Source: an uncultured Gammaproteobacteria bacterium
Lineage (GTDB): Bacteria > Patescibacteriota > Microgenomatia > Woykebacterales > RBG-16-39-9b
Direction: 5' to 3'
DNA length: 64,000 bases
Assembly: GCA_964367355.1 (NCBI GenBank)
Contig: CAYIWY010000003.1
Location: 36,919 to 100,918, forward strand
Program-made: the position numbers and the translations under genes
Shown here: piece after piece, positions 1-64,000 of the stretch
How positions within the stretch are numbered: the first letter of the stretch is position 1
Layout of the letters: each line of letters starts with the position of its first letter
Notes under the pieces: generated by a model
Databases searched by the model: none
Told to the model about the DNA's origin: nothing
Seen by the model: only the letters and a program-made list of their open reading frames with translations

Positions 1-133
1 TAAGCCCAGATTATATCGATAAAGGCGCAAAAACAAGTTCACTTACCCATGTTGCACTAGAAACTTTTAGGGACTTACAAAGGAAACTTACGCTTCGTTA
101 TCAAAGAATGAAGCAGGGAACTTCTGGTTAATT

Positions 134-2779
134 ATGGAAGCTGCCGATCCGTTTTCCACAACTCTGAGCATTTTTGCAATAATATTTTTTATTGGGCTAC
201 TTGTTGTCATAATTGCAGCAGCAGTTTTTGCAGTTATCTACTGGAAGCGCTTTGTTAGTCGGGAGGAAAAATCTCTTGATTATATTCTGCTGAAAATAAA
301 ACCTCCAAAATATAACGAAATTAAAATTGAAGTGGCAGAGACACTTTTCAACGCCCTGCACGGTTTGCTGAGAACTGGAGTTTCCGGGTTGTTGAAAGGC
401 CAAGATCATTATTCTTTTGAGATCGTTTCGCAAAAAGGAGAAATATTTTTTTATTTAAGTATTCCAATGGCTGTCCGGGAAATCGCCGAAAAACAAATCC
501 ATAGTTTTTATTCAGATGCCGAGATTGAACTGGTACCGCATTATAATATTTTTTCGGCTGATAAATTTGTTGATATTGCTGAGTTATCACTGAAATCAGC
601 CGCTTACAAACCGATTTTACGGTTTCATCAATTACCTGAAGTTGATACGCTTAACTCCATTACGAGCGCGATGAGTCAGCTTGAAGCTGATGAATCAATA
701 GCAGTGCAAATCTTAGTTGCTCCGTCCAACGGGAGTTGGTCTGGTGCTGGACTACGGGCAATCCACAAAGCCCAAACTGCCAGTAGCGATAAATCTTTAC
801 TGGGGAACGTTTCGTTTAATAAGACAGTCATGAATCAAGAACAAAGTGTTGAATCTGCAGAAAAGCAGCCCGAAGCAAAAACCGATAGTGTGACAATGGA
901 TCCCTACAAAAAGATTGAGGAAAAATGTAGTAAACCCGGCTGGGAAAGTGTAATTAGAATAGTAGTTAGTGCCAACGATGAATTTAGTGCGAAAACTTAT
1001 ATAAAAAATATGGTCAGTGCTTTTGCCCAGTTTAATGATCCAACGGGAAATGGTTTTCGAAAAAGACGTTGGCCTTGGACTTTGACAAAAGGAACCTCAC
1101 TGAAAGAGTTTATTTACCGAATGATGCCCTTTTGGTTTGGAAAAATGATTTTAACATCCCCGGAGCTGGCGACAATTTTTCATCTTCCCAACAAGAATAT
1201 TACAACCCCAAATATCTCCTGGGCACTTACCAAGAAAGTTGCTGCACCAAGTTTGGTTCCAAAGGAAGGTCTTTATTTGGGGCTAAGTATCTTCCGTGGC
1301 CAAAAACAAAAAATCCACCTACTGGAAGATGATCGCCGCCGTCATATGTATGTCATCGGGCAAACCGGAACCGGAAAAAGTGAATTCCTCAAATTCATGG
1401 CAATTCAGGATATTAAAGAAGGAAAAGGCGTAGCGTTTATTGATCCGCATGGTAGTGCGGTTGAAGACATCCTGAATCAAATTCCCAAAGAGAGAGCTGA
1501 AGATGTGATTTATTTTGATGCCGGGGATACCGAGCGGCCAATGGGGTTAAACATTTTGGAAGCCTCTACTGACGAGCAGAAAAATCTAGTCGTCAACTCA
1601 TTTATCGCTTTGCTTTACAAGCTTTATGATCCGAAACGGACGGGGATTATGGGTCCCCGACTTGAGCGGGCGGTTCGTAACGTTATGCTGACAGCGATGG
1701 CTAAAGAAGGCAATACCTTGGTGGAAGTTTTACGTCTTTTGACCGACCAAAATTTTGTAAAAGAAACGCTTACCTATGTGACTGATCCTTTGGTGCGGCG
1801 ATACTGGACTGATGAAATTGCCCAAACTAGCGATTTTCATAAAAGTGAAACCATGGGTTACTTTGTTTCCAAATTCGATCGTTTTGTCACCGACACCTTA
1901 CTTCGAAATATTATTGGGCAATCAAAATCCGCTTTTGATTTTAGAAAAGTGATGGACGAAAAAAAGATTTTACTGGTCGATCTTTCCAAAGGCAAAGTTG
2001 GGGAAGAAAATTCAAACTTTTTGGGATTGATATTGGTCCCACGGTTGTTAATTGCCGCAATGAGCAGGGTCGATATGCCGGAAGAAGAGCGAGCAGATTT
2101 TTATCTTTATGTTGACGAGTTCCAAAATTTTGCTACCCCTGATTTTGCCCAAATTCTTTCTGAAGCCAGGAAGTATCGTTTGAGCTTGATTGTCGGCAAT
2201 CAGTTTATTGCTCAGATTGAAGAGACAATTCGAGAGGCAGTCTTTGGAAACGTTGGTAGTTTAATTTCTTTTCGAGTTGGGGTTGACGACGCAGCGTATT
2301 TGGAAAAACAATTTGAGCCGGTTTTTAAACAACAAGATTTGATTAATAATCCAATTGGTAATGCCTATGTGCGTTTGCTTGTTAAGGGGCAGCCAACCCC
2401 ACCATTCTCAATGGCAACTGATTGGGAAACCATGCAGCAGGTAAAGAGGAATTTGGAAGTGGGTAAAGCAATTCGGGGACTTTCAAGACTTCGTTTTGGA
2501 AGGGATAAAAAAATTGTTGAAGCGGAAATGGAGCGCCGATCTGGTTTGACGAAATCAACTCTGCAACCACCTGTATCTCCTCCAAAACCGGTTACTCCGC
2601 AACCAGTCGTTAATAACAACCCTCAACCTCTTCCCCAAGCAGACGTTGTTAGTGGCGACGTTGCGGTCTCAATAAATGCAGTTGGAAGCAGCGATCTTCC
2701 ACCCAATCCAAACCAGCTAGACACGAAAGCTACAATTATTCAGCCGGGAGGACCTGGGAAGAACGATGTCCAGTGGTGA
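134..2779 (+). CDS. Type IV coupling protein-like P-loop ATPase (VirD4/TraG/TraD family, FtsK/HerA superfamily) with N-terminal TM segment and Pro-rich C-terminus
   Basis: N-terminal hydrophobic helix; Walker A GQTGTGKS; downstream FIDPHGS (the DPKG-like motif of T4CPs); Walker B-like YLYVDEFQNF; C-terminal PPVSPPKPVTPQP low-complexity tail. Confidence 0.6.
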   Translation: MEAADPFSTTLSIFAIIFFIGLLVVIIAAAVFAVIYWKRFVSREEKSLDYILLKIKPPKYNEIKIEVAETLFNALHGLLRTGVSGLLKGQDHYSFEIVSQKGEIFFYLSIPMAVREIAEKQIHSFYSDAEIELVPHYNIFSADKFVDIAELSLKSAAYKPILRFHQLPEVDTLNSITSAMSQLEADESIAVQILVAPSNGSWSGAGLRAIHKAQTASSDKSLLGNVSFNKTVMNQEQSVESAEKQPEAKTDSVTMDPYKKIEEKCSKPGWESVIRIVVSANDEFSAKTYIKNMVSAFAQFNDPTGNGFRKRRWPWTLTKGTSLKEFIYRMMPFWFGKMILTSPELATIFHLPNKNITTPNISWALTKKVAAPSLVPKEGLYLGLSIFRGQKQKIHLLEDDRRRHMYVIGQTGTGKSEFLKFMAIQDIKEGKGVAFIDPHGSAVEDILNQIPKERAEDVIYFDAGDTERPMGLNILEASTDEQKNLVVNSFIALLYKLYDPKRTGIMGPRLERAVRNVMLTAMAKEGNTLVEVLRLLTDQNFVKETLTYVTDPLVRRYWTDEIAQTSDFHKSETMGYFVSKFDRFVTDTLLRNIIGQSKSAFDFRKVMDEKKILLVDLSKGKVGEENSNFLGLILVPRLLIAAMSRVDMPEEERADFYLYVDEFQNFATPDFAQILSEARKYRLSLIVGNQFIAQIEETIREAVFGNVGSLISFRVGVDDAAYLEKQFEPVFKQQDLINNPIGNAYVRLLVKGQPTPPFSMATDWETMQQVKRNLEVGKAIRGLSRLRFGRDKKIVEAEMERRSGLTKSTLQPPVSPPKPVTPQPVVNNNPQPLPQADVVSGDVAVSINAVGSSDLPPNPNQLDTKATIIQPGGPGKNDVQW

Positions 2780-3701
2780 ACAACTAGGACCAAGTCAATC
2801 AGATCTAAATTTCCAACAAGGAGATTCTCCTAGTTTGGTAGAGGTACCGAAAGGAGAACCGGTAAGTAAACGCGATGAAGTTCTAGGCAAAATTGAAAAT
2901 ATTCTCAAAGTAGAGGACGAAGAAGTTTGGAAAAAAGGGAAGGACGCACTAATTAACGGGAGATTGAGTGAGTTGCTTGAAGAATCCCAACCAACAAGGA
3001 TTTCTTTAATTGATAAGAAAGTGCATCAAGGTTTTATTAACCCTGAATCTGATATTTACAGATCGTTGCTTGTTAGTCCGTTTAGAGTTGATGACAGAGA
3101 AATTTACTCAGAACTTTTAGAGTCAATGAGACAAATGCAACAAGGAGCTTGGAAAGGCAGGGAAGTCAGAGATATGGTACCGAGTGTTGTTGGATATACG
3201 GTTGGTAAATATTTTGGTAATCATGTCGGGTTAGGGGGAACAGAATCAAGAAACAAACAATTCTATTTTGACCACTCTGGAGTGGGTATCGATTATATAA
3301 GTTTGTCTGAACTTAAGGGTCAGAGTTTAGCTGTGTGTGCTGAGAAAGCAGCGGTTACCCAAAACTTACTTAGTTTTTTAGGCTATCAATCGGAATTGGT
3401 GGCTTCGACTGGTAATCAAATTGGAGAAGACTCACAAGTTAATCAGGATGGTCATATGTACAATGTAGTTTCTAGCGAACGGGGACATTTTATTTTTGAT
3501 ACAACCAACCCTGTCGAAGTAATTAATCAAGATAATAAGTTAGTTCACGTAAATCCGGCAACTTACCCAATTTCGGAGCAAGAATATTCTGATTTGATGC
3601 GTGGTGGTAAAGTTGAAGTAATCCACACTAATTTGAATTGGGATGGAACAGAAACTACTCCACGAGAAAGTAGTACCAGAGTTTACGCTGGTCCAAAATA
3701 G
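2766..3701 (+). CDS. Hypothetical protein, possible transglutaminase-like / papain-fold cysteine peptidase domain
   Basis: Overlaps upstream ORF by 14 nt (operon). Ordered Cys...His...Asp pattern (AVCAEKAAVTQNLLSFLGY ... GHMYNVV ... FIFDTTNP) resembling transglutaminase-like cores. Weak motif-level call only. Confidence 0.35.
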   Translation: MSSGEQLGPSQSDLNFQQGDSPSLVEVPKGEPVSKRDEVLGKIENILKVEDEEVWKKGKDALINGRLSELLEESQPTRISLIDKKVHQGFINPESDIYRSLLVSPFRVDDREIYSELLESMRQMQQGAWKGREVRDMVPSVVGYTVGKYFGNHVGLGGTESRNKQFYFDHSGVGIDYISLSELKGQSLAVCAEKAAVTQNLLSFLGYQSELVASTGNQIGEDSQVNQDGHMYNVVSSERGHFIFDTTNPVEVINQDNKLVHVNPATYPISEQEYSDLMRGGKVEVIHTNLNWDGTETTPRESSTRVYAGPK

Positions 3702-3782
3702 ATATCTCTTACTGACGTAGACTTAATTAGTTAACGAGAATTTTAGAAATAGTTCTAAGCAGTTAATTGGCAAAAAGTATTT

Positions 3783-5135
3783 ATGGAAACGGAACCAAAT
3801 AGTTTAACAGAAGGACAACCTGCACCTAATAACGAAAACTCAAGTCCAGATTCAGTACAACCAAGTGCCGATATTGGAGCTAGTCTCGACAAGACTCGAA
3901 GCGATTCTGCGTTTGCCGCACAAATTAAAGATCAAGAAGAAAAGGACCGAAACCGAATTGCAGAATTGAGGAGTAGATTAGGTGTTGTTAATACACCAGA
4001 AAATAAAGCAGATTATGAAGAGCCGGTTACTAAACCTATTGAAAAGAGTCAAACAATCGAACCGACACAATTCGGTGTTGCTCATGTTCCGGGAGAGAAA
4101 TTACCGGAAGATCACCCACTAAACCAGCGGGAAAGCTTTAGTTATACAAAAGAGGGTCCCAAATTTACAGATGTATTAAGTGACTCAATAGATCGGGACA
4201 ATGTACTTTCTTCAAAAGAAAGTGATATTTACCCAAAACCTCCTATAAGGACTTTTACTGAAAGAGAAGGTTTGGCTGATTTAAATAAATTTTTAGACAA
4301 AACAATTGAATTAGCTACTCAAAAAGGTAATAAAAAGGTTGAAGAAACCGTCCGCGTTTTTAAAAGGGATTTAGTTTATATTGGTGAGCCCGAACTAAAA
4401 GAAGCCTTGCAAAGTATGGCGTCAGGGATTGTTTCTTCAGCTGAAAACGGCGAAAATGTTTATTTGTATATTTCTGGAAAAAGAAGTGAGCGTTATATCT
4501 CCTTAAGAATTTTGGAAGAGGTTGATCAACTAACTACTGAAAATTCACAACTGCGACAAAGGATTCATTTTTCTGAAAACCCAGCGGCAATTTCCAAGGC
4601 TTTGAAAGAGAGTGGAGGTCGCGGCAAAGCTATTGTCGTTGATGACTTTTCAGTTAGTGGTACGCGTATCGACGCTGCTGCCACAAATGCTTTTCGAGGT
4701 TTAGTTCAAGCTGGGTTTTCACCCGAAGAGGCAAGCAGAAGGATTGAAATTAATCTGATTGCTGACAAAACCAATCGAAGTAATCGGGGAGAAGGACATC
4801 ACGTTAGTGCTGCTATGACCGGAGAAAAGTTTGACTATCCGATTAAAACCTCGGCTTATTATGGAATTTCTGAGAGTCGAAAAAATGATGGTAGCTTAAA
4901 TGTCTTTACGGGGATGAGTGTTAGTGGAAGTCATAGTTCGACTGATTATGGATATGAAAATGTGCTAGACGAGTTTTGGCACTTTCAAATTGATAGCGGA
5001 GGAACTTCAAAAATGCCGCTGTTGCACAGTTTAAACAGGCCTTACGAAATGGAAGGTTACAGTGGGAATTATTACAAAGATAAGCAACTACAAGCAAGAT
5101 GGAACATGATAATGCACAAATATCAGCTTAGATAA
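3783..5135 (+). CDS. Hypothetical protein with disordered N-terminal region and a phosphoribosyltransferase-like motif
   Basis: AIVVDDFSVSGTRI matches the type I PRTase PRPP-binding loop (hhhhDDhhxTGxT), as in ComFC-like proteins. The rest is unassigned. Confidence 0.3.
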   Translation: METEPNSLTEGQPAPNNENSSPDSVQPSADIGASLDKTRSDSAFAAQIKDQEEKDRNRIAELRSRLGVVNTPENKADYEEPVTKPIEKSQTIEPTQFGVAHVPGEKLPEDHPLNQRESFSYTKEGPKFTDVLSDSIDRDNVLSSKESDIYPKPPIRTFTEREGLADLNKFLDKTIELATQKGNKKVEETVRVFKRDLVYIGEPELKEALQSMASGIVSSAENGENVYLYISGKRSERYISLRILEEVDQLTTENSQLRQRIHFSENPAAISKALKESGGRGKAIVVDDFSVSGTRIDAAATNAFRGLVQAGFSPEEASRRIEINLIADKTNRSNRGEGHHVSAAMTGEKFDYPIKTSAYYGISESRKNDGSLNVFTGMSVSGSHSSTDYGYENVLDEFWHFQIDSGGTSKMPLLHSLNRPYEMEGYSGNYYKDKQLQARWNMIMHKYQLR

Positions 5136-5178
5136 TCTCAGTGCAGTTGAATATTAGTGGAGTAACCAACAGGTTAAA

Positions 5179-6396
5179 TTAAGTTGAAGAAGTTGGAGTT
5201 TTCAGCATTTCAAAAGGTTTGAGGAGATCTTTTTCGGTACCAACTCTGAGTTTTATTTCTGCTTCAGTCTCGAAATTTTTCGGGTTGTGTTCAAAATAGC
5301 TGGCTAAGTTTAAGCTTGAGCGTAGGGTACCTAGGGCAACAATTACTCTTCCTTCTTCCTCCCGACCTTCTCTAGCATACGAAGCAATCATTTCTTTATC
5401 AAACGCTTCCTGGAACACAGGATTGTTCCAAGCACGGGCCCGCATATTGCCAAAATCATAAGCAGCTGCAAGCACTTCGTTTTGACTTATTCCCGCCCAT
5501 TCGAAATCCAGTCCGATAAATTTGTCACTGGCAAGGCCATCGCCGAGAAAAATATTGTTGGGGGCAAAGTCACCGTGGACAACGTGCTCTCCTTTTCCCT
5601 GATTTCGCTCGATAACCGGGCTAACTTGTTCGAGTAGTTGATCGATTCTTTGCACTAGGTCTGGGGTCTTGGTTTTTTCCGCCATTAGAGCAGCAAATAC
5701 ATGTTTTTCGGGAGAAAAATCATCTTCCGTACCGCTCACTTGTCGCGAGAGAATTTTTACTAGATTGGCCCGAAAACCAATATAATCGCTAAAAGCGGCC
5801 TTCTTGTCCAGAACCGCCCTTACTTCCGGGGTTAGTTTTTCTTCCTGATGACTCAGATCTCTAATGGCTTTAACAGCTTCGATTGCGTGCTCAGCAGTCA
5901 ATTCCTTGCTATCCTCGATAGTATACAAAAAGCCGACACCCTCACCTTTTTGATACCAGTTCATAACTGCATACATTGGTCCTTGAGCCTCTTGTGTATT
6001 GGTGTCAAGAACTTCCGTTACCGGAAAGTCAGTCCGCTCGTCCAAATAGTCTTGAACTTTGATTTGGCGAATGAAAAATTCCTTATGCTTCGCTTCTTTG
6101 ACTTGGTCAGGATCTGGAAGCGGGGCTTTAAAGAATCTTTCTTTCAGTAGTAGGCGATTGTCGGTTTCGTTTTGGTCAAATTCAACAACATGGAGTCTCA
6201 TATATCTATCACCGTGAATCTGTGTGTTCCAATCGTCCTGTGAATAAAAAAGATGGTGTTTCTCCAGTATTTTTTTAATATCACTTTCCCATTTTTCCTT
6301 TTTAACTTCGAAGGGGGATTTTTCAATGGGAATGTATGTTTCCGAAGGTTTTGAAGAAGTGTTAGTCGGCTCTGGTTTTGGAGCTTCTTGAGCCAT
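5179..6396 (-). CDS. APH/choline-kinase-like phosphotransferase (protein kinase-like fold)
   Basis: Catalytic loop HGDFAPNNIF (Brenner HxDxxxxN motif) followed by LDFEWAG (DFG-equivalent). Confidence 0.6.
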   Translation of the reverse strand: MAQEAPKPEPTNTSSKPSETYIPIEKSPFEVKKEKWESDIKKILEKHHLFYSQDDWNTQIHGDRYMRLHVVEFDQNETDNRLLLKERFFKAPLPDPDQVKEAKHKEFFIRQIKVQDYLDERTDFPVTEVLDTNTQEAQGPMYAVMNWYQKGEGVGFLYTIEDSKELTAEHAIEAVKAIRDLSHQEEKLTPEVRAVLDKKAAFSDYIGFRANLVKILSRQVSGTEDDFSPEKHVFAALMAEKTKTPDLVQRIDQLLEQVSPVIERNQGKGEHVVHGDFAPNNIFLGDGLASDKFIGLDFEWAGISQNEVLAAAYDFGNMRARAWNNPVFQEAFDKEMIASYAREGREEEGRVIVALGTLRSSLNLASYFEHNPKNFETEAEIKLRVGTEKDLLKPFEMLKTPTSST

Positions 6397-6509
6397 TGGA
6401 GGTGGAGATTCGAGAACACTAGTTTCAGACCATTAACTAAATCATAGAGACCCTCTGGTCTGAAATCAACCTTTAGACCAGGTTCGAGATAAAAGTTGTT
6501 TAGTAGTAA

Positions 6510-6842
6510 CTAACTTGGGTTTTCGGGAAGGTTCTTCTCCTTAGCTTTTTCACGCTCGTAATCTGCCTCGAAAGTTTCAATAAAAGCATCTAGGGCTAGA
6601 TCGCCAATTTCCTCAACATTTTTGCCAGTTCGTTGTTCGTAAAGTTTTGCAATCAATAGATTGACCTCTTCCTCTTTTGCTGCTTCGATTTCAGCCAAAT
6701 CTTCTTCAGTCAAAGCAGCGATAATCTCCATATGAGCCTTTTGAGCAATAGTATTGTTGAGGTTTGTCACAAATTCACCAATTTGGTCTTCCTTCAAACC
6801 CTCTTTTTTCAAAATTTCCAAAACACTATCAAGTTTATTCAT
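6510..6842 (-). CDS. Small acidic protein (candidate chaperone or immunity partner of the upstream 826-aa protein)
   Basis: 110 aa, Glu/Asp-rich, predicted helical; overlaps the 826-aa gene by 8 nt on the same strand. Confidence 0.4.
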   Translation of the reverse strand: MNKLDSVLEILKKEGLKEDQIGEFVTNLNNTIAQKAHMEIIAALTEEDLAEIEAAKEEEVNLLIAKLYEQRTGKNVEEIGDLALDAFIETFEADYEREKAKEKNLPENPS

Positions 6843-9315
6843 TAATTAGTTCCTCAGCGATTTCTTCAGATGCCCTTCTTTCAAAGAAATCAGTTATATC
6901 AGCAATATCGTTAAGCGAAAGAATCTTAAGTTTTTGGTTGACTGGAATCCAGTCTAAGCTAGTTTGCAGGTCATGAAACGCACCAGCATCACCACCTCGA
7001 GCGTGTTCTATTAAAGCGAGAACTTCTTGTTGGGTTGGAAAGTTGTTTGTGGCTAGACCAGATTCAACCATACGATTGTGCGTTTCAGCTAGCAGCTGAT
7101 GATTGGCAAGAATATGACCGCCAAAAAGATCTGCGTCAGCACTTGTCCAAGTAACTCTGTGCCCGTTATTTTGCAGGAGAGTTGAGACAGTATCTCCTTG
7201 ATGAATGTCGACCAAGTTACCAACATCTGCACTTGTCAAAGTATCGATCAGCGGGTTGGTATCAATACCAACTTCTGCCAAACGTCCAGCTTCATACAGC
7301 CGACCAACATCCGACCATTGTTCACTGGTGAGTGATGTAAAGGTTTTCCAGGCTTCAGGGTCCTGATGGATTCGATTAATCAGATCGATTTGATCTTGAG
7401 AAAGAGGTGGTAGACCTTCGGGTAAGGACGTTTCGAGATTACCTACATTAGGTGAATCTGGACCACCGTTTAGTTTATGCTCTACAAATTTATCAATATC
7501 GAAGAATTGATTGGTAATTCCTTGGGTAATTGCACCAACTTTCATCCCGGCGGAAAAACTTCGAATCCGTTCGTTGGCTTTACTGTATTTGAAAACTTTG
7601 TTTTGAAGTTCTTGGGTGAGTGTTTCAACGATCGGGTCGAAGGAATCTTTTTCGCTATAACCCATCCGGGACAATAAATCTTGGGAAATGCGGGTCATCT
7701 TTGTTTGGTATTCGGTTAAACCACTCGTTTTCAGAAGACGACTGGCTCGGTCGTATTGGTCTCTATAACTTCGAACGTCGATAGATTTAAGGCCCTCTTC
7801 ACTTAAATTGTTGACGTTTTGTCTAATGCTTCGCTCAATACCGCGAAGTCTTAGTGAGTTGACCCCGCTTGAAAGCAGATGCGTGACAGCGGTCGTTCCA
7901 ACTGAATTAATCAGGCTGCCGGCACCTGGAAGTACCAGATTAAGTGCGGTGTTGGTAGTGAAACCAGTGGCAATACCAGCTGCCCAGGCAACTTTGTCTT
8001 TGTCACGCCAATCAAAGTTATTGAGGTAGCGCTGCGCACTTTCATAAACAAAATTACCGCCTGGAGTTTTCAAAGCAACTGCGCGGGCAACTTCGGCAAC
8101 TTTTACTCTGGCAGTTTCGGCTACGGAGAAAATACGACTTGCATGAGACGGTTTATCTTTCTCTGATTCAGGTTCAGTAGGATCGCTATTCTTAACTTTA
8201 TCCACAAATTCCTTGATTTTACTATCAAGCTCGTCAGCTTTACCTGCTTGGCTTTCAGCCATCAACCGATCCATCTCAGAGGAAGTAAGTTGTACTTTTG
8301 AATCTGTATTGGCTTTTGGTTGTTCAGTTGGGGTTGTTGGATTAACTCCTTCAGGCCTTTCTTTAGGCGGATTTGCATTTTGTCTTTCGAGAAAACTGCG
8401 CGCGTATTCAATTTCTTGTTCGGGGGTGAGTAATATTTCCCGACCATCTCCAGTGGTATAAACTCTATATTTTTGTCCAAGCTCGTGTTCCCTTTGTTCG
8501 GAAAATCTTAAGTCCCCCAGCAGCTCACCCGAATGGGTTATTTCAGAGACTAGATTATGAGCTGAAGTTGTGAGTGGATCCTGGTCGATCTTTTCCGGTT
8601 CCGACAGAGTTTGTATTGAAGGGGGCTCTGCAGTTTCTGTTGTCGCAGCCACCAGTGCTTCTCGTTCAACTGCCTGTCTTTGTACCTCAGAGTTAATAAG
8701 ACTACTTAGATCTCCAGAAACATCTTCCGCTTGTCGGTGTTGGCTTTCATCTGGAGGTGCAATGGTTTGAGGAGATATTAAAGTTTCGACTTGACCAGGG
8801 TTGCTAGCGAAGTGTTCCATTGTTTCACGTGGTCCCAGAGCTTCTATTTCTTCAGGTGTAAGGCCTTGCTGGGGGAGAAGGATTGCTTTGGCAAATCTGA
8901 CTGCCTCGAGGTCGGCTTTGCCGGTTTGTCTGAAATTATTGACTGTGGTTTGAAATTCGGCTAACTCGTCCCTACGTTGGGAATTATTTTCCTTTCCCGA
9001 AGGTGGGGGGCCAGGAATTTCTGGGGTTTCGTCGTTTGGACTAGCAGAGTGTACAACTGATGTTTCTGGTCGAGCATCGATTCTGGTTGCATTTAGTCCA
9101 CTATGGCGTTCTAGCTCTTCCTGAGTTGGAAAATCAGTGATATTTGGTGGTCGTTCCCCTCCACCACGATGTAAGCGGTCTTGATCAGAACGGTCTGAAA
9201 TTTGTGCAGGATCAGCTCGAGAAGGAGCACGTTCTTGTACCTCGTTTTGGTTTGAGAAACTGTCCCCGCCAGAAGGAGCGTTTTCTGAAAAAGGAGAATT
9301 TTCGGCAGAATTCAT
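6835..9315 (-). CDS. Large hypothetical protein (826 aa) with low-complexity N-terminal third and a Gly-rich hydrophobic hairpin
   Basis: Long ORF. N-terminal ~330 aa is Pro/Ser/Glu-rich and disordered. Internal AWAAGIATGFTTNTALNLVLPGAGSLINSVGTTAVTHLL is a glycine-zipper-like hydrophobic segment. No recognisable catalytic motif. Confidence 0.5.
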   Translation of the reverse strand: MNSAENSPFSENAPSGGDSFSNQNEVQERAPSRADPAQISDRSDQDRLHRGGGERPPNITDFPTQEELERHSGLNATRIDARPETSVVHSASPNDETPEIPGPPPSGKENNSQRRDELAEFQTTVNNFRQTGKADLEAVRFAKAILLPQQGLTPEEIEALGPRETMEHFASNPGQVETLISPQTIAPPDESQHRQAEDVSGDLSSLINSEVQRQAVEREALVAATTETAEPPSIQTLSEPEKIDQDPLTTSAHNLVSEITHSGELLGDLRFSEQREHELGQKYRVYTTGDGREILLTPEQEIEYARSFLERQNANPPKERPEGVNPTTPTEQPKANTDSKVQLTSSEMDRLMAESQAGKADELDSKIKEFVDKVKNSDPTEPESEKDKPSHASRIFSVAETARVKVAEVARAVALKTPGGNFVYESAQRYLNNFDWRDKDKVAWAAGIATGFTTNTALNLVLPGAGSLINSVGTTAVTHLLSSGVNSLRLRGIERSIRQNVNNLSEEGLKSIDVRSYRDQYDRASRLLKTSGLTEYQTKMTRISQDLLSRMGYSEKDSFDPIVETLTQELQNKVFKYSKANERIRSFSAGMKVGAITQGITNQFFDIDKFVEHKLNGGPDSPNVGNLETSLPEGLPPLSQDQIDLINRIHQDPEAWKTFTSLTSEQWSDVGRLYEAGRLAEVGIDTNPLIDTLTSADVGNLVDIHQGDTVSTLLQNNGHRVTWTSADADLFGGHILANHQLLAETHNRMVESGLATNNFPTQQEVLALIEHARGGDAGAFHDLQTSLDWIPVNQKLKILSLNDIADITDFFERRASEEIAEELINE

Positions 9316-9383
9316 TGTTGAGTAAATTATATGCGAGTTTAGCTTAGCTCGTCAAACAAATAGTAAAGTCAGGATTTTGGGAT

Positions 9384-9644
9384 TTATCTTTGCTTGTAAA
9401 CTTCTTTCCTGTGGGCAACCGTAACCACCAAGATTAGTAATTCTTTTTTAAATATTTCGTAGAGAATTCTATAGACCCCGACCCTTAGAGATCGAAGATG
9501 ACCAAGTGGTGGGTCTAATTTTTTTCCTGCCAAAGGGTTTGTTGATAGAGCGTCTATGGAGTACTTGATGGCTTTTTGGTAACGAGGGTCTATTTTAGCG
9601 AGCTGTTTTTTTACCTTAGAATCAATCTGTATCTTATACATCAA
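9384..9644 (-). CDS. RelE/ParE-family type II toxin
   Basis: 86 aa; ...LRSLRVGVYRILYEI...VVTVAHRKEVY pattern typical of RelE/ParE; 4-nt overlap with upstream Phd-like gene. Confidence 0.8.
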   Translation of the reverse strand: MMYKIQIDSKVKKQLAKIDPRYQKAIKYSIDALSTNPLAGKKLDPPLGHLRSLRVGVYRILYEIFKKELLILVVTVAHRKEVYKQR

Positions 9645-9910
9645 AGATTAAGTTCTTCTTTAACCTGTTCCCAAGGAATAGCTTTACCTTCTCGAAATTC
9701 TTTCTCTGCTTGGCGAATATCTTTCATCAATTGCTCATCAGAAAGAATTTCAAGTGTTTCCTTCCAACCGTCAAATTCGTCAACCGACATAATGATGGCA
9801 CGAGGTTTGCCATTCTTAGTAATTTCTATTTGTTCGAACTTATTATTGACTTCATCAACAAGTTCGGTAAGTTTTTCTCGAGCTTCTGTTACTGGTAAGG
9901 TTCTTCTCAT
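9641..9910 (-). CDS. Phd/YefM-family antitoxin
   Basis: 89 aa; N-terminal TVTEAREKLTELVDEV and ITKNGKPRAIIMSVDEFDGWKETLEIL are Phd/YefM hallmarks. Confidence 0.8.
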   Translation of the reverse strand: MRRTLPVTEAREKLTELVDEVNNKFEQIEITKNGKPRAIIMSVDEFDGWKETLEILSDEQLMKDIRQAEKEFREGKAIPWEQVKEELNL

Positions 9911-9917
9911 AACTAGT

Positions 9918-9949
9918 AAACTTTACATAATTGTGTAAAGTTTGTCAAC
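9918..9949 (-). promoter_or_regulatory. Putative TA promoter/operator: 9-bp perfect inverted repeat adjacent to TTGACA -35 (read on the minus strand)
   Basis: Minus-strand reading gives TTGACA followed by AACTTTACA-caatta-TGTAAAGTT palindrome, directly upstream of the phd-like start. Confidence 0.45.
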
Positions 9950-9993
9950 AGAAAATTTAATCTAGCTTTTATGCTGCGGAGCACCGACCAATC

Positions 9994-10040
9994 CGCATTT
10001 TTTGAAGCGTTGTTTTAATGGTACAACATTAGAGTAACTC
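9994..10040. repeat. Diverged duplicate of the secA 3' end (copy 4, coding tail only)
   Basis: Reverse strand translates to ...NVVPLKQRFKKCGLVGAPQHKS*, homologous to the intact SecA tail ...GLKYKRCGLINSPTHQEN... Confidence 0.55.
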
Positions 10041-10045
10041 ACCCA

Positions 10046-10080
10046 TTGACAAATTGTACACAAAGTAGTACAAATTATGT
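10046..10080 (+). promoter_or_regulatory. Putative promoter/operator of the phd-relE pair 2 (TTGACA, TGTACA inverted repeats)
   Basis: TTGACA at 10046-10051, 17-nt spacer, TACAAA; TTGTAC...GTACAA inverted repeat overlaps the spacer. The TSS would fall at or near the ATG (leaderless). Confidence 0.4.
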
Positions 10081-10335
10081 ATGAGTGACTTAATATCTAT
10101 CTCCGATGCACGAACCAATCTTCCCGACCTTGTTACTAAGGTTAGTAACAATATGAGTAGGGTAATAATTACTGTTAACGGCAAGCCCAGAGCTACCCTT
10201 GTGAGTTCCGAAGAGTTAGAATCCCTTGAGGAAACAGCAGAAATTCTTTCTATTCCAGGTGCAAAGAAAAGTATTACGGAAGGCTTGAAACAGGCAAAAA
10301 AGGGACAAGGTATTTCTCTAAGCCAGTTAAAATAA
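10081..10335 (+). CDS. Phd/YefM-family antitoxin
   Basis: ISISDARTNLPDLV...VNGKPRATLVSSEELESLEETAEIL. Confidence 0.8.
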   Translation: MSDLISISDARTNLPDLVTKVSNNMSRVIITVNGKPRATLVSSEELESLEETAEILSIPGAKKSITEGLKQAKKGQGISLSQLK

Positions 10336-10339
10336 GCTT

Positions 10340-10588
10340 ATGGAAGTTATTATTACTCCAAAGGCTAGTAAGCTCTACAATCAAATTCCCAAAACTGAAC
10401 AACTTAAAATCAAAAAGAAACTTCTTGTACTTGATCATAATCCCTTTGATGGTAAGAAGCTTTCTGGAAATTTCTCAGGGTTAAGATCCTTGAGAGTATG
10501 GCCATATAGAATAATTTATTACGTCGACGAAAAGTTAAAGAAAGTATTTGTTGTTACAATTGCCCATCGACAAGGTGTGTACGAATAA
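10340..10588 (+). CDS. RelE/ParE-family toxin
   Basis: 82 aa; LRSLRVWPYRIIYYVD...VVTIAHRQGVY. Confidence 0.8.
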   Translation: MEVIITPKASKLYNQIPKTEQLKIKKKLLVLDHNPFDGKKLSGNFSGLRSLRVWPYRIIYYVDEKLKKVFVVTIAHRQGVYE

Positions 10589-10592
10589 ATAC

Positions 10593-10690
10593 TGTTAAGC
10601 CTTAGCCTTAGCCATATTTTCTTGGTGTGTCGGGCTATTTATATTACCACATTTTTTGAAGTGCTTGTTTAATGATATAGCATTAGATTC
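10593..10690. repeat. Diverged duplicate of the secA 3' end (copy 1)
   Basis: Reverse strand encodes ...SLNKHFKKCGNINSPTHQENMAKAKA*, near-identical to the last 16 codons of intact secA; ~85-90% nt identity to 13190-13260 and 11520-11606. Confidence 0.7.
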
Positions 10691-11094
10691 TTAGCGAATT
10701 TATTTTTTACTTTATTTAAGAGTTTCTCGTCAGCAGTATAAAAGTCTATTCCTAGATATTCGGCGAGTGCCAAATAAGAAGCATCGTAGGAGGATATGTT
10801 AAACTCGACTGCTGCCTCTAGTGTGGAAATTAAAAGTTCAGAAGTTGAGTAACTTACTAAGTCAAGAGATAAAAAGCCTTTATAAGCTTGGTTTGCTAGG
10901 GTCTTTTCAACCCTTAAGGTAGTTATTGCTGTTTTTAATATGTTGTTTAGTTCGTAGTAAATTAAGGTTGGGACGCAAATTCTTAATTGGCCTTCAATAA
11001 AGTCTTTTTGGATTTGAAGAGCTGTTTCGGAATTTTCTTCAGAAGGGAAAAACCACTTGGCTACGACCGAAGAGTCAACAATGATAGTTTTCAC
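10669..11094 (-). CDS. PIN-domain toxin (VapC-like)
   Basis: MKTIIVDSSVVAKWF... N-terminal PIN signature with conserved acidic residues. Confidence 0.75.
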   Translation of the reverse strand: MKTIIVDSSVVAKWFFPSEENSETALQIQKDFIEGQLRICVPTLIYYELNNILKTAITTLRVEKTLANQAYKGFLSLDLVSYSTSELLISTLEAAVEFNISSYDASYLALAEYLGIDFYTADEKLLNKVKNKFAKNLMLYH

Positions 11095-11345
11095 CGTAGA
11101 TCTTTTTTAGAATTAGCGAGTAGCTCTCTTAGATCAAAATTACTTTCCTCTAGGCTACTTCTCAATCGGTTGATTGATTGTACTGCCTTTTTTTGGGAAT
11201 TAAGGTCTGTGACACGTTTCAATCCTGAAGCTAATGTATCATTAATCGTTTCTTGCAGAGTTGTGCTGCGTTCAAAGGCAATCGATCGAGACTGATCAAG
11301 AAGGTCTTTTCTAATTCTTATAGTAGTCCGTACGAAGTTTTTCAT
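11091..11345 (-). CDS. VapB-type antitoxin (putative)
   Basis: 84 aa, overlaps the PIN gene by 4 nt, upstream position. Confidence 0.5.
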   Translation of the reverse strand: MKNFVRTTIRIRKDLLDQSRSIAFERSTTLQETINDTLASGLKRVTDLNSQKKAVQSINRLRSSLEESNFDLRELLANSKKDLR

Positions 11346-11380
11346 AACTAAAACCTAGCATCTTGTCATCAAGATGTCAA

Positions 11381-11399
11381 TATATATATATATATATAT
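11381..11399. repeat. (TA)9 dinucleotide microsatellite
   Basis: tatatatatatatatatat directly upstream (minus strand) of the vapBC operon start. Confidence 0.9.
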
Positions 11400-11430
11400 T
11401 TTTAATGTCCTCGGTAACTTTGTAGATACC

Positions 11431-11606
11431 ACAAGGAGGTAATAAGTTATAGATCTCTTCGAGCTCTGCGTCCACTTTGTGGGCTAAAACACCCTGAAAT
11501 TAGTGGCGTTTTAGGCTTTAGCCTTGGCCAAATTTTCTTGATGTGTCGGGCTATTTATATTTCCACATTTTTTGAAGTGCTCTTTTAATGGGATACACAT
11601 AGATTC
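11431..11606. repeat. Diverged duplicate of the secA 3' end plus its 3' flank (copy 2, most complete)
   Basis: Reverse strand encodes ...MCIPLKEHFKKCGNINSPTHQENLAKAKA* then ~90 nt matching the region downstream of the secA stop (13110-13189). Confidence 0.7.
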
Positions 11607-11692
11607 AATATATGATTAATAACAAAATGTTGCAACTTTTTAAGACGTATGATAATATGACGATGGTTCTGAAAAGAACCCCATAATTTGCT

Positions 11693-11737
11693 AACTCCCC
11701 CCAGTTCTTTACGACCTGGGGGTTTTTGGTTGCTAAA
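11693..11737 (+). terminator. Rho-independent terminator-like hairpin (CCCCCCAG...CTGGGGG + TTTTT)
   Basis: 7-8 bp GC stem, ~10-nt loop, T5 run; nothing obvious upstream on + strand except a 24-codon ORF. Confidence 0.4.
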
Positions 11738-11767
11738 AACTATTATCACTTATAGAATAGATAGGTT

Positions 11768-12307
11768 ATGAAAAAGGTCTTAGTACAATTTGACGGTAGT
11801 AATTTCTACAACAAGGTTAAAAAACTTTTGCCTTCTACTCATTTAACAAATTTTGATTACGCTGGTTTGGCCAAATCTATTATAGAAGATAAACAAGCAG
11901 AGATTACTTATTATGTTGGTGAGATAAGAAAATACCCAGGAAACAAAAAATCTCAAAGTCTTTATGCGAACCAACAGTCACTTTTCCTAAACTTAAGAAA
12001 GCAGGGACTTGAAGTAAAACTTGGCTACCTTTTGTTTTCTGGCGGAGTTTATCACGAAAAAGGTGTTGATGTTCAAATTGCGGTTGATATTGTTCGCGGA
12101 GCTATCAAAAATGAGTATGATAAATGCTACTTAATTTCCTCAGACACAGACCTTTTACCAGCTATTCAAACTGCTAAAGATGAGGGCAAACAGATTATTT
12201 ATGTTGGATTTGAGAATTTTATCAGCCGAGCACTTGCTAATAATTGTTCGTCTAGCGTAATTCTTAAAAAGAAGCAGATTCAGGTTTTTTCTGAAAAAGT
12301 TGAATAA
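11768..12307 (+). CDS. NYN-domain (LabA/PIN-like) putative RNase
   Basis: VLVQFDGSNFYNK ... VDVQIAVDIV ... ISSDTDLLPAIQ...GKQII: conserved Asp framework of NYN/LabA domains. Confidence 0.65.
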   Translation: MKKVLVQFDGSNFYNKVKKLLPSTHLTNFDYAGLAKSIIEDKQAEITYYVGEIRKYPGNKKSQSLYANQQSLFLNLRKQGLEVKLGYLLFSGGVYHEKGVDVQIAVDIVRGAIKNEYDKCYLISSDTDLLPAIQTAKDEGKQIIYVGFENFISRALANNCSSSVILKKKQIQVFSEKVE

Positions 12308-12326
12308 ATAAAAATCCCCTTTACAC

Positions 12327-12335
12327 CCCCCCCCG
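12327..12335. repeat. Poly-C homopolymer tract (C9) in the intergenic region upstream of 12364 ORF
   Basis: cccccccccc run. Confidence 0.9.
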
Positions 12336-12363
12336 TTTCTTTTGCTACCACCAAAATGCTAAA

Positions 12364-13071
12364 ATGGCAGCTATGGTTACAGGTGAATACCAACTTAAAC
12401 AAAAAGAACTTTTTGATAATTTGGAGGCGAAGCTCAAAAAAGGTGAGAGCTCTGTTACACTAGTTGAACCAGTTAAAGACTACGTCAACGACAGGAGAAC
12501 CTGTTTAACAAGTGTCGTTTTTATCCCGACAGAACTTCAAGAGAAAATATTAGATAAGGTTATTAGCCCTCTTAAAGAAGCGGATACTAGGCAATACTAT
12601 TACGTTCCAAACTCTTTTCATTTAACAATTCAAAACATAAAAACAATCAACGAGCCGCCTTCTTTTAATGAAAATGATATTGAACTAGCAAGGGAAGTAT
12701 TTCAGGAGGTAATTTCCAAGTTTAAATCTATTAATTTTCAAATAGCAGGGATTTTTGAACTTCCCACTAGTTTATCCCTACGTGCGTATTCTGACGAAAC
12801 ACTAAAAGATTTGGCTTTAGCTTTAAGAAAAAAGTTGAAAGAAGCTGGTGTGCCTGATAACAAAACATATGCTTCAGAGGAGGTAGTGTTCGGTAATATC
12901 AGTATTTCTAGATATACTTCTGATCCTAATCAGGCTTTCTTTGAGCAAGTGGAACAATTAAAGAACGTTGAGATAGGGGTTTTAAAAGCCTTTACGGTTT
13001 CTTTAATCACAACTAATTCTATTTGCCACCCAGATAAAACGAAAATTATTGAGAAATTCAATTTGCAATAG
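12364..13071 (+). CDS. Hypothetical protein, possibly degenerate 2H-phosphoesterase (LigT-like) fold
   Basis: One clear HxTx motif (FHLTIQN) and a second position with N in place of H (GNISISRY). Weak call. Confidence 0.25.
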   Translation: MAAMVTGEYQLKQKELFDNLEAKLKKGESSVTLVEPVKDYVNDRRTCLTSVVFIPTELQEKILDKVISPLKEADTRQYYYVPNSFHLTIQNIKTINEPPSFNENDIELAREVFQEVISKFKSINFQIAGIFELPTSLSLRAYSDETLKDLALALRKKLKEAGVPDNKTYASEEVVFGNISISRYTSDPNQAFFEQVEQLKNVEIGVLKAFTVSLITTNSICHPDKTKIIEKFNLQ

Positions 13072-13109
13072 CTTTGAAGCCAAAAACTTGATATTTGAGT
13101 AAAAAATTT

Positions 13110-13189
13110 GAGACTCCACATGGAGGTCATAAGTTATAGATCGCTTCGCGCCCTGCGACCACTGGTAGTTTAGAGAAATCAGTGGCGTT
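13110..13189 (-). other. secA 3' flank (3' UTR) conserved with copy 2; contains hairpins
   Basis: ~85% identical to the corresponding part of 11431-11520; CCACUG...CAGUGG and CUCCA-UG-UGGAG stems. Confidence 0.4.
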
Positions 13190-15898
13190 TTAGGCTTTAG
13201 CCTTGGCCATATTTTCTTGATGTGTCGGGCTATTTATTAAACCACAACGTTTATACTTTAGACCACTACCGCACGGACAAGGGTCGTTGCGGCCGATTTT
13301 GTCGTCAGTGCGAACTACACGAGTTACGGTTGGGGCGGAAGTTGACGAGCTCGATGTGGTGGTGTGTTGGTGGCCCTCGTGACCTTTTTGCTGTTCTTGA
13401 GGAGCGATTTGAACTTTATAAATTCGGTGGGCGATTTCAAAATCAATATTGTGAATCAACTCTTCAAAAAGCTTGAAAGCCTCGGCTTTGTACTCGACTA
13501 GTGGATCCTTGCCGGCATAACCGCGCAGGCCGACCCCTTCACGAAGTTCATCAACATCGTCAAGATGGTTGACCCAAAGAGTATCGATCACGGAAATCAT
13601 AACCAGTTTTTCGATTTCACGTTCTATTTCTGATCCTACTTGTTTTTCTCTTCCGTCAAAAACTTCATGGGCGATGTTTGTTAACGACTCTTTTATTTTG
13701 GTCGGGAATTTTTCTTCTTTAATTTTTTCAGCTAAAGACTTTTTGGTTGGTTCGTCAAAGGGAATAATAGTTACAAATTCATTTAAAATTCTTTCTTCCT
13801 CGACTGTTTCAGCTTCACCGGTTGCAAGATCAACTAAGCTTTCTATTTCAACATCAATTTTTTCCAGGATTCTTTCTTTTAGTTCTTTTTGAGCCTCTAC
13901 TTTATTTTCGTTTTGACGATCCCCAAGTTTCAGAATTTCGCGGCGCATTGAGTAGATTATTTCTCGTTGCTTATTCATTACATCGTCATATTCGACAACT
14001 CGTTTTCGAGCGTCGAAGTTTTGGCCCTCGACTCGGGACTGGGCTGATTCAATCGCTTTGCTCACAAGGCCTGCTTCGATCGGAACCTCGTCAGGCAATT
14101 TGAAAGCGTTCATGACTCGCTCGACAGCGTCTCCACCGAAAAGTCGCATCACATCATCTTGCAAAGAAACAAAGAAACGAGTTGAACCAGGATCACCTTG
14201 TCTTCCGGAACGACCACGAAGTTGGTTGTCGATTCGACGAGCCTCGTGTCTTTCGCTTCCAATAACGTGCAAGCCTCCAAGTTTGGCAACACCTTTGCCA
14301 AGTTTGATATCGACTCCACGTCCGGCGATATTGGTTGCTAGTGTAACTGCCCCTTCTTGTCCGGCAGCAGCAATAATTTGTGCTTCATGTTCATGATTTT
14401 TGGCGTTCAAAAGTTCAAACGGAACACCCCTTCGTTTTAGAAGATCACCAAGTAGTTCATTTTTTTCGATTGAAGTTGTTCCAACCAAAACTGGTTGTCC
14501 TATTTTATGCTTCCCGGCAATATCTTCAATAATCGCGCTGTACTTACCCTTTTCGTTTTTGTAGACCAGATCAGAAAGATCCTCTCTGATCGTGGGTCTA
14601 TTGGTTGGAATTACAACAGCATCAAGTTTGTAAACTTTATGAAATTCTTCAGCTGAGGTAACCGCAGTTCCGGTCATCCCGGCTAATTTATTGTACAGTC
14701 GGAAATAATTTTGGAAAGAAACTGTTGCCATGGTTTGACTTTCACGTTGAATCTCGACCCCTTCTTTGGCTTCGATTGCTTGGTGCAGGCCTTCGCTGTA
14801 ACGGCGGCCGGGCATTAGTCGGCCGGTAAACTCGTCAACGATGATGACCTCACCTTCTTTAACAACATAGTCTCGATCTTTGAAAAAAAGAGTTCGGGCT
14901 TTGAGCGCTTCTTCAATGTGATGGACGCTGTCAAAATCTTTTTCATATAAATTATCGACTCCGGTCATGCGTTCGATTTTGGAAATTCCAATTTCAGTTA
15001 AATTGGCAGTTTTCATTTTTTCGTCAACTACGTAATCAGTCTTGTCGGTCAATTTGTCGATGATTTTGGCAAACTCGTAGTATTTTTCAGTTGATTCCTC
15101 AGCGGCTTGGGAAATAATTAACGGTGTTCTGGCTTCATCGATCAAGATCGAATCGACTTCGTCAACAATCGCAAAATTCAAATCTCGCTGGACCATATTG
15201 TGTAGATCTTGGGCCATATTGTCGCGGAGATAGTCAAAACCGTACTCATTGTTGGTGCCATAAGTAATATCAGCTAGATAAGCCTGATTGCGGTTAACTT
15301 CTCTCAAAAATTTTCCGACACCTAAGCCTTCTTGCTCCGGGGAAAGTGATTCTTCCGGATCCATCTTCACCTCGACTTCCTCAGTTGCGGGTGTCTTTGG
15401 GTCAGGATCAAAAACGTAGGATACTTCATGGTTGATTACTCCAACTGAAACTCCCAGTGCGTGAAATATCGGTCCCATCCACTCAGCATCACGTTTTGCC
15501 AGATAATCATTTACAGTAACTAAATGAACACCTTTGCCTTCAAGTGCATTTAGATAGAGGGGGAGAGTAGCAACTAAAGTTTTTCCTTCTCCGGTACGCA
15601 TTTCCGTAATTTTTCCTTGGTGAAGCATTATCCCACCCATGAGCTGAACGTCGAAATGACGTTGTCCGATGCTGCGACGGGCAGCTTCCCGAACTGCCGC
15701 AAAAGCTTCTGGAAGTAGTTCATTAAGTGTTTCACCATCGCTTAAACGTTTTTTAAATTCGCCTGTTACAGCCTTTAATTTTGAATTTGAGAGTTTTTTA
15801 AAATCAGCTTCGTGGGAGTTAGTTAGCTCAACAAAAGCTTTTAGTTTTTTAATTTCACGTTCGTTTGAATCTAGTAAATTTCCAAGTATTTTGAACAT
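13190..15898 (-). CDS. secA: Preprotein translocase ATPase SecA
   Basis: 902 aa; DEAD motor motifs (MRTGEGKTL, LVTVNDYLAKRD, DEVDSILIDEARTPLIIS); C-terminal zinc finger CPCGSGLKYKRC followed by an unusual 16-aa extension shared with the duplicated fragments. Confidence 0.95.
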   Translation of the reverse strand: MFKILGNLLDSNEREIKKLKAFVELTNSHEADFKKLSNSKLKAVTGEFKKRLSDGETLNELLPEAFAAVREAARRSIGQRHFDVQLMGGIMLHQGKITEMRTGEGKTLVATLPLYLNALEGKGVHLVTVNDYLAKRDAEWMGPIFHALGVSVGVINHEVSYVFDPDPKTPATEEVEVKMDPEESLSPEQEGLGVGKFLREVNRNQAYLADITYGTNNEYGFDYLRDNMAQDLHNMVQRDLNFAIVDEVDSILIDEARTPLIISQAAEESTEKYYEFAKIIDKLTDKTDYVVDEKMKTANLTEIGISKIERMTGVDNLYEKDFDSVHHIEEALKARTLFFKDRDYVVKEGEVIIVDEFTGRLMPGRRYSEGLHQAIEAKEGVEIQRESQTMATVSFQNYFRLYNKLAGMTGTAVTSAEEFHKVYKLDAVVIPTNRPTIREDLSDLVYKNEKGKYSAIIEDIAGKHKIGQPVLVGTTSIEKNELLGDLLKRRGVPFELLNAKNHEHEAQIIAAAGQEGAVTLATNIAGRGVDIKLGKGVAKLGGLHVIGSERHEARRIDNQLRGRSGRQGDPGSTRFFVSLQDDVMRLFGGDAVERVMNAFKLPDEVPIEAGLVSKAIESAQSRVEGQNFDARKRVVEYDDVMNKQREIIYSMRREILKLGDRQNENKVEAQKELKERILEKIDVEIESLVDLATGEAETVEEERILNEFVTIIPFDEPTKKSLAEKIKEEKFPTKIKESLTNIAHEVFDGREKQVGSEIEREIEKLVMISVIDTLWVNHLDDVDELREGVGLRGYAGKDPLVEYKAEAFKLFEELIHNIDFEIAHRIYKVQIAPQEQQKGHEGHQHTTTSSSSTSAPTVTRVVRTDDKIGRNDPCPCGSGLKYKRCGLINSPTHQENMAKAKA

Positions 15899-16001
15899 AA
15901 TTTTTCAAAGCAGCGCCTAGTATAACATTGGTGAGAAAAAAAGGCTAGAGTACTCTAAACGAGGTTCAAAATCAATAGTTGACAAAAAATTTCAATTAGC
16001 T

Positions 16002-16076
16002 ACTTTGCGAAGCAATGTGAGTGAAGTGATACTTTGCGAAGCAATGTGAGTGAAGTGATACTTTGCGAAGCAATGA
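16002..16076. repeat. Tandem direct repeat, 29-bp unit x 2.6 (ACTTTGCGAAGCAATGTGAGTGAAGTGAT)
   Basis: Two perfect and one partial unit; no spacers, so not CRISPR. Lies in the secA upstream region. Confidence 0.9.
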
Positions 16077-16135
16077 AACGATTCAGCTCTTGACAAAAAA
16101 TCTCTATCGTTTATTATCTTCTCGGGTGTTACCCT

Positions 16136-16170
16136 AACCCCGACTCTGCAAAGAGCCGGGGTCTTTTTTT
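16136..16170 (+). terminator. Rho-independent terminator-like hairpin just upstream of the RAYT gene
   Basis: AACCCCGACTCT-gcaa-AGAGCCGGGGT + CTTTTTTT; preceded by TTGACA-16-TATTAT. IS200-family left ends are known to carry such terminators. Confidence 0.5.
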
Positions 16171-16211
16171 CCTTTGACAAAATTCTACCCCAGGGGTATC
16201 CTGTCTATAGG

Positions 16212-16784
16212 ATGAGCACCCCTATTAGACATTTTCAACAAAATAGTTACTATCACGTTTTTAATAGAGGTAACCACAAAAGTGACATTTTTCTCAATCC
16301 GTACGATTATTTACGGTTTCTTGAAAAAATTGAAGAATATAAGGATAAATGTCAGATAAAAGTTTTGTGTTTCTGTTTAATGCCGAATCATTTTCATTTA
16401 CTTTTGCAACAACTCAGTGACATACCGTTGACTAAATTTATGCTTTCTCTATCAACAAGTTATTCAAAGTACTTCAATATTAAATATGACCAGGTTGGGA
16501 GACTGTTTCAGGAAAGATTTAGAGCGGTTGAAGTCACTACTGATGAATATTTGTTGTATCTTACAAAATATATTCATCTTAACCCAACTAAACTTAAAGT
16601 TGATATTACAAAATATAAATGGTCCAGTTTAAATAATTACATTGATTATAGCGAATGGGATTTTGTTGAACCTGAACCTATTCTCAACTATTTTTCACAA
16701 ATAAATCCGAAAAAAGATTATTTGAATTTTGTGTTGGAAAATATATCAAATGTTGTTGGAGTTGAGAAGTTGTTAATCGATTAG
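16212..16784 (+). CDS. REP-associated tyrosine transposase / IS200-like TnpA (Y1 HUH)
   Basis: YHVFNRGN ... CLMPNHFHLLLQ (HUH motif) ... LTKYIHLNP (catalytic Tyr region), collinear with RAYT family. Confidence 0.8.
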   Translation: MSTPIRHFQQNSYYHVFNRGNHKSDIFLNPYDYLRFLEKIEEYKDKCQIKVLCFCLMPNHFHLLLQQLSDIPLTKFMLSLSTSYSKYFNIKYDQVGRLFQERFRAVEVTTDEYLLYLTKYIHLNPTKLKVDITKYKWSSLNNYIDYSEWDFVEPEPILNYFSQINPKKDYLNFVLENISNVVGVEKLLID

Positions 16785-16866
16785 TCTTATAATGTTGCTA
16801 CCCCTGGGGTTGAGCGGGATGTTGTTGGGCTTTGACACAACCTTTCAGTTTAAGTAATCTTATAGA

Positions 16867-17583
16867 GTGAAAATAGTAATTATTATCCCCACCTATTGCG
16901 AAGCAGCCAATATTATCAAATTAATTCCCGCCATCAAAAAACAAAAATCTTTGAATATGTATGAACCAGAACTTTTGGTTGTTGATGACAATAGCCCTGA
17001 CAAAACAGCCGATATAGTCCGAAATTTTATGAAAACAGATGAAAGAATCCATTTACTTACGGGAAACAAAATGGGTTTGGGAGCAGCTTATATTCGGGGG
17101 ATGAAGTATGCGATTGAGAAACTTGCAGCTGAAGTTGTGGTCGAAACTGACGCCGATTTTTCTCACGATCCGGGCGATATTTCGAGATTAATAAGTGAAA
17201 TTGAAAAAGGAGCTACTTTTGTTATTGGCAGTCGCTATATCGAGGGTGGAAAAATCAAAAATTGGTCGTTTTTTCGCCATTGGCTGAGTGGTTTGGGAAA
17301 TATAGTTGTTCGCAAAGCTTTGGGGTTACAAGAAGTTCAAGATTGTACCGCCGGGTTTCGGGCAATAAAAACTGATTTGATCAAAAAAGTTAATCTTGAT
17401 TCAATCAAAGCCAATGGTTACGCTTTTCAAGTTTGGTTGCTTTACAGTGCCTGCAAAGTGGGTGCCAAAATTAAAGAAGTTCCAGTAGAATTTGTCGATC
17501 GGCAGGTCGGGAAGACGAAACTTGGGTTTTGGGATATAATTGAAGGAATTATTATTTTGTTCAAGTTAAGAACAATAAAGTAA
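16867..17583 (+). CDS. GT2 polyprenol-phosphate mannosyl/glycosyltransferase (DPM1-like)
   Basis: GTG start; IIIPTYCEAANI ... LLVVDDNSPDKT ... TDADFSHDP ... VIGSRY: DPM1/GtrB-type GT2 motifs (DxD, DADxSHxP). Confidence 0.8.
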   Translation: MKIVIIIPTYCEAANIIKLIPAIKKQKSLNMYEPELLVVDDNSPDKTADIVRNFMKTDERIHLLTGNKMGLGAAYIRGMKYAIEKLAAEVVVETDADFSHDPGDISRLISEIEKGATFVIGSRYIEGGKIKNWSFFRHWLSGLGNIVVRKALGLQEVQDCTAGFRAIKTDLIKKVNLDSIKANGYAFQVWLLYSACKVGAKIKEVPVEFVDRQVGKTKLGFWDIIEGIIILFKLRTIK

Positions 17584-17627
17584 CGCAATATATGGCAAGA
17601 TTCGGTAACATTTGGTAATATGTTGGT

Positions 17628-18614
17628 ATGAAGATCCCTCCTTCGTATACAGTTACTCCAGAAATGCTGGGGTTTATTGCCAAAATTGAAGCTGAGCGAT
17701 TGCATATTGCATCCCTTACCCTCCCAAAACCTCTAAAAGAAAAAATCCAAAGAGTTAGCCTTTTAAAAAGCTCTCTTTTTTCAGCTCGTATTGAAGGAAA
17801 CCCACTTAAACTTGCAGATGTTGACACAGGAAATAAAAAATCCCAAAAGAAAATAGAAGTATTCAATATCACAAAAGCAATAAGGTTTATAGATGGTCAT
17901 GTAAGAAAAGGTGATCTAAAGATTGATACTCTTTTACAGATTCACATGCTGGTTCTCAAAAATCTAAGTCCTGGTGCCGGTCACATAAGAGCCACGGCAA
18001 GTGCGATTTTCAACCAGGCTGGTGTTGCCGTTTACATGCCACCGCCACCTCGTTCTATTTCAAAGTTGCTAGACGATTTACTCTTCTTTGTTAACTCGGA
18101 TACGGAAAAGTTTCCTCTTATAGCCGCTTTTGTTGCTCATCTTGTCTTTGAAAAAATCCACCCTTTTTTAGACGGAAACGGGAGAGTAGGTAGGCTTCTT
18201 ATTTCCTCAATACTAAAATCCCGCGGTTGGGATTTTACTTTCTCCGTACCATTCGAAGAATATCTAGATAACCACAAAGATGATTACTATTTTCACTTGG
18301 ACAAGGGGCAAGTTGATACTAATGATTATTTGCTTTTTATGCTTGAGGCTTTCTGGCAACAAACTCAAACTATAAAAGCTCAAATCGAAGAAGAATTAGC
18401 TCGTGGCGACAAAGTGTTTTTACCTCCAAGGCAGGAGGAGATATACAATGTAATACGCGATCATAAAGTTGTTCCTTTTGATATGATAAGGCGTAGGTTT
18501 GTTAAGGTACCAGAAAGGACGTTGCGATACGATTTAAAGAAACTTTTAGATAGAGAGCTTATTGAAAAAAGCGGAGAAACAAGAGGGCGGTTTTACCGAG
18601 TTAAGAACAAATAG
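17628..18614 (+). CDS. Fic/Doc-family protein (AMPylator-type) with N-terminal inhibitory motif
   Basis: Fic motif HPFLDGNGRVGR; N-terminal SARIEGN matches the [S/T]xxxE[G/N] auto-inhibition helix of class II Fic; C-terminal wHTH-like region. Confidence 0.85.
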   Translation: MKIPPSYTVTPEMLGFIAKIEAERLHIASLTLPKPLKEKIQRVSLLKSSLFSARIEGNPLKLADVDTGNKKSQKKIEVFNITKAIRFIDGHVRKGDLKIDTLLQIHMLVLKNLSPGAGHIRATASAIFNQAGVAVYMPPPPRSISKLLDDLLFFVNSDTEKFPLIAAFVAHLVFEKIHPFLDGNGRVGRLLISSILKSRGWDFTFSVPFEEYLDNHKDDYYFHLDKGQVDTNDYLLFMLEAFWQQTQTIKAQIEEELARGDKVFLPPRQEEIYNVIRDHKVVPFDMIRRRFVKVPERTLRYDLKKLLDRELIEKSGETRGRFYRVKNK

Positions 18615-18689
18615 TTGTACAAAACTTACCTTATTTTTCCAGTTAATATATAATTGAGGGAATTATTATTTTGATTAAATTAAGAATTT

Positions 18690-19613
18690 ATGTCTAAAGT
18701 AATTGTTGCCGGAGGAGCTGGGTTTCTCGGCTCTCACATAAATAAAGTACTACTTGATCAAGGTCACCAAGTTCGTGTTATAGACAATTTATCGACTGGT
18801 TTTAAAGAAAACATCGATCCACGTGCCGAATTTGTTCAAGTGGATTTGGCCTCTCAAGATGAATTAGCAAAATCACTTTCAGGATTTGAGGCTGTAATTC
18901 ATTTAGCCAATTCAATCATCGTCCCGGAGTCAGTTGAAAAACCGGTAGAATATGCAGAGAACAATGTAGTTAACAGCGTAAAATTGCTTGAAGCGATGAA
19001 GGAAGCTGGAGTTAGAAAGATAATTTTTTCCTCTTCGGCAACAGTTTACGGAGACAGCGGAAAACTGCCGTTGACTGAAAGTAGCCCACTTGGAGTTCAA
19101 AACAATCAATATGGAGCTTCCAAAGTTGCCATGGAAGCTTTTATTGGGGTTTATCACAAGCTCTACAATTTCGACACAATTATTTTGCGTTATTTCAATC
19201 CATTTGGACCAAATGAAAAACACGAGCCGGAAACTCACGCAATTCCAAATTTTATTCAGGCAGCCTTAAAGAAAGAAGAAATCCCACTTTACTGGAAAGG
19301 CGAGCAAGTCCGCGATTTTATTTATGCTCCAGATTTGGCCGAAGCTCACTCGGCTGTTTTGGACCTGAAAGGTTTACAAATATTTAATGTCGGAACGGAG
19401 ACTGGAACAAAAGTTATTGATACAGTTCACGAAATCTTCAAAATAGTCGGTTACGAGGTTCCAATCAAAGATTTAGGGGAAAGAGCTGGGGACGCTGCTG
19501 CAACTTACGCTAGTTCAGAGAAACTGATGTCGACTACTGGTTGGAAGGCAAAACACTCACTTCACGACGGGTTAGTTAAAACTATCGAATATTTCAAAAA
19601 CCAAAATGATTAA
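18690..19613 (+). CDS. NAD-dependent sugar epimerase/dehydratase (GalE-like)
   Basis: Rossmann GGAGFLGSH; catalytic YGASK; short-chain dehydrogenase/reductase (SDR) extended family. Confidence 0.8.
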   Translation: MSKVIVAGGAGFLGSHINKVLLDQGHQVRVIDNLSTGFKENIDPRAEFVQVDLASQDELAKSLSGFEAVIHLANSIIVPESVEKPVEYAENNVVNSVKLLEAMKEAGVRKIIFSSSATVYGDSGKLPLTESSPLGVQNNQYGASKVAMEAFIGVYHKLYNFDTIILRYFNPFGPNEKHEPETHAIPNFIQAALKKEEIPLYWKGEQVRDFIYAPDLAEAHSAVLDLKGLQIFNVGTETGTKVIDTVHEIFKIVGYEVPIKDLGERAGDAAATYASSEKLMSTTGWKAKHSLHDGLVKTIEYFKNQND

Positions 19614-20583
19614 CGAGAAGAAAATTGTTGTTATTGGTGGAGGAACCGGGACTTATACTGTCTTGTCTGGGCTAAAAAAAATTTCTGCCCAAATTACCGC
19701 GGTTGTGACCATGATGGACTCCGGTGGGTCTTCAGGACGTTTGCGCGACGAGTTTGGACAACTTCCAACCGGAGACGTCCGTCAGGCTTTGGTGGCGCTA
19801 AGTAACGACTCTTCCGTAATGCGACAGCTGTTCAATTATCGATACGAAAAAGGGGAAGGTCTGCAAGGACATAGTTTTGGAAACCTTTTTTTAACCGCCC
19901 TTGCTGAGGTAACCGGGGGGATGGAAAATGCCCTACAAGAGGCTGGAAGAATTTTGAATATTAAAGGCAGTGTTCTTCCGGTTACATTATCTAATTCCAA
20001 TTTAGTTGCCGAATATGAAAACGGACTGATAGTTAAGGGAGAAAATGATATCGATGTTCCGAAACATGATGGAAAACTTCATATAACGAGACTTTCTTTG
20101 GAGCCAAAAGCAGCACCTTTTGAAAAAACCCTTGCTGCAATCTCCCAAGCAGATTTAATCATTCTTGGTCCAGGGGATATTTATACCAGTTTAATCCCAA
20201 ACCTTGTAGTTCCAAAAGTTGCTGATGCAATTTGTAATTCAAAAGCCAAAAAGGTTTATATTGTTAACCTAATGACAAAGTTTGGCCAAACCTACAATTT
20301 TAAAGCCAGCAATTTTGTCGCTGAAATAGAAAAATATTTAGGAAAATGTTTAGACTATGTTTTGATCAATAATAAAGATTTACCAGAGGCTATTATTGAA
20401 CGTTACAAGGCCGAAAACGATTCTCCAGTGGAAGATGATCTTAACGACTCAAACTACAAAGTTATCAGAGAAGATTTGCTGGCAACCGAACCAATTGAAA
20501 GAAAAGCTGGTGATGTTCTTCAAAGAAGCCTGATTCGTCATGATTCTGATAAACTTTCACAAATACTTACAACTTTAGTTTAA
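19606..20583 (+). CDS. yvcK: YvcK/CofD-like (UPF0052) gluconeogenesis factor family protein
   Basis: VVIGGGTGTYTVLSGLK ... VTMMDSGGSSGRLRDEFG ... PTGDVRQAL. Confidence 0.85.
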   Translation: MINEKKIVVIGGGTGTYTVLSGLKKISAQITAVVTMMDSGGSSGRLRDEFGQLPTGDVRQALVALSNDSSVMRQLFNYRYEKGEGLQGHSFGNLFLTALAEVTGGMENALQEAGRILNIKGSVLPVTLSNSNLVAEYENGLIVKGENDIDVPKHDGKLHITRLSLEPKAAPFEKTLAAISQADLIILGPGDIYTSLIPNLVVPKVADAICNSKAKKVYIVNLMTKFGQTYNFKASNFVAEIEKYLGKCLDYVLINNKDLPEAIIERYKAENDSPVEDDLNDSNYKVIREDLLATEPIERKAGDVLQRSLIRHDSDKLSQILTTLV

Positions 20584-20612
20584 ATTTATATATTGACATA
20601 ACTTTACGACAT

Positions 20613-20888
20613 GTGTACCATATGTTTAGTATGATTAGAACTTACATTTACTTTCCTAAGGAATTAAATAGCGAAATTGAGGTTTTAGCCAAAGATGTTA
20701 ATAAAAGCAAAGCTAGTGTAATTAGAGAAGCCTTGCAAGAAGGTCTAAATTCCATTAAAAAGCAAAAAAGTGGCGGTATTGAGGCTCTTCTTAAAATTGC
20801 TGATTTAGGTGAAAAAATAAAAGCAAAAGGCCCAAGTGATTTATCTTCTAATATAGATAAGTATTTGTGGGAAAATTGGAATGTATAA
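20613..20888 (+). CDS. Ribbon-helix-helix antitoxin (VapB/CopG-like)
   Basis: 91 aa; upstream of and overlapping the PIN gene by 8 nt; paralog of 21469-21723. Confidence 0.5.
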   Translation: MYHMFSMIRTYIYFPKELNSEIEVLAKDVNKSKASVIREALQEGLNSIKKQKSGGIEALLKIADLGEKIKAKGPSDLSSNIDKYLWENWNV

Positions 20889-21312
20889 GAAGTTAAAAAC
20901 TATCGTGGTAGATGCAGACGCGATCGTCGCCCAAGCACACCCAGACGATTCTAACCATAGAAAAGCTCTTTCCACCACGCAATATTTAAAAAGTATTAAC
21001 GCACGTGTAGTTTATCCGACCACAGCAGTGTGTGAAGCAGTGACAGTTTTACAACATAAATTGGAAAACTCCGCTACCGCATACGGTACAGCCGTGATAT
21101 TCACCGACCCGGCTCTTCAGGTAGTGGAGATTAATCAAGAAATTATGACGCAAGCAATTAACAATCATTTTAGGCCACACACAAGTAAGAAAAACACTTT
21201 ATTTGATTGTATTGTCCTGGAAATTGCAGAGCAATACAGCGCTGATGCTATCTTCTCATTCGATCACTTTTACAAAAGTAAGGGGTTTAAATTAGCCAGT
21301 GAACTAAAATAG
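20881..21312 (+). CDS. PIN-domain toxin (VapC-like)
   Basis: IVVDADAIVAQ... PIN N-terminal; paralog of 21716-22141. Confidence 0.7.
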   Translation: MYKKLKTIVVDADAIVAQAHPDDSNHRKALSTTQYLKSINARVVYPTTAVCEAVTVLQHKLENSATAYGTAVIFTDPALQVVEINQEIMTQAINNHFRPHTSKKNTLFDCIVLEIAEQYSADAIFSFDHFYKSKGFKLASELK

Positions 21313-21468
21313 TCAATTTTGATACCCTGCTCTTAGGTTTTCAATCCATATACCTTTACTTTTACTAGCAATAATACCTTGATGTATCGGTCTAATATCT
21401 CTGTTTGACTCATTATAGTACATGTACTATTGACATACATCACATATTTAGGGTAAAGTAAATCTACT

Positions 21469-21723
21469 ATGTTGAGAACAAATGTTTATTTAACAAAAGA
21501 ACAGGATCAGGAAATTAAAACTCGTGCTAATGCGACACAAAGAGCTAAAGCTGTAGTTCTGCGTGAGATTATTGAAACAGGAATAAAAGTTACCAATTTA
21601 CAAAAGTCTGCTTCTACCGAAGTCTATATGAAACTTGCCAACATAGCTGACCAGTTTAAGGGTAAAGGCACTGCTCCAAAAGACCTTTCTGCAAATTTAA
21701 ATAAGTATACTTGGGATGAATAA
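21469..21723 (+). CDS. Ribbon-helix-helix antitoxin (paralog)
   Basis: Shares ...KGKG.APKDLS.NL.KY.W. C-terminal pattern with 20613-20888. Confidence 0.5.
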   Translation: MLRTNVYLTKEQDQEIKTRANATQRAKAVVLREIIETGIKVTNLQKSASTEVYMKLANIADQFKGKGTAPKDLSANLNKYTWDE

Positions 21724-22141
21724 ACCGCTAATTGTTATCGCTGACGCTGACTCAATTGTTGCCCAGGCATACGCTGATGACTCTAACCACAAGCTAGTTT
21801 TAGGTTTAGCACAAAAACTTCATGATCAAAGAGCACATATTCTTTTTCCGGCAACAGCAATCGCCGAAGCAGTGACCACCCTGCAAAGAAAATTTTCAGA
21901 CCCACATTTAGCCGCTTCTACACTTGAAGTTTTTACTGAAATTGGTGTCTCAATTGAAAATATAGACGATGAAGTAATTCGTGAAGCGAGGAAGTTATTC
22001 GACCCAAACAAAAGTAAGCAGAACACTTTCTTCGATTGCATAGTCGCTACTGAAGCTAAAAAACACCATGCAGACGCTATTTTCTCTCTCGACACTTGGT
22101 ATACAAAACTAGGTTATAAATTAGTTTCCGATTTGTTTTAG
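21716..22141 (+). CDS. PIN-domain toxin (VapC-like, paralog)
   Basis: LIVIADADSIVAQAYADDSNH... collinear with 20881-21312. Confidence 0.7.
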   Translation: MNKPLIVIADADSIVAQAYADDSNHKLVLGLAQKLHDQRAHILFPATAIAEAVTTLQRKFSDPHLAASTLEVFTEIGVSIENIDDEVIREARKLFDPNKSKQNTFFDCIVATEAKKHHADAIFSLDTWYTKLGYKLVSDLF

Positions 22142-22158
22142 GTTTACTTCATTGTGGG

Positions 22159-22195
22159 TTGACGTTTGTACACATTTGTACTAATATGTACTTAT
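22159..22195 (+). promoter_or_regulatory. Putative promoter/operator with TGTACA/TGTACT repeats
   Basis: TTGACG then TTTGTACACATTTGTACTAATATGTACT; same TGTAC operator theme as at 10046-10080. Confidence 0.4.
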
Positions 22196-22210
22196 TAGAT
22201 TTAATTCAGT

Positions 22211-22531
22211 TTGAGAATTGAGGTGAATAAGATAACTATGATCGAAATAATGAAAGCATCAGAAGCAAGACAACAATGGAGTCAAGTTCTAAACAAAGTA
22301 TTCCGTAATCAAACTCGAGTAATTGTTGAAAAAAGTGGTATTCCAGTAGCCGCTGTCATTTCTACTGAAGATCTGCAACGATTAACTGCCCTAGAAGAAC
22401 AGCGTAAAGAACGCTTTAAAGCACTCGATAAAATGCGCGAAGCCTTCAAGGATGTTCCTACTGAAGTAGTCAAACAGGAGATTAATAAAGCAGTTACCCA
22501 AGTACGAGTAGAGAAACGGTCTAACGGTTAG
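22211..22531 (+). CDS. Phd/YefM-like antitoxin
   Basis: 106 aa; SEARQQWSQVLNKV ... RVIVEKSGIPVAAVISTEDLQRL. Confidence 0.6.
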   Translation: MRIEVNKITMIEIMKASEARQQWSQVLNKVFRNQTRVIVEKSGIPVAAVISTEDLQRLTALEEQRKERFKALDKMREAFKDVPTEVVKQEINKAVTQVRVEKRSNG

Positions 22532-22541
22532 TCGCTAATAT

Positions 22542-22964
22542 ATGATTTCAGCAGTTTTGGATACTAATGTCTTAGCATCAGGTACTTTGGTTGCCTTTAC
22601 TCCTCCTGGTCAAATACTCAATGCATGGCGAGCTAACGAATTTGAGTTAGTGCTATCAGAACATATTATTGGTGAGCTGACTCGAACACTTCAGAAGCCT
22701 TATTTTCAAAACCATGTTACTAGTCAGAAAATCGTTTCTTTTATCGACTTATTGCAAAACGAAGCAACTATTATTTCCATAACTGTGAATATTGAAGGAG
22801 TAGCCACTCATCCAGAAGACGATCTGGTACTTGCGACTGCTGTTAGCGCAAAGGTTGACTACTTAGTAACTGGAGACAAACCCCTTATTGAAAAAATTGG
22901 TGATTCTTATCACAAAATTAACCTTGTTACCCCAGCCAATTTTCTACAAATACTTAAACGATAG
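22542..22964 (+). CDS. PIN-domain toxin
   Basis: MISAVLDTNVLASG... PIN N-terminus; conserved D/T. Confidence 0.7.
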   Translation: MISAVLDTNVLASGTLVAFTPPGQILNAWRANEFELVLSEHIIGELTRTLQKPYFQNHVTSQKIVSFIDLLQNEATIISITVNIEGVATHPEDDLVLATAVSAKVDYLVTGDKPLIEKIGDSYHKINLVTPANFLQILKR

Positions 22965-23040
22965 AATTAACAATACGCATACAATTGTATATAATCGCAT
23001 ATAGATAGTCTGCACAAACCATGTTAAAAAAAATAGAAAG

Positions 23041-23179
23041 ATACCAAGTTATTCGCGAAGATTTGTTAGCTGCTGAACCAATTGAAAGAAAAGCTGGGGA
23101 TGTGTTGCAAAGAAGCCTGATTCGGCATGATAGTGAAAAGTTAGCTAAAGTAATATCTAGATTCCCTTTAGTTGTTTGA
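23041..23179 (+). pseudogene. Diverged duplicate of the yvcK 3' end (fragment 1)
   Basis: Translates YQVIREDLLAAEPIERKAGDVLQRSLIRHDSEKLAKVI..., ~85% nt identity to 20455-20583 (VIREDLLATEPIERKAGDVLQRSLIRHDSDKLSQILTTLV*). Confidence 0.75.
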
Positions 23180-23292
23180 CAAACCGTCTCAATATGATAC
23201 GATATAGTCCATGAGTGAGACGATTCTAACTCTTCGACAGCTGACTTAAACCCTTCTGTTAAAAAGTCAACACAATTTCTAGTATTCCTAAG

Positions 23293-23916
23293 TTACAGAT
23301 TACTAAGTTTCTTAACTTCACTCCTCAATCTTTTTTTTACCTCTTCGAAAGCAATACCATTATTATTTTTAAATATTATTTTCTCCTGCATAACATCTTC
23401 AAAATAAACCAGGCTTTTCAAGATCAAGTTCCTGTCTAATTGGGGGTATTTCCTACGAGCCTTATCTAAGAGATCAGATAGTGAAAAAATCTTTAAAATA
23501 AAATACAGGTCAATGTAATCCTTGTTACTTGCTCTTGTGGTGATGGCCGATAACTTCATGCAACCGATATCTGCTATTCCAGCATAAGTTATATTTTCAT
23601 CACTAATGGTTTCATCGATTAATTTATATTTATAAGTAAAAAAGCTTATCTTTACTGAGTCATCAATTAGCACTGTTAGCGTATTGTTTTCTTCTTGTAT
23701 TTTTAATAATTTATACCCTTCAAAAAATTTTCTTAATCGTTCAAATAATCTTGCAGTATGTATGTCTCCATCGCTAAAAAAATCAAAGTCTAGACTGTCT
23801 CGATGCCCTATTTGTAAAGCTAGGGATGTCCCGCCAGCAAGGTAGAAATCATTCTTAAAATTTTTAAAAAGAGGTAGGAGGTCGAGTCTTTTTTTATCTA
23901 AAATAGTGTAAAACAT
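23293..23916 (-). CDS. AbiEii/AbiGii-like nucleotidyltransferase (putative toxin)
   Basis: LAGGTSLALQIGHRDSLDFDFF matches the GGTAL...R.S.DiDf N-terminal signature of DUF1814/AbiEii; paralog of 41422-42084. Confidence 0.5.
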   Translation of the reverse strand: MFYTILDKKRLDLLPLFKNFKNDFYLAGGTSLALQIGHRDSLDFDFFSDGDIHTARLFERLRKFFEGYKLLKIQEENNTLTVLIDDSVKISFFTYKYKLIDETISDENITYAGIADIGCMKLSAITTRASNKDYIDLYFILKIFSLSDLLDKARRKYPQLDRNLILKSLVYFEDVMQEKIIFKNNNGIAFEEVKKRLRSEVKKLSNL

Positions 23917-23918
23917 AA

Positions 23919-24188
23919 CTATCTCAAAATTCTTATATTAGCCTGTCCGGGCTCAACATCCAGCAGAAGAGACCAAAAAACTATCGATTTATTATTCCAT
24001 TCTCCGGGCAAGGGATGAATCAGACAAGCTTTGATATCTGCCTTTGAGTACACCTTAAAAAGCCAATCAGTTGCCTCTTTTGTACCAAGATTCAGCACAT
24101 TGGTGATAATCCGCTTTTTATCAGCTGCTAGGTCTAATTCTTTAATATCATACGACCATAAAAAAGGCTGAACAAATTTAGGTATCAT
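23919..24188 (-). CDS. Small partner protein of the AbiEii-like NTase (putative antitoxin)
   Basis: Directly upstream; weakly similar to 41225-41425 (LINLGLNG vs VLNLGTKE). Confidence 0.4.
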   Translation of the reverse strand: MIPKFVQPFLWSYDIKELDLAADKKRIITNVLNLGTKEATDWLFKVYSKADIKACLIHPLPGEWNNKSIVFWSLLLDVEPGQANIRILR

Positions 24189-24349
24189 AACTATATTTTA
24201 ACACAGCTCGCCCGTTTTATCAGTGGCCTGAAGTTCGTGATATTGGAGCTGGATCGTTGATAACAAGTTCAGTACCAAGCACAAAGATTTGCAAACGAGA
24301 CTTATTTTAGATAACTAATTTTCGGATATAAAATGGGCTGGGGGACACA

Positions 24350-24415
24350 CAGGCAAGAAGCCTAATTCGGTATGATAGCGGTAAACTTTCTGGAATAATC
24401 ACAAATTTACTTTAA
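24350..24415 (+). pseudogene. Diverged duplicate of the yvcK 3' end (fragment 2)
   Basis: Translates QARSLIRYDSGKLSGIITNLL*, matching the last ~20 codons of yvcK. Confidence 0.65.
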
Positions 24416-24445
24416 CTTTAGTTTGTTTGTGGTAAAATAGCACGC

Positions 24446-24559
24446 ATGAAAGGTGCAATACTAGCGGGTGGTAAGGGAATACGACTTTATCCTTTAACTC
24501 ACGCAACCAATAAACATCTACTTGCGGTTTTTGATAAGAAAGTTTTAAAAAAATTATAG
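24446..24559 (+). pseudogene. N-terminal remnant (37 codons) of a glucose-1-phosphate nucleotidyltransferase (RfbA/RmlA-like)
   Basis: [32 protein letters not shown] matches the RmlA N-terminus (MKGIILAGGSGTRLYPIT...K.LLP..DKP); premature stop. Confidence 0.6.
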
Positions 24560-24565
24560 GAATGA

Positions 24566-25369
24566 ATGAAAAACATTAGAAATCACTATCGATACCCCAT
24601 TATTCTATTAAAGCAACTAGTCAAGACCGACTTTAAGTTACGCTACCAAGGTTCGGTGTTGGGTTATTCCTGGTCATTGTTAAGACCAATGATACTCTTC
24701 CTGATCTTGTACATAGTATTCGTTAAATTTTTGCGAATAGGTGGGGATACCCCACACTTCGCGGTTTATTTACTGCTAGGAATCGTTGTCTGGGGATATT
24801 TTGCAGAAGTAACAATAGGAAGTGTTAGTTCTATTGTGGCTCGTGGTGATTTGCTGCGAAAGATAAACTTCCCTAAGTATGTCATTGTACTCGCTGGTTC
24901 GTTTTCGGCCTTCATAAACCTCCTGCTCAACTTTGTAGTTATAGCTGTTTTTATGTACATTGACGGAGTTGATCTCCGTTTTACCGTAATTTTATTCCCA
25001 ATTCTGTTGTTGGAACTATATATATTTTCTTTAGCTTTAGCTTTTGTTTTGAGCGCTGTATTTGTTCGTTTCCGGGACATGAATTATATATGGGAGGTAG
25101 TAATGCAGGCGGCCTTCTACGCCACTCCAATCTTATATCCTTTGAGTTTGGTGCCGCTTAGTGCCTCCAAAATCTTAATGCTAAATCCAATGGCACAGAT
25201 TATTCAAGATCTTAGGTACATTCTAATTACCCCACAAGCTGTAACAGTTGATCAGATTTACAACACGCAATATATACGTTTGATTCCTATTACGATCGTC
25301 CTTCTTAGCGTCATTTTTGCAGCACTGTACTTTAGAAAACGATCAAAGTTTTTTGCGGAGGATGTGTAA
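24566..25369 (+). CDS. ABC-2 type polysaccharide export permease (Wzm/TagG-like)
   Basis: 267 aa, 6 predicted TM helices, ABC-2 family pattern; immediately upstream of ATPase. Confidence 0.8.
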   Translation: MKNIRNHYRYPIILLKQLVKTDFKLRYQGSVLGYSWSLLRPMILFLILYIVFVKFLRIGGDTPHFAVYLLLGIVVWGYFAEVTIGSVSSIVARGDLLRKINFPKYVIVLAGSFSAFINLLLNFVVIAVFMYIDGVDLRFTVILFPILLLELYIFSLALAFVLSAVFVRFRDMNYIWEVVMQAAFYATPILYPLSLVPLSASKILMLNPMAQIIQDLRYILITPQAVTVDQIYNTQYIRLIPITIVLLSVIFAALYFRKRSKFFAEDV

Positions 25370-25372
25370 ATT

Positions 25373-26566
25373 ATGAAAAATAAGCAAGAAACGACTATAA
25401 GAGTGGAAGGAGTTTACAAGGATTTTCGATTGCCCTACGAAAAAATATCAACAATTAAATCACTTTTTTTGGATGTTCTAAAAGGAAAATTATTTAAGCG
25501 TAGCTACGAAATGCAACAGGCGCTTAAAGACATTAGTTTTGAAATAAATAAAGGCGAATTCTTTGGTATAGTTGGCCGTAATGGTAGCGGCAAAAGTACC
25601 CTGCTGAAGATTCTGGCCGGGATATACCAACCAACCAAGGGCAAGGTCAGCGTACGTGGTAAGCTGGTGCCGTTTATAGAGCTAGGAGTTGGATTTAACC
25701 CAGAACTTACCGGGCGGGACAACGTATATCTAAACGGCGCGTTGCTAGGCTTTGACCACAAAGAAATAGATGACATGTACGACAGTATTGTAGAGTTTGC
25801 CGAGCTAGAGCAGTTTATGGACCAAAAACTAAAGAACTACTCGTCCGGTATGCAGGTGCGATTAGCCTTTTCAATGGCTATCCGTGCTAAAGCAGATATT
25901 TTGCTAGTCGACGAAGTACTTGCGGTTGGTGATGCTGATTTTCAAAGAAAATGCTTCGAGTATTTTCAGCGGATTAAAGCTGAAGGAACAACTGTTGTCT
26001 TTGTAACACACGACATGGCAGCGGTTAGGCAATATTGTGACAGAGTAGCGCTGATAGATATGAATAAATTGATTTATTTAGATGATGCCGAGACAGTTGC
26101 CAAAAAATATACACAGCTTTTTACTGAAGACAAAGCTGATCAAGAACAGCCTTCAAAACAGACAAAACGCTGGGGAGATAAAAAGGCAGTTTATGAGAGA
26201 GCTACGATCATTCTTGTTGATAATCAAAAAAATATTTTGTTAAGCGCTATGGTACAAGCTAAAGAAGATATATCAGACCCAAACTATGGGTTTATGGTTT
26301 CAAACCAAGCGAAACAACCTATACTGGGCACCAACTCAAAAATCGAGCAGGTCAAAATAAAACCTCTTAAAGCAGGGCAACAGATTAATTTGGAGTGGAA
26401 ATTTCCAAATATTTTTAATGAAGGTAGGTTCTATGTCGAACTTGCATTGATGCATAACACGACGCAAGTAGCTGATTGGTGGGAAAAAGCCACAACATTT
26501 ACTGTAAAAAATGAAAAAAGAACGCCTTATATTGTAAATCCGCCAACTGAATTTTCGAGCAAGTAG
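25373..26566 (+). CDS. ABC transporter ATP-binding protein (Wzt/TagH-like) with C-terminal extra domain
   Basis: Walker A GRNGSGKST, signature YSSGMQVRLAF, Walker B ILLVDEVLAVGD; ~150-aa C-terminal extension as in Wzt proteins that bind modified glycan termini. Confidence 0.85.
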   Translation: MKNKQETTIRVEGVYKDFRLPYEKISTIKSLFLDVLKGKLFKRSYEMQQALKDISFEINKGEFFGIVGRNGSGKSTLLKILAGIYQPTKGKVSVRGKLVPFIELGVGFNPELTGRDNVYLNGALLGFDHKEIDDMYDSIVEFAELEQFMDQKLKNYSSGMQVRLAFSMAIRAKADILLVDEVLAVGDADFQRKCFEYFQRIKAEGTTVVFVTHDMAAVRQYCDRVALIDMNKLIYLDDAETVAKKYTQLFTEDKADQEQPSKQTKRWGDKKAVYERATIILVDNQKNILLSAMVQAKEDISDPNYGFMVSNQAKQPILGTNSKIEQVKIKPLKAGQQINLEWKFPNIFNEGRFYVELALMHNTTQVADWWEKATTFTVKNEKRTPYIVNPPTEFSSK

Positions 26567-26625
26567 TTTATATGAGCTTGGATCTATCTTTACCTTACGA
26601 CCATTATTTTGATAGGATATAGATT

Positions 26626-27876
26626 ATGACCGAATACAAAAAAAGTGTGGTTTCAGGCGCCACTTTGGAGCCACTATTTAGTATAGGAGAACTGTATGTA
26701 TCGGACTTTTTGAAGAAGAATGAGAAGCCTAAAGGGTTACCATGCGAGCTAGAGCTAGGGTTTGACCCAGTCAGTAAGGCAGTACAGTTAACTAAACAGC
26801 CAGACGCTTCGCTGATGTGGGGTAGCATGTACTACTATCGTAGTGCTGTCAACCCAGCTATGCGCGGTGCTTTGCGTGATTTAGCTGAAAGAACCTGTAA
26901 ATCAATTCCTGAAACCCAAAAGAAAACTGTATATTTGGACATTGCTTCGAACGACGGATATTTATTATCTACGGTCGACAAAAAAAAGTATCTATGTGTC
27001 GGGATAGATCCCTCAGATTATCCTGAAGCCAAAGATAATACCGACGTCAATATTCAGGAATATTTTTCAGCTAAGGCCTTTATCGATGCTGGTTTTACCA
27101 AAGCCTCAAGGATTAGTTGTGCCGCTTGCTTCTATGATGTTGATGAGCCAGAAAAATTTCTGAAGGATGTCTATGATATTCTTGAAAATGATGGATTGTT
27201 CACATTGCAAATTTCATACACTCCAGCGAATATTCTACAAACTGAGTTGGGGGTTATTTGCCACGAGCATTTGTCCTATTACAACCTGACGTCGGTCAAA
27301 TGGATGACTGACAGAGTTGGTTTTGTTATTAGAGACGTGGAGTTAAATAACGTCAATGGAGGCTCAATACGACTATACTTGCAAAAGAAAGATGCTCAGA
27401 ACAACTATCTGACTCCAGCTGACCGAGACGTCTGTAAAATCCGGGTCGAGTCTTTGTTGCTTTGGGAAGAACAGTCAGGTTTTAACGACCCAAAAATATA
27501 CAAGGATTTTTACAAACAGATATTAGAACTCAAGGAAGAAACAGTAACATTCATTAAAAAAGTAAAAGCGAGTGGTAAATCTGTTTGGGGTTATGGAGCA
27601 AGCACTAAAGGCAACACCTTGCTCCAGATGTTTGGGTTGGACAATAGTTTGATTGATGGTATCGCCGAAAAACAGGAATTTAAATGGGGGAGACACACTG
27701 TTGGTACCAACATACCGATTTATTCAGAAGCAGAGATGCGCAAGGTGCAACCAGACTACCTATTAATACTTCCTTGGTTTTTTCGAGATACTTTTATTGA
27801 GCGTGAGAAAGAATATCTTAAAAAAGGAGGCACAATGATTTTCCCAGCCCCCCACTTCTCTACCTATCCACTATAG
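26626..27876 (+). CDS. Class I SAM-dependent methyltransferase (sugar C-/O-methyltransferase-like, two-domain)
   Basis: Motif I-like VYLDIASNDGYLL (cf. VLEIGSNDG of TylCIII-type MTases); 416 aa. Confidence 0.5.
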   Translation: MTEYKKSVVSGATLEPLFSIGELYVSDFLKKNEKPKGLPCELELGFDPVSKAVQLTKQPDASLMWGSMYYYRSAVNPAMRGALRDLAERTCKSIPETQKKTVYLDIASNDGYLLSTVDKKKYLCVGIDPSDYPEAKDNTDVNIQEYFSAKAFIDAGFTKASRISCAACFYDVDEPEKFLKDVYDILENDGLFTLQISYTPANILQTELGVICHEHLSYYNLTSVKWMTDRVGFVIRDVELNNVNGGSIRLYLQKKDAQNNYLTPADRDVCKIRVESLLLWEEQSGFNDPKIYKDFYKQILELKEETVTFIKKVKASGKSVWGYGASTKGNTLLQMFGLDNSLIDGIAEKQEFKWGRHTVGTNIPIYSEAEMRKVQPDYLLILPWFFRDTFIEREKEYLKKGGTMIFPAPHFSTYPL

Positions 27877-28022
27877 GTTTTGAATTAGGTCTTAACTTTA
27901 CATTATGCATAAATACGACTCACTTTTCAAATTTCTTCTCTATGCGAGCCAGACTAATTTTATTAAGTTTAAGTTAGCTTGGTTCGAAAATGTACCTGGT
28001 TTCTTAGATCAATTGATACAAT

Positions 28023-29219
28023 GTGAGCTACGTGTATAATATGGAAGAACTCGACCCCTATAATATAGAAGAACTCGACCAATCATTTAAGATTTCCTAT
28101 GCCCAAAACCGCGAAGATATTATCCTAGACTATTTTTTCAAAGATGTGTCGCGAGGGTTTTATGTTGATGTAGGAGCAGGCCACCCAGAAGAAGATTCAG
28201 TTACGAAGCTTTTCTATGACAAGGGATGGAGAGGTATAAATATAGAGCCGATAAAAAGAGTGTACAACTTAATTCAAAAAAGCCGCCCCAGAGACACAAA
28301 TCTCAACATTGGTCTATCGGATAAGAAAGGAAAGTTACTCTTCCGAGAATATGAGAATTATGGTCAATCTACCTTCACTGTAGATATGAAAGAAGAATAT
28401 CAAAGTTCTTTAGGCATTATGAATAAATATGAGGATTATGAAGTGCAGGTTGACACTTTAGCTAACGTATTGAATCAGCAAGAAGTCAAACACATAAACT
28501 TTTTAAAGATAGACGTTGAAGGTTTAGAGAATGAGGTATTAGAAGGCAACGATTGGCGTAGATATCGTCCCGATGTTCTATGCGTAGAAGCAAATCATAT
28601 ATTTAAGGATTGGCGCCCACTCCTTAGCACTAATGGCTATACAAAAGTCTTCAATGATGGGCTAAACGATTACTATTTAGCCAAGGAGTTTAGTAGAGTA
28701 AAAAGTTTCTCATACGTGGCGGCTCTACTTAGTGACGTACGACCGCTAGATTATAGAGTTGCCAATGTATTTAATAAAGAGATTGCTATACTTAATTCCA
28801 AAATTGTTACTTATATATCAAAAGATGCTGAAAAATATTTAATGATTGACCAACTAGAGCACGAAGTTAATAAGCTAAACAGCCACCTATCAAATTACCA
28901 GAGCATACGACCATTAATAAAAGCTTTGTTTGCAAGAGTCAGTTTAAAAATTGAAGAACATATCTACCCTTCTAAATATAGAAAGCAGCTCACTCTTCCT
29001 CGAGACGCAAAATTGGCTCTACATAACGAAGTTCATGAACAACTTAAGGAGATCAATGAATACGACAAGATTTATTTAACAAAAATTAAAGTAGCATCTC
29101 ATCCAGTTCGGGCATACGAACTGGGCCTATATAGAAAAACGAAGCACTTGGCAATTCGCATTATTAGGACTAGACAGCGTGTAATGATGAAAATTAAGAA
29201 AATAATCCCGGGAAGATAA
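28023..29219 (+). CDS. FkbM-family methyltransferase with C-terminal coiled-coil extension
   Basis: VDVGAGHPEEDS ... LNIGLSDKKG ... FLKIDVEGLENEVLEG: FkbM motifs. Confidence 0.7.
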   Translation: MSYVYNMEELDPYNIEELDQSFKISYAQNREDIILDYFFKDVSRGFYVDVGAGHPEEDSVTKLFYDKGWRGINIEPIKRVYNLIQKSRPRDTNLNIGLSDKKGKLLFREYENYGQSTFTVDMKEEYQSSLGIMNKYEDYEVQVDTLANVLNQQEVKHINFLKIDVEGLENEVLEGNDWRRYRPDVLCVEANHIFKDWRPLLSTNGYTKVFNDGLNDYYLAKEFSRVKSFSYVAALLSDVRPLDYRVANVFNKEIAILNSKIVTYISKDAEKYLMIDQLEHEVNKLNSHLSNYQSIRPLIKALFARVSLKIEEHIYPSKYRKQLTLPRDAKLALHNEVHEQLKEINEYDKIYLTKIKVASHPVRAYELGLYRKTKHLAIRIIRTRQRVMMKIKKIIPGR

Positions 29220-31516
29220 TGGATAAAAAGCGTGTTCTACTAGTTGATTCACAGTTGTTCCAAAGCCATGCCTTGCATAGAGGGGTTGGAAAGTATTCCC
29301 AATCTTTACTTAAAGAACTTAATAAAAAGTCGGATTTATACGCTAAGAAAATATTGATATTTAATGACTCTGGTATAGATAAGCATGATTTTCAGAACAT
29401 TAAAAGAATCGCTAACAATTTTGATTTCGAATTTCTTGCTCTTCACCGTGCAGATACGAGTAGTTTTGAGCAGTATAGATCGATAGAAAAAATTAATAAA
29501 GAAACCCTGGATTTGTACATCAAAGACAACCTCCCAAATTATTTAGTCGACTTTTTGATATTATCTCTTTTTCAACACGATGAGTGCCCAACCTTCCCTA
29601 GCTTGAATGTTCGCAAATGTTTGTTACTATACGATTTAATCCCTTTGCTAGCACCAAATCTTTATCTAAGCGATCCCGGTGCTGCTACAATATACCTTTC
29701 AAGATACAAAGTTCTCTATGAAGCAGACCATTTTTTTACGATTTCACAAACAGTCGCGACTGATCTTTCTGTAAATTTAGGTATACCTAAAGAGCACATC
29801 ACGCCAATTTACGGAGCACCAATAAATCGAAAACTCTTTAAACCAAAACCTTTGAAAGAACTTGTAAATCAAAAATTTATTTTGTTACCTTCAGGTAATG
29901 ACCCCAGAAAAAATAACCCGCGTGCTGTTCTCGCATTTGAAGCCTTTAACCGAAAGCACGGTGGCCAGTTTATGCTAGTCATAACTTCGTTCTTTGATGA
30001 TAGAACCAAAAGCAAACTAAAAAATTTATGCGATCGGCTGGTTTTTACGGGTAATGTATCGGACGAGCATATGGCTTGGCTGTATAAAAACGCATCGTTG
30101 GTGTTGTTCCCTTCTACATTTGAGGGGCTGGGCATGCCCGTTTTGGAAGCAGTAGAATTTAGCAAGCCGGTTGTTTGTTCGAATCTAGATGTATTTAAGG
30201 AAATCAGCAAGACAGCTTTTAATTTCTGTGACCCTTACAAGGTTGAGAGTATAGAAAAAACAATCACTAAATCGTTTAGAAACGGGTTCAAGGTGGATGC
30301 CAGTTCCTATAAGGAAATACTAAAAGCCTACTCATGGGAAAAAACCGCAGAACTAGTTTTGAAAAAACTAAAAAAACCGTATATTACTCAACCACCTAAA
30401 GCTAAACTTAAAATCGCAATATTCGCCCCCACCCCGAGCGGGTATTCTGCGATAGGCAAATTTGTTCAAGAGCAACATTATGTGTTCTCCAGGTCGGCCG
30501 AAATAGATTATTATCTAGAAACAGGGTTCTCAGGCAAGGCTAAAGAAGTAAAGCTTAGGGAGAACCTTCTTCCTTTTATTACAAACTGCAAAGACCCCTG
30601 GCAGTTTAATGATAAAGAAAAAAATCAATACGATAAAGTAATCTACCATATTGGAAATAGTGAATATCACGTAGCAACCCTTATAAAAGCTCTCAGTTTT
30701 CCAGCAACTGTAGTAATACACGACCCAAATATCGAAGGTCTGTATGAGGTCTCACATAAGGAGGGCATGTTTGGAAAACAGCGACTCGAGGCGGAGCAAA
30801 GACTACAAGATTTAATTAAGCCAAAAGAGGCTAAATTCATCACAAGCCTGTTAAGCAAACAGGAAGAGATAATAGTTCACTCTGATCACGCTAAAGACGC
30901 GGTGGAAGAATCGTTGCCTGAAACTATTGAACAACGGCCTAATCTAGTCCGGCTGAACCTTACTACTCCGATACCCTACCATATTGATCTTGATACAAGA
31001 GGCAAAAAAGATATCCTAACCGTGGTAATTGCTGGCATAGTGCACGAAGCCAAAGGGCCAGAAATTGTTGAGGAGATAGCAAAACTTAAGCTTACTCAAA
31101 AATCATTAACTGTGAAAATAATTGGTTTTTCGCTTCTTTCCCAATCTACTGAGGAAAGAATCGCAAAAATTGATAACGTAGAGCTAATCTATTCTCCTTC
31201 AGATGCAAGATTTTTGTATGAATTACGTAACAGTGATGTTATCGTAAATTTTCGTTCTGATTATCAGGGAGAGCCGTCTCTTACAGTACTTGAAGCCATG
31301 AGGCAGGGTAAAGCAGTTATCGTTAACAAGCAAGGTTGGTTCGATAAGCTACCAAATGACTTAGTATACAAGGCAAGCACTAAGGACGAAGCTATAGATT
31401 TGATTTTAAAAGTTAGCAATGATGATCAATCAGTATCTGCTAAAAAACGTTGGCGCTATATAGAAAAGAACCATAATATTAGCGACTACATCAACACACT
31501 TATTAATGTCGAATAA
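29219..31516 (+). CDS. Two-domain GT4 glycosyltransferase
   Basis: First GT4 C-domain FPSTFEGLGMPVLEAVEFSKPVVCS; second GT4-like half with LTVLEAMRQGKAVIV. Confidence 0.75.
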   Translation: MDKKRVLLVDSQLFQSHALHRGVGKYSQSLLKELNKKSDLYAKKILIFNDSGIDKHDFQNIKRIANNFDFEFLALHRADTSSFEQYRSIEKINKETLDLYIKDNLPNYLVDFLILSLFQHDECPTFPSLNVRKCLLLYDLIPLLAPNLYLSDPGAATIYLSRYKVLYEADHFFTISQTVATDLSVNLGIPKEHITPIYGAPINRKLFKPKPLKELVNQKFILLPSGNDPRKNNPRAVLAFEAFNRKHGGQFMLVITSFFDDRTKSKLKNLCDRLVFTGNVSDEHMAWLYKNASLVLFPSTFEGLGMPVLEAVEFSKPVVCSNLDVFKEISKTAFNFCDPYKVESIEKTITKSFRNGFKVDASSYKEILKAYSWEKTAELVLKKLKKPYITQPPKAKLKIAIFAPTPSGYSAIGKFVQEQHYVFSRSAEIDYYLETGFSGKAKEVKLRENLLPFITNCKDPWQFNDKEKNQYDKVIYHIGNSEYHVATLIKALSFPATVVIHDPNIEGLYEVSHKEGMFGKQRLEAEQRLQDLIKPKEAKFITSLLSKQEEIIVHSDHAKDAVEESLPETIEQRPNLVRLNLTTPIPYHIDLDTRGKKDILTVVIAGIVHEAKGPEIVEEIAKLKLTQKSLTVKIIGFSLLSQSTEERIAKIDNVELIYSPSDARFLYELRNSDVIVNFRSDYQGEPSLTVLEAMRQGKAVIVNKQGWFDKLPNDLVYKASTKDEAIDLILKVSNDDQSVSAKKRWRYIEKNHNISDYINTLINVE

Positions 31517-31542
31517 TTCAAGTACCTGGGCGGTTATAAAAG

Positions 31543-32841
31543 CTAACGTTTAGACTCTAGAGATTCAATCAGTTCAATAAACTTGGATGTTGTTCTCTGC
31601 CAAGAGAACTTTTTAGCTTGTTTCTTGCCTGCTGAAATGGTCTGCTTGCGAAGATTTTTATCAACAAGCAACCTTTTAATAATAAAGGCTATATCCTCTG
31701 CTACATTGGCATAGAGAGCAGCCCCACCTACTACTTCAGCTAATGATGGGTTATTGTAGCACACGACCGGACAACCTTGTTGCATAGCCTCTAATACTGG
31801 TAGCCCAAACCCTTCGTATAGCGTTGGATATACAAATGCAACAGCGTTTTGATAAAGCAGTTTTTTTTCTTCTGGAGTTACGAAACCCAATAAATAAATG
31901 TTGTCACTGTAAGAGGAACATTTCAGAGCCTCCCTAACGTCTTCGTTTGGTATAGTTTCCAGATCTTGTAAATCATAACCTGCAAGTACTAGAGCGCAGT
32001 CTATTCCTTCGGCTCGCAGGAGATTATAAGACAAGATCAAATCTTGAATGCGCCGACGAGGATCGACCCCACCGATGTACAGGATATAAGGTTTATCTTT
32101 TATGGATAGTGAACGATATCTTCTCTGGCTGGGGATAAATCGCCAGTCTAATGACCAAAAAAGTTTATCTTTTGGCTCGTTCCTTGTGACAGACATCAAT
32201 TCATCGGCTGCTAGAAGCAATGGTTTAATTTTCTGTTCATCTACATTGAGGTAATTTACCAAGTCGTGTTTGGTGTGCTCTGATATTGCCAGCACAAGAT
32301 CGGTTCGTTGCAAGGACTTGCGTAGGTGCCAAAAATAGCGAGATCGGTGAAACTGACCCTTAGCTGCCGCCATGACGCTTCTAGTATATGTCCATGTCTG
32401 ACTGAAGGTTGGTAGGTAGTATTCCTCAAATATTAGAGGTATGAGATCATATTTAATCAAAGCATTTTTAACTCCAGGGTGGTTTGGAACTCCAAGCAAA
32501 AAATCAAACTGAACAAATACATCTATGTGTTTAATCTCAGGCAAATGGTTGATCGAATTTGCTTTACGCCAAGAAGAGTAAAGTTTTTTTAGATACCTGA
32601 CTGGTTTCAATCGGTCATGCGGAGGGAGAATTTCTTTTGTATTAATAATGCGGTGAGAAATATTGTAGTCATTTAAAATAGTCGGTACTTGGTGATTCTC
32701 ATAAAGATAGAACACAAGCTCCCAATGTTTGATCTGGTCAGAGTTTTTCTGAAGCTGTGTGAGGATATTCTGTAAGCAAATACCAATACCTCTGTACTGG
32801 TGACCTATTTGTAGTGTTCGTAAATCAAAAGCCACCTTCAT
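31543..32841 (-). CDS. GT4 glycosyltransferase
   Basis: YPTLYEGFGLPVLEAMQQGCPVVCYNNPSLAEVVG (EX7E motif). Confidence 0.85.
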   Translation of the reverse strand: MKVAFDLRTLQIGHQYRGIGICLQNILTQLQKNSDQIKHWELVFYLYENHQVPTILNDYNISHRIINTKEILPPHDRLKPVRYLKKLYSSWRKANSINHLPEIKHIDVFVQFDFLLGVPNHPGVKNALIKYDLIPLIFEEYYLPTFSQTWTYTRSVMAAAKGQFHRSRYFWHLRKSLQRTDLVLAISEHTKHDLVNYLNVDEQKIKPLLLAADELMSVTRNEPKDKLFWSLDWRFIPSQRRYRSLSIKDKPYILYIGGVDPRRRIQDLILSYNLLRAEGIDCALVLAGYDLQDLETIPNEDVREALKCSSYSDNIYLLGFVTPEEKKLLYQNAVAFVYPTLYEGFGLPVLEAMQQGCPVVCYNNPSLAEVVGGAALYANVAEDIAFIIKRLLVDKNLRKQTISAGKKQAKKFSWQRTTSKFIELIESLESKR

Positions 32842-34010
32842 TCTAGTTGCAGTAAAGCCTTATAAATTTTTTGAGCACTTATGTCCCAGGAGAATTTTTG
32901 GGACTGGGAATACCCTTTTTCGACTAGAGAATCTCGGAGAGACTCATCGTCAAGCAATTTAATCATAGATTCAGTAAGTCCTTTCTCATCGGTGCTTTTT
33001 ACTAATATTCCTGCATTGCCGACTACCTCTGGCAAAGATGTATTGTCCGAAGTAATTACGGGCACACCGCACGACATTGCTTCCAGGGGCGGCATGCCGA
33101 AACCTTCGTAGTGGCTTGGGTATACAAGCATTGATGAACCTGAATAAACTGCTGGAATGTCTTCATCATCAACGTAAGATTTTGGGCGGGCAATGGTATA
33201 GCCATTTTGCTTGGCTTTTTTTATTTTGTCAAAAATATCTTCGTTCAACCAGCCGCTAGCACCTACAAGTAGCAAAGGTGCTTTATCAGAATAACTGCGT
33301 GGTAGTTTGGTGTATGCGTCAATCAAAGTAGTTATATTTTTGCGAGGCTCAATATTGCCCACAAACAATATGTAGTTATCTGGCAGTTCATAATTTCGCT
33401 TTACCCTATCAACTTCCCACTCGGAGCGTCGGTAGAAGTACTTCCTGTCTACCGCTGGGTAAGCCACTAAAACCTTAGCGGGATTGATATTATAGAATGA
33501 TATAAGCTCACTCTTTGTATAGTTTGAGATGGTTATGATCAAGTTTGATTCCTTGATTGTCTTGCGTACTACTTTTGATAAGTATTGGGCGTTATTAGCG
33601 TCCACATACTGTGGTACAATCTCAAAAGATATATCGTACACGATAGTAGCACTTTTAGACCTTAAAAGCGGGTAACTGGCGAAATTGGTGAAAAGATATG
33701 TGCCCTGGTCGAGCCATAAATCCAGTGGTATACCTGCATCAATGAGCTTTTGGGGGACCCAAGCGGGTGGTGTTTTGGTCTTTCGCTGAGTGTGTTCGAG
33801 ATGAAATTTGTCAAGGTGTTTTATTCTACTTCTCGAAGTAAAAAGCACTGTAGAGTAGCGACTTAGCCTCTGATTCTGGGATAGTATATTGTCGGGATGT
33901 CCAAGGTAGCGATCCCAAGCTTGAGCAATGCCCTTTACATAATGGCCCACACCGCTGAAGTGATCAGCGACCAATACGTTACATTCGAAATATATTTTTT
34001 TGTTGCGCAT
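32838..34010 (-). CDS. GT4 glycosyltransferase
   Basis: [35 protein letters not shown]. Confidence 0.85.
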
Positions 34011-34195
34011 AGATTAATGACATTTTAGCACTTAATTTCGTTTGTACCTATACTAGTATGCATAACTGCAATTGGTTTCTATGTTTTTGATCCTTCGATA
34101 TAGGTGGGCAGCTATCTAGCTGAATATTTCTCTCGTTGTTTTATATTATAACTCGACGGTCTATACAACAATGCCCGTTTGACAGTATCTAACTT

Positions 34196-35395
34196 ATGAA
34201 AATTGGAATCGACTTACGTCCGCTACAAGAGTACTCGAGATTTAGAGGAATCGGTACAGTCACTTATGAAATAACAAAGGGATTACTAAATAATTACCCA
34301 AAAGAGCAATACTTTTTCTATGTATATAAAGATTTACCTAATCCGGATTTACCAGAAATATTAAACAAGGGTACTGTGATTGGTTTTGATAAAAGTAGTA
34401 AAGATTATGTGGTAGAAAGTTTTCTTGCTAAATTAACAAAAAAAAAGTTAACTGTTTCGGAAAATATAGACGTTTTTCTGGCGACCGACCCATTAAAACA
34501 GATACCTGATGGGAAATTTAGGAAAGTTGTAATTTTTTATGACATTATTCACCTGCTTTTTACTCAGAAATATCTTCAAACACCAACAGGGAATTTTGCG
34601 ATAAATATAATTAAATTGCTTAAACTCATAAGATTTATGTTTGCAAGAAGGGTTTTGACCAAAAAGTTAGGCGAGGCCTCAAAAGCGGATAAAATTTTAG
34701 CAATATCTCAGACGACAAAGCACGATATTGTCAGTTATTTTAAAATCCCAGATGAAAACGTCGTAGTAATGCATCTCGCTGCATCTGACGTATTTAGAAA
34801 AATTGATGGTATAGACAAAAAACCACTACTTAAAAAATATCATCTTAAAGAGCCGTTTATCCTCTATGTTGGTGGACTTGACTATCGAAAAAATGTTTTA
34901 AATTTACTAAAGGCAGTTGTATTGATAAGAGAAAAAGATGGGTTTCCTTATCAACTTGTTATTATTGGAAAAGATGTCAGTAGAAAAAATATGCCTGAAG
35001 CTCTAGAAATAAAAGGATTTATTGCTAAAGAAAATCTTTGGTCAAATGTAAAATTGATTGATTTTGTTACGGGAGATGAATTAATAAAATTTTACAATCT
35101 TGCCAAAATATTTGTCTTTCCTTCACTTTATGAAGGGTATGGTCTGCCTGTTTTGGAAGCAATGCAGTGCGGTACTCCAGTTGCCTGTTCTAACATTCTG
35201 TCAGTTAAAGAAGTTGCAGGGGACGCTGCTCTTTACTTCGATCCTGATACTACTGAAAATATGTCTAAGGAAATAAACACACTAATAAATAATGTAGATC
35301 TCAGAGAAGAGTTAAGAAAAAAAGGTTTACAACAAGCAAAAAAATTTTCCTGGAAAAAAGCCGCAGACGTCGCATACGATTCTTTCAAGCGGTAG
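34196..35395 (+). CDS. GT4 glycosyltransferase
   Basis: FPSLYEGYGLPVLEAMQCGTPVACSNILSVKEVAG; N-terminal MKIGIDLRPL. Confidence 0.85.
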   Translation: MKIGIDLRPLQEYSRFRGIGTVTYEITKGLLNNYPKEQYFFYVYKDLPNPDLPEILNKGTVIGFDKSSKDYVVESFLAKLTKKKLTVSENIDVFLATDPLKQIPDGKFRKVVIFYDIIHLLFTQKYLQTPTGNFAINIIKLLKLIRFMFARRVLTKKLGEASKADKILAISQTTKHDIVSYFKIPDENVVVMHLAASDVFRKIDGIDKKPLLKKYHLKEPFILYVGGLDYRKNVLNLLKAVVLIREKDGFPYQLVIIGKDVSRKNMPEALEIKGFIAKENLWSNVKLIDFVTGDELIKFYNLAKIFVFPSLYEGYGLPVLEAMQCGTPVACSNILSVKEVAGDAALYFDPDTTENMSKEINTLINNVDLREELRKKGLQQAKKFSWKKAADVAYDSFKR

Positions 35396-35434
35396 ATTTG
35401 TTTATTAAATACTGATATATTAAATTCCAAAACT

Positions 35435-36373
35435 ATGAAAGCTTTAATTACTGGAATCTCTGGTTTTGCTGGTACCTACCTTTCTGACCTTCTTTTAAAA
35501 GAGGGTTATGAGGTTAGTGGTACAGTAAAACCTGATGCAATTGAAAAGAGATCAGAAAGAGATGATGTTTCACTATATAGTGGCAATTTATTGGATCAGA
35601 AATTTATTGAAAAAGTAATCAGAAAGGCAAATCCTGATATTGTTTTTCACCTAGCCTCCTATACAAGTTCGGTTGTAAGTTTTTCCGCTCCCGCAGAAAC
35701 CTTAACTAATAATATTGGAATAACAGTAAATTTACTAGAAACTTTAAAATCAATGAGTACAAAAGTGCTTTTAGTTGGTTCATCTGAAGAGTATGGGGTA
35801 GTCAAAGATAATGAGAACCCCGTCTCTGAAAACAACCCTTTTCGCCCGACCAATCCATATGCTGTTTCAAAAATTACCCAGGATTTTCTAGGTTTGCAGT
35901 ACCATCTGAGTAATAGAATGAATATTGTACGAGTGCGCCCAGGTAATCATATTGGACCTGGACAAAGACCAGACTTTGTAGTTTCTGCTTTTGCCAAACA
36001 AATTGCTTTGATTGAAGCTGGAAAACAAAATCCGCTAATTAAGGTTGGAAATCTTGAAGCCGAGCGTGATTTTACTGACGTAAGAGATATAGTTAGAGCA
36101 TACTTATTGGCAGTATTAAAAGGTAAACCTGGGGATGTCTATAATTTAGGATCAGGTAAATCTGTTAAGATAGGTACTATCTTAGAATCACTCATTAAAC
36201 TTTCAACTGCCAATTTAAAAGTTGAGCAAGATAGTTCAAGAAAAAGAATTGTTGACGTTCCCAAGATAGTAATTGATTATTCCAAGTTTAATAAAATTTC
36301 GAAATGGAAACCGGAAATAACACTCAGTCAGTCATTACAAGATATTCTTGATTACTGGAGGAAAAATGTCTAA
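35435..36373 (+). CDS. NAD(P)-dependent reductase, likely GDP-4-keto-6-deoxy-D-mannose reductase (Rmd-like)
   Basis: [16 protein letters not shown]; SDR extended family; 312 aa; adjacent to gmd. Confidence 0.55.
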
Positions 36374-37346
36374 AAACAAACAAAAAATTGCTTTAATTAC
36401 TGGTATTACCGGTCAGGATGGGTCTTATTTGGCTGAGTTTTTACTGGAAAAAGGTTATAAAGTTTACGGAATGACCAGACGAACTAGCACAACCAACATA
36501 GATCGTATCAAACAAATTGAAGACAAAATAGAACTAGTGCAAGGAGATTTGTTGGATCAGCATTCGATAACCACTATTATCAACGAAATAAAGCCTGATG
36601 AAGTTTATAATTTGGCGGCTCAGTCTTTTGTCCCAACTAGTTGGAACCAACCTGTTTTGACAGGTGAGTTTACAGCACTTGGTGTAACTCGAGTACTTGA
36701 GGCAATAAGATTAGTTAAACCAGATACAAAAGTTTACCAAGCTTCATCCTCAGAAATGTTTGGGAAGGTTGTTGAAACCCCTCAATCTGAAAAAACCCCT
36801 TTTTACCCAAGAAGTCCTTATGGTGTCGCCAAAGCTTATGGACACTGGATCACAGTAAATTATCGAGAATCTTATAATATTTTTGCTGTTGCGGGAATTT
36901 TATTTAATCACGAATCACCCAGAAGGGGATTAGAATTTGTTACTAGGAAAATTTCACATTCAGTTGCTCGGATATCACTAAAAAAACAAGATAAAATTCA
37001 TTTAGGAAATATAGAGGCACAGCGGGATTGGGGTTTTGCTGGAGACTATGTTGAAGCGATGTGGCTAATGCTGCAACAAGAGAAACCTGTGGATTTTGTT
37101 ATCGGTACCGGAGAGACACATTCGGTCAGAGAATTTCTCGAAATTGCCTTTGCGGTAGTTGGAATTAAGGACTGGAAAAAATATATTGTTCAGGACAAAG
37201 CTTTTATGAGGCCGGCAGAAGTTGATCAGTTGATCGCAGATCCGACTAAAGCAAAAAAGATTCTCAAATGGGAACCAAAGGTTAGCTTCGATAAGCTGGT
37301 TGAAATGATGGTAAAAGAAGATATTAAGTTAGAAGAGAGTAAATAA
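36348..37346 (+). CDS. gmd: GDP-mannose 4,6-dehydratase
   Basis: [33 protein letters not shown] ... [37 protein letters not shown]. Confidence 0.9.
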
Positions 37347-37378
37347 GAATATTCTCCTTAAAATTTACTAGAAAAATT

Positions 37379-37450
37379 ATGCGTGTTGGTATTGATGCTC
37401 GGTTTTTGGGTCCGGATGGAACTGGAATTGGACCACAGGAGCCAAATTAG
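37379..37450 (+). pseudogene. Remnant of a GT4 5' end (23 codons), diverged copy of the start of 38341-39474
   Basis: MRVGIDARFLGPDGTGIGPQEPN* vs MKIGIDARFLGPDGTGIGRYVEKL of the intact downstream GT. Confidence 0.65.
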
Positions 37451-37574
37451 TTCTAAAAAACAAAATCTCGCTTAGCTGGAGCTCATATGGGATAATCTGG
37501 TTAGATGTGGGGGAAGATCGAGAAAAATCACTTCGAATTGACATCAATAAGAATATCATTTATGGTAATACCAT

Positions 37575-37844
37575 ATGTCAAAAGTAAGTGCAAGAGTAAT
37601 CGGTGTTACTAAAATAACCTCCAAGGGTCAGGTGACTATACCGCAGTCTATTCGACGTAGCCTGTCTTTGAAGACGGGCGACAGTCTTGTAGTTGATCTG
37701 GAAAAAAATAAAGTTAATTTGACACCCCTACCAAGAAAATCACTTGAGGAAATTTACGGTAGTTTGCCGGTTCAGGAACCCATTAACTTCAAAAAAGTAA
37801 GAAAAGCATTTAAGGAAGAAGTAGCCAAAAGGCATTCTCGGTAG
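37575..37844 (+). CDS. AbrB/MazE/SpoVT-type antitoxin
   Basis: KITSKGQVTIPQSIRRSLSLKTGDSLVVDL: swapped-hairpin AbrB-type motif. Confidence 0.65.
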   Translation: MSKVSARVIGVTKITSKGQVTIPQSIRRSLSLKTGDSLVVDLEKNKVNLTPLPRKSLEEIYGSLPVQEPINFKKVRKAFKEEVAKRHSR

Positions 37845-37847
37845 GGT

Positions 37848-38261
37848 ATGAAGAAGTATTTATTGGATACTAATATTTTCTTAAGGTTTTTGACTAAAGA
37901 CGATCCAATAAAATCAGAAAAAATCTTAGCGTTTTTTCAAAAGGCGGAAAGAGGAGATATCAAACTTAGTACTTCAGATTTGATTGTAGCCGAAGTAGTT
38001 TGGGTACTTACTTCAAAAAAACTTTTCAATTTCTCGAGGAAACAAATTTACGACAGTTTTCTTCCACTTCTCCTAAAAGACTACTTAGAAATATCGTCTA
38101 AGGTAATGTTGCTGAAGATATTTGATTTGTTTATTGAAAAAAGTATTGATTTCATTGATTGTTATAATGCTGTTTTGGTTGGTGAATCAAACGAAAGGTT
38201 TATTTTGAGCTATGATGGGGATTTTGATAAAGTACCTTTCGTTGTGAGGGTTGAGCCTTGA
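37848..38261 (+). CDS. PIN-domain toxin (VapC-like)
   Basis: MKKYLLDTNIFLRFL... Confidence 0.7.
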   Translation: MKKYLLDTNIFLRFLTKDDPIKSEKILAFFQKAERGDIKLSTSDLIVAEVVWVLTSKKLFNFSRKQIYDSFLPLLLKDYLEISSKVMLLKIFDLFIEKSIDFIDCYNAVLVGESNERFILSYDGDFDKVPFVVRVEP

Positions 38262-38340
38262 AAGTAAGAACCTTCTCACATTCGTTCGAAGAACCCTGCA
38301 TTCACAAAATGAAAATAGCTCATAGAAACAGAGGAGCCTT
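38262..38340 (+). promoter_or_regulatory. Conserved ~80-nt upstream element, copy A (AAGAACC ... AAGAACCCTGCATTC, start codon 50 nt downstream)
   Basis: Aligns position-for-position with 45344-45422 and 60939-61017, including fixed distance to the start codon. Confidence 0.5.
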
Positions 38341-39474
38341 GTGAAAATTGGAATCGACGCTCGATTTTTAGGACCAGACGGGACTGGAATTGGGCGCTAC
38401 GTTGAAAAATTGCTGGAAAATTTGGAAAAACTCGATACTCAAAACGAGTATTTTGTTTTCCTGCGAAAAAGTAACTTTCCGCTTTACAATCCAAAAAACA
38501 GAAACTTCACAAAAGTAACCGTTGACGCTCACTGGTACTCCTTAAAAGAGCAGGTGATAATGCCGGCTGTTTTGAATAAATTAAAACTTGATTTAGTCCA
38601 TTTTCCTCATTTCAATATCCCACTTCTTTACAGCGGCAAGTTTTTGGTCACTATCCACGATTTGACTAAGACAAAATTTGGTCGGGGAGCTGCCAGTTCT
38701 AAGAGCCTACCTGTTTATTGGACAAAAAATAATATTTATAAATTTACGATCAACCAAGCACTGAAGCGGGCAGAGAGAATCTTGGTTCCCAGTAATTTTG
38801 TTAAAAATGAAATTGCCAAGGAAAACAAAAATTTGGAAAGAAAGATTACAGTCACCTACGAAGCAGCTGATGATTTTGCCAATAATCATGTTGAGCCAAG
38901 CGAGGGTCGGGTTAAAGAAATTTACAATAAATTTGGGATAAGAGAGCCGTTTATTATTTATGTTGGTAATACCTATTCTTACAAAAATGTTCAGATTATT
39001 CTTGAAGCACTGCCAAAACTTGACCAAAATATAAAATTTGTTTGTGTTTCATCTAGGAATTCTCAATTGGAAGCGCTAATTCATAAAGCACAAAGTTTGG
39101 GGTTGAAAGATCGACTAATCACAACCGGATACCTTAGTGACCAGGATTTGGGAATACTTTTTTCTCAAGCAGTTTGTTTTGTGTTCCCATCCTTGTCCGA
39201 GGGTTTTGGCTTAACCGGGCTTGAAGCCATGGCTAGCGGTTGTCCGGTGATTGCTGCAAAAGTAAGTAGTTTACCGGAGGTTTACGGCGAAGCCGCCCTT
39301 TACTTTAATCCAAAATCTGACAAAGACTTAGCGGAAAACATAAACGAGCTTCTTAAGAATAAATTGTTAAGGTCTAAAATGGTCGAGAAAGGGCTAAAGA
39401 AGGTCAGAGAATATTACTGGCGAGATACTGCCAGGCAAACATTGTCTGTCTATAAAGAAATTTTAGGTCAGTAG
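38341..39474 (+). CDS. GT4 glycosyltransferase
   Basis: GTG start; FPSLSEGFGLTGLEAMASGCPVIAAKVSSLPEVYG. Confidence 0.85.
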   Translation: MKIGIDARFLGPDGTGIGRYVEKLLENLEKLDTQNEYFVFLRKSNFPLYNPKNRNFTKVTVDAHWYSLKEQVIMPAVLNKLKLDLVHFPHFNIPLLYSGKFLVTIHDLTKTKFGRGAASSKSLPVYWTKNNIYKFTINQALKRAERILVPSNFVKNEIAKENKNLERKITVTYEAADDFANNHVEPSEGRVKEIYNKFGIREPFIIYVGNTYSYKNVQIILEALPKLDQNIKFVCVSSRNSQLEALIHKAQSLGLKDRLITTGYLSDQDLGILFSQAVCFVFPSLSEGFGLTGLEAMASGCPVIAAKVSSLPEVYGEAALYFNPKSDKDLAENINELLKNKLLRSKMVEKGLKKVREYYWRDTARQTLSVYKEILGQ

Positions 39475-39484
39475 TTTAAAGTTT

Positions 39485-40390
39485 ATGAAGAAAAGTTCGA
39501 AAATAGGTTTCTTTATCAAAATACTTTTTGTTTTTCTGCTGGTAATTGCTGGTTTTTTAAGTCTGCTGAAAGAAACAGTTTTTGTAATCAGAAAAGCAGA
39601 AACTCCATCCGTTGAAAATGTTTTGGGTAAAAGTACACAGGTACAGCAACTTTATTCCGAGAGTTTAAAATCGGAAATTACTCCAGTGTCGATCCATTCG
39701 GCTACTGACTACGCGGCCCGTGTACCGGTTTTGATGTATCATTATATACGATCGGGAATTTCGGCTGCAGATACACTTGCCTATGGTTTATCAATCAGCC
39801 CCGAACAACTTGACCAACAGCTTTCTTTCATAGAGCAAAATGGGTATCAGACGATTAGTTTAAATGATTTATCAGATGCACTGGAGAACAAAACTCCTCT
39901 GCCGCCAAGATCAGTTATTTTGACCTTTGATGATGGGTACCGTGATTTTTATACAACAGCCTTCCCCTTGCTTAAAAAATACAATCTGCGCGCAGTGAGT
40001 TTTTATGTTGTCGGTTATTCCAATTATCCGGGGTATATGAACTGGGATATGGTCAGCGAGATTCACAAATCAGGATTAATCGATGTTGAAAGTCACACCT
40101 TGGGTCATTTGATGTTGACTCAGTTAACCCCAGAGCAAGCGAAAAATGAAATTTTTGAAAGCAAAAGAATTCTGGAGGAAAAATTAAACAAAAAAGTAAA
40201 TTTCTTTGCTTATCCTTACGGCGATTCAAATGAGGGGATTGTTAATCTAGTTGCACAAGCTGGCTATAAACTTGCTTTTGGCACCAGAGTTGGATCAGAT
40301 TTACACACGGGCGAAAAATTAACTTTAAAAAGAGTTCCGGTCAACGGCTTTGATAGTTTTGACGTTTTCAAAGCCAAACTGGATAATTGA
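39485..40390 (+). CDS. Polysaccharide deacetylase (NodB/CE4 family), membrane-anchored
   Basis: N-terminal TM helix; LTFDDGYRDFYTTAFPLLKKYNLRAVSFYVVG ... HTLGH. Confidence 0.8.
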   Translation: MKKSSKIGFFIKILFVFLLVIAGFLSLLKETVFVIRKAETPSVENVLGKSTQVQQLYSESLKSEITPVSIHSATDYAARVPVLMYHYIRSGISAADTLAYGLSISPEQLDQQLSFIEQNGYQTISLNDLSDALENKTPLPPRSVILTFDDGYRDFYTTAFPLLKKYNLRAVSFYVVGYSNYPGYMNWDMVSEIHKSGLIDVESHTLGHLMLTQLTPEQAKNEIFESKRILEEKLNKKVNFFAYPYGDSNEGIVNLVAQAGYKLAFGTRVGSDLHTGEKLTLKRVPVNGFDSFDVFKAKLDN

Positions 40391-40430
40391 CTCGGGTATC
40401 TAATAGATGATCCGACTATATTAGTAGACT

Positions 40431-40686
40431 TGGTTATGAGTGCCTATATCAAGCAGAATTATATAGTTTTCGGAAACTTTCAAATAAACAATACGAATAT
40501 CGCCAGCTATAGAAAAGGCTCTTAGATTGTTTTTAGTACCTTTTAATTGATGATTCTTAAGAATCGGGTCGTTTGAACTATCTTGAAAAAGTTGGATTCT
40601 TTGGGCTGTTTTTAGTACCAGTTTGGATTGTTTGAAATGCGCTTTTTGTAGGATTTATTGAAATCAGGGTGGAGTTCAATTTTCAT
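40431..40686 (-). pseudogene. Frameshifted YafQ/RelE-family toxin
   Basis: ATG overlaps the antitoxin stop (ATGA). Frame 1 gives MKIELHPDFNKSYKKRISNNPNWY*, then a shift gives ...QRIQLFQDSSNDPILKNHQLKGTKNNLRAFSIAGDIRIVYLKVSENYIILLDIGTHNQVY*, matching the YafQ C-terminus (KDHPLKG...RECHI.PDWLLIY...RTGTHSDLF). Confidence 0.6.
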
Positions 40687-40964
40687 TTTTCAAGATGCTT
40701 CATTAGTGAATTTACATCTGTAAAAGTTTTAGTCTTGACCTTACCTTTTTCGATATCATCAGTCATTTTATCGTAGCGCGTAATAGCCTGCGGCGAAAGT
40801 TGTACACTTTGCTCAAAAACGATCCCAATTCGTTTTTCAGCAAATCTGCTTAAAAAAACTCTTACGACTTCTTGTAGAGAAGAGAACCCCTGATCCTGAG
40901 CCTCTTGTTCTGCTTCATTCTTAAGTTCCAGATCTATTGGTACTTGTAATACAGTTCTTTGCAT
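40683..40964 (-). CDS. RelB/DinJ-family antitoxin
   Basis: RTVLQVPIDLELKNEAEQEAQDQGFSSLQEVVRVFLSRF: ribbon-helix-helix (RHH) RelB/DinJ pattern. Confidence 0.6.
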   Translation of the reverse strand: MQRTVLQVPIDLELKNEAEQEAQDQGFSSLQEVVRVFLSRFAEKRIGIVFEQSVQLSPQAITRYDKMTDDIEKGKVKTKTFTDVNSLMKHLEK

Positions 40965-41224
40965 TTGTGATAATTATAATATTTTGGTAAGGAGAATGCA
41001 AGTGTCAATTTAATAAAGTTAAAAGGTTAAAAAACTAGTCCGAACGTACTCTCACTTGGCCAGGGGTTTATTCAACCTTCCGATTGAGCGCGTTTGTATT
41101 TTAAGCCTCAGAGGCTGTCTGAAATTAGAAAACTACACGAATCTCAATCTTAAGTCTTAAACCTACCTTTGTTATCCACTGCGGCTGGTTTAGCTTCCAT
41201 TAGAACATAATTTTATGGTATAAT

Positions 41225-41425
41225 ATGAACATGTACAATTGGTCTACGGATACAAAAACTCTATCTAAATACCCCGATAAATATGCAGTCTGGAAACTAG
41301 AACAACTTATTAATTTGGGTCTTAATGGTCAGACACTAGATCCTAAAGAGCTTAAAAAATACTTTAATCAATTACAGATTGATCCGCAAAAAAAGAAATA
41401 TCTCATGTTTCTAATTTCTCAATGA
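41225..41425 (+). CDS. Small partner protein of AbiEii-like NTase (putative antitoxin)
   Basis: 66 aa, 4-nt overlap with downstream NTase; paralog of 23919-24188. Confidence 0.4.
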   Translation: MNMYNWSTDTKTLSKYPDKYAVWKLEQLINLGLNGQTLDPKELKKYFNQLQIDPQKKKYLMFLISQ

Positions 41426-42084
41426 AAAATGCAAGCATTCTAACAAAGACTCAAAAGCTTTTTTTAGAACTTTTTGGTAAACAACCTTTTTCCCAAAAAT
41501 TTTATCTTTCCGGAGGTACAGCTCTTACGACTTTTTATATCCCTTATAGATATTCTGAAGATCTAGATTTTTTTAGCGATCAAGAAATACAAATTGATGA
41601 AGTAATAGCATTTATTAGCTCCATAAAAAAGCCGCTTGGATTTACTGTCTTTGATTTTAATACTAGTTTTAATCGTAATCTCATTTTTTTACACCTCCCT
41701 AAGGATCAACTCAAGCTTGAGTTTACCTATTATCCTTTCACCCAGCTAAATACTCCGAAAGAAGAGTTTGGAATAAAAATAGATAGTATTGAAGATATAG
41801 CAATAAATAAACTTTTTACTATTTACCAAAATCCCAGAAGTAGAGATTTTACCGATTTATTTATGATTATTAAAAAGTACGGTTTTAGTATAGGAGATTT
41901 AGTTAAAAAAGCTAAGATTAAATTTGATTGGCATGTAGACCCTTTAAAACTTGGTTCTCAATTTATTTTAGTTGATGATTTAAAAGACTATCCAAGGATG
42001 ATTGAGCCGATAAAAGAAACAGATTGGCAAAATTTCTTTAAAGAAGAAGCAAAAAAACTCAAAAGAGATATTATGAAACCTTAA
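41422..42084 (+). CDS. AbiEii/AbiGii-like nucleotidyltransferase
   Basis: LSGGTALTTFYIPYRYSEDLDFF matches the DUF1814 signature. Confidence 0.5.
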   Translation: MKNASILTKTQKLFLELFGKQPFSQKFYLSGGTALTTFYIPYRYSEDLDFFSDQEIQIDEVIAFISSIKKPLGFTVFDFNTSFNRNLIFLHLPKDQLKLEFTYYPFTQLNTPKEEFGIKIDSIEDIAINKLFTIYQNPRSRDFTDLFMIIKKYGFSIGDLVKKAKIKFDWHVDPLKLGSQFILVDDLKDYPRMIEPIKETDWQNFFKEEAKKLKRDIMKP

Positions 42085-42086
42085 TT

Positions 42087-42857
42087 TTATCCCACTCTCC
42101 GCCAAATATCTAGTTTAATTCCCTGTTCTTCAATCTGATTGACAGTTGAAAGATAAAAAGCAAGATTTCTTGTTTCCGAGTCCCGTTGACTTTTAATAAA
42201 TTTTGCCAGAAATGTCCGAGTCAGATATGTTGGGCAAACCAATAGGATTGTAGGGAAGGGGTGTCTTGTAGACTGTTCCCATTTTCCTGAGGTGGCATAT
42301 TTGAATAAGTACTCGATGTGTTTTCTTAAGGCATAGCGCGGCACTTGTTCACTGATTATTTCGAGAAAATAGCGCTTTGTTACTTTTCCTTCAGTTAGTG
42401 CTATATACGCGTCTGGTAACGGCTTGTATAGGTATTTGTGAGGTTTCAAGTCAACTTTGGTGAAAAAGTGGAATTCGCTGCCCATCTCTTTGGTTTGAGA
42501 TCTCAGGTTTAGGTAAATATCGGCAATTAACATCGAATGGTCTCTAAAGAGCTGTGAGCGTCTTTTTTCCTCATAAATACGCTCAAGGAGAGAAGGGATT
42601 ACATTCTCATTTGCTTTTAAAATGTTTCTACTTTTTATATCAAGCCAATATACGGCTGGTTTGATATTTTCCCCAAACTTTCGGGAGTAGGTTCTGGCAA
42701 GTACTCTCTTTTTCGTCATATCAGCAAGCCACTTTTTAATTAGACCGGGATATTTATGATTTAACATTGTCTGAATTTGTTTTCGATCTAGGAAGCGGAA
42801 TCTGTAGAAGATATAGGGTATTTCGCTTTGTTTTGGTGTTAGAACTGGTTGTTCCAT
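42087..42857 (-). CDS. Replication-relaxation family protein (plasmid/mobile-element marker)
   Basis: N-terminal LTPKQSEIPYIFYRFRFLDRKQI (wHTH) and PDAYIAL...RYFLEI, resembling the Replic_Relax family core. Confidence 0.45.
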   Translation of the reverse strand: MEQPVLTPKQSEIPYIFYRFRFLDRKQIQTMLNHKYPGLIKKWLADMTKKRVLARTYSRKFGENIKPAVYWLDIKSRNILKANENVIPSLLERIYEEKRRSQLFRDHSMLIADIYLNLRSQTKEMGSEFHFFTKVDLKPHKYLYKPLPDAYIALTEGKVTKRYFLEIISEQVPRYALRKHIEYLFKYATSGKWEQSTRHPFPTILLVCPTYLTRTFLAKFIKSQRDSETRNLAFYLSTVNQIEEQGIKLDIWRRVG

Positions 42858-43108
42858 TTGTGATTTAAGAAGGTATGGGGCAAGAGGCAGAAGTAGTAAT
42901 TATTACCTTTAGTTTTGAGGATTATACCATTCCTCCCTTATGTATAAGGAAAAGAGACAGAGAAATACAAAATAATAGCTTCAAAATGGGCTAAAAACTA
43001 TGGCCGCGCGCGGCTATAAAATAAAGCAAAAAAACCTGCTAAACTAACAAGACTTTACGGATTTTAATATATTGACAGTATATACACCATAGATATAATG
43101 TATAAAAT

Positions 43109-43372
43109 ATGAAAAGATATCAGGTTTATCTTAACCCCAAAGCAGTGTCAGTACTTGATGAATTTGAGAAGCACGCTTCTGTTTCCAGATCAAAACTCAT
43201 CCGAGAGGCAATTGACAGATTAGCCTTGAATTTAGCTAAAACATTTACCGAAAAGGGAATTGCCCCTAAAGACAGGTTGATTTTAGATTCACTAATTGGG
43301 AAGATTAATACTGGTAGTCTAAAACAAACCAACTACGCCTTAAAAGATGACAGTTCGTACCTAAGAGATTGA
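43109..43372 (+). CDS. Ribbon-helix-helix antitoxin
   Basis: YQVYLNPKAVSVLDEFEKHASVSRSKLIREAIDRL. Confidence 0.6.
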   Translation: MKRYQVYLNPKAVSVLDEFEKHASVSRSKLIREAIDRLALNLAKTFTEKGIAPKDRLILDSLIGKINTGSLKQTNYALKDDSSYLRD

Positions 43373-43785
43373 TGAAAGTATTTTTTGACACTGGAGTTTT
43401 CATTGCCCTTTTTGTTTCCCAGGAGAAATATCACAAGCAAGTTGCTAAGGAGTATGACTATTATCGTCAGCAAAGAGCTCAATTTTACACCTCTTATTAC
43501 ATACTTGATGAACTATTTACCCGATTAGTATATGACTTCGGTTCTAAAGAAACCGAAAAAGTTATCAATCTGTTTGTAAAATCCCTGGAAAAAGAAGAAA
43601 TAAAAGTGCTAGATATCGATGAAGAAACTTTTAAAAAATCATTAACTATTTTGTTAAAATTTTCCGAGCACAAAGTTTCCCTAACTGATGCAACCACATA
43701 CACTCTTTTTAAGGACTTAGAACTCGACGAAGTGTTCACGTTGAACAGCGACTTTAAGAAAATAGGATTAAAAACCTCGTTTTAG
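43369..43785 (+). CDS. PIN-domain toxin (VapC-like)
   Basis: MMKVFFDTGVFIALF ... LTDATTYTLF. Confidence 0.7.
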   Translation: MMKVFFDTGVFIALFVSQEKYHKQVAKEYDYYRQQRAQFYTSYYILDELFTRLVYDFGSKETEKVINLFVKSLEKEEIKVLDIDEETFKKSLTILLKFSEHKVSLTDATTYTLFKDLELDEVFTLNSDFKKIGLKTSF

Positions 43786-43825
43786 GATCAACATTTGTAT
43801 TTTCTTTACATTCAAAAGATTTATT

Positions 43826-43891
43826 CTAAAGAGAATTCCGGTTAATGGTTTTGATAGTTTCGATGTCTTCAAAGCTAAACTCAATAATTAA
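43826..43891 (+). pseudogene. Diverged duplicate of the polysaccharide deacetylase 3' end
   Basis: Translates ...LKRIPVNGFDSFDVFKAKLNN* vs deacetylase C-terminus LKRVPVNGFDSFDVFKAKLDN* (40328-40390); ~80% nt identity. Confidence 0.75.
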
Positions 43892-43948
43892 TTTTCCTTT
43901 TATTTGCGCTTTTGAGGTATACTGTTTGTACTCTAAAGGAGGAGATCA

Positions 43949-44056
43949 ATGCCTGATTGGTTAGTCCTGTCAATGCTTTTCGTAGCCGTAGTTGGAATTC
44001 CAGTTGCTATCGAATTAACTTTGTTCTGGGATAAAAGGGTTCACAAGGAAACGTAG
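43949..44056 (+). CDS. Small hydrophobic peptide (35 aa, single TM)
   Basis: Strong SD AAGGAGGAG 7 nt upstream; MPDWLVLSMLFVAVVGIPVAIELTLFWDKRVHKET. Below the ORF-track cutoff. Confidence 0.45.
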   Translation: MPDWLVLSMLFVAVVGIPVAIELTLFWDKRVHKET

Positions 44057-44082
44057 TTGGCGAAAGCCAAAGGAGGATCTTT

Positions 44083-44193
44083 ATGTTACTGCTCAGCTCT
44101 GGTGATTTAGGTTTCACCATAGTCGGTGTTGCCACATCAGCAGTGATACTGTTCGCTACCGTGGCTCTTGTTGTCTTGACCAAACGCGGATAA
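44083..44193 (+). CDS. Small hydrophobic peptide (36 aa, single TM)
   Basis: SD AAAGGAGGA; MLLLSSGDLGFTIVGVATSAVILFATVALVVLTKRG. Confidence 0.45.
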   Translation: MLLLSSGDLGFTIVGVATSAVILFATVALVVLTKRG

Positions 44194-44362
44194 ATTAAGT
44201 AAACCTCTACAAAGGGAAAGAATGCACTCTTTTCCTTCTTTTTTACCCCGAACTATATCGTTAAGAAACTCATAATTGCCTGATTATAAAATGGATAGAA
44301 GAACACAATTTCTAAGTTTGTAAGTCAAGTTAATGGGATTTATAGAGAAAGATTGAGATCTG

Positions 44363-44629
44363 CTAAATGGTGTGGGGAAGTACCTTTTCAAAGACCCATG
44401 GCTGTTCTAAGTCACTAGTCTGCTTTGCCTTATAAACTGTTTTACCTTGTTGGACTAAACTCTTAACAATTTTATCATTCAATTTGTTGAGTCTAGTGTT
44501 TTTTTCAGAAAATGTAACAAAAGCAGCGTTTTCAGGTAAGTTTTTTGATTCTTTAGGGGTTTTACCTAAATAATTAGCAAGTTTTTCGGAAAGAGCTGAG
44601 TTGTATTTAGCCTGTTCTTTAATGCTCAT
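44363..44629 (-). CDS. Hypothetical protein
   Basis: ORF only; second gene of a two-gene minus-strand unit. Confidence 0.3.
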   Translation of the reverse strand: MSIKEQAKYNSALSEKLANYLGKTPKESKNLPENAAFVTFSEKNTRLNKLNDKIVKSLVQQGKTVYKAKQTSDLEQPWVFEKVLPHTI

Positions 44630-44656
44630 GGTCTTGTATATATACTAATACATTAG

Positions 44657-45097
44657 TCACTTGTCAACAACCATGCTTCTTTTTTCGAAAGCACGTCTCA
44701 TATACCAAAACTTCTTAATGATATCTCTTCTAGCCCAATCAAGCCAAGTCCAGACATCTCCTCGTTGTTTAACACCTTCTGTATCTATGATAGGAATCGC
44801 ATTCTTTATTGAGGTTCTTGTATGCCTGTGCAGTATTTTTATGTTATGTGTATTATCGTACATTTTTATCATTAACCAGTCACCACTGATTTCGATTTCG
44901 TATAAAACAGTAATTCTAACAAGGGTATTAACATCAAATTCTTTAACGATTCTTAACCTATCTTCGACTGTAAAATACATTTCCTCAGACTCCCTCCTAA
45001 GAATTGGAAGGTTCTTCCCAGATATTTTTTTAATATCTTTTGCCAACCCGATTTCCTTTAACAAAAGTTTATGAAATTTTCTTTTGCGTTTTTTCAT
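44657..45097 (-). CDS. Hypothetical protein (basic N-terminus)
   Basis: ORF only. Confidence 0.3.
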   Translation of the reverse strand: MKKRKRKFHKLLLKEIGLAKDIKKISGKNLPILRRESEEMYFTVEDRLRIVKEFDVNTLVRITVLYEIEISGDWLMIKMYDNTHNIKILHRHTRTSIKNAIPIIDTEGVKQRGDVWTWLDWARRDIIKKFWYMRRAFEKRSMVVDK

Positions 45098-45343
45098 AAA
45101 TAAAACCCAATAAGTACTGAGCAGTAAATTGATTATACATTAGATAAAAATTGTCAGAGATATATAATGTCGTACAATATTTGATAACAAAATGTTTTCG
45201 CTCAGCTCTTTTTAAGTCCTTTTACTCCTCTCATTTGGCTGTTAAGTGACTTTAGGCTATAATCTCGCCAGAGATTACATCAGGCGAGTTTGTATCAGCA
45301 AAGCCTGATATAATAACGCCTATGTCTAATTCAAGAGAACTGA

Positions 45344-45422
45344 AAATAAGAACTTTTTCGTCCGAACTCAAAAAACCTTGCATTCATAAATTAGAATTTA
45401 CTGATAGAAATGGATGTAATTT
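45344..45422 (+). promoter_or_regulatory. Conserved ~80-nt upstream element, copy B
   Basis: ATAAGAAC...AAAAACCTTGCATTC...50 nt...ATG; collinear with copies A and C. Confidence 0.5.
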
Positions 45423-46574
45423 ATGAAAGTGGCGCTCGTCCATGATTTCTTAAATCAATACGGAGGTGGAGAGCGAGTGATTGAACAATTGGCTGAGATC
45501 TGGCCGGAAGCAAATATTTACACCAGTTTGTATGATCGAGACTTGATGAAGAACTGGTTAAAAATTGATCCAAGTCGAATTAAGACCAACTTTATCAGCA
45601 AGCTTCCTTTTGCAAATTATCTTTCCAAACATTATTTTTTTCTTTATCCTCTAGCATTCCGAATGCAAAATCTAGGGGACGCGGACATAATTTTCAGTAC
45701 TTCTTCTTACGCGGCAAAATTTGCGCGTGGAAAAAAAGGCTCGATTCACATTTGTTATCTCCATACGGTTCCGAGGTTTCTTTGGGGTTACGATACCGAG
45801 CTCTCCGGATATTACCGCCGATCCTTTGATCGAGTTCTTGCGCCAATATATAAACTAGTCGTTCCGATAGCGAAATTCTTTTTGAAAAAAGCTGATTTTG
45901 CGGCTGCCCAAAAAATTGATTATTTTATTGTCAATTCGAACGAAGTTAAAAAGCGCTTAGTTAAACATTACAAACGGGACGGAATTGTAATCTATCCCCC
46001 GGTCGATACCAAAAGATTTACAGAAGAGTTAAGAGTTAAGAGTGTAGAGTTAGGAGTTAAAAAAGAGGACTATTATTTAATTGTTTCACGTCTAAGTGGT
46101 TATAAAAAAATTGATATTGCTGTTCACGCTTTTAACAAACTCGGAAAAAGATTAAAAATTGTTGGCGATGGTCCGCAGATGGCCTATTTAAAATCAATTG
46201 CGGCACCAAACGTAGAAATTTTGGGAAGAGTTGCTGACGAAAAGGTTACACAACTAGTAAAAAATTGCAAAGCATTTGTTTTCCCCGCACTTGAAGATTT
46301 TGGGATCGTAGTTGTCGAGGCCGAAGCAGCCGGAAAGAGCGTTATTGCTTATGGGCAAGGTGGGGCAACCGAGACCGTAGTCGAAGGAAAAACAGGTTTG
46401 TTCTTTCAAGAACAGACGCCAAAGTCTATAATAGAAGCAGTCAAAAAATTTGAGACCATGAAATTTGATCCGGAAGACTGTCGCAAGCAAGCGGAGAAAT
46501 TTTCAGAAAGTGTGTTTAAGAAAAATATGATTGAATTTGTAAATAAAGTTGTTAAAGAAAGGAAACTACAATGA
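45423..46574 (+). CDS. GT4 glycosyltransferase
   Basis: FPALEDFGIVVVEAEAAGKSVIAYGQGGATETV. Confidence 0.8.
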   Translation: MKVALVHDFLNQYGGGERVIEQLAEIWPEANIYTSLYDRDLMKNWLKIDPSRIKTNFISKLPFANYLSKHYFFLYPLAFRMQNLGDADIIFSTSSYAAKFARGKKGSIHICYLHTVPRFLWGYDTELSGYYRRSFDRVLAPIYKLVVPIAKFFLKKADFAAAQKIDYFIVNSNEVKKRLVKHYKRDGIVIYPPVDTKRFTEELRVKSVELGVKKEDYYLIVSRLSGYKKIDIAVHAFNKLGKRLKIVGDGPQMAYLKSIAAPNVEILGRVADEKVTQLVKNCKAFVFPALEDFGIVVVEAEAAGKSVIAYGQGGATETVVEGKTGLFFQEQTPKSIIEAVKKFETMKFDPEDCRKQAEKFSESVFKKNMIEFVNKVVKERKLQ

Positions 46575-47656
46575 AGTTAATGGTTTTTTCCGGTGGTTCC
46601 GGAACCAGAATGTGGCCCTTGAGTCGAAAATCTATGCCCAAGCAATTCCAAAATTTGGTTGGTGAAACCTCGTTGTTTCAACAAATGATGGCTATGGTGC
46701 TGTCTGGTTTTGAGAGTAAAGATGTCTTTGTTTTAACAGGTAAAGATTTTATTGATCTAGTTGGTAAGCAGGCTCCTGAAATACCGAAGGAAAATATTAT
46801 TGGTGAGCCGGAAATGCGCGATACTTTGGCAGCCGTTAGTTTTGCTGTAGCCTATTTAGACAAGAAATTTCCCGGGGAAACTATGGCGGCAATTTGGGGA
46901 GCTGACCATATTGTCCGGGAAAAAGAAACTTTTGTAAAAGCGCTAAAAGCAGCTGAAAAACTGGCTAACGAGGAATATGTAATCGCTAAAGTCGATGTTC
47001 ATCCGACTTTCCCCAGCGTCCATCTTGGCTATCTTGAAATCGGAAAGAAGCTCAGGGAAGTCGATGGTTTTGACGTTTTCGAATTTATTCGTCAGGTGGA
47101 AAAACCAGATCACGCGACGGCGGAAAAATTTCTTGAAACGGGTAATTATTTATGGAATACAGGTTACTTTGTTTGGCCGTTGAAAAAAATTATGGAGTTA
47201 TTTCAAAAGCACACCCCGGAAACTTTTCAGAGTTTAGTAAAAATCCAAAAAGCATTGGGCACAGACGAAGAGAGCAAAACTATTGAAAAGGAGTATCAAA
47301 AAATCCCCAAGATGAGTGTTGATTACGCTTTGTTTGAAAAACTGGAGAAAAAAGATCAATTGGAAATCCCGGCAGTTTTGGGTTGGACAGATGTGGGTGC
47401 TTGGAATGTCCTGAAGGATGAGCTCGCGGATAGCACGGAAATGAATGTCGTTCGCGGGGAACATGTTGATATTGATTCAGTTGATTGCTTGATTCACCAG
47501 ACCAACGAGGGAAAAATAATTGCTACAGTTGGACTTGAAAGTATGATCGTGGTCGATACACCCGATGCTCTTTTAATTTGTCCAAAAGCTAGAAGCCAGG
47601 ATGTCAAAAAAATTGTCCAAGAGCTAAAAGACAGAAAGAAACATCAGTATCTGTGA
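46571..47656 (+). CDS. manC: Mannose-1-phosphate guanylyltransferase
   Basis: MKLMVFSGGSGTRMWPLSRKSMPKQF ... nucleotidyltransferase fold, ManC length without PMI domain. Confidence 0.8.
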   Translation: MKLMVFSGGSGTRMWPLSRKSMPKQFQNLVGETSLFQQMMAMVLSGFESKDVFVLTGKDFIDLVGKQAPEIPKENIIGEPEMRDTLAAVSFAVAYLDKKFPGETMAAIWGADHIVREKETFVKALKAAEKLANEEYVIAKVDVHPTFPSVHLGYLEIGKKLREVDGFDVFEFIRQVEKPDHATAEKFLETGNYLWNTGYFVWPLKKIMELFQKHTPETFQSLVKIQKALGTDEESKTIEKEYQKIPKMSVDYALFEKLEKKDQLEIPAVLGWTDVGAWNVLKDELADSTEMNVVRGEHVDIDSVDCLIHQTNEGKIIATVGLESMIVVDTPDALLICPKARSQDVKKIVQELKDRKKHQYL

Positions 47657-47737
47657 TATAATTAGATACACTCAAAACAGGTTTGTGGCAAGGGGATTAC
47701 CTTTGCCTATTTTTAAGTTTTAGAAGTTTCAAAATCA

Positions 47738-48376
47738 ATGTTTTACGATTTACCTAAGCGTTTTTTAGATGTTGTTGGGGCAATTTTGTTTTTAGGTATT
47801 CTCTCTCCAGTCATAATTTTGGCAGCAGTTCTGGTAAAAATTACCTCTGACGGACCACTTTTAGTTGAGCATTCTGACCGCGTTGGAGAAAATAACAAAC
47901 TTTTTCGAATGTATAAATTTCGTTCAATGATAAAAAATTCGCATCAACTGATTCGAAATGACCCTAAATTCAAAAAGCTGTTGGCAGAGTACAAGAGTAA
48001 TAGTTTTAAGTTGGGAAAGGACCCAAGAATTACATCGGTTGGGACTTTTCTGCGAAGATTTAGTATCGATGAGCTTCCCCAGCTCTTTAATGTCCTGAAA
48101 GGTGATATGAGCCTGATTGGCCCGCGAGCTTACTATTCAGACGAATTGAGCGAACAAAAGAAGAAATACCCACGCTGTAAAGAAAATATTTCCGTTGCCT
48201 TGAGTGTAAAACCGGGAATGACTGGTCTTTGGCAGGTTTCGGGGAGAAGTAAGATTGGTTTTGAAAAAAGAGTTGAGCTTGATTCAAACTATGCGAAATC
48301 GAAATCATTGGTTTTAGATCTAGTCATACTGCTCAAAACTCCTTGGGCAGTTTTCGCTGGCGAGGGAGTTAATTGA
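47738..48376 (+). CDS. Polyprenyl-phosphate hexose-1-phosphate transferase (bacterial sugar transferase, WbaP/WcaJ C-domain type)
   Basis: N-terminal TM; [21 protein letters not shown] ... [14 protein letters not shown]. Confidence 0.85.
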
Positions 48377-50286
48377 TGGCGATAACCTATATAGACACCT
48401 CCTCAAAGGAGGTAAAAACAGAAGCAAAAAAAGGTTCGAAAATAAAACTAAGATTGTTTTTCAAAACAGTTTTAGTAACAATTCTCGTTACTTTTGGTAT
48501 TCTACTGGTAGTTAGTTTAGTTTTAGCAATTGTTATTTATCCAAAAGCAAAATCCCTACAGACCAAAGTCGAATCAACCTACAAACAAGCAAAAGTTTTT
48601 GAAGCAAGTTTAAAAGATAAGGATATTAAAAAAGCCGAATCTGACCTTGATAAGCTTAAAATTGACGTTAAAGAAACGAGAGGAGAATTCAATAAACTAG
48701 CGTTCGTCCGTTTTATTCCAATTGCTGCTGGTTATTATAGCGATGGGGGGCACTTGCTCAATGTAGCTGATATTGGTATTGCTCTTGGTAAAGATAGTCT
48801 CGTTGTCGCCGAGCCTTTTGGAGATGTGCTCGGATTTAAGGGAGCCACATCAGAACTGAACGCTGAAAAAAAGGCTGAAGTGTTGATTACCGAAGTAGTT
48901 CCAAAATTTATTCCACTAGTTGATGAAATTGCCGAAAAACTTACTAAAGTTCAGCAGGAATTAAAGCAGATAGATCCAAATCACTACCCTTCAAATCTAA
49001 CACTTAAGGGAATTAGAGTACGCGACGCACTTTTAGTTTCAAAAAAATATTTAAATAAAGTCCAAGAGATTATTCCTGAAGTAAAACCACTATTGCTCGC
49101 CGCTCCAGAAATTGCCGGAGTGAGTGAGCAAAAAACTTATTTAATACTTTTTCAAAATGACAAGGAACTGCGCCCGACTGGAGGTTTTATCACTTCTTAT
49201 GCTTTGGCTAAAGTTAAGGGAGGCAGACTTTTGGATGTTGAGAGTGATGATATTTATCGTCTTGACCAAAAATATAAGAAAACTGAAAAATCACCCGTAC
49301 CAATACTCAAGTATCTGGGAAACGTGATGTTGCCGATACGGGATTCAAATATTTCTCCAGATTACAAAGTAGCGGCGATGAAGTTTGAAAGTATGTACAA
49401 TACAATCCCCAAAATGCCCAAAGTTGCTGGTGTCTTTGCTCTTGATACAGAATTCGTTAGAGCCTTTTTAGAAGTTACTGGTCCGATCAAAACAAAAAAA
49501 ACCAAAGAAACTTTTTCAGCTGAAAATAACCGATTGGGAATTCCAGATGTTGTTTATAAACTTGAGCTGCATGCTGAAAAAATCAAACAAGGCCAACCTG
49601 ATCGCAAAGGAATTTTAGGAGAGCTGATGGACGCCATGATAGACAAGGTTTCAAATGCAAAGACCGATCAACTGCCAAAATATATCGATGTATTTTTGAA
49701 AGAAGTAAAGGAGAAACATATCTTATTTTATTTTCATAACAGCGCAGTCCAGAATTTTGTTGAAAAGTACAATGCTGCTGGTCAAATTAAAGATTACAAC
49801 CAAGACTACTTTCATCTGAACAACTCAAATTTTGGTGGTCTCAAAGGTAATCTTTATATCAAACAAAAAGTAGTTCAGGACATAAAGATTGATAGTGATG
49901 GTAATGTTACAAAAAAGATCGATGTCACGTTGACCAATCCGGTTAAAGCCGATGGTTGGCTAAGTTCAATTTATTTAAATTGGATGCGAATTTATGTCCC
50001 CGAAGGAAGCACTTTGATTGATAAAAAAGTCTACAAAGATTTTACCAGTGGGATTGAGCTTGGTAAAGATTTTTATGCCGGGTTTGGTCCAACTTACCCA
50101 CTGAACTCTAGCGTTTCGACCTTTAGTTATAAGTTGCCGTTTACTCTTACGAGTGGAGAACCGTACAAAATGTTGATTCAGAAACAACCAGGAGTTGGAG
50201 AAGTTCAGATGATAATTAAGATAAATGGTGAGGTAAAAAAAGATTTCAAGCTTCTTTTCGACACGCAGTTGAGTATTCCCTATTAA
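48373..50286 (+). CDS. DUF4012-like membrane-anchored protein
   Basis: N-terminal TM; ILFQNDKELRPTGGFITSYA resembles the DUF4012 core (N..ELRPTGG); often adjacent to sugar transferases. Confidence 0.5.
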   Translation: MMAITYIDTSSKEVKTEAKKGSKIKLRLFFKTVLVTILVTFGILLVVSLVLAIVIYPKAKSLQTKVESTYKQAKVFEASLKDKDIKKAESDLDKLKIDVKETRGEFNKLAFVRFIPIAAGYYSDGGHLLNVADIGIALGKDSLVVAEPFGDVLGFKGATSELNAEKKAEVLITEVVPKFIPLVDEIAEKLTKVQQELKQIDPNHYPSNLTLKGIRVRDALLVSKKYLNKVQEIIPEVKPLLLAAPEIAGVSEQKTYLILFQNDKELRPTGGFITSYALAKVKGGRLLDVESDDIYRLDQKYKKTEKSPVPILKYLGNVMLPIRDSNISPDYKVAAMKFESMYNTIPKMPKVAGVFALDTEFVRAFLEVTGPIKTKKTKETFSAENNRLGIPDVVYKLELHAEKIKQGQPDRKGILGELMDAMIDKVSNAKTDQLPKYIDVFLKEVKEKHILFYFHNSAVQNFVEKYNAAGQIKDYNQDYFHLNNSNFGGLKGNLYIKQKVVQDIKIDSDGNVTKKIDVTLTNPVKADGWLSSIYLNWMRIYVPEGSTLIDKKVYKDFTSGIELGKDFYAGFGPTYPLNSSVSTFSYKLPFTLTSGEPYKMLIQKQPGVGEVQMIIKINGEVKKDFKLLFDTQLSIPY

Positions 50287-50303
50287 AATATTAAAATTTA
50301 ACT

Positions 50304-51074
50304 ATGCACTCCTTTGCAGCTGAAGGCATAATTCTAAAACGTAAAAACTTCTCTGAAGCAGATAAACTGGTTACTATTTTTACCAAGAATCAAGGTAAGG
50401 TTATCTGTGTTGCTAAAGGTGTGCGTAAGATCACTTCAAGAAGAGCCGGCAGTCTCGAGTTACTTAACCATGTTAAGGTCTACTTGCATCAGACAAAGGG
50501 TCTACCAATCCTAACTGAAGCGCAAATTCAAAACACCTTCCCAGATTTGAAGGAAGATTTAAATAAAATAAGTATCGCATTTCTAGTTCTTGAACTCGTT
50601 GATCGTTTATTCGATGAAGGTCAGGAAAATCGAATCGTTTTTGATTTGCTTTTTGATACTATTGATCGCATCGACAGCGCCCGGTCTTTATCCGAAGCAA
50701 AAAAATTCCAAATTAGCTTTCAGATTAAGCTACTAACCCAAGTTGGTTACCTACCACAACTTTATAACTGCGTACAGTGCGAGAAGAAACTTGAGAAGAA
50801 AGAAACTTTTCTTGCGCCAAATTGTGGTGGATTGGTTGACTATAGCTGTAATCAAAGTATTTTACTTTCAAAAGTAGTTGCTCCGGAGGAAGTAAAGGTA
50901 CTGCGCTTTTTAAATAATGAAAATTTTAGTCTTGTGCAGCGTCTAAAATTGGACGATGATCTTTTAAATCAAACCTCTGAACTATTAAATTACTACACTG
51001 TCTATTTTCTTGAAAGAAACCTAAATTCAATTGCTTTTGCTACTCAGCTCCAAAGACTTTATTTACCAAGTTAA
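50304..51074 (+). CDS. recO: DNA repair protein RecO
   Basis: N-terminal OB fold (EGIILKRKNFSEADKLVTIFTKNQGKV...AKG) and C-terminal zinc motif CVQCEKK...C. Confidence 0.7.
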   Translation: MHSFAAEGIILKRKNFSEADKLVTIFTKNQGKVICVAKGVRKITSRRAGSLELLNHVKVYLHQTKGLPILTEAQIQNTFPDLKEDLNKISIAFLVLELVDRLFDEGQENRIVFDLLFDTIDRIDSARSLSEAKKFQISFQIKLLTQVGYLPQLYNCVQCEKKLEKKETFLAPNCGGLVDYSCNQSILLSKVVAPEEVKVLRFLNNENFSLVQRLKLDDDLLNQTSELLNYYTVYFLERNLNSIAFATQLQRLYLPS

Positions 51075-51079
51075 TATAA

Positions 51080-51703
51080 ATGGAGCTTTCTCAAAAAATA
51101 TTTAACTACTACAAAAAATTAATCTTTGATAATCGGCGTTGGCTTTACGTTATTATAGTAATTTTCGCAGTTGGAGTTACCTTAGGTTTATTTACAGCCC
51201 AAACAAATCCTGAAATAACCAAGAAAATAATTGCCCAATACGCAGAATCGATTGATAAATCGCTAAGAGCAGGTTGGGAAGTAACTCAGGTTATTTTTAC
51301 CCGTAATGTTTTTGTGGTTGTAGTCGCAACTTTAACTAGTCTAATTTTAGGTTTTTCTTCTGTGTTTGTGGTATTTATCAACGGTACAATCCTCGGATTA
51401 TTTATCGGTTTTGGGGAAATGTATTCAAAAATTACTCCGTGGCAGCTTTTTTTGTTACTATTTCCACATGGTATATTCGAATACGCTGGAATTTTTTTGG
51501 GATTAAGTTTTAGCTTGCGCTTGGGTTTAAATTGGTTAAGGAAGGCTAGCAAGGGAAAAAGATTAATAGTACTAAAAACAAATATCAAGGAAACTGCCGC
51601 AATTTTAATCTTAACAATAATCATATTAGGTTTTGCAGCAATTATTGAAGGGTTCCTCACAGTTAATATTGCTTGTTTGTTCGGGGGTTTGTGTATTAAG
51701 TAA
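51080..51703 (+). CDS. Membrane protein, SpoIIM/DUF95-like
   Basis: Multiple TM helices, FPHGIFEYAGIFLG motif region similar to SpoIIM family. Confidence 0.45.
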   Translation: MELSQKIFNYYKKLIFDNRRWLYVIIVIFAVGVTLGLFTAQTNPEITKKIIAQYAESIDKSLRAGWEVTQVIFTRNVFVVVVATLTSLILGFSSVFVVFINGTILGLFIGFGEMYSKITPWQLFLLLFPHGIFEYAGIFLGLSFSLRLGLNWLRKASKGKRLIVLKTNIKETAAILILTIIILGFAAIIEGFLTVNIACLFGGLCIK

Positions 51704-51738
51704 AAAAAAGTATCAGAATCATTTTTTCAGAAAAAAAA

Positions 51739-51772
51739 GTAGCTGAAACCCAAAAATTGGAATTTCAGCTAC
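51739..51772 (-). terminator. Rho-independent terminator of csrA (10-bp perfect stem)
   Basis: GTAGCTGAAA...TTTCAGCTAC inverted repeat; on the minus strand followed by T8. Confidence 0.6.
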
Positions 51773-51779
51773 ACTCTAC

Positions 51780-51986
51780 TTAACCAGTGTCTCGAAGTGT
51801 CTCTTGGTCTACATCTTGGTTCGAAGAATCAGATTCATCTACTAAAAGCTCCTGGCGAAACACTTTTATTTCAACCGGAGCGCTGATTCCAATCTTTACT
51901 CGATCGCGTTCGATACCGAGTACTTGAACCAGGATGTTACCATCAATGACGATTCCTTGATTGACTTTTCGCGTCAAGATCAACAT
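51780..51986 (-). CDS. csrA: Carbon storage regulator CsrA
   Basis: MLILTRKVNQGIVIDGNILVQVLGIERDRVKIGISAPVEIKVFRQEL; start taken at the internal Met of the 76-aa ORF. Confidence 0.85.
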   Translation of the reverse strand: MLILTRKVNQGIVIDGNILVQVLGIERDRVKIGISAPVEIKVFRQELLVDESDSSNQDVDQETLRDTG

Positions 51987-52068
51987 GGCAACCCCTTTCT
52001 CTCTGGGCACATTGTACTACACTTTGTCTAGGTTGCAATACACTCAGGCAAGTCTTATACTTTTAGCC

Positions 52069-53385
52069 ATGTCAAAAGAAACAGAAAATCTGATGGATAA
52101 GTTAGTTTCGTTAGCTAAGAGGCGAGGTTTCGTTTTTCAGGGTAGTGAAATTTATGGTGGTTTAAACGGAACCTGGGATTTCGGTCCTTTGGGAACCTTA
52201 CTTGCCAGAAATATCAAAGAAGAGTGGTGGAAGGCTGTGGTCCAGAAACGCGATGACGTGGTTGGGCTTGACTCCACAATTCTTCATCATCCCAAAGTTT
52301 GGGAAGCTTCTGGTCATATCAAAAATTTCACTGATTCCCTAGTTGAGTGTAAAAACTGTCACAACCGAATTCGTGTTGATCATATGCCAGAGGACGGAAA
52401 ATGCCCAAACTGCGGCAAAAAAGATTTCACCAAAGCTCGCGATTTTAATTTAATGTTTAAGACTTTCATTGGCCCAGTAGAAGATGAATCCGGTACTGTC
52501 TATTTACGACCAGAAACTGCCCAAGGGATCTTTATCAATTTTGACAATGTGATGCAAAGCTCTCGAGTTAAATTACCGTTTGGTATTGCCCAGATCGGCA
52601 AAGGTTTTCGAAACGAGATAACTACCGGTAACTTCCTTTTTCGGGTGCGGGAATTTGAAATGATGGAGCTCGAATATTTTGTAAAACCTGGGACCGAGAA
52701 AAAAACCCACGAGTATTGGCAAAAAGAGAGATTGAACTGGTTTCTGGGTCTTGGAATTAAAAAAGAAAATATCAAACTGATTCAACTGCCAAAAGAGGAT
52801 TTGGCCCACTACTCAAAGGGAACAGCTGAACTTTGGTACAACTGGCCGTTTATGGGTTTTGGAGAGCTTGAAGGGATTGCTAGCCGTGGGGATTACGATC
52901 TCAAGCAACATATGCAAGTTTCCGGTAAAGACCTAACTTTTTTTGACGAAGAAGATAAAGAAAAGTATTTACCTTATGTAATCGAACCATCAGTTGGAGT
53001 TGGACGGGCCTTCCTAGCCTTCTTTATCGATGCCTACAATGAAGAAGAAACTGAAGGTGAGATAAGGACTGTTTTAAAATTTCACCCGAAACTAGCGCCA
53101 ATCAAGGCTTCGGTGCTGCCTTTAATCAAAGATGAGAAATTGCAAAAAATCGCCAAAGATATCTTCCATGAATTAAAGGAAGATTGGATGGTAACTTATG
53201 ACGAAACTAGCTCAATCGGCCGCCGTTATCGTCGTGCCGACGAAATCGGAACTCCTTTTTGTATTACGGTCGATTTTGATTCCCTCAAAGATAAAGCAAT
53301 TACCGTCCGTGACCGTGATAGTATGAAGCAAAAAAGAGTTAAAATTGATGGAATCAGTTCTTACATAAGGGAAAAATTAAAATGA
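52069..53385 (+). CDS. glyQS: Glycine--tRNA ligase (alpha2 dimeric type)
   Basis: VSLAKRRGFVFQGSEIYGGLNGTWDFGPLG ... class II motifs FRNE, GxGxGRxxL-like; start chosen at MSKETENL (alternative 52093). Confidence 0.85.
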   Translation: MSKETENLMDKLVSLAKRRGFVFQGSEIYGGLNGTWDFGPLGTLLARNIKEEWWKAVVQKRDDVVGLDSTILHHPKVWEASGHIKNFTDSLVECKNCHNRIRVDHMPEDGKCPNCGKKDFTKARDFNLMFKTFIGPVEDESGTVYLRPETAQGIFINFDNVMQSSRVKLPFGIAQIGKGFRNEITTGNFLFRVREFEMMELEYFVKPGTEKKTHEYWQKERLNWFLGLGIKKENIKLIQLPKEDLAHYSKGTAELWYNWPFMGFGELEGIASRGDYDLKQHMQVSGKDLTFFDEEDKEKYLPYVIEPSVGVGRAFLAFFIDAYNEEETEGEIRTVLKFHPKLAPIKASVLPLIKDEKLQKIAKDIFHELKEDWMVTYDETSSIGRRYRRADEIGTPFCITVDFDSLKDKAITVRDRDSMKQKRVKIDGISSYIREKLK

Positions 53386-53921
53386 AACGTGGGCCTTTTG
53401 AAGTAACCGGTTCAAAAATTGTCTATCAAAACCCTTGGATAAAGGTACGAGAAGATGAAATTATTCGACCAAATGGGGAGAAGGGAATCTTTGGGGTCGT
53501 AGATGCTGGTACTGGCGTTACAGTTGTTGCCCTGGACAAAGACAATGAAGTTTACATTATTAGAGAATTTCATTATGCAATCGAAACTAATGATTATATT
53601 TTACCGAGTGGTGGTATTGGACAGGGAGAAGAGCCTTTAAGTGCCGCTAAAAGAGAATTAGAAGAAGAAGCCGGAGTAACTGCTAAAAAGTGGACATTTC
53701 TGGGAAAATACAACCCCTTAACGATGATTCTTAACTCTGCAAGTTATTTTTTTCTAGCCGAGGAACTGGAAGAAGGAGAACAAGGTGAAGAGGAGAAGGG
53801 TTTGATTAAAATTGAAAAAATTCCTCTCAAAACTGTTGTTGAAATGGCAGTAGCTGGGGAATTAAACCATTCTGGAAGTGTAATTTCAATTCTTTTAACC
53901 GCACGACTCAAGGGAATATGA
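53382..53921 (+). CDS. NUDIX hydrolase
   Basis: Nudix box GGIGQGEEPLSAAKRELEEEAGV. Confidence 0.85.
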   Translation: MKRGPFEVTGSKIVYQNPWIKVREDEIIRPNGEKGIFGVVDAGTGVTVVALDKDNEVYIIREFHYAIETNDYILPSGGIGQGEEPLSAAKRELEEEAGVTAKKWTFLGKYNPLTMILNSASYFFLAEELEEGEQGEEEKGLIKIEKIPLKTVVEMAVAGELNHSGSVISILLTARLKGI

Positions 53922-54514
53922 TTAAAGCAGTTATTTTTGATGTCGGTGGTGTTTTAGTTAATAAATCTCCAGTGCTTAAAGAAATTCTTGACGAGTTTAA
54001 TCTAAAGGAAAAGGAAATTTACGTCTACTACTTGGAAACCTTGAGAAAACTTGAAGCGGGAGAAATTGATGAACCCACTTTTTGGGAGCTTTTTACTCAG
54101 AGGTTTGGTGTTACAAAACCCGTTCCAAAACCCTCGCCTTTAATTAAACGCTACAAAGAAGAGATCAAGATAAATAAAGATACGGTAAGAGTGAAATTAG
54201 ACCTCAAAAGAAAAGGTTTTAAACTTGCTGTTTTGTCTAATACAATTCCACCCCACGCAGATTATTTGAAGAAGTTGGGTGTTTTCGAAAACTTGGACGT
54301 AGTTATTTTATCTAATGAAGTTGGTTTCCTGAAACCAAACCCCGCAATCTATAAAATAACCTTGGAAAAACTAAGCGTTAAACCAGAAGAAGCTATTTTT
54401 ATCGATGATGATCCAAGTTATGTAAAAGCGGCGGAACAGCTTGGGATTAAAAGTTTTGTTTTTACTAAAGCAAGAGATTTAGAGAAAGACTTAAAAGAAA
54501 TAAAGCTATTATAG
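53918..54514 (+). CDS. HAD-superfamily hydrolase (subfamily IA)
   Basis: Motif I FDVGGVL, motif II LSN, motif IV IFIDDD. Confidence 0.8.
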   Translation: MIKAVIFDVGGVLVNKSPVLKEILDEFNLKEKEIYVYYLETLRKLEAGEIDEPTFWELFTQRFGVTKPVPKPSPLIKRYKEEIKINKDTVRVKLDLKRKGFKLAVLSNTIPPHADYLKKLGVFENLDVVILSNEVGFLKPNPAIYKITLEKLSVKPEEAIFIDDDPSYVKAAEQLGIKSFVFTKARDLEKDLKEIKLL

Positions 54515-54562
54515 AAATAAACCCACAATAACTGTCCACCTTCTAGGTGACAGTTTGCTCAA

Positions 54563-55123
54563 CTAGTCTTCCTTAACCACATCTTTAAATTCCTTGAACA
54601 ATTTAGTAATTTTTGGATCAATCACTATTTTACAGTAAGGTTGGTCGGGATTTTTAGCGTAATAATCAAGGTGATAGGCCTCCGCTTTATAGAAATTCTT
54701 GAATGGTACGATTTCGGTGACAATTGGTTTACCGTAAATTTTTTCTTCCTCAATCTTTTTCCTTACTTTTTCAGCAGTTTCTTTTTGTTTTTCATCAAGA
54801 TAAAAAATCGCGCTGCGGTATTGCGTGCCGATATCATTGCCCTGACGATCCATTGTGGTTGGGTCATGGAGTTTGAAAAAAACTTCAAGTAATTTTTCAT
54901 ATGAAATAGTATTTGGATCAAACTCGATTTGAATTGTTTCAGCATGGCCAGTACGACCAGAAGTGACCGCTTCATAACTTGGTGTTACTCCGCCAAATCC
55001 GCCAGCTGGCGGAGGCGGTTCTCCACCAGAATACCCCGGAGTTACGGAAACAACACCCTTCAAACGTTTAAAAATTGCTTCGGAACACCAAAAACACCCA
55101 CCGGCTAGCGTTGCCTTCTCCAT
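54563..55123 (-). CDS. msrA: Peptide methionine sulfoxide reductase MsrA
   Basis: Active site GCFWC; 186 aa with a Gly/Pro-rich insertion. Confidence 0.9.
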   Translation of the reverse strand: MEKATLAGGCFWCSEAIFKRLKGVVSVTPGYSGGEPPPPAGGFGGVTPSYEAVTSGRTGHAETIQIEFDPNTISYEKLLEVFFKLHDPTTMDRQGNDIGTQYRSAIFYLDEKQKETAEKVRKKIEEEKIYGKPIVTEIVPFKNFYKAEAYHLDYYAKNPDQPYCKIVIDPKITKLFKEFKDVVKED

Positions 55124-55126
55124 AAT

Positions 55127-55609
55127 TTAGTCTGTAGCGGCAATTGCTTTTACTGAGCCAATAATTGTAATAATATTTAAAACTAACGCTGGGATCGAAA
55201 CTGAAAGAAGAATTGCAGAAGCGACAACGACCCCTTCTTTTACCGAACAGAGCGATAAATTCTTAATACAGCTCGGCAAATGCCCATTGATGACAGTTTG
55301 AGCATTTGGAAGAGCGATTACAAAAAGAATTAAAGCAGCAATTGTCGTAAAAAAAATTAGTACGAGAGCTAGAATTAGTAAATTGGTATTTTGAGTAAAG
55401 AAGGAAACTGCTAAAACCAGGCAATAAAAAGCTAAGCCGCCGACTAGTAGATAAACAATAATGTCGGGAATATTGTAGCTCTCTAACACGGCAACTTGTT
55501 TGTACCAGAGTGCTGAGGAAGCAATACCAAGGCCAAAAGATAAGTAAAACCATTGCAATATTTTTACTAAAATGGCCTTTGGAGCCACATTTTTTTGGGA
55601 TTTTTCCAT
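55127..55609 (-). CDS. Integral membrane protein (4-5 TM)
   Basis: Hydrophobicity pattern only. Confidence 0.4.
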   Translation of the reverse strand: MEKSQKNVAPKAILVKILQWFYLSFGLGIASSALWYKQVAVLESYNIPDIIVYLLVGGLAFYCLVLAVSFFTQNTNLLILALVLIFFTTIAALILFVIALPNAQTVINGHLPSCIKNLSLCSVKEGVVVASAILLSVSIPALVLNIITIIGSVKAIAATD

Positions 55610-55803
55610 TTTCGAGTGTAGCGAGAAAATATTGACCTTAATTTTAGGAATCGTCCAGCTTTAGTGGTCAATATTTTCGTAGCTAAGAAAATCATAACAG
55701 CTAGTCTAATTAAAGCAAATACTACATATTGTATCCTGTAATGTTTTGCTATTGCATATGTAGTGGCTTGACGAGGCTAAATTTCGGATCTAGAATAACT
55801 ACA

Positions 55804-55843
55804 GTGGAAAAATAGGGAAAAAAGTGGGAATAAGTGGAAAACT
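55804..55843 (+). promoter_or_regulatory. Putative MraZ operator: four direct GTGGRA-like repeats with exact 10-bp phasing
   Basis: GTGGAAaaat AGGGAAaaaa GTGGGAataa GTGGAAaact, ~120 bp upstream of mraZ. Confidence 0.5.
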
Positions 55844-55960
55844 TTTTCCCTAATTTAAACCTGCCCTCTGGACAGCGGGGTATCTCTTTAAGCACATTAA
55901 AACGTGTTCTAAATAGGTACTCACAAAACTTGGAGCGGAAACCTGCCCTTCTGAATTTGA

Positions 55961-56392
55961 TTGTTTTTAGGACAATACCAACACACACTCGATTATAAAA
56001 ACAGAACTTCAATTCCGAAGAAATTTCGGATAGCTTTAAATGAAGGTGCGGTTTTAACTCTTGGGCTTGATAATTGTCTTTTCCTGTATTCAAAAACGGA
56101 ATGGCAAAAGCTGTCAGAGAGAATGAAAGATTTGCCTTTGACGGGAAGCGATGCTAGAGCTTTCTCCCGATATTTGTTTGGTGGTGCCAACGAAACTACT
56201 TTTGATAGTCTTGGGCGAATAAAGATTCCAGACTACTTAAAAACCCATGCCGGTCTTGAGAAAAAAATAATTATTCTGGGAGTAGTAAATCGAATTGAAA
56301 TTTGGTCAGAAAGAAATTGGCATATATTTAACAAAAAAATAACAAAAACAAGTTCAGAAATTGCCGAGAAATTGTCCGGAAGCGGAATTTGA
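55961..56392 (+). CDS. mraZ: Transcriptional regulator MraZ
   Basis: MFLGQYQHTLDYKNRTSIPKKFR; two SpoVT/AbrB-like halves; heads dcw cluster. Confidence 0.85.
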   Translation: MFLGQYQHTLDYKNRTSIPKKFRIALNEGAVLTLGLDNCLFLYSKTEWQKLSERMKDLPLTGSDARAFSRYLFGGANETTFDSLGRIKIPDYLKTHAGLEKKIIILGVVNRIEIWSERNWHIFNKKITKTSSEIAEKLSGSGI

Positions 56393-57291
56393 AAATGGAA
56401 ACTAATTATCACACAAGTGTACTTTTCAAAGAAAGTTTAGAAGCTCTTTCTGTAGTTCCGGGAGAAACCTATTTAGACGCGACTTTTGGTGGGGGTGGTC
56501 ATACAAAAGGAATTTTAGATTTTGGTGGCAAAGTAATAGCTTTGGATGTTGATCAAGACGCGATAGAAAACGCCAAACGGAAATTTGATTTAGCAGGCAA
56601 AGACGGGGTTTGGGTAACGCGAAGTGGCAACTTAAAAATTTATAAAAATAATTTTCAGAATCTTGACTTTGTAGCAAAAAAAGAACAAATCAAAGGTTTT
56701 TCGGGAATTATTTTTGACCTGGGTGTTTCAAGTTTTATGCTTGATACACCAAAGCGTGGTTTTAGTTTCTCAAAGCCTGGCCCACTCGATATGCGAATGG
56801 ATAAGGATTTGGAAGTAAGAGCTGCGGATTTATTAAATGCATTAAACGAAGGAGAACTTTATGAGCTTTTTAGTAAGTTGGGCGAAGAACCTTATGCAAG
56901 ACGTATTGCTAGTGATGTCGTCAGATACAGACTAAACAAAAAATTTGAGAGTACGGAAGAATTGGCGAATTTAGTTAGTAAAGTACATAAAAATATTAGG
57001 AAAGAAATAAATCCAAGTACCAAAGTCTTTATGGCTTTGAGGATTGCCGTTAATGATGAGTTAAATGCTTTGAAAGAGGCACTACCAAAAGCTTCAGGTT
57101 TGCTGAAAAAAGGTGGACGGCTGGTAGTTATAAGCTTCCATTCTCTGGAAGATAAAATTGTGAAGGAGTATTTTAAACAAGATCAAAGTCTAGTTGCGAT
57201 TACGGCCAAACCGATAACTGCATCACAAGAAGAACTTAAGTTAAACAAGAGGTCTCGAAGCGCAAAAATGCGTGTCGCACAAAAGAGATAG
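56389..57291 (+). CDS. rsmH: 16S rRNA (cytosine1402-N4)-methyltransferase RsmH
   Basis: HTSVLFKESLEAL ... LDATFGGGGHTKGIL ... SFHSLEDKIVK. Confidence 0.9.
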   Translation: MKMETNYHTSVLFKESLEALSVVPGETYLDATFGGGGHTKGILDFGGKVIALDVDQDAIENAKRKFDLAGKDGVWVTRSGNLKIYKNNFQNLDFVAKKEQIKGFSGIIFDLGVSSFMLDTPKRGFSFSKPGPLDMRMDKDLEVRAADLLNALNEGELYELFSKLGEEPYARRIASDVVRYRLNKKFESTEELANLVSKVHKNIRKEINPSTKVFMALRIAVNDELNALKEALPKASGLLKKGGRLVVISFHSLEDKIVKEYFKQDQSLVAITAKPITASQEELKLNKRSRSAKMRVAQKR

Positions 57292-57305
57292 TTAGGAACC
57301 TGCCC

Positions 57306-57689
57306 ATGAAATTAATAGGAAGACATAAGCAAAATTCAAATATTGGCTTCTCATTTTCCAAAATAACGGGAAAAACAAGGGAAGTGGCAGAGCGTTCTCG
57401 AGGTTTTTTCCTTTATAGCAAAGTCATTTCCTGTTTTCTAGTTCTCGCCTTTGGATTATTGTTAACTAGAATTTATTTTTCAAATCAGCTGGCTGTTTCC
57501 GGAGGATTTGTTAGTGTCAATTCCCAAAGAGTAGAGAAACTCAGCAAGGAGAATTACCAATTAGAAAATAAGCTTAGTGAATTATCTTCTTTAAGCTATA
57601 TCAACTCACAAGCGGAAAAGATGGGAATGGTGAAGGTTAGCAAGGTCGAGGTTTTGAAAACTGTTTCTGGAGTTGCTTTAAAACCATAA
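57306..57689 (+). CDS. ftsL: Cell division protein FtsL/DivIC-like
   Basis: Single TM followed by coiled coil; position between rsmH and ftsI. Confidence 0.5.
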   Translation: MKLIGRHKQNSNIGFSFSKITGKTREVAERSRGFFLYSKVISCFLVLAFGLLLTRIYFSNQLAVSGGFVSVNSQRVEKLSKENYQLENKLSELSSLSYINSQAEKMGMVKVSKVEVLKTVSGVALKP

Positions 57690-57783
57690 GTTCAAAATGT
57701 AGATTATATCGTGCAGTTTGTAATTTGTAGAAAACAAATAGATCTTATCATATTACGCACGATATTTTCTCGAGGACTCGAAA

Positions 57784-59562
57784 TTGAAATCTTGGAGGCT
57801 AATTGCGCTAAAATTTTTCTTCCTTTTTCTAATGGCCGCTGTTGCGGCCAGGCTTTTTTATTGGCAAGTTATTAACTACGAGCGTTTTGCTATTGCTGCG
57901 GGAGAGCAGCATATTTCAACAGTTAGAATTGATGCTCCTCGTGGTCGAATCTTTGCTGCTGATGGAAACCTACTGGTGACCAACAAAGATGCTTTTTTAC
58001 TCTACGCATCCATTCCAGACATAAAAAAAAGTTTAACTAAAGGTGAGAATTATCTTGATAAAGTAGACAAAATTATTGATGATCTTACCCCAATTTTATA
58101 TCAGGAAGAGATTTCAAAAAATAAAGAACCAGAAAAACTTTCCAGAAAAGAAAAAGAAACAATTAAAGCTAATCTAAAAAATAAAATTAAAGAAAAATTA
58201 AACACCGAAGGGGTGGTTTGGATACCCTTAGAGAAAAAAATTTCAATTCAAGCCCATGGTGAAATTGAGAAATTGAATATCAAGGGAATTGGTTTCGAAG
58301 AGCAGAGTATTAGAATGTATCCAGAAGGACAACTTGCCTCTTCGTTACTTGGTTTTGTTGGGAAAGATGGTGATGGTAACGATAAAGGTTACTTTGGACT
58401 TGAAGGTTATTATGAGGAGCAACTGGCTGGGAAAAGTGGAAATTTGACGCAGGAAGTCGATGCTTCAGGAAAGCCTATTATCGCGTCAGATTCGATGGAA
58501 GCCTATGCTAGGAATGGTTTAGATATTGAAACCACGATCGACCGTACAGTTCAGTATACAGCCGAAAAATATTTGTTTGAAGGAGCGAAAAAATATGGTG
58601 CAAAAGAAGCCTCAGTGGTTGTTTTAGATCCGAAAACCGGAGCGGTTTTGGCTATGGCAAGCTACCCTTCATACGACCCGGCTAAATGGGATCAGTTTGC
58701 AGAAGAAGAAAGACGAAATACTGCGATCGACAGCGTTTTTGAACCAGGTTCCACCTTTAAAGTTATTACCGCTGCCTCGGCTTTGGATGCTGGGGCTGTT
58801 AAAGTCGATACTGTCTGTCCATGTGCGGGACCAATAGATATTGGTAAATATCAGGTTCAAACTTGGAACAACAAATATAGCCCCAATACTACAATGGCCC
58901 AAATACTTGAACATTCTGACAACATTGGAGCAGCTTTTTGGGCACAAAAACTGGGCAAAGATAAATTCATAAATTATCTTGGTAAATTCGGAATTGGATC
59001 TGTTAGCGGTATAGATTTGCAGGGTGAAGAAACCGGCATATTAAATAAAATTCAAGATTGGGGCGAAATAGAGCTTGTGACCGGAGCGTTTGGTCAAGGT
59101 TTGTCTGTCACACCGTTGCAAATGGTTCAGGCGGTTGCGGCTATTGCTAACAACGGAAAGATGATGCAACCCTATATTGTGAAAAAAATTATTTCCAAAG
59201 ATAAACAAATCATTAAAGATCCAAAACAAGTAGGAAAAGTTATTAAGCCTGAGGTTGCGAGTACAATGAAAGAGTTGATGCTGGCTGCGGTTGAAAATGG
59301 AGAGGCAAAAAAAATTATTCCGCATGGTCTAAGAGTAGGCGGAAAGACTGGAACAGCCCAAATTCCAAAAAACGGTATTTACGATCCCGGAAAGACGGTA
59401 GCTTCCTTTATTGGGTTTGGACCAATCGAAGATCCGAAATTTGTTATGATTGTAAAATATACTGAACCTGTTCCGATCTACGGAGCTGAAACGGCTGAAC
59501 CGACTTTTTTTAAAATTGCCCAGGAACTATACACTTATTGGGGTATCGAGATCCATAAATAA
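57784..59562 (+). CDS. ftsI: Penicillin-binding protein (class B transpeptidase, FtsI/PBP2-like)
   Basis: N-terminal TM; STFK (SxxK), SDN, KTGT motifs in the transpeptidase domain. Confidence 0.9.
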   Translation: MKSWRLIALKFFFLFLMAAVAARLFYWQVINYERFAIAAGEQHISTVRIDAPRGRIFAADGNLLVTNKDAFLLYASIPDIKKSLTKGENYLDKVDKIIDDLTPILYQEEISKNKEPEKLSRKEKETIKANLKNKIKEKLNTEGVVWIPLEKKISIQAHGEIEKLNIKGIGFEEQSIRMYPEGQLASSLLGFVGKDGDGNDKGYFGLEGYYEEQLAGKSGNLTQEVDASGKPIIASDSMEAYARNGLDIETTIDRTVQYTAEKYLFEGAKKYGAKEASVVVLDPKTGAVLAMASYPSYDPAKWDQFAEEERRNTAIDSVFEPGSTFKVITAASALDAGAVKVDTVCPCAGPIDIGKYQVQTWNNKYSPNTTMAQILEHSDNIGAAFWAQKLGKDKFINYLGKFGIGSVSGIDLQGEETGILNKIQDWGEIELVTGAFGQGLSVTPLQMVQAVAAIANNGKMMQPYIVKKIISKDKQIIKDPKQVGKVIKPEVASTMKELMLAAVENGEAKKIIPHGLRVGGKTGTAQIPKNGIYDPGKTVASFIGFGPIEDPKFVMIVKYTEPVPIYGAETAEPTFFKIAQELYTYWGIEIHK

Positions 59563-59663
59563 ACGTTATATAATTGAAGCCTAAAGGCCGTTGTGATAAA
59601 ATTCCCCGAGGAAAAAAGTATTAGCTTAAAAATTTCTCGCACTCTCCAGATTGAGGCGCAAAG

Positions 59664-60938
59664 ATGAAAGAAAGGATTCCACAGCCTGCAAAAAATATTT
59701 ATCATTTAGTTATTGCATTTATTTCAGCTCTAATCTTTCGTTTTCCGGCCTTTCGATTACAAGTGATTGGAGTTACTGGAACAGATGGAAAAACTACTAC
59801 AGTTAGTTTGATTTACCATATTCTTAGTACACTCGGAATGAAAGCCGGAATGATCTCGACTGTTGAAGCCAAATTCGGAGGTAAAAGCTTTGAAACTGGT
59901 TTTCACGTCACGACCCCAAGTTCGTTTTTAATTCAAAAATTTCTAAGAAAGATGGTCGATAATAAAATAAAAGTTGTGATTTTAGAAATTACTTCGCACG
60001 GCCTTGATCAAAATCGAGTAGCTTTTGTGCCACTTCACACAAGTTTGATTACCAATGTTTCACAGGAGCACTTGGATTACCACAAAAACTACAAAAATTA
60101 TTTACTCACCAAAGCAAAGATTTTAAGAAATGTAAATTATCGAGTATTAAATTCTGAGGATCAGTCTTTCGAGATGCTGAAAATGTTAGGTTCCGGACAG
60201 TTAGTTGCTTTTGGAAAACTTGGCTCTGATTATTTTGGCGAAATAATAAATAGTGATGGGTTTTCAACAAATTATGCGATTCATTACAAAACTAAACAAA
60301 AATTACTCAAAACTATGGTAGTTCAAAGTAACCTAATCGGTGAGTTTAACCTTTCAAATATCTTGGCGGCTTTTGCAGTTTGTAAGATTTTAGGTTTGGA
60401 AGACAAGAAGATTTTAAGTGCGATCGAGACTTTTACTGGGGTTCCGGGAAGGATGGAACAAGTTGATTTGGGACAAAATTTTAAGGTTGTGGTTGATTTT
60501 GCTCATACCCCAAGGTCGCTTGAGTTAGCGCTTTCTGCTTTAAGAGGAAATACTGAGAAAAAATTAATCTGTGTTTTTGGGGCGGCGGGTGAGCGGGATA
60601 AGAGTAAACGTCTCCTTATGGGTCAGGTGGCGGCTAATCTTGCTGATTTGATAATTTTGACAAGTGAAGATCCGAGAAGCGAAAACCCGGAAAAAATAAT
60701 TGCTGAAATTGCCAGAGGAATTGAGAAAGTTGGTGGAGAAGAAAATACAAATTATTGGAAAATTGTTGATCGAGTCGACGCTATCAACAAAGCAGTTGGC
60801 AATTTAGCAGAAGTAGGTGATACAGTCGTAATTTTGGGAAAAGGTCATGAGCAAAGTATGAATATAGGCGGAAAAGAAATCCCTTGGGATGACAAAAAAG
60901 TCGCGACCGAATCTTTGAAAATGAGGCTTGGGATATGA
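59664..60938 (+). CDS. murE: UDP-MurNAc-tripeptide synthetase MurE (short form)
   Basis: Mur ligase P-loop GVTGTDGKTTT; DAP-recognition-like EDPRSENP (DNPR-equivalent); 424 aa. Confidence 0.7.
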   Translation: MKERIPQPAKNIYHLVIAFISALIFRFPAFRLQVIGVTGTDGKTTTVSLIYHILSTLGMKAGMISTVEAKFGGKSFETGFHVTTPSSFLIQKFLRKMVDNKIKVVILEITSHGLDQNRVAFVPLHTSLITNVSQEHLDYHKNYKNYLLTKAKILRNVNYRVLNSEDQSFEMLKMLGSGQLVAFGKLGSDYFGEIINSDGFSTNYAIHYKTKQKLLKTMVVQSNLIGEFNLSNILAAFAVCKILGLEDKKILSAIETFTGVPGRMEQVDLGQNFKVVVDFAHTPRSLELALSALRGNTEKKLICVFGAAGERDKSKRLLMGQVAANLADLIILTSEDPRSENPEKIIAEIARGIEKVGGEENTNYWKIVDRVDAINKAVGNLAEVGDTVVILGKGHEQSMNIGGKEIPWDDKKVATESLKMRLGI

Positions 60939-61017
60939 AAATAAGAACCTTTTCGCGTTTCTCAAAGAACCTTGCATTCGCAAGCAATTTCTATCTAAGT
61001 AAGACTGGGGGTGGTTT
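60939..61017 (+). promoter_or_regulatory. Conserved ~80-nt upstream element, copy C
   Basis: AATAAGAACC...AAAGAACCTTGCATTC...51 nt...GTG; immediately after the murE stop. Confidence 0.5.
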
Positions 61018-61755
61018 GTGAAAGTTGGAGCGATTATCTTAGCGGCTGGATCCGGAACCCGGTTAAATAGTGGTAATCCGTCAGATAAGCCAAAGGTTCT
61101 TTATGAACTTAACAAAAAACCAATGGTTGAATACACTCTTGATTTACTTGATCAGTTGAGTATTTCTGAAAAAGTTATGGTGGTTGGGTATAAAGAAGAA
61201 CTTGTCCGGGAATATTTTGGAGAAAGAGTAAAATACGTGTCACAACCCGAAAGGAAAGGAACCGGTCACGCTGCCAAACTTGGGGAGGAAAAATTGGATC
61301 CAAGTATAACCCACTTATTGATTATCCAAGGTGATGATAGTTCTTTTTATAAAGTCGAAACTATCCAAAAATTTATTGCTGACTGTGCAGATTGTAAGAT
61401 GGGATTTACAACTGTGAAACTTACTGAACCGGCGCAATACGGTCGGGTAATTAGAAACTCGGAAGGCGAAGTCTGCGCAATTGTTGAAAAAGAATCGTTA
61501 ACAGAAGAGCAAAAAAAAATTAATGAAGTAAATGCTGCCACATATTTTGTCAAAAGAGATTGGTTTAACACTGTTTATCCGATCTTAAAACCAAGTGCCG
61601 TCGGAAAAGGTGAGATAATTATGCCGGATTTAATCGCGGTTGCTGCCACCTCAGGGGGAAAAGTTATTGGTTTTGAAGTTCCTGTCGCAGAGTGGGTTGG
61701 TGTCAATACACCAGCGGAATTAGAACGGGCTGATAAACTAAAAAGAGAAAGCTAA
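61018..61755 (+). CDS. Sugar-phosphate nucleotidyltransferase (GlmU N-domain-like / MurU-like), no acetyltransferase domain
   Basis: GTG start; AIILAAGSGTRLNSGNPSDKPKVLYELNKKPMVEYTLD (GxGTRx nucleotidyltransferase signature); 245 aa. Confidence 0.6.
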   Translation: MKVGAIILAAGSGTRLNSGNPSDKPKVLYELNKKPMVEYTLDLLDQLSISEKVMVVGYKEELVREYFGERVKYVSQPERKGTGHAAKLGEEKLDPSITHLLIIQGDDSSFYKVETIQKFIADCADCKMGFTTVKLTEPAQYGRVIRNSEGEVCAIVEKESLTEEQKKINEVNAATYFVKRDWFNTVYPILKPSAVGKGEIIMPDLIAVAATSGGKVIGFEVPVAEWVGVNTPAELERADKLKRES

Positions 61756-63039
61756 ATGGAAAAGAAAAAAGTACATTTTATGGGTTTAGGTGGCGCCGGA
61801 ATTTCAGCTGTTGCTGCTTTTGCAAAAGCTAACGGTTACGAAATTTCTGGTTGTGATATCGATGACACTTCTCCATTTTTGAAAAGTTTACGGGAAAATA
61901 AAGTTCAATTTTTTTCTGAGCACAACAAGTCTCACCTTCAAGATATTAATTACTTAGTAGTTTCCCCGGCGATTGAGAGTTTAGACGTCAATAATTCGGA
62001 ATTAATAGCTGCCAAAGAAACAAATATTCCAGTATTAATTGGTGAAGAGTTTTTGGCGAAATATATTCTTGGGAATAAAAAAGTTATTGCAATTTCCGGA
62101 ACCCACGGTAAATCGACTACAACCGCGATGATTGGAAAAATATTGGAGGATGCTGATTTAGACCCTTCAGTTTTGGTTGGGGCAATAGTTAAGGACTGGG
62201 GGACAAACTTTCGTTTAGGTCAGGGAGAATATTTTGTGATTGAAGCCGATGAATATCAAAAGAAATTTTTACTTTACAGTCCTTACATTTCGGTTGTCAC
62301 TACAATAGAAATGGATCACCCGGAATATTTTAAAGATCTTGCTGAGATTGAAAACGCATTTAAGGATTTTATTGCCAAGACTCAAAGCGGCGGGCAGGTT
62401 GTTTTGGGGCAGTCTGTTCCGATTGAAATGAGTCATGCCAAAGTTTTGGGTCGTGATTTTCAGATTGAGAGATTTAACTTAAAATTAATTGGAGATTTTA
62501 ATTTGGAAAACGCTGCGTTTGCTGCGCAAGTTGGTAGGATTGTAGGAGTTGACGAAACAAGGATAAAAACTTCATTAGAAAATTTTAATGGGATTGGTAG
62601 AAGATTTGAGTTTTTTGGAGAAGCAAGGGGGGTGAGAATTTTTGATGACTATGCTCACCACCCAACTGCAATCAAAGCAACAATAAATGCAGCAAAGAAT
62701 TATTTTCCAAACGAAAAGATTTGGCTGGTTTATCAGCCGCATATGTACAGCCGGACAAAATATCTTTTCGAGGAGTTTGTCGACGTATTCAAAGGTCTAA
62801 ATATTGAAGGGACAGTTCTTGTTGATATTTACGGTGCTCGGCAGGAAAACAAAGAAAATATTAGTAGTCGTGATATTGTTGAAAAAATTAATAAGAAGCA
62901 AGTTTCTTACCTTGCGAGTTTTGAACAAGTTTGTGACTTTTTAGTTTCGCATCTTGGTTACGGAAATGTTGTGATAGTAATGGGAGCAGGGGATATTTAC
63001 AAATTGACTGAATTACTTTTAGATAAACTAAAAGGATAA
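61756..63039 (+). CDS. murC: UDP-N-acetylmuramate--L-alanine ligase MurC
   Basis: HFMGLGGAGISAVA (N-terminal Rossmann), ISGTHGKSTTTAMI P-loop. Confidence 0.85.
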   Translation: MEKKKVHFMGLGGAGISAVAAFAKANGYEISGCDIDDTSPFLKSLRENKVQFFSEHNKSHLQDINYLVVSPAIESLDVNNSELIAAKETNIPVLIGEEFLAKYILGNKKVIAISGTHGKSTTTAMIGKILEDADLDPSVLVGAIVKDWGTNFRLGQGEYFVIEADEYQKKFLLYSPYISVVTTIEMDHPEYFKDLAEIENAFKDFIAKTQSGGQVVLGQSVPIEMSHAKVLGRDFQIERFNLKLIGDFNLENAAFAAQVGRIVGVDETRIKTSLENFNGIGRRFEFFGEARGVRIFDDYAHHPTAIKATINAAKNYFPNEKIWLVYQPHMYSRTKYLFEEFVDVFKGLNIEGTVLVDIYGARQENKENISSRDIVEKINKKQVSYLASFEQVCDFLVSHLGYGNVVIVMGAGDIYKLTELLLDKLKG

Positions 63040-63130
63040 ATGCTAAATTCAGTCATCTCGAGTGGAACAAGAGATCTCTCACGGAGCCTGCACTGAGTGC
63101 AACGAGCGTGTTCGAGATGACAAGTTAAAA

Positions 63131-64000
63131 ATGATAGAAAAAACTGATTTATTAATTAAAAAATTGGGCTTTTCCAGAGTTAAGCTTGATGAACCAATGC
63201 GAGCTCATACTTGGATCAAGGTTGGTGGGCCAGCTGATTATTACTTTGAAGCTGAATCTGAAGAAGATATTGAAATTGCGGTAAAGACAGCAATTGAGGC
63301 CAAGGTACCATATACAATAATCGGACTAGGAGCCAATATTTTGGTTTCGGATAGAGGTATTCGTGGTTTATTAATTTTAAATAAAACAAAGGAAATTAAA
63401 TTTTTGCCGCATAATTTTGTTGAGGTTTCCTCTGGCGTAAATATTGTTGAATTAACCAGAGAAGCGGGAAAAAGGGGTTTGGGTGGGGTCGAGCGGATGA
63501 CCAAAGTCCCGGCAACAATTGGCGGGGCAATATTTATGAATGCTGGGGATACCGGTAGAGCCGAATTTTTTGAAGATTTAGTTGTTTCAATCAAGATTGT
63601 TGATAAAAATGGGGAAGTGAAAAAAATCTTTCGTGAGAATGCTGATTTTTCCTACAGAACCAGCCGTTTCCAGAGTAGTGGTGAAATAATTTTGTCCTCT
63701 AAACTAGAGCTGCAAAAAATGTCCAAAGAAGAAATTGATACTAAAGTTCGTGATATTCTGGTGCGCAAAACTCATCAACCAGCTGGCCCATCTGTGGGAT
63801 CGACTTTTCGTAATCCAGAAGGTGAACACGCCGGTGCTTTGTTAGACCAATGTGGTCTTAAGGGAACAGTCTTGGGCGGAGCTAAGATTTCCGACCAACA
63901 CGCTAATTTTATTATCAATACCGGCAATGCTAAAGCCTCTGACGTCAAAAATTTAATTGACCTAATGAAAAAAGCAGTCAAAGAAAAATTTAATATTGAT
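63131..64000 (+). CDS. murB: UDP-N-acetylenolpyruvoylglucosamine reductase MurB (3' partial, runs off window)
   Basis: EPMRAHTWIKVGGPADYYFEA ... IIGLGANILVSDRGIRG ... FRNPEGEHAGALLDQCGLKG; no stop before window end. Confidence 0.85.
   Translation, partial: MIEKTDLLIKKLGFSRVKLDEPMRAHTWIKVGGPADYYFEAESEEDIEIAVKTAIEAKVPYTIIGLGANILVSDRGIRGLLILNKTKEIKFLPHNFVEVSSGVNIVELTREAGKRGLGGVERMTKVPATIGGAIFMNAGDTGRAEFFEDLVVSIKIVDKNGEVKKIFRENADFSYRTSRFQSSGEIILSSKLELQKMSKEEIDTKVRDILVRKTHQPAGPSVGSTFRNPEGEHAGALLDQCGLKGTVLGGAKISDQHANFIINTGNAKASDVKNLIDLMKKAVKEKFNID

Follow-up and report, generated by a model that had tools for sequence, protein, structure and literature searches.

The locus at one edge of a 64-kb stretch of DNA (the window) is best read as a 'frame and slot' arrangement belonging to one Microgenomates clade (Woykebacteria-like). 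Its frame consists of a small upstream protein and a coupling-type ATPase, ORF1, which face ORF6 and ORF5 on the opposite strand, and ORF2, ORF3 and ORF4 occupy the slot between them. The three slot genes are replaceable tenants of a hypervariable position, and the six genes do not form a fixed module. It is possible, although we place it a little short of evenly probable, that a T4CP-centred system recruits or exports variable, effector-like clients here.

Gene content of the locus

The six ORFs of the original prediction exist at the following positions and on the following strands, together with a truncated upstream gene and a promoter-like site:

2-133, + strand: 3' end only (~44 codons) of a small gene upstream of ORF1, detected by tblastx; the remainder lies beyond the window
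134-2779, + strand: ORF1, 881 aa, coupling-type ATPase
2766-3701, + strand: ORF2, 311 aa; transglutaminase/NAT-like Cys-His-Asp domain behind a leader predicted to be disordered (residues 1-32)
3783-5135, + strand: ORF3, 450 aa; leader region of ~115 aa, PRTase-like domain and a family-specific C-terminal extension (GSHSSTDYG motif)
5179-6396, - strand: ORF4, 405 aa; leader and APH/eukaryote-like kinase fold, slot tenant
6510-6842, - strand: ORF5, 110 aa, acidic
6835-9315, - strand: ORF6, 826 aa; leader, disordered N-terminal half, YLNNFDWRDK motif, Gly/Ala/Ser/Thr-rich segment and C-terminal domain of ~170 aa
9326-9355, - strand: promoter-like site of the ORF6-ORF5(-ORF4) unit, TTGACG-18-TATAAT, 11/12 matches

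ORF1 begins only 133 nt from the edge of the window, so that its upstream partner gene is cut off. By tblastx, window positions 3-137 correspond with 71% identity to positions 9868-10002 of L081, the nearest related locus, where they encode the C-terminus of a 127-aa protein whose gene directly adjoins the ORF1 orthologue on its upstream side. The ORF1 stop and the ORF2 start overlap by 14 nt, and the ORF6 stop and the ORF5 start by 8 nt; genes 3' of the ATPase overlap or abut the ATPase gene both in the window and in relatives. The ORF1 side and the ORF6/ORF5 side are converging transcription units on opposite strands. The promoter-like site lies 11 nt before the ORF6 ATG and is supported by consensus matching alone; the total count of such sites equals the shuffle expectation.

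Three TA pairs and an NYN gene directly adjoin the locus, and the neighbouring 9.9-13.2 kb stretch is a cassette array with repeated insertion at the 3' end of secA. No tRNA genes or flanking repeats were found around ORF2-6, and the GC content of the slot is not distinctive, ORF1 and secA being equally GC-rich. The largest ORFs of the window are housekeeping genes by Pfam scan. VirB4/MPF genes, a relaxase and T4SS channel genes were sought within the 64-kb window by Pfam scan and BLAST and none was found, in agreement with the original prediction that other T4SS structural genes are missing from it; a VirB4 in the window is unlikely because every other long ORF is already assigned. The T4SS pilin and membrane proteins of L098, a locus from a distant lineage, likewise had no BLAST match within the window.

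The orphan coupling-type ATPase

Judged by its sequence, ORF1 is a membrane-anchored protein with a DUF8128 domain and a VirD4/TraG-like P-loop ATPase domain, that is, an orphan T4CP homologue. The VirD4/TraG-type assignment first proposed is upheld by two Pfam models over their cut-offs, TraG-D_C (26.0 bits, cut-off 22) and TrwB_AAD_bind (23.6 bits, cut-off 20.5), and the Walker A (GQTGTGKSE) and Walker B (LYVDEFQN) motifs are invariant in 16 homologues. Precomputed Pfam annotation places PF26449 (DUF8128) on a database protein 100% identical to ORF1 (P0001) and on all 120 among the ORF1 homologues listed, and phrog_5156 matches ORF1 over its full length (residues 46-799, E 1.5e-85). PDB matches, to TrwB and DotL, are confined to the Walker A region (E about 4e-5), around which the DotL structure 6sz9 resembles ORF1 with E 6e-5. 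The membrane anchor is predicted to be a single helix, rather than the two usual in T4CPs, with one strongly hydrophobic N-terminal segment (residues 13-36, Kyte-Doolittle 3.28). It is followed by the DUF8128 domain of ~330 aa, which classical T4CPs do not have. Curated full-length T4CP models from NCBIfam score ORF1 below cut-off, with 51.7 for conju_CD1115 (cut-off 250), 45.5 bits for SXT_TraD (cut-off 366) and lower scores for the remaining models. A literature search found no paper mentioning DUF8128.

The ORF1 family is a very large, near-universal chromosomal family in Patescibacteria that is already described in the literature. It has more than 7,888 homologues, which are about 50% identical across Patescibacteria phyla. 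A published survey counted 5,713 T4CP homologues in 2,918 Patescibacteria genomes, of which just 148 lie near virB4, while most have no linkage to that gene and may have been 'exapted' (PMC12102498). ORF1 belongs among these orphan VirD4-type T4CPs, being chromosomal, widespread and encoded away from virB4. Conserved partners, a variable downstream slot and a shared leader are not part of that description (PMC12102498); they come from the present analysis and are valid for one clade only.

Across 80 diverse ORF1 loci the conserved neighbours are NrdR, RNR, cobalamin adenosyltransferase, XerC/D-like and DivIC genes. We regard it as improbable that ORF1 drives DNA uptake or is a housekeeping DNA translocase with an FtsK-like part in segregating chromosomes or resolving dimers, the other five genes being unrelated to it. 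Such a role would suit a core chromosomal gene with a XerC/D-type tyrosine recombinase (34/80 loci) or DivIC/FtsB (30/80) just downstream, and it would suit the phage homologues, which lie at early or replication-recombination regions. It is opposed by the T4CP domains over their cut-offs, by a Pfam FtsK_SpoIIIE match of E 0.056 only and by a search of ORF1 for the FtsK gamma domain, which was not detected. A Southlakia T4CP homologue is also reported to be non-essential for epibiotic growth (PMC12102498), and a translocase leaves the leader-bearing upstream partner and the ORF6/ORF5 linkage unexplained. ORF1 as FtsK proper was rejected because the profile match is weak. A housekeeping assignment of ORF1 had been named as counting against the original prediction, and in part it does, because the gene is near-universal and chromosomal with housekeeping neighbours.

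The genes at the +1 position of ORF1 homologues in the 80 diverse loci are of mixed housekeeping types, with singletons slightly over-represented (24/43 vs 40% overall). The leader described below occurs at +1 in 2 of 72 diverse loci and is not enriched there. A general 'variable effector' position 3' of the ORF1 family was therefore rejected.

Slot genes, the ORF6/ORF5 pair and the shared leader

In L081 the ORF1 orthologue is 83% identical and the locus is syntenic with the window at ORF1 and again from secA on, yet nothing is shared with window positions 2.6-13.2 kb. L086 has orthologues of ORF1 (88% identical), ORF3 (69%), ORF4 (83%), ORF5 (89%) and ORF6 (85%), but an unrelated 531-aa gene stands at the ORF2 position and five extra genes are present. 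ORF2 is absent from both. Among relatives the slot holds PP2C, a HopA1-like protein (family match over cut-off, E 6e-7), or a DarT-like protein with an ADP-ribosylglycohydrolase, or it is empty; the DarT-like match, in L086, is weak (E 0.0095), and the adjoining ADP-ribosylglycohydrolase is leaderless. The tblastn searches with ORF2-6 against the 80 diverse ORF1 loci returned no matches, and a universal six-gene module is therefore ruled out. Compared across relatives, the six genes do not hold together as one unit.

ORF2 probably has a transglutaminase/NAT-like fold, an assignment of moderate strength which agrees with the enzyme-like Cys-His-Asp arrangement first noticed. C191, H230 and D245, in that order, are invariant in its 13 homologues, the only ones found among 5.8 billion proteins. 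The best Foldseek matches of its AF2 model (pLDDT 76, pTM 0.79) are TglA (9crn), a TGase (4xz7), arylamine N-acetyltransferases, FXIII and TG2, all of them weak (E 3e-3 to 0.2). For ORF3 a PRTase-like fold with a PRPP loop is likewise suggested at moderate strength, as had been predicted. It carries the PRPP-loop-like string VVDDFSVSGTRI, with D287, D288, S292 and G293 invariant in 12 sequences (just 12 homologues among the same 5.8 billion proteins), and its PRPP-binding loop, AIVVDDFSVSGTRI, shows a hydrophobic stretch, two acidic residues and an S/T-G-x-T-like pattern. Foldseek with the AF2 model (pLDDT 75) recovered UPRT (6wn8) and HGPRTs at prob 0.9-0.99 with weak E values (4e-3 to 0.09) and TM(target) of 0.33-0.48; with these as best fold matches, the specific likeness to ComFC that had been proposed is not retained. 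The Pfam PRTase-CE match is weak (E 0.043, 14.1 bits vs cut-off 27). Invariant motifs are RSERY, DDFxxSG and GSHSSTDYG, the last in a conserved C-terminal extra that typical PRTases lack.

ORF4 was predicted to be an APH-like kinase. Its motifs HGDFAPNN (catalytic loop) and LDFE (metal-binding) are consistent with this, whereas the Pfam APH score of 20.4 bits (E 4.8e-4) is under the 23.2 cut-off; its counterpart in L086 is annotated 'APH (weak)', and no ORF4 homologue is present in L093-L097 or L100. ORF2-4 carry the Cys-His-Asp triad, PRPP loop and HGDxxxxN...DFE of known enzyme families, and their sequence matches to those families are all below curated cut-offs. Sequence-only PDB searches with ORF2, ORF3, ORF4 and ORF6 gave nothing significant, and no immunity candidate is evident adjoining ORF2, ORF3 or ORF4.

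An anti-phage or conflict island, with TA modules on its flanks and with immunity provided jointly by the ATPase, the PRTase-like protein and the kinase, is a very improbable reading of the locus. PADLOC matches ORF1 to mad8 (E 3e-16), ORF3 to PRTase_III-A (E 0.011) and ORF4 to PD-T4-6 (E 0.002), and the adjoining TA pairs and NYN gene and the ORF1 homologues in large Bacillus phages fit such an island. The mad8 match, however, reflects the common P-loop domain, the ORF3 and ORF4 matches are weak, and a retron-type PRTase would have a reverse transcriptase or ncRNA partner, neither of which is present. ORF1 is a near-universal core gene with ~50% identity across phyla, unlike defence genes, and other genomes do not carry the components together. 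The ATPase-centred conflict system offered in the original prediction comes down to these weak PADLOC hits and is not supported.

ORF6 and ORF5 form a recurrent pair. ORF5 is acidic, as predicted (pI 4.4; D+E 27 vs K+R 13), and it had no family match and no PDB match. A gene resembling it (29-38% identity) lies directly 3' of each full-length ORF6-like gene in L086, L093-L098 and L100. ORF6 has 65 representative homologues, whose alignments show conservation of the YLNNFDWRDK motif and of the C-terminal domain; residues 1 to ~400 are polar, with a hydrophobic content of just 19%. Of the hydrophobic hairpin predicted in ORF6, a Gly/Ala/Ser/Thr-rich segment at ~445-490 stands, but its Kyte-Doolittle value stays below 1.2 and membrane insertion is therefore uncertain. 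TAL-effector matches to ORF6 were discarded as noise (E > 0.5), and PDB searches with profiles of ORF5 and of the ORF6 C-terminal domain gave nothing significant.

At 8 of 10 loci examined (the window, L086, L093, L094, L095, L096, L097 and L100) the pair converges on an ORF1-type ATPase, with zero to eight genes in between; in L093-L097 and L100 the ORF6-like proteins are 27-31% and the ATPases 64-74% identical to those of the window. In L098 the pair lies ~7 kb from an array of four T4SS_pilin genes. The linkage to the T4CP could be inherited gene order, because a single clade supplies every ORF6 locus with a linked T4CP and housekeeping genes there (HisRS and one upstream gene) are also syntenic. 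L081 keeps ORF1 without ORF5 and ORF6, and HMMs of the two found nothing in the 80 diverse ORF1 loci. A viral-contig scan for ORF6-like genes found nothing, and among metagenome scans those with the ORF6 C-terminal domain gave no confirmed locus (the first alignment being too divergent), an alignment of the ORF6 mid-region being the query that did recover loci.

The feature common to slot and frame is an acidic, proline-rich N-terminal leader resembling M-x-E-x-P-x-P-x-P-E, carried by slot proteins, by proteins of the ORF6 type and by the small protein encoded upstream of ORF1. A polar, acidic, Pro-rich first 30-mer occurs in only 4 of the 67 window ORFs (ORF2, ORF3, ORF4 and ORF6), which sit within five consecutive genes adjoining ORF1. 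A regular expression for the leader matched 14 of 27 frame and slot proteins vs 25 of 1,249 background ORFs. In other genomes a PP2C carries the leader as MSSEIPGPSPEE and a HopA1-like protein as MSGETPGPSPEN, and L093 has it on a CCA-adding-enzyme-like protein. It is kept between orthologues at 52-80% identity. The small protein upstream of the ORF1 homologue has a leader in L093, L094 and L095, and in 14 of 77 diverse loci vs 2.3% overall. The leader is an add-on: the domains that follow it are unrelated to one another, and homologues of ORF2 and ORF3 outside the clade are mostly leaderless, the distant ones lying in other gene contexts with no T4CP neighbour. By eye, ORF2-4 and ORF6 have nothing in common at their C-termini. 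PPE-like strings prompted a comparison with PE/PPE proteins, which was dropped because the leader regions are predicted by AF2 to be disordered, not helical.

Proposed client recruitment, a possible insertion hot spot and known secretion systems

Because they have this unusual leader in common, the enzyme-like slot proteins are candidate exported effectors. We infer that the leader may be a docking signal by which clients reach the cytoplasmic portion of the ORF1 ATPase. ORF6 and ORF5 would form a putative pair of adaptors or chaperones close to the membrane, much as DotM and IcmS/IcmW do on DotL. Clients would then be exported, possibly via a T4SS that Patescibacteria encode elsewhere, and might have the host bacterium or competitors as targets. 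Against this, ORF1 and ORF6/ORF5 are convergent and not co-transcribed, the leader is also carried by two frame components that are not cargo (ORF6 and the small upstream protein), and recognised T4SS signals are C-terminal rather than N-terminal. The leader on the L093 CCA-adding-enzyme-like protein, its lack of enrichment at +1 in diverse loci, an L081 locus with ORF1 alone, the single clade behind the linkage, the weak Foldseek matches of ORF2 and ORF3, the missing channel genes in the window and the reportedly non-essential T4CP homologue of Southlakia also count against it. The fullest form of the proposal, in which a DUF8128/VirD4-like ATPase of Patescibacteria reads the leader as a targeting signal not recognised before, the slot genes are the first identifiable Patescibacteria effector repertoire and ORF6/ORF5 are a new adaptor pair, we hold to be unlikely. 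The effector-export idea of the original prediction draws indirect support from the shared leader, the effector-type slot domains in relatives, the ORF6/ORF5-T4CP linkage and the one T4SS-pilin locus, but not as a six-gene unit, and the original interpretation as a whole is partly supported.

The main rival of client recruitment is a hot spot for insertions, flanked by core genes in synteny and without functional coupling, ORF1 and ORF6/ORF5 being neighbours by inheritance; this is a real possibility, if clearly short of even. The convergent gap, like the secA 3' end, would gather unrelated lineage-specific accessory genes, and the leader would reflect a compositional tendency among the lineage's young, fast-evolving orphan genes. 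The convergent orientation, the housekeeping genes kept in synteny nearby (HisRS in L095, L097 and L099), the ORF2/ORF3 homologues in unrelated contexts, the absence of ORF5 and ORF6 from L081, the secA cassette array next door and the mixed housekeeping neighbours of the ORF1 family all point this way. A hot spot does not, however, readily account for a recognisable leader motif common to unrelated proteins of different genomes, its retention between orthologues, or its enrichment across phyla on a conserved small protein upstream of the T4CP. The slot domains are also consistently of signalling, modification or effector type and not random, and ORF6/ORF5 lie near T4SS pilins in a distant lineage.

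Client recruitment would have parallels in known systems. In the Dot/Icm system of Legionella, DotL works with DotM, DotN, IcmS, IcmW and LvgA, the adaptors being small, acidic proteins of ~110-150 aa, and the coupling complex recruits many unrelated effector enzymes, partly via Glu-rich motifs. The likeness lies in a T4CP ATPase with a membrane-associated receptor and small acidic adaptors (compare ORF1, ORF6 and ORF5). Searches of ORF5 and ORF6, however, showed no sequence or fold homology to IcmS, IcmW or DotM; Dot/Icm signals are C-terminal or internal and its channel genes are known, whereas no channel genes lie near the ORF1 locus. In the bacteria-killing T4SS of Xanthomonadales (X-Tfe/X-Tfi), variable enzymes are fused to a VirD4-recognised XVIPCD and immunity genes adjoin the toxins. 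Variable enzymatic domains with a shared module are found here too, and the leader-bearing DarT-like protein and leaderless ADP-ribosylglycohydrolase of L086 may be compared with a toxin and its immunity protein; but the XVIPCD folds into a C-terminal domain of about 120 aa, and the shared element at this locus is a short disordered N-terminal leader. Polymorphic toxin-immunity systems join a common trafficking module to variable C-terminal toxins, with the cognate immunity gene adjoining; variable enzyme domains behind a shared N-terminal leader invite the comparison, but a possible toxin-antidote pair (the weak DarT-like match) is seen only in L086, and ORF2-4 have no immunity candidate beside them. 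At the type VIIb essC locus of Firmicutes, an FtsK/HerA-superfamily membrane ATPase is followed by strain-variable effectors and small helical partners, and here too a variable cassette follows a membrane ATPase; ORF1 has one P-loop domain vs three in EssC, and neither ORF5 nor the slot proteins showed WXG100 or LXG signatures.

Patescibacteria make up a large part of bacterial diversity and live on other cells, and in their sole genetically tractable species the T4SS is essential for epibiotic growth (PMC10633639, PMC12102498). No secreted substrates or recognition signals are known for them and the role of the orphan T4CPs is open (PMC10633639, PMC12102498); the Saccharibacteria T4SS 'may instead export proteins', with no substrates known (PMC10633639). 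Our literature search found no paper describing Patescibacteria effector signals. If the locus is an insertion hot spot, it is a clear recombination hot spot in a reduced genome and of modest interest. If the leader-bearing slot proteins are clients of the ATPase, ORF6 and ORF5 would be two new accessory components, the slot would supply concrete candidate effectors with testable enzyme chemistries, and the leader would give a sequence rule for finding effectors genome-wide.

The ATPase family and its neighbours

The six open reading frames (ORFs) at one end of the window are present exactly as first described:

134-2779, plus strand: ORF1, VirD4/TraG-type P-loop ATPase
2766-3701, plus strand: ORF2, putative enzyme with a Cys-His-Asp arrangement
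3783-5135, plus strand: ORF3, putative PRTase-like protein
5179-6396, minus strand: ORF4, protein with kinase motifs
6510-6842, minus strand: ORF5, small acidic protein
6835-9315, minus strand: ORF6, protein with a polar N-terminal half

The assignment of ORF1 to the VirD4/TraG type was borne out by Pfam matches to TraG-D_C and TrwB_AAD_bind above cut-off, with FtsK_SpoIIIE below cut-off. ORF1 could serve an FtsK-like housekeeping role, which would leave the partners of the protein unexplained. Matches to the NCBIfam T4CP models fell far under their full-length cut-offs, and sequence matches in the PDB, to TrwB and DotL only, were restricted to the Walker A region. ORF1 has a single strong hydrophobic helix near the N-terminus, and its N-terminal domain of about 330 aa is DUF8128 (PF26449) in the newer Pfam release.

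More than 7,888 homologues of ORF1 were scored, with about 50% identity across Woesebacteria, Shapirobacteria, Gottesmanbacteria, Daviesbacteria, CPR3 and others; the nearest named relatives are Candidatus Woykebacteria (65-67%). A scan at one genome per species gave at least 597 loci of this family, and 80 were retained for neighbour analysis. Clustering of neighbours in these 80 loci placed NrdR, class II ribonucleotide reductase, cobalamin adenosyltransferase and an uncharacterised protein of about 145 aa upstream of the ATPase, and a XerC/D-type recombinase and DivIC/FtsB downstream. Patescibacteria have been reported to carry 5,713 VirD4-type homologues in 2,918 genomes, just 148 of them close to virB4 (PMC12102498), and both the breadth of the ORF1 family and its neighbours agree with that census of orphan VirD4-type genes. 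The ORF1 family is, in short, an already known and very widespread gene. As the original prediction held, no other T4SS genes were found in the 64-kb window, the remainder of which encodes cell-envelope and housekeeping functions.

Large Bacillus phages also carry distant homologues that span the full length of ORF1, the DUF8128 region included; they are 20-23% identical to ORF1 and were found in 51 Bacillus-type phage genomes (e.g. gp156 of phage G). In Bacillus phage 031MP002 (L101) the homologue (4545-7100) maps to the early or recombination region, and the gene before it encodes a 131-aa protein which, judged from its signal-like start and two hydrophobic helices, looks pilin-like.

The ORF6/ORF5 pair and the variable slot

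ORF5 is acidic, as predicted (pI 4.4), and the N-terminal half of ORF6 is indeed polar and poor in hydrophobic residues. The glycine-zipper hairpin proposed for ORF6 is only weakly hydrophobic, so that membrane insertion is putative. The 65 representative homologues of ORF6 have in common a C-terminal domain of about 170 aa and a mid-region of YLNNFDWRDK followed by a Gly/Ala/Ser/Thr-rich segment, and they vary greatly in the N-terminal half, which is disordered and in many cases rich in proline. Inside the variable half, at ORF6 residues about 117-185 (window about 8761-8965), lies a conserved stretch of about 60 aa, FxxTGxxDxxxxxFAxxxxLPxxGLxxEEIxxLGP, which is present even in relatives that lack the mid-region (e.g. 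database proteins P0135-P0137 and P0142-P0143).

Ten informative loci were assembled from a metagenome search with the ORF6 mid-region, four representatives that were looked up, the window and the related locus L086. In eight, an ORF6-like gene (27-31% identity) is directly followed by an ORF5-like gene (29-38%), and the pair is convergent with an ORF1-type ATPase (64-74%). ATPase and pair are adjacent in L094 and L100, separated by a single gene in L093 and L096, by two genes in L095, by three in both L097 and the window, and by eight in L086. All eight loci come from a single clade that also shows synteny of HisRS and other genes. In L098, from a distant lineage, some 7 kb separate the pair from a tandem array of four T4SS_pilin (PF18895) genes (region 10164-14129), and L099 has an ORF6 relative without the mid-region and neither ORF5 nor ATPase nearby. 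A 539-aa multi-pass membrane protein near the pilin genes of L098 could be VirB6-like, and a 1,139-aa protein bearing the N-terminal leader described below is encoded between the pair and the pilin and membrane genes.

The interval between ORF1 and ORF5, here called the slot, turns over rapidly. L081, the closest relative with a long contig (ORF1 83% identical), is collinear with the window at ORF1 and again from secA on. Between window positions of about 2,560 and 13,200 (10.6 kb) and the corresponding 4.7 kb of L081 there is no similarity; the latter holds genes for a PP2C phosphatase and for two proteins of 58 and 426 aa, and the ORF6/ORF5 pair has been lost or moved. L086 retains the C-terminus of ORF1 (88%), ORF4 (83%), ORF5 (89%) and ORF6 (85%), with ORF3 at just 69%, an unrelated 531-aa gene in the place of ORF2, and five extra genes. 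Among 5.8 billion proteins the ORF2 family has 13 homologues and the ORF3 family 12; distant members lie in unrelated contexts without a T4CP, those of ORF2 next to housekeeping genes. No homologue of ORF2 to ORF6 was detectable in the 80 diverse ORF1-family loci. The proposal of a six-gene module is thus not upheld, and the tenants of the slot, ORF2, ORF3 and ORF4, are exchangeable. In L087 (5473-9365) an ORF3 homologue that lacks the leader (41% identity) is flanked by M16 peptidase and TldD/PmbA protease genes, a context that may hint at what this PRTase-like family does natively, outside the slot.

The enzymatic guesses for the three tenants are reasonable given their conserved motifs, model fold matches and kinase features. 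Cys191, His230 and Asp245 are invariant in the ORF2 family, and the AlphaFold model (pLDDT 76, pTM 0.79; residues 1-32 disordered) gave consistent yet weak matches (E 3e-3 to 0.2) to the transglutaminases TglA (9crn), 4xz7, FXIII and TG2 and to arylamine N-acetyltransferases. The PRPP-loop-like DDFxxSG, RSERY and GSHSSTDYG are all invariant in the ORF3 family, the model of which (pLDDT 75; residues 1-39 and 67-115 disordered) matched UPRT and HGPRT (probability 0.9-0.99, E 4e-3 or worse). ORF4 shows the motifs of APH/eukaryote-like kinases and matches the APH profile below threshold.

The slots of relatives also hold PP2C phosphatases. In L093 (2871-3824), and again in L096 (2245-3198), a member of the HopA1 effector family (PF17914, E 6.3e-7, above cut-off) is encoded immediately beside the ORF1 orthologue. 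The extra genes of L086 (3846-8085) include one for a 539-aa leader-bearing protein with a weak match to the ADP-ribosyltransferase DarT (E 0.0095), which is followed by a 110-aa protein and has a leaderless ADP-ribosylglycohydrolase near it, a possible toxin-antidote set.

A shared N-terminal leader

An acidic, proline-rich stretch resembling M-x-E-x-P-x-P-x-P-E, here called the leader, begins otherwise unrelated proteins, often as a recognisable motif. In the window a polar, acidic, proline-containing N-terminal 30-mer occurs on only four of 67 ORFs (ORF2, ORF3, ORF4 and ORF6), which fall within five consecutive genes adjoining ORF1. In related loci it marks slot genes, ORF6-like genes and the small protein upstream of the ATPase.

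Leaders on frame and slot proteins
PP2C phosphatase: MSSEIPGPSPEE
HopA1-like slot protein (L093): MSGETPGPSPEN
226-aa slot protein: MSEIPAPPEIE
Upstream small protein: MDNLPAPPEG
ORF6-like protein: MLPETGPPPEE

A simple regular expression for the leader matched 14 of 27 frame or slot proteins versus 25 of 1,249 background ORFs. By composition, it was found on 2.3% of ORFs in the 80 diverse loci, 18% immediately upstream of the ATPase and 3% immediately downstream. The leader looks like an added module, since it is kept between orthologues (52-80% identity) and is mostly absent from those distant homologues of ORF2 and ORF3 that have no T4CP link.

Directly upstream of ORF1 homologues (L001-L080, e.g. 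L079 4121-4558; window 2-133) is a 100-190-aa protein of low sequence conservation, with a disordered acidic or polar N-terminus and no Pfam match. One cluster of these proteins covers 28 of 80 loci, and 14 of 77 bear the leader. The small protein is probably a universal partner of the DUF8128 ATPase family.

Two possible readings: insertion hot spot or leader-tagged effectors

Pseudo-copies of the secA 3' end (encoding ...INSPTHQENMAKAKA*) and of the sequence just past it occur at window 9993-10033, 10595-10690, 11424-11606 and 13111-13285. They bound cassettes of Phd/ParE (10081-10588), VapB-like/PIN (10669-11345) and NYN with a 235-aa ORF (11768-13071), which look like serial site-specific insertions at the secA 3' end; none of the three contains an integrase. 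Beyond secA, an IS200-like Y1 transposase (16212-16784) and a Fic/DOC protein (17628-18614) are both absent from syntenic L081. Further small gene pairs at 20613-22964, 37575-38261 and 43109-43785 resemble toxin-antitoxin modules in size and PIN-like N-termini, and the genome seems rich in such pairs.

The main rival explanation is that inherited synteny and an insertion hot spot account for everything. The adjacent cassette array, the convergent orientation of the frame units and the sampling of T4CP-linked loci from a single clade all favour it. A defence-system reading, based on weak PADLOC hits, is unlikely. Effector export, as originally proposed for six genes, did not survive in that form; a modified, more specific form with leader-tagged slot tenants does, and we hold it tentatively, at somewhat less than even confidence. 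The leader would dock slot proteins onto the T4CP-like ATPase, ORF6 and ORF5 would together be the adaptor, and the docked proteins would then be exported, possibly via a T4SS encoded elsewhere. The nearest parallels in function are the DotL-DotM-IcmS/IcmW coupling complex, the XVIPCD-tagged toxins of the X-T4SS and the variable region that follows essC. A search for homology to components of these systems detected none.

The organisation into frame, slot and leader appears to lack a prior description in the literature. In the best-supported picture, the T4CP-like ATPase, the small leader protein and the ORF6/ORF5 pair form a conserved frame, and the slot that it encloses turns over fast and holds effector-type enzymes tagged with the leader.

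Follow-up and report, generated by a model that had tools for sequence, protein, structure and literature searches.

The DNA downstream of secA in an uncultured Woykebacteria (CPR) bacterium raises the question of how small toxin-antitoxin (TA) and nuclease cassettes came to be piled up behind an essential gene. The stretch analysed, referred to here as the window, is 64 kb long, and homologs of its secA are named Candidatus Woykebacteria SecA. A first-pass annotation had reported diverged copies of the secA 3′-end between the cassettes, and had read them as repeated site-specific integration at that end. The region is very probably an accretion array that arose by repeated recombination within the last ~57 nt of secA.

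The SecA of the window has a long C-terminal tail, designated form A, that ends in KRCGLINSPTHQENMAKAKA. Copies of the gene end had been placed at 11431-11606, 10593-10690 and 9994-10040; all are real, and their coordinates were slightly refined by self-BLAST, nhmmer and pattern counts (Table 1). The true tail and 3′-flank (13104-13246) are 82.5% identical to 11416-11558 over 143 nt (self-BLAST, E = 2.6e-33). Likewise, 10595-10690 is 85.4% identical to 11511-11606 over 96 nt (E = 1.3e-24), and 10595-10651 is 87.7% identical to 13190-13246 over 57 nt (E = 1e-12). The fourth copy, unit 4 (9962-10034), is degenerate but was found with a profile of related units (nhmmer, E = 1.9e-16). Two 27/28-nt patterns each have exactly 3 matches in the window, where shuffled sequences are expected to give 0. 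The units are confined to the region downstream of secA and are not a dispersed repeat. They are mutually only 76-88% alike. The tail of unit 2 is identical to the true secA tail at 56 of 57 positions counted on the alignment, with flanks at ~78%, which is the trace expected from a homology-driven crossover. The copy nearest to secA also includes the 3′-flank, as first suggested, though the ~90 nt then estimated are now delimited to 11416-11510. At its end this flank has a hairpin and then a T-run, and is therefore probably a terminator; it is partly kept behind the form-A tails of other species. The units have no Rfam match and no promoter, terminator or fold signal, and single-stranded folds of both strands of units 2-4 were no better than shuffles (z-scores -1.2 to +0.8).

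Table 1. Repeat units, cassettes and flanking genes of the secA region.
Feature	Position	Strand	Content and evidence
secA (902 aa)	13190-15898	-	ORF intact; product with SecA Pfam domains
True secA tail	13190-13246	-	TGTGG...TAA, 57 nt; repeated segment
secA 3′-flank	13104-13189	-	Duplicated at 11416-11510
Cassette 1	11607-13103	+	NYN-domain protein and 235-aa 2H-like protein, both antisense to secA
NYN protein	11768-12307	+	Pfam NYN, E = 1.4e-17
235-aa protein	12364-13071	+	No Pfam match
Unit 2	11416-11606	-	Arm 11568-11606, tail copy 11511-11567, 3′-flank copy 11416-11510
Cassette 2	10669-11345	-	VapB-like 11091-11345, PIN/VapC 10669-11094; Pfam PIN
Unit 3	10595-10690	-	Arm 10652-10690, tail copy 10595-10651, without flank
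Cassette 3	10081-10588	+	Phd antitoxin 10081-10335, ParE/RelE toxin 10340-10588; Pfam PhdYeFM, ParE_toxin
Unit 4	9962-10034	-	Conserved arm and short form B tail (9962-9997), coding for RFKKCGLVGAPQHKS before the stop codon
Cassette 4	9384-9910	-	Phd 9641-9910, ParE/RelE 9384-9644; Pfam PhdYeFM, ParE_toxin
826-aa gene	6835-9315	-	After the array; function unassigned; homologous in L006 only

The four tail copies bound four cassettes, so that each copy does separate one cassette from the next. Of the cassette contents first proposed (NYN plus 2H-like, VapBC, relE/phd and phd/relE), the NYN, PIN, ParE and Phd families are supported by Pfam, whereas the 2H-like protein and the VapB-like partner (84 aa, upstream of PIN) have no match. 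The 2H-like label comes only from an HxT motif and from the name "2'-5' RNA ligase" given to several homologs at JGI, and homologs of this protein are found in housekeeping contexts in other Microgenomates. The vapC stop codon falls within the arm of unit 3. The GC content of the array is 0.365, compared with 0.40-0.42 in its flanks. An integrase is not part of the cassette gene content, in line with the original description. Elsewhere in the window are a gene for a TraG/VirD4-like coupling protein (134-2779, in the block after the array), recO, and a Y1_Tnp gene (16212-16784).

All of the left-over copies (units 2-4) carry an arm of ~40 nt on the secA-proximal side, with the form GTACCATTA-N5-6-GCACTTCAARAARTGYGG. 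The arm is missing from all real secA ends (GSGLKYK[KR]CG), and these align with the unit profile in its tail half only. The 19 distinct units that were aligned all have the arm joined to AARAARTGYGG at one single position. The intergenic DNA of the window and of L006, its closest relative, cannot otherwise be aligned, and the arm is its best conserved piece; the arm is also better conserved than the neighbouring pseudo-tail and flank. Its invariant blocks, CCATTA and CACTTCAA, are kept in 12 or more species and also in a lineage of 50% GC (L090), whose units have another tail, one that matches its own SecA tail type. No convincing recombinase-type inverted repeat was seen in the arm, and a TAATG-N6-CATTA palindrome is present in only about half of the units.

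Comparison with related genomes, suggested with the first reading, revealed that cassette content is polymorphic and that homology breaks exactly at unit borders. Fourteen of 17 related secA loci contain units, 23 full units in total, all downstream of secA and in the same orientation; L012, L014 and L103 have a single secA tail. Between the window and L006 (secA 89% identical in nucleotides), homology ends at TGTGG in secA and restarts at the units; L006 has replacements for cassettes 1 and 2, and lacks cassette 4 through an indel that begins directly after the unit 4 stop codon. Cassette 1 is also absent from L007 and L008, and its NYN part has a counterpart of 73% identity at 13610-14228 of L013, in a different array position. 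Cassette 3 is shared with L006, L007 and L009 at 80-88% nucleotide identity, and these values are uncorrelated with secA identity. For this ParE/Phd cassette, identity is 80% against 89% for secA in L006, and 85% against 69% in L009, indicating that the history of the cassette differs from that of secA. Equivalent slots in close relatives hold unrelated cassettes.

Of 9 complete arrays, 8 have a distal unit with the short tail. The short tail is also the type of array-free and more distant relatives and is probably the ancestral form, and its usual position farthest from secA fits serial insertion with the newest cassette adjoining secA. The tail type of the window differs from that of a 95% identical relative, the switch point being TGTGG. 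On a SecA tree calculated without the tail, long and short tails are interspersed, including in the sister pairs P0001/P0002, P0007/P0015 and P0042/P0043, and tail type switches repeatedly. The same array, up to the end of each contig, was recovered from five independent samples whose contigs encode the identical SecA, and an assembly artefact was rejected on this agreement. All assemblies with identical SecA share the array and similarity among the copies is only 76-88%, so that nothing points to present-day activity.

The repeats, their fixed boundary, their confinement downstream of secA, the polymorphism, the order of the tails and the lack of a recombinase gene nearby form the observed basis for the following scheme. 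An incoming cassette, in a circular or other mobile form, would have at one end a substitute tail for secA, in some cases together with the 3′-UTR and terminator, and at the other the conserved ~40-nt arm. Crossover would take place between the arm-tail junction of the cassette and the resident secA tail, leaving secA intact with the cassette-borne tail and displacing the earlier tail, now prefixed by the arm, downstream. Repeated rounds would stack cassettes with the newest beside secA. The arm may be the recognition site of a recombinase, of whatever type, supplied in trans by the host or by a helper element. TA modules are proposed to be what survives because they resist deletion.

That a trans-acting, site-specific enzyme drives the array is put forward tentatively, at somewhat short of even confidence. 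Tyrosine and serine recombinases were not found among the 46 ORFs of at least 140 aa scanned in the window (four at 55961-63039 lay outside the scan), nor was a recombinase found among the checked genes downstream of secA in about 20 related loci, and the window has no Phage_integrase-type match. The arm-tail junction was also absent from the phage and plasmid contigs searched. Serial insertion, with the reading frame regenerated and old tails left behind, is supported by the polymorphism and by the order and types of the tails, but the site-specificity first claimed for it is not. Nor is there support for the secA 3′-end being special as a site. Three further loci in the window, a glycosyltransferase gene, cofD and a deacetylase gene, have 3′-end duplications around Fic, PIN and AbiE cassettes. 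The glycosyltransferase end around Fic is present in two copies, and in one at the empty sites of L006, L007 and L008; the cofD end is present in three copies, and in one at the empty site of L103. The AbiE cassette is found at a different locus in L007 with 80% identity. These three duplications have no common arm, and a non-site-specific process is therefore able to yield the basic signature. The cofD duplicates begin 129 and 61-66 nt ahead of the stop codon, so that their boundaries differ, unlike the fixed boundary and conserved arm of secA. The same signature with variable boundaries indicates that a target-independent process is also at work in this genome.

The serious rival, foreshadowed by the recombination-anchored exchange offered as a fallback in the first-pass annotation, is that the same accretion was driven by general homologous recombination and no dedicated recombinase. 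A first insertion would have duplicated the secA end, as in "insertion with long target duplication", and the tails would then have served as portable homology. RecA would recombine the direct repeats and so excise circles or delete cassettes, transformation would carry them, and a Campbell-type crossover in the tail would insert them, the arm being a mere junction inherited from the first event. The three parallel cases, the differing starts of the cofD duplicates, the displaced AbiE cassette, the failure to find a recombinase anywhere checked, and recO in the window all favour this possibility, as does the 56/57 block, which is long enough for RecA. Patescibacteria are reportedly competent and possess genes for homologous recombination (PMC12455944), TA islets that lack mobile-element genes have been proposed to spread by recombination in flanking core genes (PMC13617665), and restriction-modification (RM) modules inserted with long target duplications occur mostly in competent species (PMC2853133). 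However, an inherited junction would be expected to decay, and the invariance of the two arm blocks across species, including the 50% GC lineage with its different tail, counts against it. The arm is also more conserved than the adjoining pseudo-tail and flank, one boundary is common to all 23 units, unlike the cofD duplicates, and the stretch of homology available is short, at 57-143 nt with 82-88% identity. A trans-acting recombinase that uses the conserved arm is favoured over RecA-driven recombination on the shared tail, though the latter is a real possibility.

Two other origins are less probable. The cassettes could be eroded integrative elements that once had their own integrase targeting the secA 3′-end, with only att sites and TA genes left by CIME-type decay. 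A route by which CIMEs form and accrete at a target gene's end has been described (PMC5704250), TA modules are hard to lose and may persist as tiny islets (PMC13617665), and the TraG/VirD4-like protein encoded beyond the array would suit such an ancestry. It is nevertheless improbable, as no intact or annotated integrase was found among the checked cassette genes of 14 arrays, ordinary genes (the 2H-like protein, redox genes and membrane proteins) are also carried, and viral contigs yielded no intact element. A very improbable origin is an old tandem duplication of the secA end, inherited vertically and decaying with differential loss, that has no role in mobility or is regulatory. Divergence of the copies, fixation of the array within the species, and two additional tail copies in L006, in tandem with nothing between, are consistent with it. 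The discordance between cassette and secA identities, the unrelated cassettes in the same slots, the many switches of tail type, and the lack of any Rfam, fold, promoter or terminator signal in the units are not.

The known systems that most resemble the array are tandem accretion of the CIME/SCC type and insertion with long target duplication. SCCmec-type composite islands at rlmH/orfX are an example of tandem accretion. Another is ICESt1/ICESt3 and related CIMEs at the 3′-end of the housekeeping gene fda in Streptococcus thermophilus (CIMEs reviewed in PMC5704250). As in these, the target gene stays intact, tandem elements lack integration genes, newcomers enter an att site that includes the gene end, and each element is flanked by direct repeats with the target gene 3′-end, which holds in 14 related loci. 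Unlike these, the secA arrays combine tiny cassettes of 0.6-1.5 kb with a long shared segment of 57-143 nt, have no integrase-bearing partner among the loci found, and occur in a CPR host with the secA tail as target. The literature searched yielded no report of the secA tail as an integration site. RM gene complexes also insert with long target duplication (Nobusato et al. 2000; Furuta et al. 2010, PMC2853133). There too, an addictive module without mobility genes lies between direct repeats of >30 bp that often overlap a gene 3′-end and are single-copy at a relative's empty site, as seen directly for the glycosyltransferase/Fic and cofD cases. Here, the cargo is instead TA, Fic, AbiE or NYN genes, the secA duplication has a fixed boundary and a conserved non-target arm with every copy, and the cassettes are several deep at a site reused across the lineage.

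Integron arrays and CALINs are likewise ordered sets of small, mostly integrase-less, TA-rich cassettes between recurring recombination-site-like repeats, with the newest expected beside the platform. The secA array differs in having no IntI, cassettes in both orientations, and a repeat that is a coding gene end; an integron or CALIN was rejected, as the units showed no attC-type hairpin folding and no intI-type match was found among the scanned ORFs of the window. Phage 21 and e14 integrate in a protein gene, icd of Escherichia coli, and duplicate its 3′-end. Like them, the secA cassettes replace the resident end with a diverged copy and leave a pseudo-3′-end on the far side, but phage 21 and e14 each form one large element that encodes its own integrase, and not a multi-cassette array without one. 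Xer/dif systems (IMEX, pdif) are not supported, as GC skew stays positive over almost the entire window and its cumulative curve climbs with no reversal; a dif-like 11-6-11 site was not recognised by eye. IS200/IS605 or RAYT/REP elements were rejected despite the Y1_Tnp gene, since the units occur only downstream of secA and have no hairpin signal.

The gain and loss of accessory genes in the ultra-small genomes of CPR bacteria is poorly understood, and the secA locus is a concrete hotspot, defined at the sequence level and used again and again throughout a whole candidate phylum-level lineage. Its junction motif is recognisable and searchable, with the prediction that the newest cassette lies beside secA and the ancestral tail at the far end. 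The last 10-16 residues of SecA, an essential protein, have been repeatedly replaced by mobile DNA. Four parallel cases in 64 kb suggest that 3′-end duplication is a general way to fit addiction and defence modules, and where intergenic space is near-absent, insertions that duplicate a 3′-end appear to suit foreign genes. More doubtfully, the Microgenomates could have a dedicated platform for gene capture, in which the secA 3′-end would be comparable to attI and the arm to attC, a recombinase in trans would insert and excise integrase-less cassettes, and the exchange of the SecA C-terminal tail between its two forms would be a by-product. Should such a trans-acting recombinase exist, it would represent a new type of cassette system distinct from the integron family.

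The window is assigned by its SecA homologs to Candidatus Woykebacteria (CPR/Patescibacteria), and its secA gene is followed by copies of its own 3' end, as the first-pass annotation had claimed. This is borne out by self-BLAST of the window, where the longest repeat match is 82.5% over 143 nt (E 3e-33), followed by 85.4% over 96 nt (E 1e-24) for the second and 87.7% over 57 nt (E 1e-12) for the third, and by counts against shuffles: two 27/28-nt patterns each find 3 sites and none elsewhere in the 64 kb, where shuffles expect 0. The same array is found, over the stretch that each contig covers, on contigs with identical SecA from five independent samples, so it is not an assembly artefact. 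The real secA tail and the tail in the nearest copy (unit 2) are identical at 56 of 57 positions, but the adjoining flanks are only ~78% identical. As a gauge of DNA-level constraint on the real tail, identical synonymous codons are in no more than modest excess there (0.655, against 0.50 in the zinc-finger codons).

Features of the window discussed in the text, in window coordinates
Feature	Position	Strand	Remark
secA	13190-15898	minus	ORF, ending ..CPCGSGLKYKRCGLINSPTHQENMAKAKA and stop
Real secA tail	13190-13246	minus	last 57 nt, TGTGG...TAA
Unit 2 tail copy	11511-11567
Unit 2 copy of secA 3' flank	11416-11510		~95 nt, matching 13104-13189
Unit 3 tail copy	10595-10651
Unit 4 short tail variant	9962-9997		ending ..CGLVGAPQHKS and stop
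235-aa protein gene	12364-13071		cassette 1
Block after array	134-9315
secA 3' flank motif	13111-13163; 11424-11476
29-nt tandem repeat	16001-16087		three copies
Conserved segment	16090-16172		~80 nt, upstream of secA
Y1 transposase gene	16212-16784		between secA and glycosyltransferase gene (region 15950-16866)
Glycosyltransferase 3' end	17534-17575; 18648-18690		last ~42 nt and its copy
Fic gene	17628-18614		between glycosyltransferase and epimerase genes
cofD	19606-20583		second cassette array behind, 20589-24565
cofD end	20455-20588
Paralogous VapB/PIN pairs (two)	20613-21312; 21469-22141		roughly 71-81% identical in repeated segments
Phd-like/PIN_3 pair	22211-22964
cofD 3'-end copy	23042-23175		readable as ORF 23021-23179
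DUF6922/AbiEii pair	23293-24188	minus
Second cofD-end copy	24355-24420
Polysaccharide deacetylase	39485-40390
Deacetylase end	40314-40388; 43815-43889		original and copy
AbiEii	41422-42084		deacetylase island
Replic_Relax protein	42087-42857		deacetylase island
Two-gene pair, 87 and 138 aa	43109-43785		deacetylase island
45-nt direct repeat	45341-45385; 60936-60979		84% identity, 15.6 kb apart

The three left-over copies, units 2 to 4, also have in common ~40 nt on the secA-proximal side, ..CTAATGnnGTACCATTAAAnnAGCACTTCAAAAAA, joined to TGTGG. This arm, overlooked in the earlier annotation, is absent from the real secA. An arm and its tail, whether or not the flank follows, make up a unit. Searching 17 loci with a profile of the units gives 23 full-length units, spread over 14 of them; all are downstream of secA and in the same orientation, and real secA ends match the tail half of the profile only. 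Within the window, the profile finds three units and the real tail and nothing else. That the copies might belong to a dispersed repeat, a possibility raised at first pass, is ruled out, as units lie solely behind secA both here and in every metagenome match with informative context.

The arm-tail junction falls at one position in all units, and the arm consists of invariant blocks, CCATTA and CACTTCAA, with variable positions in between. In orthologous unit 4 of the window and L006, the closest relative, the arm is about 85% identical and the pseudo-tail about 67%, and the DNA just upstream of the arm is unalignable. L090, a metagenome contig of 50% GC that comes from another lineage, carries an AbrB/Doc-type pair with a copy of a different SecA-type tail, ending ..ILNTEEHQRLLAGK, on either side (features at 1-800 and 3698-3721). 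This tail type is present on SecA fragments of another lineage, and the downstream copy has the same conserved arm in front of it, CATTAGGATTACACTTCAAAAAGTGCGG. A third arm copy is found further along L090, and a second sequence, L099, overlaps L090 identically around the unit. Because the arm is constant while the tail follows the host, the alignments argue for selection acting on the arm. Derivation of the arm from the terminus of an ancestral vapC gene (LMLYH and stop) was dropped, as the CCATTAA stop is not conserved and TAC, TAT and TAG also occur.

Loci for comparison came from an exact-protein look-up (relatives at 95, 90, 88, 80, 79 and 77% identity), from species-representative genomes and from a metagenome-wide arm-pattern search. 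L006 shares 89% nucleotide identity in secA, and homology to the window ends at TGTGG inside secA, the tail of L006 being of the short type. An unrelated 386-aa gene replaces cassette 1 (NYN/2H) in L006, and a different PIN_3 pair replaces cassette 2. Unit 3, ParE/Phd and unit 4 are common to both, and cassette 4 (9361-9991) is missing in L006, the indel beginning directly after the unit 4 stop codon. Four other related loci (L007, L009, L010 and L013) have other combinations, partly of the same cassettes in different slots. Identity of the ParE/Phd cassette to that of the window is 80% in L006 (secA 89%), 85-88% in L007 (secA 80%) and 85% in L009 (secA 69%). These values are out of step with secA, and this cassette therefore has a history different from that of secA. 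Cassette turnover is visible between species and not within the species of the window, where all assemblies with identical SecA have one and the same array.

Woykebacteria SecA proteins have two kinds of C-terminal end, a long form A (..LINSPTHQENMAKAKA) and a short form B (..LINAPQHKG). Of 9 complete arrays, 8 have form B in the unit most distant from secA, and internal units are mostly form A. Form B is also the tail type of loci without full units (L012 and L014) and of more distant relatives. In a neighbour-joining SecA tree built with the tail removed, forms A and B are interspersed, also within several sister pairs. All three observations are expected if cassettes insert serially at the live secA tail: the ancestral tail would be displaced first and end farthest from secA, and each incoming cassette would supply the tail then used by secA.

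Pfam identifies ParE/RelE together with Phd at two places, PIN with a partner gene upstream, and NYN among the array genes, in agreement with the gene content first proposed. The 2H-like label of the 235-aa protein is carried by a motif and the JGI names of homologs only; neither this protein nor the VapB-like protein has a Pfam match even at E up to 5. Homologs of the 235-aa protein at 50-66% identity are widespread in Microgenomates, and in two genomes checked they lie away from secA among housekeeping genes (NUDIX, NTPase, rpoB), indicating that arrays also contain ordinary genes.

Three further sites in the window have an insert with a second copy of a host gene's 3' end on its far side. 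The glycosyltransferase 3' end, overlapping the epimerase start, recurs behind the Fic gene, and three relatives (L006, L007 and L008) have a single-copy empty site without Fic. The cofD end recurs twice, bounding three PIN pairs and an AbiE pair that is 80% identical to a pair at another locus in L007. The two cofD copies have differing start points and no common arm, and in a further locus, L103, cofD directly adjoins an ABC transporter gene. The end of the polysaccharide deacetylase gene recurs, at 80% identity over 75 nt, 3.4 kb downstream, behind an island of AbiEii, Replic_Relax and two small genes. These loci match the class of insertion with long target duplication, and such parallel duplications show a target-independent process at work in this genome.

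The reading of the locus as an array built by serial insertion at the secA 3' end, in which the newest cassette would adjoin secA, is well supported. As a plausible if tentative mechanism, the arm-tail junction would be the target of a recombinase supplied in trans, by analogy with CIMEs or integron cassettes (PMC5704250); this would explain why the boundary is fixed and the arm deeply conserved. Scans for tyrosine and serine recombinases found none among 46 ORFs of the window (140 aa or longer; four at 55961-63039 left out) or among the checked genes downstream of secA in related loci. RecA-driven recombination on the shared tail, a somewhat doubtful candidate, would explain the absence of any recombinase gene, the parallel 3'-end duplications, and the 56/57 identity of the real and unit 2 tails beside ~78% flanks. 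Insertion with long target duplication is documented for restriction-modification modules, for the most part in bacteria with natural competence (PMC2853133), and for Patescibacteria both competence and the retention of recombination genes have been reported (PMC12455944); recO is encoded in the window. For toxin-antitoxin islets without mobile-element genes, movement by recombination at flanking core genes has been proposed (PMC13617665). Decay of integrase-bearing elements is an unlikely origin for the array, and that it is a purely vertical fossil is very improbable.

Known element classes were also considered. Integron attC sites were rejected, as the units fold as single strands no better than shuffles and there is no intI. 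No known Rfam family matches the units, and a promoter or terminator role was discarded with a signal not above shuffles. GC skew has no switch at the locus, which is therefore not a Xer/dif site at the terminus. A phage or plasmid attP was rejected: no viral contig matches the arm or tail pattern, and pattern searches found none with the arm-tail junction. One match to a looser pattern (L104) lies within a phage topoisomerase gene and is due to chance.

The sole transposase-like gene found is Y1 (IS200/RAYT-like), upstream of secA; in L007 the equivalent region holds an AbiE pair. A 29-nt tandem repeat lies in the same region of the window, next to a segment conserved at 80-89% in eight relatives, which may therefore act as a leader or in regulation. 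In other samples, every contig stops 132 nt upstream of secA. The motif CCAC(A/T)nnGTGG(T/A)CGCAGnnnnCGAnnnnATC occurs in the secA 3' flank and its copy and once behind the L012 short tail (10772-10800), and is not in the flanks of L009, L011, L013 and L015. Its GTGG head and palindrome make it look REP-like, a point of note with a RAYT-like gene close by. L006 has two extra short-type tails in tandem (10737-10880, 69-nt spacing) directly after the secA stop, with no genes between and a different upstream arm (..ACCACTTnGTnGnCTAAAGAAGTG); these may be scars of excision or unequal recombination. The block after the array comprises an 826-aa gene, genes of 110, 405, 450 and 311 aa, and an 881-aa TraG/VirD4-like coupling protein gene, inside which the contigs of other samples break off. 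L007 lacks the block, and in L006 the contig shows only the 826-aa gene, within which it ends. The block may be a larger integrated element with its far end outside the window. A 45-nt direct repeat is also present elsewhere in the window.

Tandem accretion at the end of a housekeeping gene is a logic shared with ICESt1/CIME at fda. SCC elements at rlmH and phage 21/e14 at icd follow the same accretion logic at a gene end, and the logic of the secA array is also that of insertion with long target duplication. What is new is the CPR host, the secA tail as a target, of which a literature search found no report, the stacking several deep of very small integrase-less cassettes, and the conserved non-target arm. 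Also new are the reuse of the site across a lineage and the repeated replacement of the SecA C-terminus.

Follow-up and report, generated by a model that had tools for sequence, protein, structure and literature searches.

Positions 20589-24354, a stretch of 3.8 kb that separates yvcK from the old start of rmlA, form an accretion island, probably built up by successive insertions through single crossovers (Campbell-type) at sequence homologous to the end of yvcK. The island lies in a window of 64,000 nucleotides from a tiny groundwater bacterium, where it places four toxin-antitoxin modules behind yvcK; the scars left between them suggest how such modules may enter a genome without a recombinase gene of their own nearby. 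All positions refer to this window, and features lie on the forward strand unless stated otherwise.

The 3' end of yvcK is repeated behind an intact gene

The anchor gene yvcK (19606-20583), of the UDP-GlcNAc-binding YvcK/CofD family, is functional and intact: its full-length product scores 317 bits against Pfam CofD and 328 bits against NCBIfam TIGR01826 (cut-off 196), the latter match spanning residues 7-324. The gene is about 80% identical at the nucleotide level to its orthologues in the relatives L089 and L090, and the protein reaches at most 73% identity among the GTDB species representatives scanned.

The final 98-134 nt of yvcK recur twice downstream, as claimed in the original prediction. 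Specifically, self-BLAST of the window paired 20455-20552 with 23042-23139 (82.7% over 98 nt, E 2e-21), and likewise 20523-20588 with 24355-24420 (77.3% over 66 nt, E 1e-6), in agreement with a repeat search of the window, and the local alignments scored 147 and 81, where shuffled sequences reached at most 63 and 56, so that the similarity of 20455-20583 to both fragments is significant. The predicted identity of about 85%, and 24350-24415 as the outer fragment, were near enough to the measured 83% and 24355-24420. The end of yvcK now in use, tail copy 1 (20455-20588), runs from Tyr283 to 5 nt beyond the stop codon and is collinear with the native L089 sequence to 20588; the inserted DNA begins beyond this point and is indeed partitioned by the tail copies.

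Tail copy 2 (23042-23179) is an intact 45-codon yvcK tail with a sharp start at the Tyr283 codon. Over its initial 68 nt it shows 81-87% identity to tails from this clade, and over its final 61 nt it diverges (54-67%). Replacement at the native stop position lets the frame extend by 4 codons into a post-stop spacer that resembles the native one (TTTAGTTGTTTG). Copies 1 and 2 show 18 nt differences in 33 codons, 15 synonymous and 3 non-synonymous (pS 0.70, dN/dS 0.02), among them codon switches between TCT and AGT (Ser) and between AGA and CGC (Arg). The predominance of synonymous differences indicates that the two copies diverged each inside a working gene; copy 2 was thus formerly the tail of a functioning yvcK, either here or in a related lineage.

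The spacer that precedes copy 2 (22965-23041) has no similarity to yvcK and carries a strong promoter-like site (22967-22995, 11/12 matches) and a 7-codon ORF start, with its ATG at 23021, joined in frame to the tail; it is probably a truncated edge of inserted DNA. Another promoter-like site, TTGACA-16-TACGAT (23176-23203), lies at the stop of copy 2, is directed into the 3' end of AbiEii, a convergent gene described below, and is overlapped by a 7-bp inverted repeat (CGTCTCA...TGAGACG, about 23185-23222); we infer that this feature (23176-23222) is the remnant of a lost cassette.

A local origin of the repeats, by tandem duplication of the yvcK tail (slippage or unequal exchange) with cassettes landing later, or by chimeric assembly of co-existing strains, is hardly credible and already largely refuted. 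Unequal sister exchange can yield direct repeats, and the contigs of several samples break within the array region. However, an unused duplicate should drift to a dN/dS near 1, whereas copy 2 stands at 0.02 with saturated synonymous sites, and the 23041/23042 junction lies outside any shared k-mer. In addition, all the junctions are identical in independent assemblies from different wells and runs (L035, L036, L096 and L103). Two of these independent contigs, L035 (window 16046-23387) and L103 (23024-26952), are 100% identical to the window and jointly cover the whole array, which excludes an assembly artefact.

The outermost tail copy and the native flank

Tail copy 3 (24338/24355-24415), which with the native yvcK-rmlA spacer makes up 24338-24445, is decayed and retains an in-frame GD.Q.RSLIRYDSGKLSGIITNLL*. 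Its similarity to yvcK is significant only from about 24338/24355 on; an upstream extension to 24273 was not significant, its score being attained by 35-117 of 1000 shuffles. When compared with the uninterrupted yvcK-tail/rmlA-head junction of L089, the region 24354-24538 is 88% identical over 185 nt. Copy 3 and the adjoining stub show the clade-typical DSGKLS.IIT motif, and the dN/dS of copy 3 against copy 1 is 0.22, a decay as expected for the oldest, outermost scar.

The 37-codon N-terminal rmlA stub that follows (24446-24559) matches the N-terminus of L089 RmlA at 29/31 residues, which makes the predicted RmlA-like remnant real; the similarity stops at codon 32 (about 24539), 27 nt ahead of wzm. 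Stub and outermost tail are native DNA and not parts of a cassette, a point overlooked in the original prediction, and together they are the original yvcK end, displaced outward with its native flank still attached. The stub is the scar of a deletion that took out rmlA(3')-rmlC-rmlB-rmlD.

The first intact gene downstream of the island is wzm (24566-25369), an ABC-2 transporter permease gene recognised by Pfam (ABC2_membrane) and by its gene order in L001 and L089. The L089 order is yvcK>rmlA>rmlC>rmlB>rmlD>wzm, and in L001 wzm lies 55 nt after yvcK, both arrangements being cassette-free. A duplicate of the yvcK tail was found in 0/34 species representatives (scan of genome contigs), and in none of the metagenome-scan loci or of L089 and L090. 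Since relatives at about 80% nucleotide identity lack cassettes behind yvcK, 20589-24354 is an insertion; the yvcK-wzm comparison upholds it as genuine.

Toxin-antitoxin cassettes between the tail copies

Between the tail copies, ahead of the rmlA stub, we found three PIN-toxin pairs by Pfam, in line with the three VapBC-type pairs expected in the first slot, and a DUF6922-AbiEii pair. Each PIN toxin is preceded by a small antitoxin, and slot 1 consists of three separable cassettes, which had not been appreciated before. Cassette 1 (20589-21324; Pfam PIN and promoter scan) comprises a promoter-like site (20593-20621), an antitoxin with a weakly RelB/RHH-like N-terminus (20613-20888) and the PIN toxin (20881-21312), and is bounded by the -35 box and a point about 10 nt beyond the toxin stop. 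It is a separable unit, found behind other genes in L097 and L098/L099 at 87-91% nucleotide identity, with the homology covering 20586/20593 to 21319/21324. Cassette 2 (21379-22141), with a promoter-like site at 21430-21459, an antitoxin at 21469-21723 and a PIN toxin at 21716-22141, is a distant paralogue of cassette 1 (38-44% amino acid identity) and likewise comes after it in L097. Cassette 3 (22142-22964) carries a promoter-like site with a GTACA...TGTAC palindrome (22159-22187), a Phd/YefM antitoxin (22211-22531; Pfam PhdYeFM, NCBIfam TIGR01552) and a PIN_3 toxin (22542-22964; Pfam PIN_3, NCBIfam TIGR00305).

The fourth cassette (23291-24206, reverse strand) encodes an AbiEii nucleotidyltransferase toxin (23293-23916) and an antitoxin-like DUF6922 protein (23919-24188). 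Of the AbiE-like pair proposed earlier, the AbiEii member is supported by Pfam and PADLOC, while a canonical AbiEi partner was rejected, Pfam assigning that protein to DUF6922. Homology to other copies is confined to the stretch that begins 18 nt upstream of the first ATG and closes with the stop of the toxin gene. AbiEii has 2957 homologues, the best 120 of which show 64-87% identity and include source-named Peregrinibacteria, Liptonbacteria and Azambacteria; YvcK, in contrast, does not exceed 73% among the species representatives scanned. The cassette is 76-83% identical in nucleotides to copies in unrelated contexts, and in the closest relatives it is located between GT2 and secA. No flanking gene-end duplication accompanied it in the six other contexts examined, which indicates that the duplication belongs to the insertions of this lineage and not to the cassette. 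The cassettes are present elsewhere in Patescibacteria in unrelated contexts, with sharp boundaries from promoter to stop, which demonstrates, at the level of sequence comparison, that they are modular, widely transferred and independently mobile.

Gene-end duplications elsewhere in the window

At least four further gene-end duplications bracket toxin or defence genes in the window, at secA, at GT2/epimerase, at a polysaccharide deacetylase gene and at a GT4 gene, here at its 5' end. The repeats at gene ends are 39-143 nt long and share no common motif. The same geometry at several loci argues fairly for a recurrent process in this genome. A general process acting at gene 3' ends had been proposed; its recurrence is sustained by the four additional loci, and its restriction to 3' ends is contradicted by the GT4 5' end and by the 3'/5' gene overlap at GT2/epimerase.

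At secA the gene-end repeat is present in three copies, and the two displaced ones share about 35 nt of non-secA sequence 5' of the repeat (0/2000 shuffles), a stretch which looks like a conserved element arm and would count against Campbell-type insertion. An 86-nt arm after secA was also considered as an element arm and discarded, as it is the native secA 3' UTR, found in L089 too. The GT2/epimerase overlap is duplicated around a SoFic-like Fic gene, the empty site being clean in L089; its homology, 40 nt at 90% identity, is near the lower limit of RecA-type recombination, and a site-specific enzyme would suit better. The deacetylase tail pair has a dN/dS of 0.05. A plasmid-type Replic_Relax gene inside the deacetylase island and a TraG-like coupling protein gene at 134-2779 are both signs that this genome has harboured circular or conjugative DNA.

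Junction sequences and site-specific integration

The motif CTTTAGTT, proposed as a boundary core, is found in all three tail copies (20573, 23166 and 24416), but not at equivalent positions: in copy 1 it forms the final codons ahead of the stop, while in copies 2 and 3, according to the alignment, it is another motif of similar sequence that belongs to the native spacer after the stop. The window contains 9 matches against 5.4 expected, an enrichment that is not significant (10/100 shuffles attain 9), and the motif is missing from the junctions of the other arrays; it is not a shared boundary core. No shared core or arm similarity was found at the yvcK junctions either, 423-1756 of 2000 shuffles attaining the observed scores.

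An integrase, a serine recombinase or an integrase fragment was not detected among the Pfam-scanned ORFs, namely nearly all non-nested ORFs of at least 90 aa in the window plus the smaller cassette ORFs, leaving out the ABC transporter ATPase gene wzt (25373-26566). The visible genome amounts to 64 kb, so a recombinase may be encoded elsewhere. Spacer folding gave no attC-like structure (z between -1.4 and +0.4 against shuffles); with neither this nor an integrase among the scanned ORFs, the array is not a cassette array in the integron sense.

One reading of the island, which we regard as possible but rather unlikely, is that the yvcK 3' end and the other gene ends were targets of site-specific elements, now decayed, which resembled prophages, ICEs or IMEs and used tyrosine integrases. 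Their attP would have supplied a replacement gene end, as e14 and phage 21 do at icd, and erosion would have left addictive toxin-antitoxin modules and att scars, or the inserts would be integrase-less satellites mobilised in trans. The geometry equals that of icd/e14/icdC in E. coli, where the C-terminal fragment is displaced beyond the insert as the icdC pseudogene, the gene remains intact, and the icd and icdC copies differ by synonymous changes and a few conservative substitutions (PMC13626634). Likewise, the yvcK insert lies at the 3' end of an intact housekeeping protein gene, with a displaced C-terminal fragment. However, the e14 prophage spans 15 kb, encodes an integrase and excises upon SOS induction, whereas the yvcK inserts are toxin-antitoxin operons of 0.7-2.4 kb without a recombinase in view; yvcK alone has undergone two nested events, and at least four other gene ends nearby bear similar scars.

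Decayed elements would also match the tandem accretion of tycheposons at Prochlorococcus tRNA genes, where repeated integration at one site shifts older, degraded elements outward and leaves partial target copies (bioRxiv 10.1101/2020.12.28.424599). The yvcK island is similarly punctuated by partial target-gene copies, with newer arrivals displacing older ones. ICEs and CIMEs accrete in tandem at fda in Streptococcus thermophilus. Islands of these kinds adjoin tRNA genes or one fixed site and contain tyrosine recombinases or their fragments, whereas the window has no tRNA gene and no integrase in the scanned ORFs, and the targets are the ends of several protein-coding genes.

The sharp 5' boundary of copy 2 at 23042, the 35-nt arm conserved between the secA copies, the nearby Replic_Relax and TraG-like genes and the view that islets made only of toxin-antitoxin systems are eroded mobile elements (PMC13617665) all favour decayed elements. 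They are opposed by the lack of an integrase or fragment in the scan, by compact slots with spacers of 66-156 nt and no pseudogene debris, by the dissimilar yvcK junctions, by the native origin of the 86-nt secA arm and by the at least five different gene ends in 35 kb, which demand equally many specificities. Moreover, cassette 1 starts 5-10 nt past an apparently native stop codon, so a replacement tail was unneeded there.

A model of successive single-crossover insertions

In the Campbell-type reading, for which we infer the circular intermediate, the order of events and the recombination enzyme, at least two successive insertions would have been anchored by homology to the final 25-45 codons or so of yvcK. 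Each incoming DNA would be a small circle bearing a copy of a yvcK 3' end beside one or more self-contained toxin-antitoxin operons; it may have been a cassette excised together with its tail, or else a small plasmid, derived from a related Patescibacteria lineage. A crossover in the tail would insert the full circle, leaving yvcK intact and a truncated second tail beyond the cargo. A first event would have introduced the DUF6922-AbiEii side, pushing outward the native tail (copy 3), still joined to rmlA; through a later one, the three PIN cassettes would have arrived and the tail in use at that time (copy 2) would have been displaced. Cassette gain or loss inside the slots and the deletion of rmlA-D would have followed. 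General homologous recombination (RecA/RecFOR) would most likely be the catalyst, rather than a dedicated integrase; RecO is encoded in the window. The same process would also explain the other gene-end duplications in the window. Crossover points cannot be placed in such short, saturated sequences, and metagenome and assembly look-ups for a circular form, an excision product or a donor genome gave only the same strain with the same arrangement.

It has been shown experimentally that a circle carrying a gene-end segment of the chromosome inserts by a single crossover and becomes flanked by a direct duplication of that segment (109-950 bp), while recombination with one-sided homology yields an insertion with deletion instead (PMC3240628). 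This bears on a further alternative, which we consider improbable, in which a linear donor (yvcK tail - cassette - ...) entered by natural transformation and its one-sided homology led to the duplication. Closure would occur through homology-facilitated illegitimate recombination (HFIR), the illegitimate join being made upstream of the anchor, or through alternative pairing between a donor tail copy and the sister chromosome (merodiploid route). Such an origin would agree with the related-lineage orthologue signature of the tails, with a possible AT-rich microhomology of 4-5 nt at 20585-20592, with the abrupt start of the copy 3 similarity, whose upstream part is not significant, and with the transformation-driven duplications reported in pneumococcus (PMC3784515). 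In addition, the downstream polysaccharide gene clusters differ among L089, L090 and L001, so the second homologous arm would often be missing. However, HFIR typically produces insertion plus deletion, not duplication; in the one direct test 56/60 duplication-type events were single crossovers of circles (PMC3240628); and at least seven duplications with zero HFIR-type deletion at these sites would be unexpected.

Comparison with single-crossover products and other toxin-antitoxin islands

Campbell-type integration of suicide plasmids gives the same product as that proposed here: an intact gene, the insert and a truncated gene-end duplicate. Such integration is familiar from the laboratory or as a rare accident, and is not known as a recurrent natural builder of toxin-antitoxin islands. 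Unlike the laboratory events (109-950 bp), the homology tracts here are 39-143 nt long and diverged (77-90%).

In chromosomal integron arrays, many cassettes are reported to be toxin-antitoxin operons with their own promoters (PMC13108822). The yvcK array resembles them in its ordered, small, self-contained cassettes, many of them toxin-antitoxin systems, but no IntI among the ORFs scanned, no attI and no attC was found, and gene-end copies serve as its punctuation.

Photorhabdus 'islets' contain only toxin-antitoxin genes, lie between core genes without mobility genes, and sometimes have the target duplicated on both sides; recombination at the core genes that border them has been proposed as their mode of spread (PMC13617665). 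The yvcK island is similarly small, is made of toxin-antitoxin systems only and has a duplicated target. The sequence duplicated in Photorhabdus, a palindrome of 24 bp, resembles a Tn3 res site, whereas the duplication here comprises 39-143 nt of the coding end of the adjacent gene and bears the signature of orthologues from another lineage.

The 3' end of yvcK recurs twice downstream of the intact gene

The yvcK gene (19606-20583, 325 codons) is full-length, as indicated by its matches to Pfam CofD (~318 bits) and TIGR01826 (328 bits, cut-off 196). That its 3' end is found again at two downstream positions, as the original prediction had proposed, was borne out by a self-BLAST of the window, in which 20455-20552 aligned with 23042-23139 (82.7% over 98 nt, E 2e-21) and 20523-20588 with 24355-24420 (77.3% over 66 nt, E 1e-6). 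Repeat finding and local alignments with shuffle controls support both repeats. Hereafter, the working gene end (20455-20588) is referred to as copy 1 and the downstream tails as copy 2 (23042-23179) and copy 3 (24338/24355-24415). These three copies are direct repeats flanking the inserted DNA, the outermost being contiguous with the native flank. The array is not an assembly artefact, since two independent contigs of the same strain, derived from other runs and other wells (L035, corresponding to window 16046-23387, and L103, corresponding to 23024-26952), are 100% identical to it over every junction.

In the alignment, copy 1 tracks the native sequence until 5 nt beyond the stop codon (20588), after which the inserted DNA starts with the promoter of the first cassette. 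Copy 2 begins abruptly at the Tyr283 codon (23042) and retains an intact tail of 45 codons. Comparison of copy 2 with copy 1 over the 33 codons that can be aligned shows 15 synonymous and 3 non-synonymous differences, 18 nucleotides in all (pS 0.70, dN/dS 0.02), with Ser TCT/AGT and Arg AGA/CGC switches included. Judged from these substitutions, the two copies could have diverged in this way only while both were parts of working genes; at least one of them would therefore have been imported from another lineage of the same clade. The longest identical runs among the tails, 23 and 17 nt, are not unusual for 33 conserved codons. The first 68 nt of copy 2 are 84-87% identical to the related loci L089 and L090, as close as copy 1 is, and its last 61 nt are divergent from everything compared (54-67%). 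In addition, the native stop position is overwritten in copy 2, and the frame continues for four codons into a native-like spacer motif.

Copy 3 shows a dN/dS of 0.22 and its similarity is lost upstream of ~24338, which fits with its being the oldest of the scars. An upstream extension of copy 3 to a common TACCAAG boundary was not significant and was rejected.

An ORF of 52 aa (23021-23179) that encompasses copy 2 is annotated as a gene in public assemblies, and it makes up a protein cluster by itself (P0001). The ORF has an ATG and a strong promoter-like site upstream (22967-22995), so that the low dN/dS of copy 2 might be ascribed to present-day selection on an expressed mini-protein; this is unlikely, since no ribosome-binding site is visible. 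When the ORF was used in a protein search for a donor YvcK or further tail fragments, the sole match was a strain variant at 98%, on a contig arranged alike. The ORF is an insertion scar and not a gene, and the same caution applies in annotation to short gene-tail ORFs lying beside toxin-antitoxin (TA) genes.

The outermost copy is joined to the original neighbour of yvcK

The YvcK protein places the window in the Patescibacteria (CPR), the best species representatives being 73%, 72% and 68% identical, and Hainich groundwater assemblies are the source of identical or 99% fragments. Two relatives that are much closer, the loci L089 and L090, were met by chance in a look-up of AbiEii-toxin homologues; they show ~80% nucleotide identity to the window over secA, a GT2 glycosyltransferase gene, an epimerase gene and yvcK. 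We compared the yvcK-wzm junction across relatives, as had been recommended, and found it without cassettes both in L089, where the gene order is GT2, epimerase, yvcK, rmlA, rmlC, rmlB, rmlD and wzm with nothing between yvcK and rmlA, and in the further relative L001, where wzm begins 55 nt after yvcK. No duplicate of the yvcK tail was found in any of 34 species representatives, in the metagenome-scan loci or in L089 and L090. With YvcK as the query, the metagenome scan yielded nothing but the same strain (L058, L071) and relatives at no more than 68%, with no alternative states of the site.

In the window, the segment 24354-24538, consisting of copy 3, a spacer and the N-terminal remnant of rmlA, is 88% identical over 185 nt to the uninterrupted yvcK-end/rmlA-start junction of L089, a value exceeding the 80% of the surrounding genes. 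The 37-codon remnant (24446-24559) is indeed RmlA-like, as first described: 29 of 31 residues equal those of the L089 RmlA, and the sequence diverges at codon 32, 27 nt before the next intact gene, wzm (24566-25369). This stub is not the duplicated head of a full rmlA, as none lies elsewhere in the window and synteny with L089 explains it. The match to the L089 junction and the conserved RmlA residues show that copy 3 and the stub are native DNA. Copy 3 is thus the original yvcK end, displaced outward with its original neighbour rmlA still attached, and a later deletion of ~3.4 kb, relative to L089, removed the rest of rmlA through rmlD.

The inserted DNA consists of separable toxin-antitoxin cassettes

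Copies 1 and 2 bracket three operons, each with a small antitoxin gene followed by a PIN toxin gene; in the third, a Phd/YefM antitoxin precedes a PIN_3 toxin. The PIN matches (24.9 and 29.5 bits) and the PIN_3 match (63.9 bits) all exceed the cut-off, a TIGR00305 match is present, and the paired genes overlap by 8 nt or lie 10 nt apart. These features identify the pairs as putative type II VapBC systems, in agreement with their first description. Copies 2 and 3 bracket, on the opposite strand, a DUF6922 gene and an AbiEii nucleotidyltransferase toxin gene. The assignment of this second pair as AbiE-like holds for the toxin (Pfam AbiEii 45.9 bits, cut-off 22.5; PADLOC AbiEii E 1e-5) and not for a canonical AbiEi partner, as the companion, a DUF6922 protein of 89 aa, gave no match in PADLOC or NCBIfam. 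A promoter scan placed a promoter-like site at each operon of the array. At the copy 2 stop there is a further promoter-like site with an operator-like inverted repeat, directed towards the convergent AbiEii gene and into its 3' end, which looks like the remnant of a further cassette, now lost.

The cassettes recur in other surroundings. The pairing of DUF6922 with AbiEii is kept in every homologous locus examined; in seven contexts other than the window the pair lies between unrelated genes, and in L089 and L090 its place is between GT2 and secA. Its nucleotide homology to the window (76-83%) is confined to the stretch that begins 18 nt before the first start codon and ends at the toxin stop. 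Among 2957 AbiEii homologues, the best 120 are 64-87% identical and are more alike than YvcK is among the species representatives scanned; some of these 120 are named by their sources as Peregrinibacteria, Liptonbacteria and Azambacteria. As for the first PIN cassette (20586/20593 to 21319/21324), it is found at 91% in L097, behind a different PIN_3 gene and with cassette 2 next to it, at 87% among other neighbours in L098/L099, and at 69% in L100. Cassettes 1 and 2 share only 38-44% protein identity and are therefore not recent duplicates of each other. Taken together, these comparisons show that the cassettes are separate mobile units, the DNA between copies 1 and 2 comprising three such modules.

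A flanking gene-end duplication is not a general property of AbiE cassettes, as it is absent from six other contexts. Some of the other DUF6922-AbiEii copies are followed by a short gene fragment, of a short-chain dehydrogenase (58 aa; L078/L079, 2331-2507) or of a HATPase_c protein (42 aa; L085, 7446-7574). No full-length gene matching either fragment was found within these loci, and the fragments may be comparable scars.

The same geometry is found at other gene ends

The arrangement had been said to equal that at secA (13190-15898, minus strand), and this was confirmed. In the array at the gene end (10595-13246), the final ~20 secA codons are found again at 11496-11574 and 10595-10658. Bracketed by the secA copies are an NYN gene with an unknown gene of 235 aa, a VapBC pair and, after it, ParE/Phd pairs. 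The first repeat (11496-11574) extends over 86 nt of native 3' UTR/terminator; this stretch had been considered as an element-specific P-prime arm, a reading rejected because L089 has it too. Copies 2 and 3 of the secA tail have in common a further 5' arm of ~35 nt that is not secA sequence and that, in copy 3, is the VapC 3' end. L089 in turn carries a decayed secA-tail remnant (12204-12237) behind its own VapBC.

The last 62 nt of secA (13185-13246) are 98% identical to L089 10451-10512, compared with 81% for the whole gene, and all tail copies are 89-94% alike, which suggests nucleotide-level constraint or recent exchange at the gene end. Next to the secA island, the product of 134-2779 is a protein of 881 aa that has coupling-protein domains of the TraG/TraD/VirD4 type. 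Several large ORFs lacking family matches come after it (2766-9315), and the region may be part of a conjugative/DNA-transfer element.

A SoFic-like Fic gene (17628-18614) lies between two direct copies of a segment of ~40 nt (17534-17572/18648-18686). In L089 and L090, both of which are without the Fic gene, this segment is the exact overlap of the GT2 stop and the epimerase start, and since the duplication covers exactly this overlap, GT2 and the epimerase are both intact around the insert. The tail of a polysaccharide deacetylase gene (40314-40388) recurs at 43815-43889 with 80% identity and mostly synonymous differences (dN/dS 0.05), as in copy 2 of the yvcK tail. The two deacetylase copies bracket an orphan 93-aa ORF without family match, the second DUF6922-like/AbiEii pair of the window, a plasmid-type Replic_Relax gene (42087-42857) and an RHH/PIN (VapBC) pair; a DUF5647/DUF7718 pair (44363-45097) lies behind this array. 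Finally, in the region 37380-38393, the 5' end of a GT4 glycosyltransferase gene has taken up a MazE-type/PIN pair (37575-38261). Here the displaced old head (MRVGIDARFLGPDGTGIG, 37380-37436) lies directly behind gmd, and both the head of the working gene (38341) and the region upstream of it are new. This case is the 5'-end counterpart of the tail duplications. The proposal of a general process acting at gene 3' ends is thus sustained in its recurrence, at secA, Fic, the deacetylase and GT4, and not in its restriction to 3' ends, given the GT4 5' end and the GT2/epimerase overlap.

A conserved upstream element of ~95 nt (TGAAAATAAGAACCTTTTC...AAGAACCTTGCATTCA...GGAGG...TGAAA) occurs at 38245-38340, 45341-45422 and 60922-61017, preceding two GT4 glycosyltransferase genes and one nucleotidyltransferase gene. 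The element, for which Rfam has no match, may serve these genes as a common promoter, leader or regulatory RNA.

Gene-end duplications and the mode of cassette insertion

The original prediction had placed a shared core right behind the yvcK stop at all three boundaries. The motif CTTTAGTT is present in all three tail copies, at non-equivalent positions: in copy 1 it consists of the last codons (ACT TTA GTT), and in copies 2 and 3 the alignment identifies it with a second, similar motif in the native post-stop spacer (native sequence CTTTAGTTTAAATTTAGTTTG). It is absent from the junctions of the other arrays in the window, and its 9 occurrences in the window (5.4 expected) are equalled or exceeded in 10 of 100 shuffles. 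The motif was therefore rejected as an att core, and belongs to the duplicated native segment. The flanks beyond the yvcK tails are dissimilar, and conserved element arms at the yvcK junctions were likewise rejected.

The array was also compared with known kinds of mobile element. Pfam scans of the small cassette ORFs and of nearly all non-nested window ORFs of at least 90 aa, other than the ABC transporter ATPase gene wzt (25373-26566), revealed no tyrosine or serine recombinase. With regard to integrons, no integrase was found among these ORFs and the cassette boundaries showed no conspicuous inverted repeats. Nor did attC-like or otherwise structured spacers turn up, as folding of the spacers was not better than that of shuffled sequences and Rfam gave no match. 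The duplications, of 39-143 nt instead of 2-15 bp and without terminal inverted repeats, are not those of a transposon or IS. The sole transposase-like gene (16212-16784) is a weak homologue of REP-associated Y1 transposases (51 bits, cut-off 80), a type that makes no target duplication. This 190-aa IS200-like homologue, located between secA and GT2, occupies the exact spot of the DUF6922-AbiEii cassette in L089 and L090. A tycheposon is not indicated, as the window has no tRNA gene and no recombinase was found among the ORFs scanned.

The arrangement found, in which the insert lies between the intact gene and a direct duplicate of its end that is truncated, with an uninterrupted site in relatives, is the known product of a Campbell-type insertion, that is, the single-crossover insertion of a circular molecule. 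In a direct test, 56 of 60 duplication-type events were single crossovers of circles, with duplications of 109-950 bp, and events with one-sided homology (homology-facilitated illegitimate recombination) gave insertion with deletion (PMC3240628). On this basis, the array probably arose by two nested Campbell-type insertions. In each, a circular molecule with the gene end on it would have undergone one crossover with the chromosome, which would leave the intact gene, the insert and the truncated copy. The older insertion would have brought in the AbiE side and displaced the native tail (copy 3); the younger one would have brought in the PIN cassettes and displaced the then-working tail (copy 2), an order that rests on the relative decay of the copies. 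A yvcK with the working end ...DSEKLAKVISRFPLVV* and a cassette at +18 would correspond to the donor state. No circular donor or carrier was found in viral or plasmid collections (AbiEii and exact secA/yvcK/GT2 tail motifs against viral contigs, Replic_Relax against plasmids), no donor, circle or alternative yvcK-site allele was recovered, and all assemblies found show the integrated form.

For these insertions, general homologous recombination is favoured over dedicated integrases, because no integrase or serine recombinase was found among the scanned ORFs, the repeat length is variable, the sites have no common motif and the yvcK junction flanks are mutually dissimilar, and RecO is present. 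Site-specific integrases are the less likely alternative. In their favour, the array has the same geometry as e14 at icd (PMC13626634) and as the tandem accretion of tycheposons, two secA copies have the 35-nt non-secA arm in common, forty nucleotides are short for RecA, and the view of the genome spans 64 kb.

Under general recombination, we tentatively put forward, as a possible but doubtful extension, that the gene-end copies act as address tags in an integrase-free, homology-addressed capture and exchange of cassettes in this Patescibacteria lineage. TA and defence cassettes would travel as circles, or as competence-acquired tail-flanked fragments, bearing a housekeeping-gene end; host general recombination would insert them at the matching gene, and recombination between tail repeats would re-excise them. 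The integron would be the functional analogue of such a system, which would operate without an integrase and, if real, would explain the spread of TA modules in genomes lacking conventional mobile-element machinery.

Relation to known systems and occurrence in other Patescibacteria

Each ingredient of the array and its proposed origin is known: gene-end replacement with displaced pseudogene fragments from icd/e14, accretion pushing older elements outward from tycheposons and ICE/CIME, and Campbell duplications themselves. TA islets without mobility genes have also been described (PMC13617665). In the literature searched, we did not find the combination of integrase-less cassettes of 0.7-2.4 kb stacked behind several protein-coding gene ends of one small genome with displaced ends which would represent whole gene tails imported from related lineages.

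The entry of TA and small defence modules into chromosomes is usually invisible. The modules typically appear as bare islets that lack both mobility genes and scars. In the present window the scars can be read: the native gene end has been displaced outward, and purifying selection has left its mark on the imported end. Relatives at ~80% provide clean empty sites, and the duplication pattern is found at at least five gene ends within 35 kb of a ~1-Mb symbiont-type genome. It thereby becomes testable whether Patescibacteria, which are poor in plasmids and phages, trade accessory cassettes through single crossovers anchored on homology. Among Patescibacteria, the Saccharibacteria are reported to be genetically transformable.

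Terminal duplicates were also searched for at the protein level, which gave 5 in the 64-kb window versus a handful of candidates, 8 rows in 6 loci, over ~780 kb of Patescibacteria loci; one of the latter candidates (L031) was closely inspected, and several others were inverted or resembled paralogous gene heads. L031, a Gottesmanbacteria MAG and thus of another Patescibacteria lineage, has a clear tail duplication: a gene of 459 aa has a second copy of its last ~40 codons 1.8 kb downstream (17266-17387/19208-19330; 89% nucleotide and 91% amino acid identity), with a repeat protein of 448 aa encoded between the two. The geometry is as in the window, and the cargo differs.
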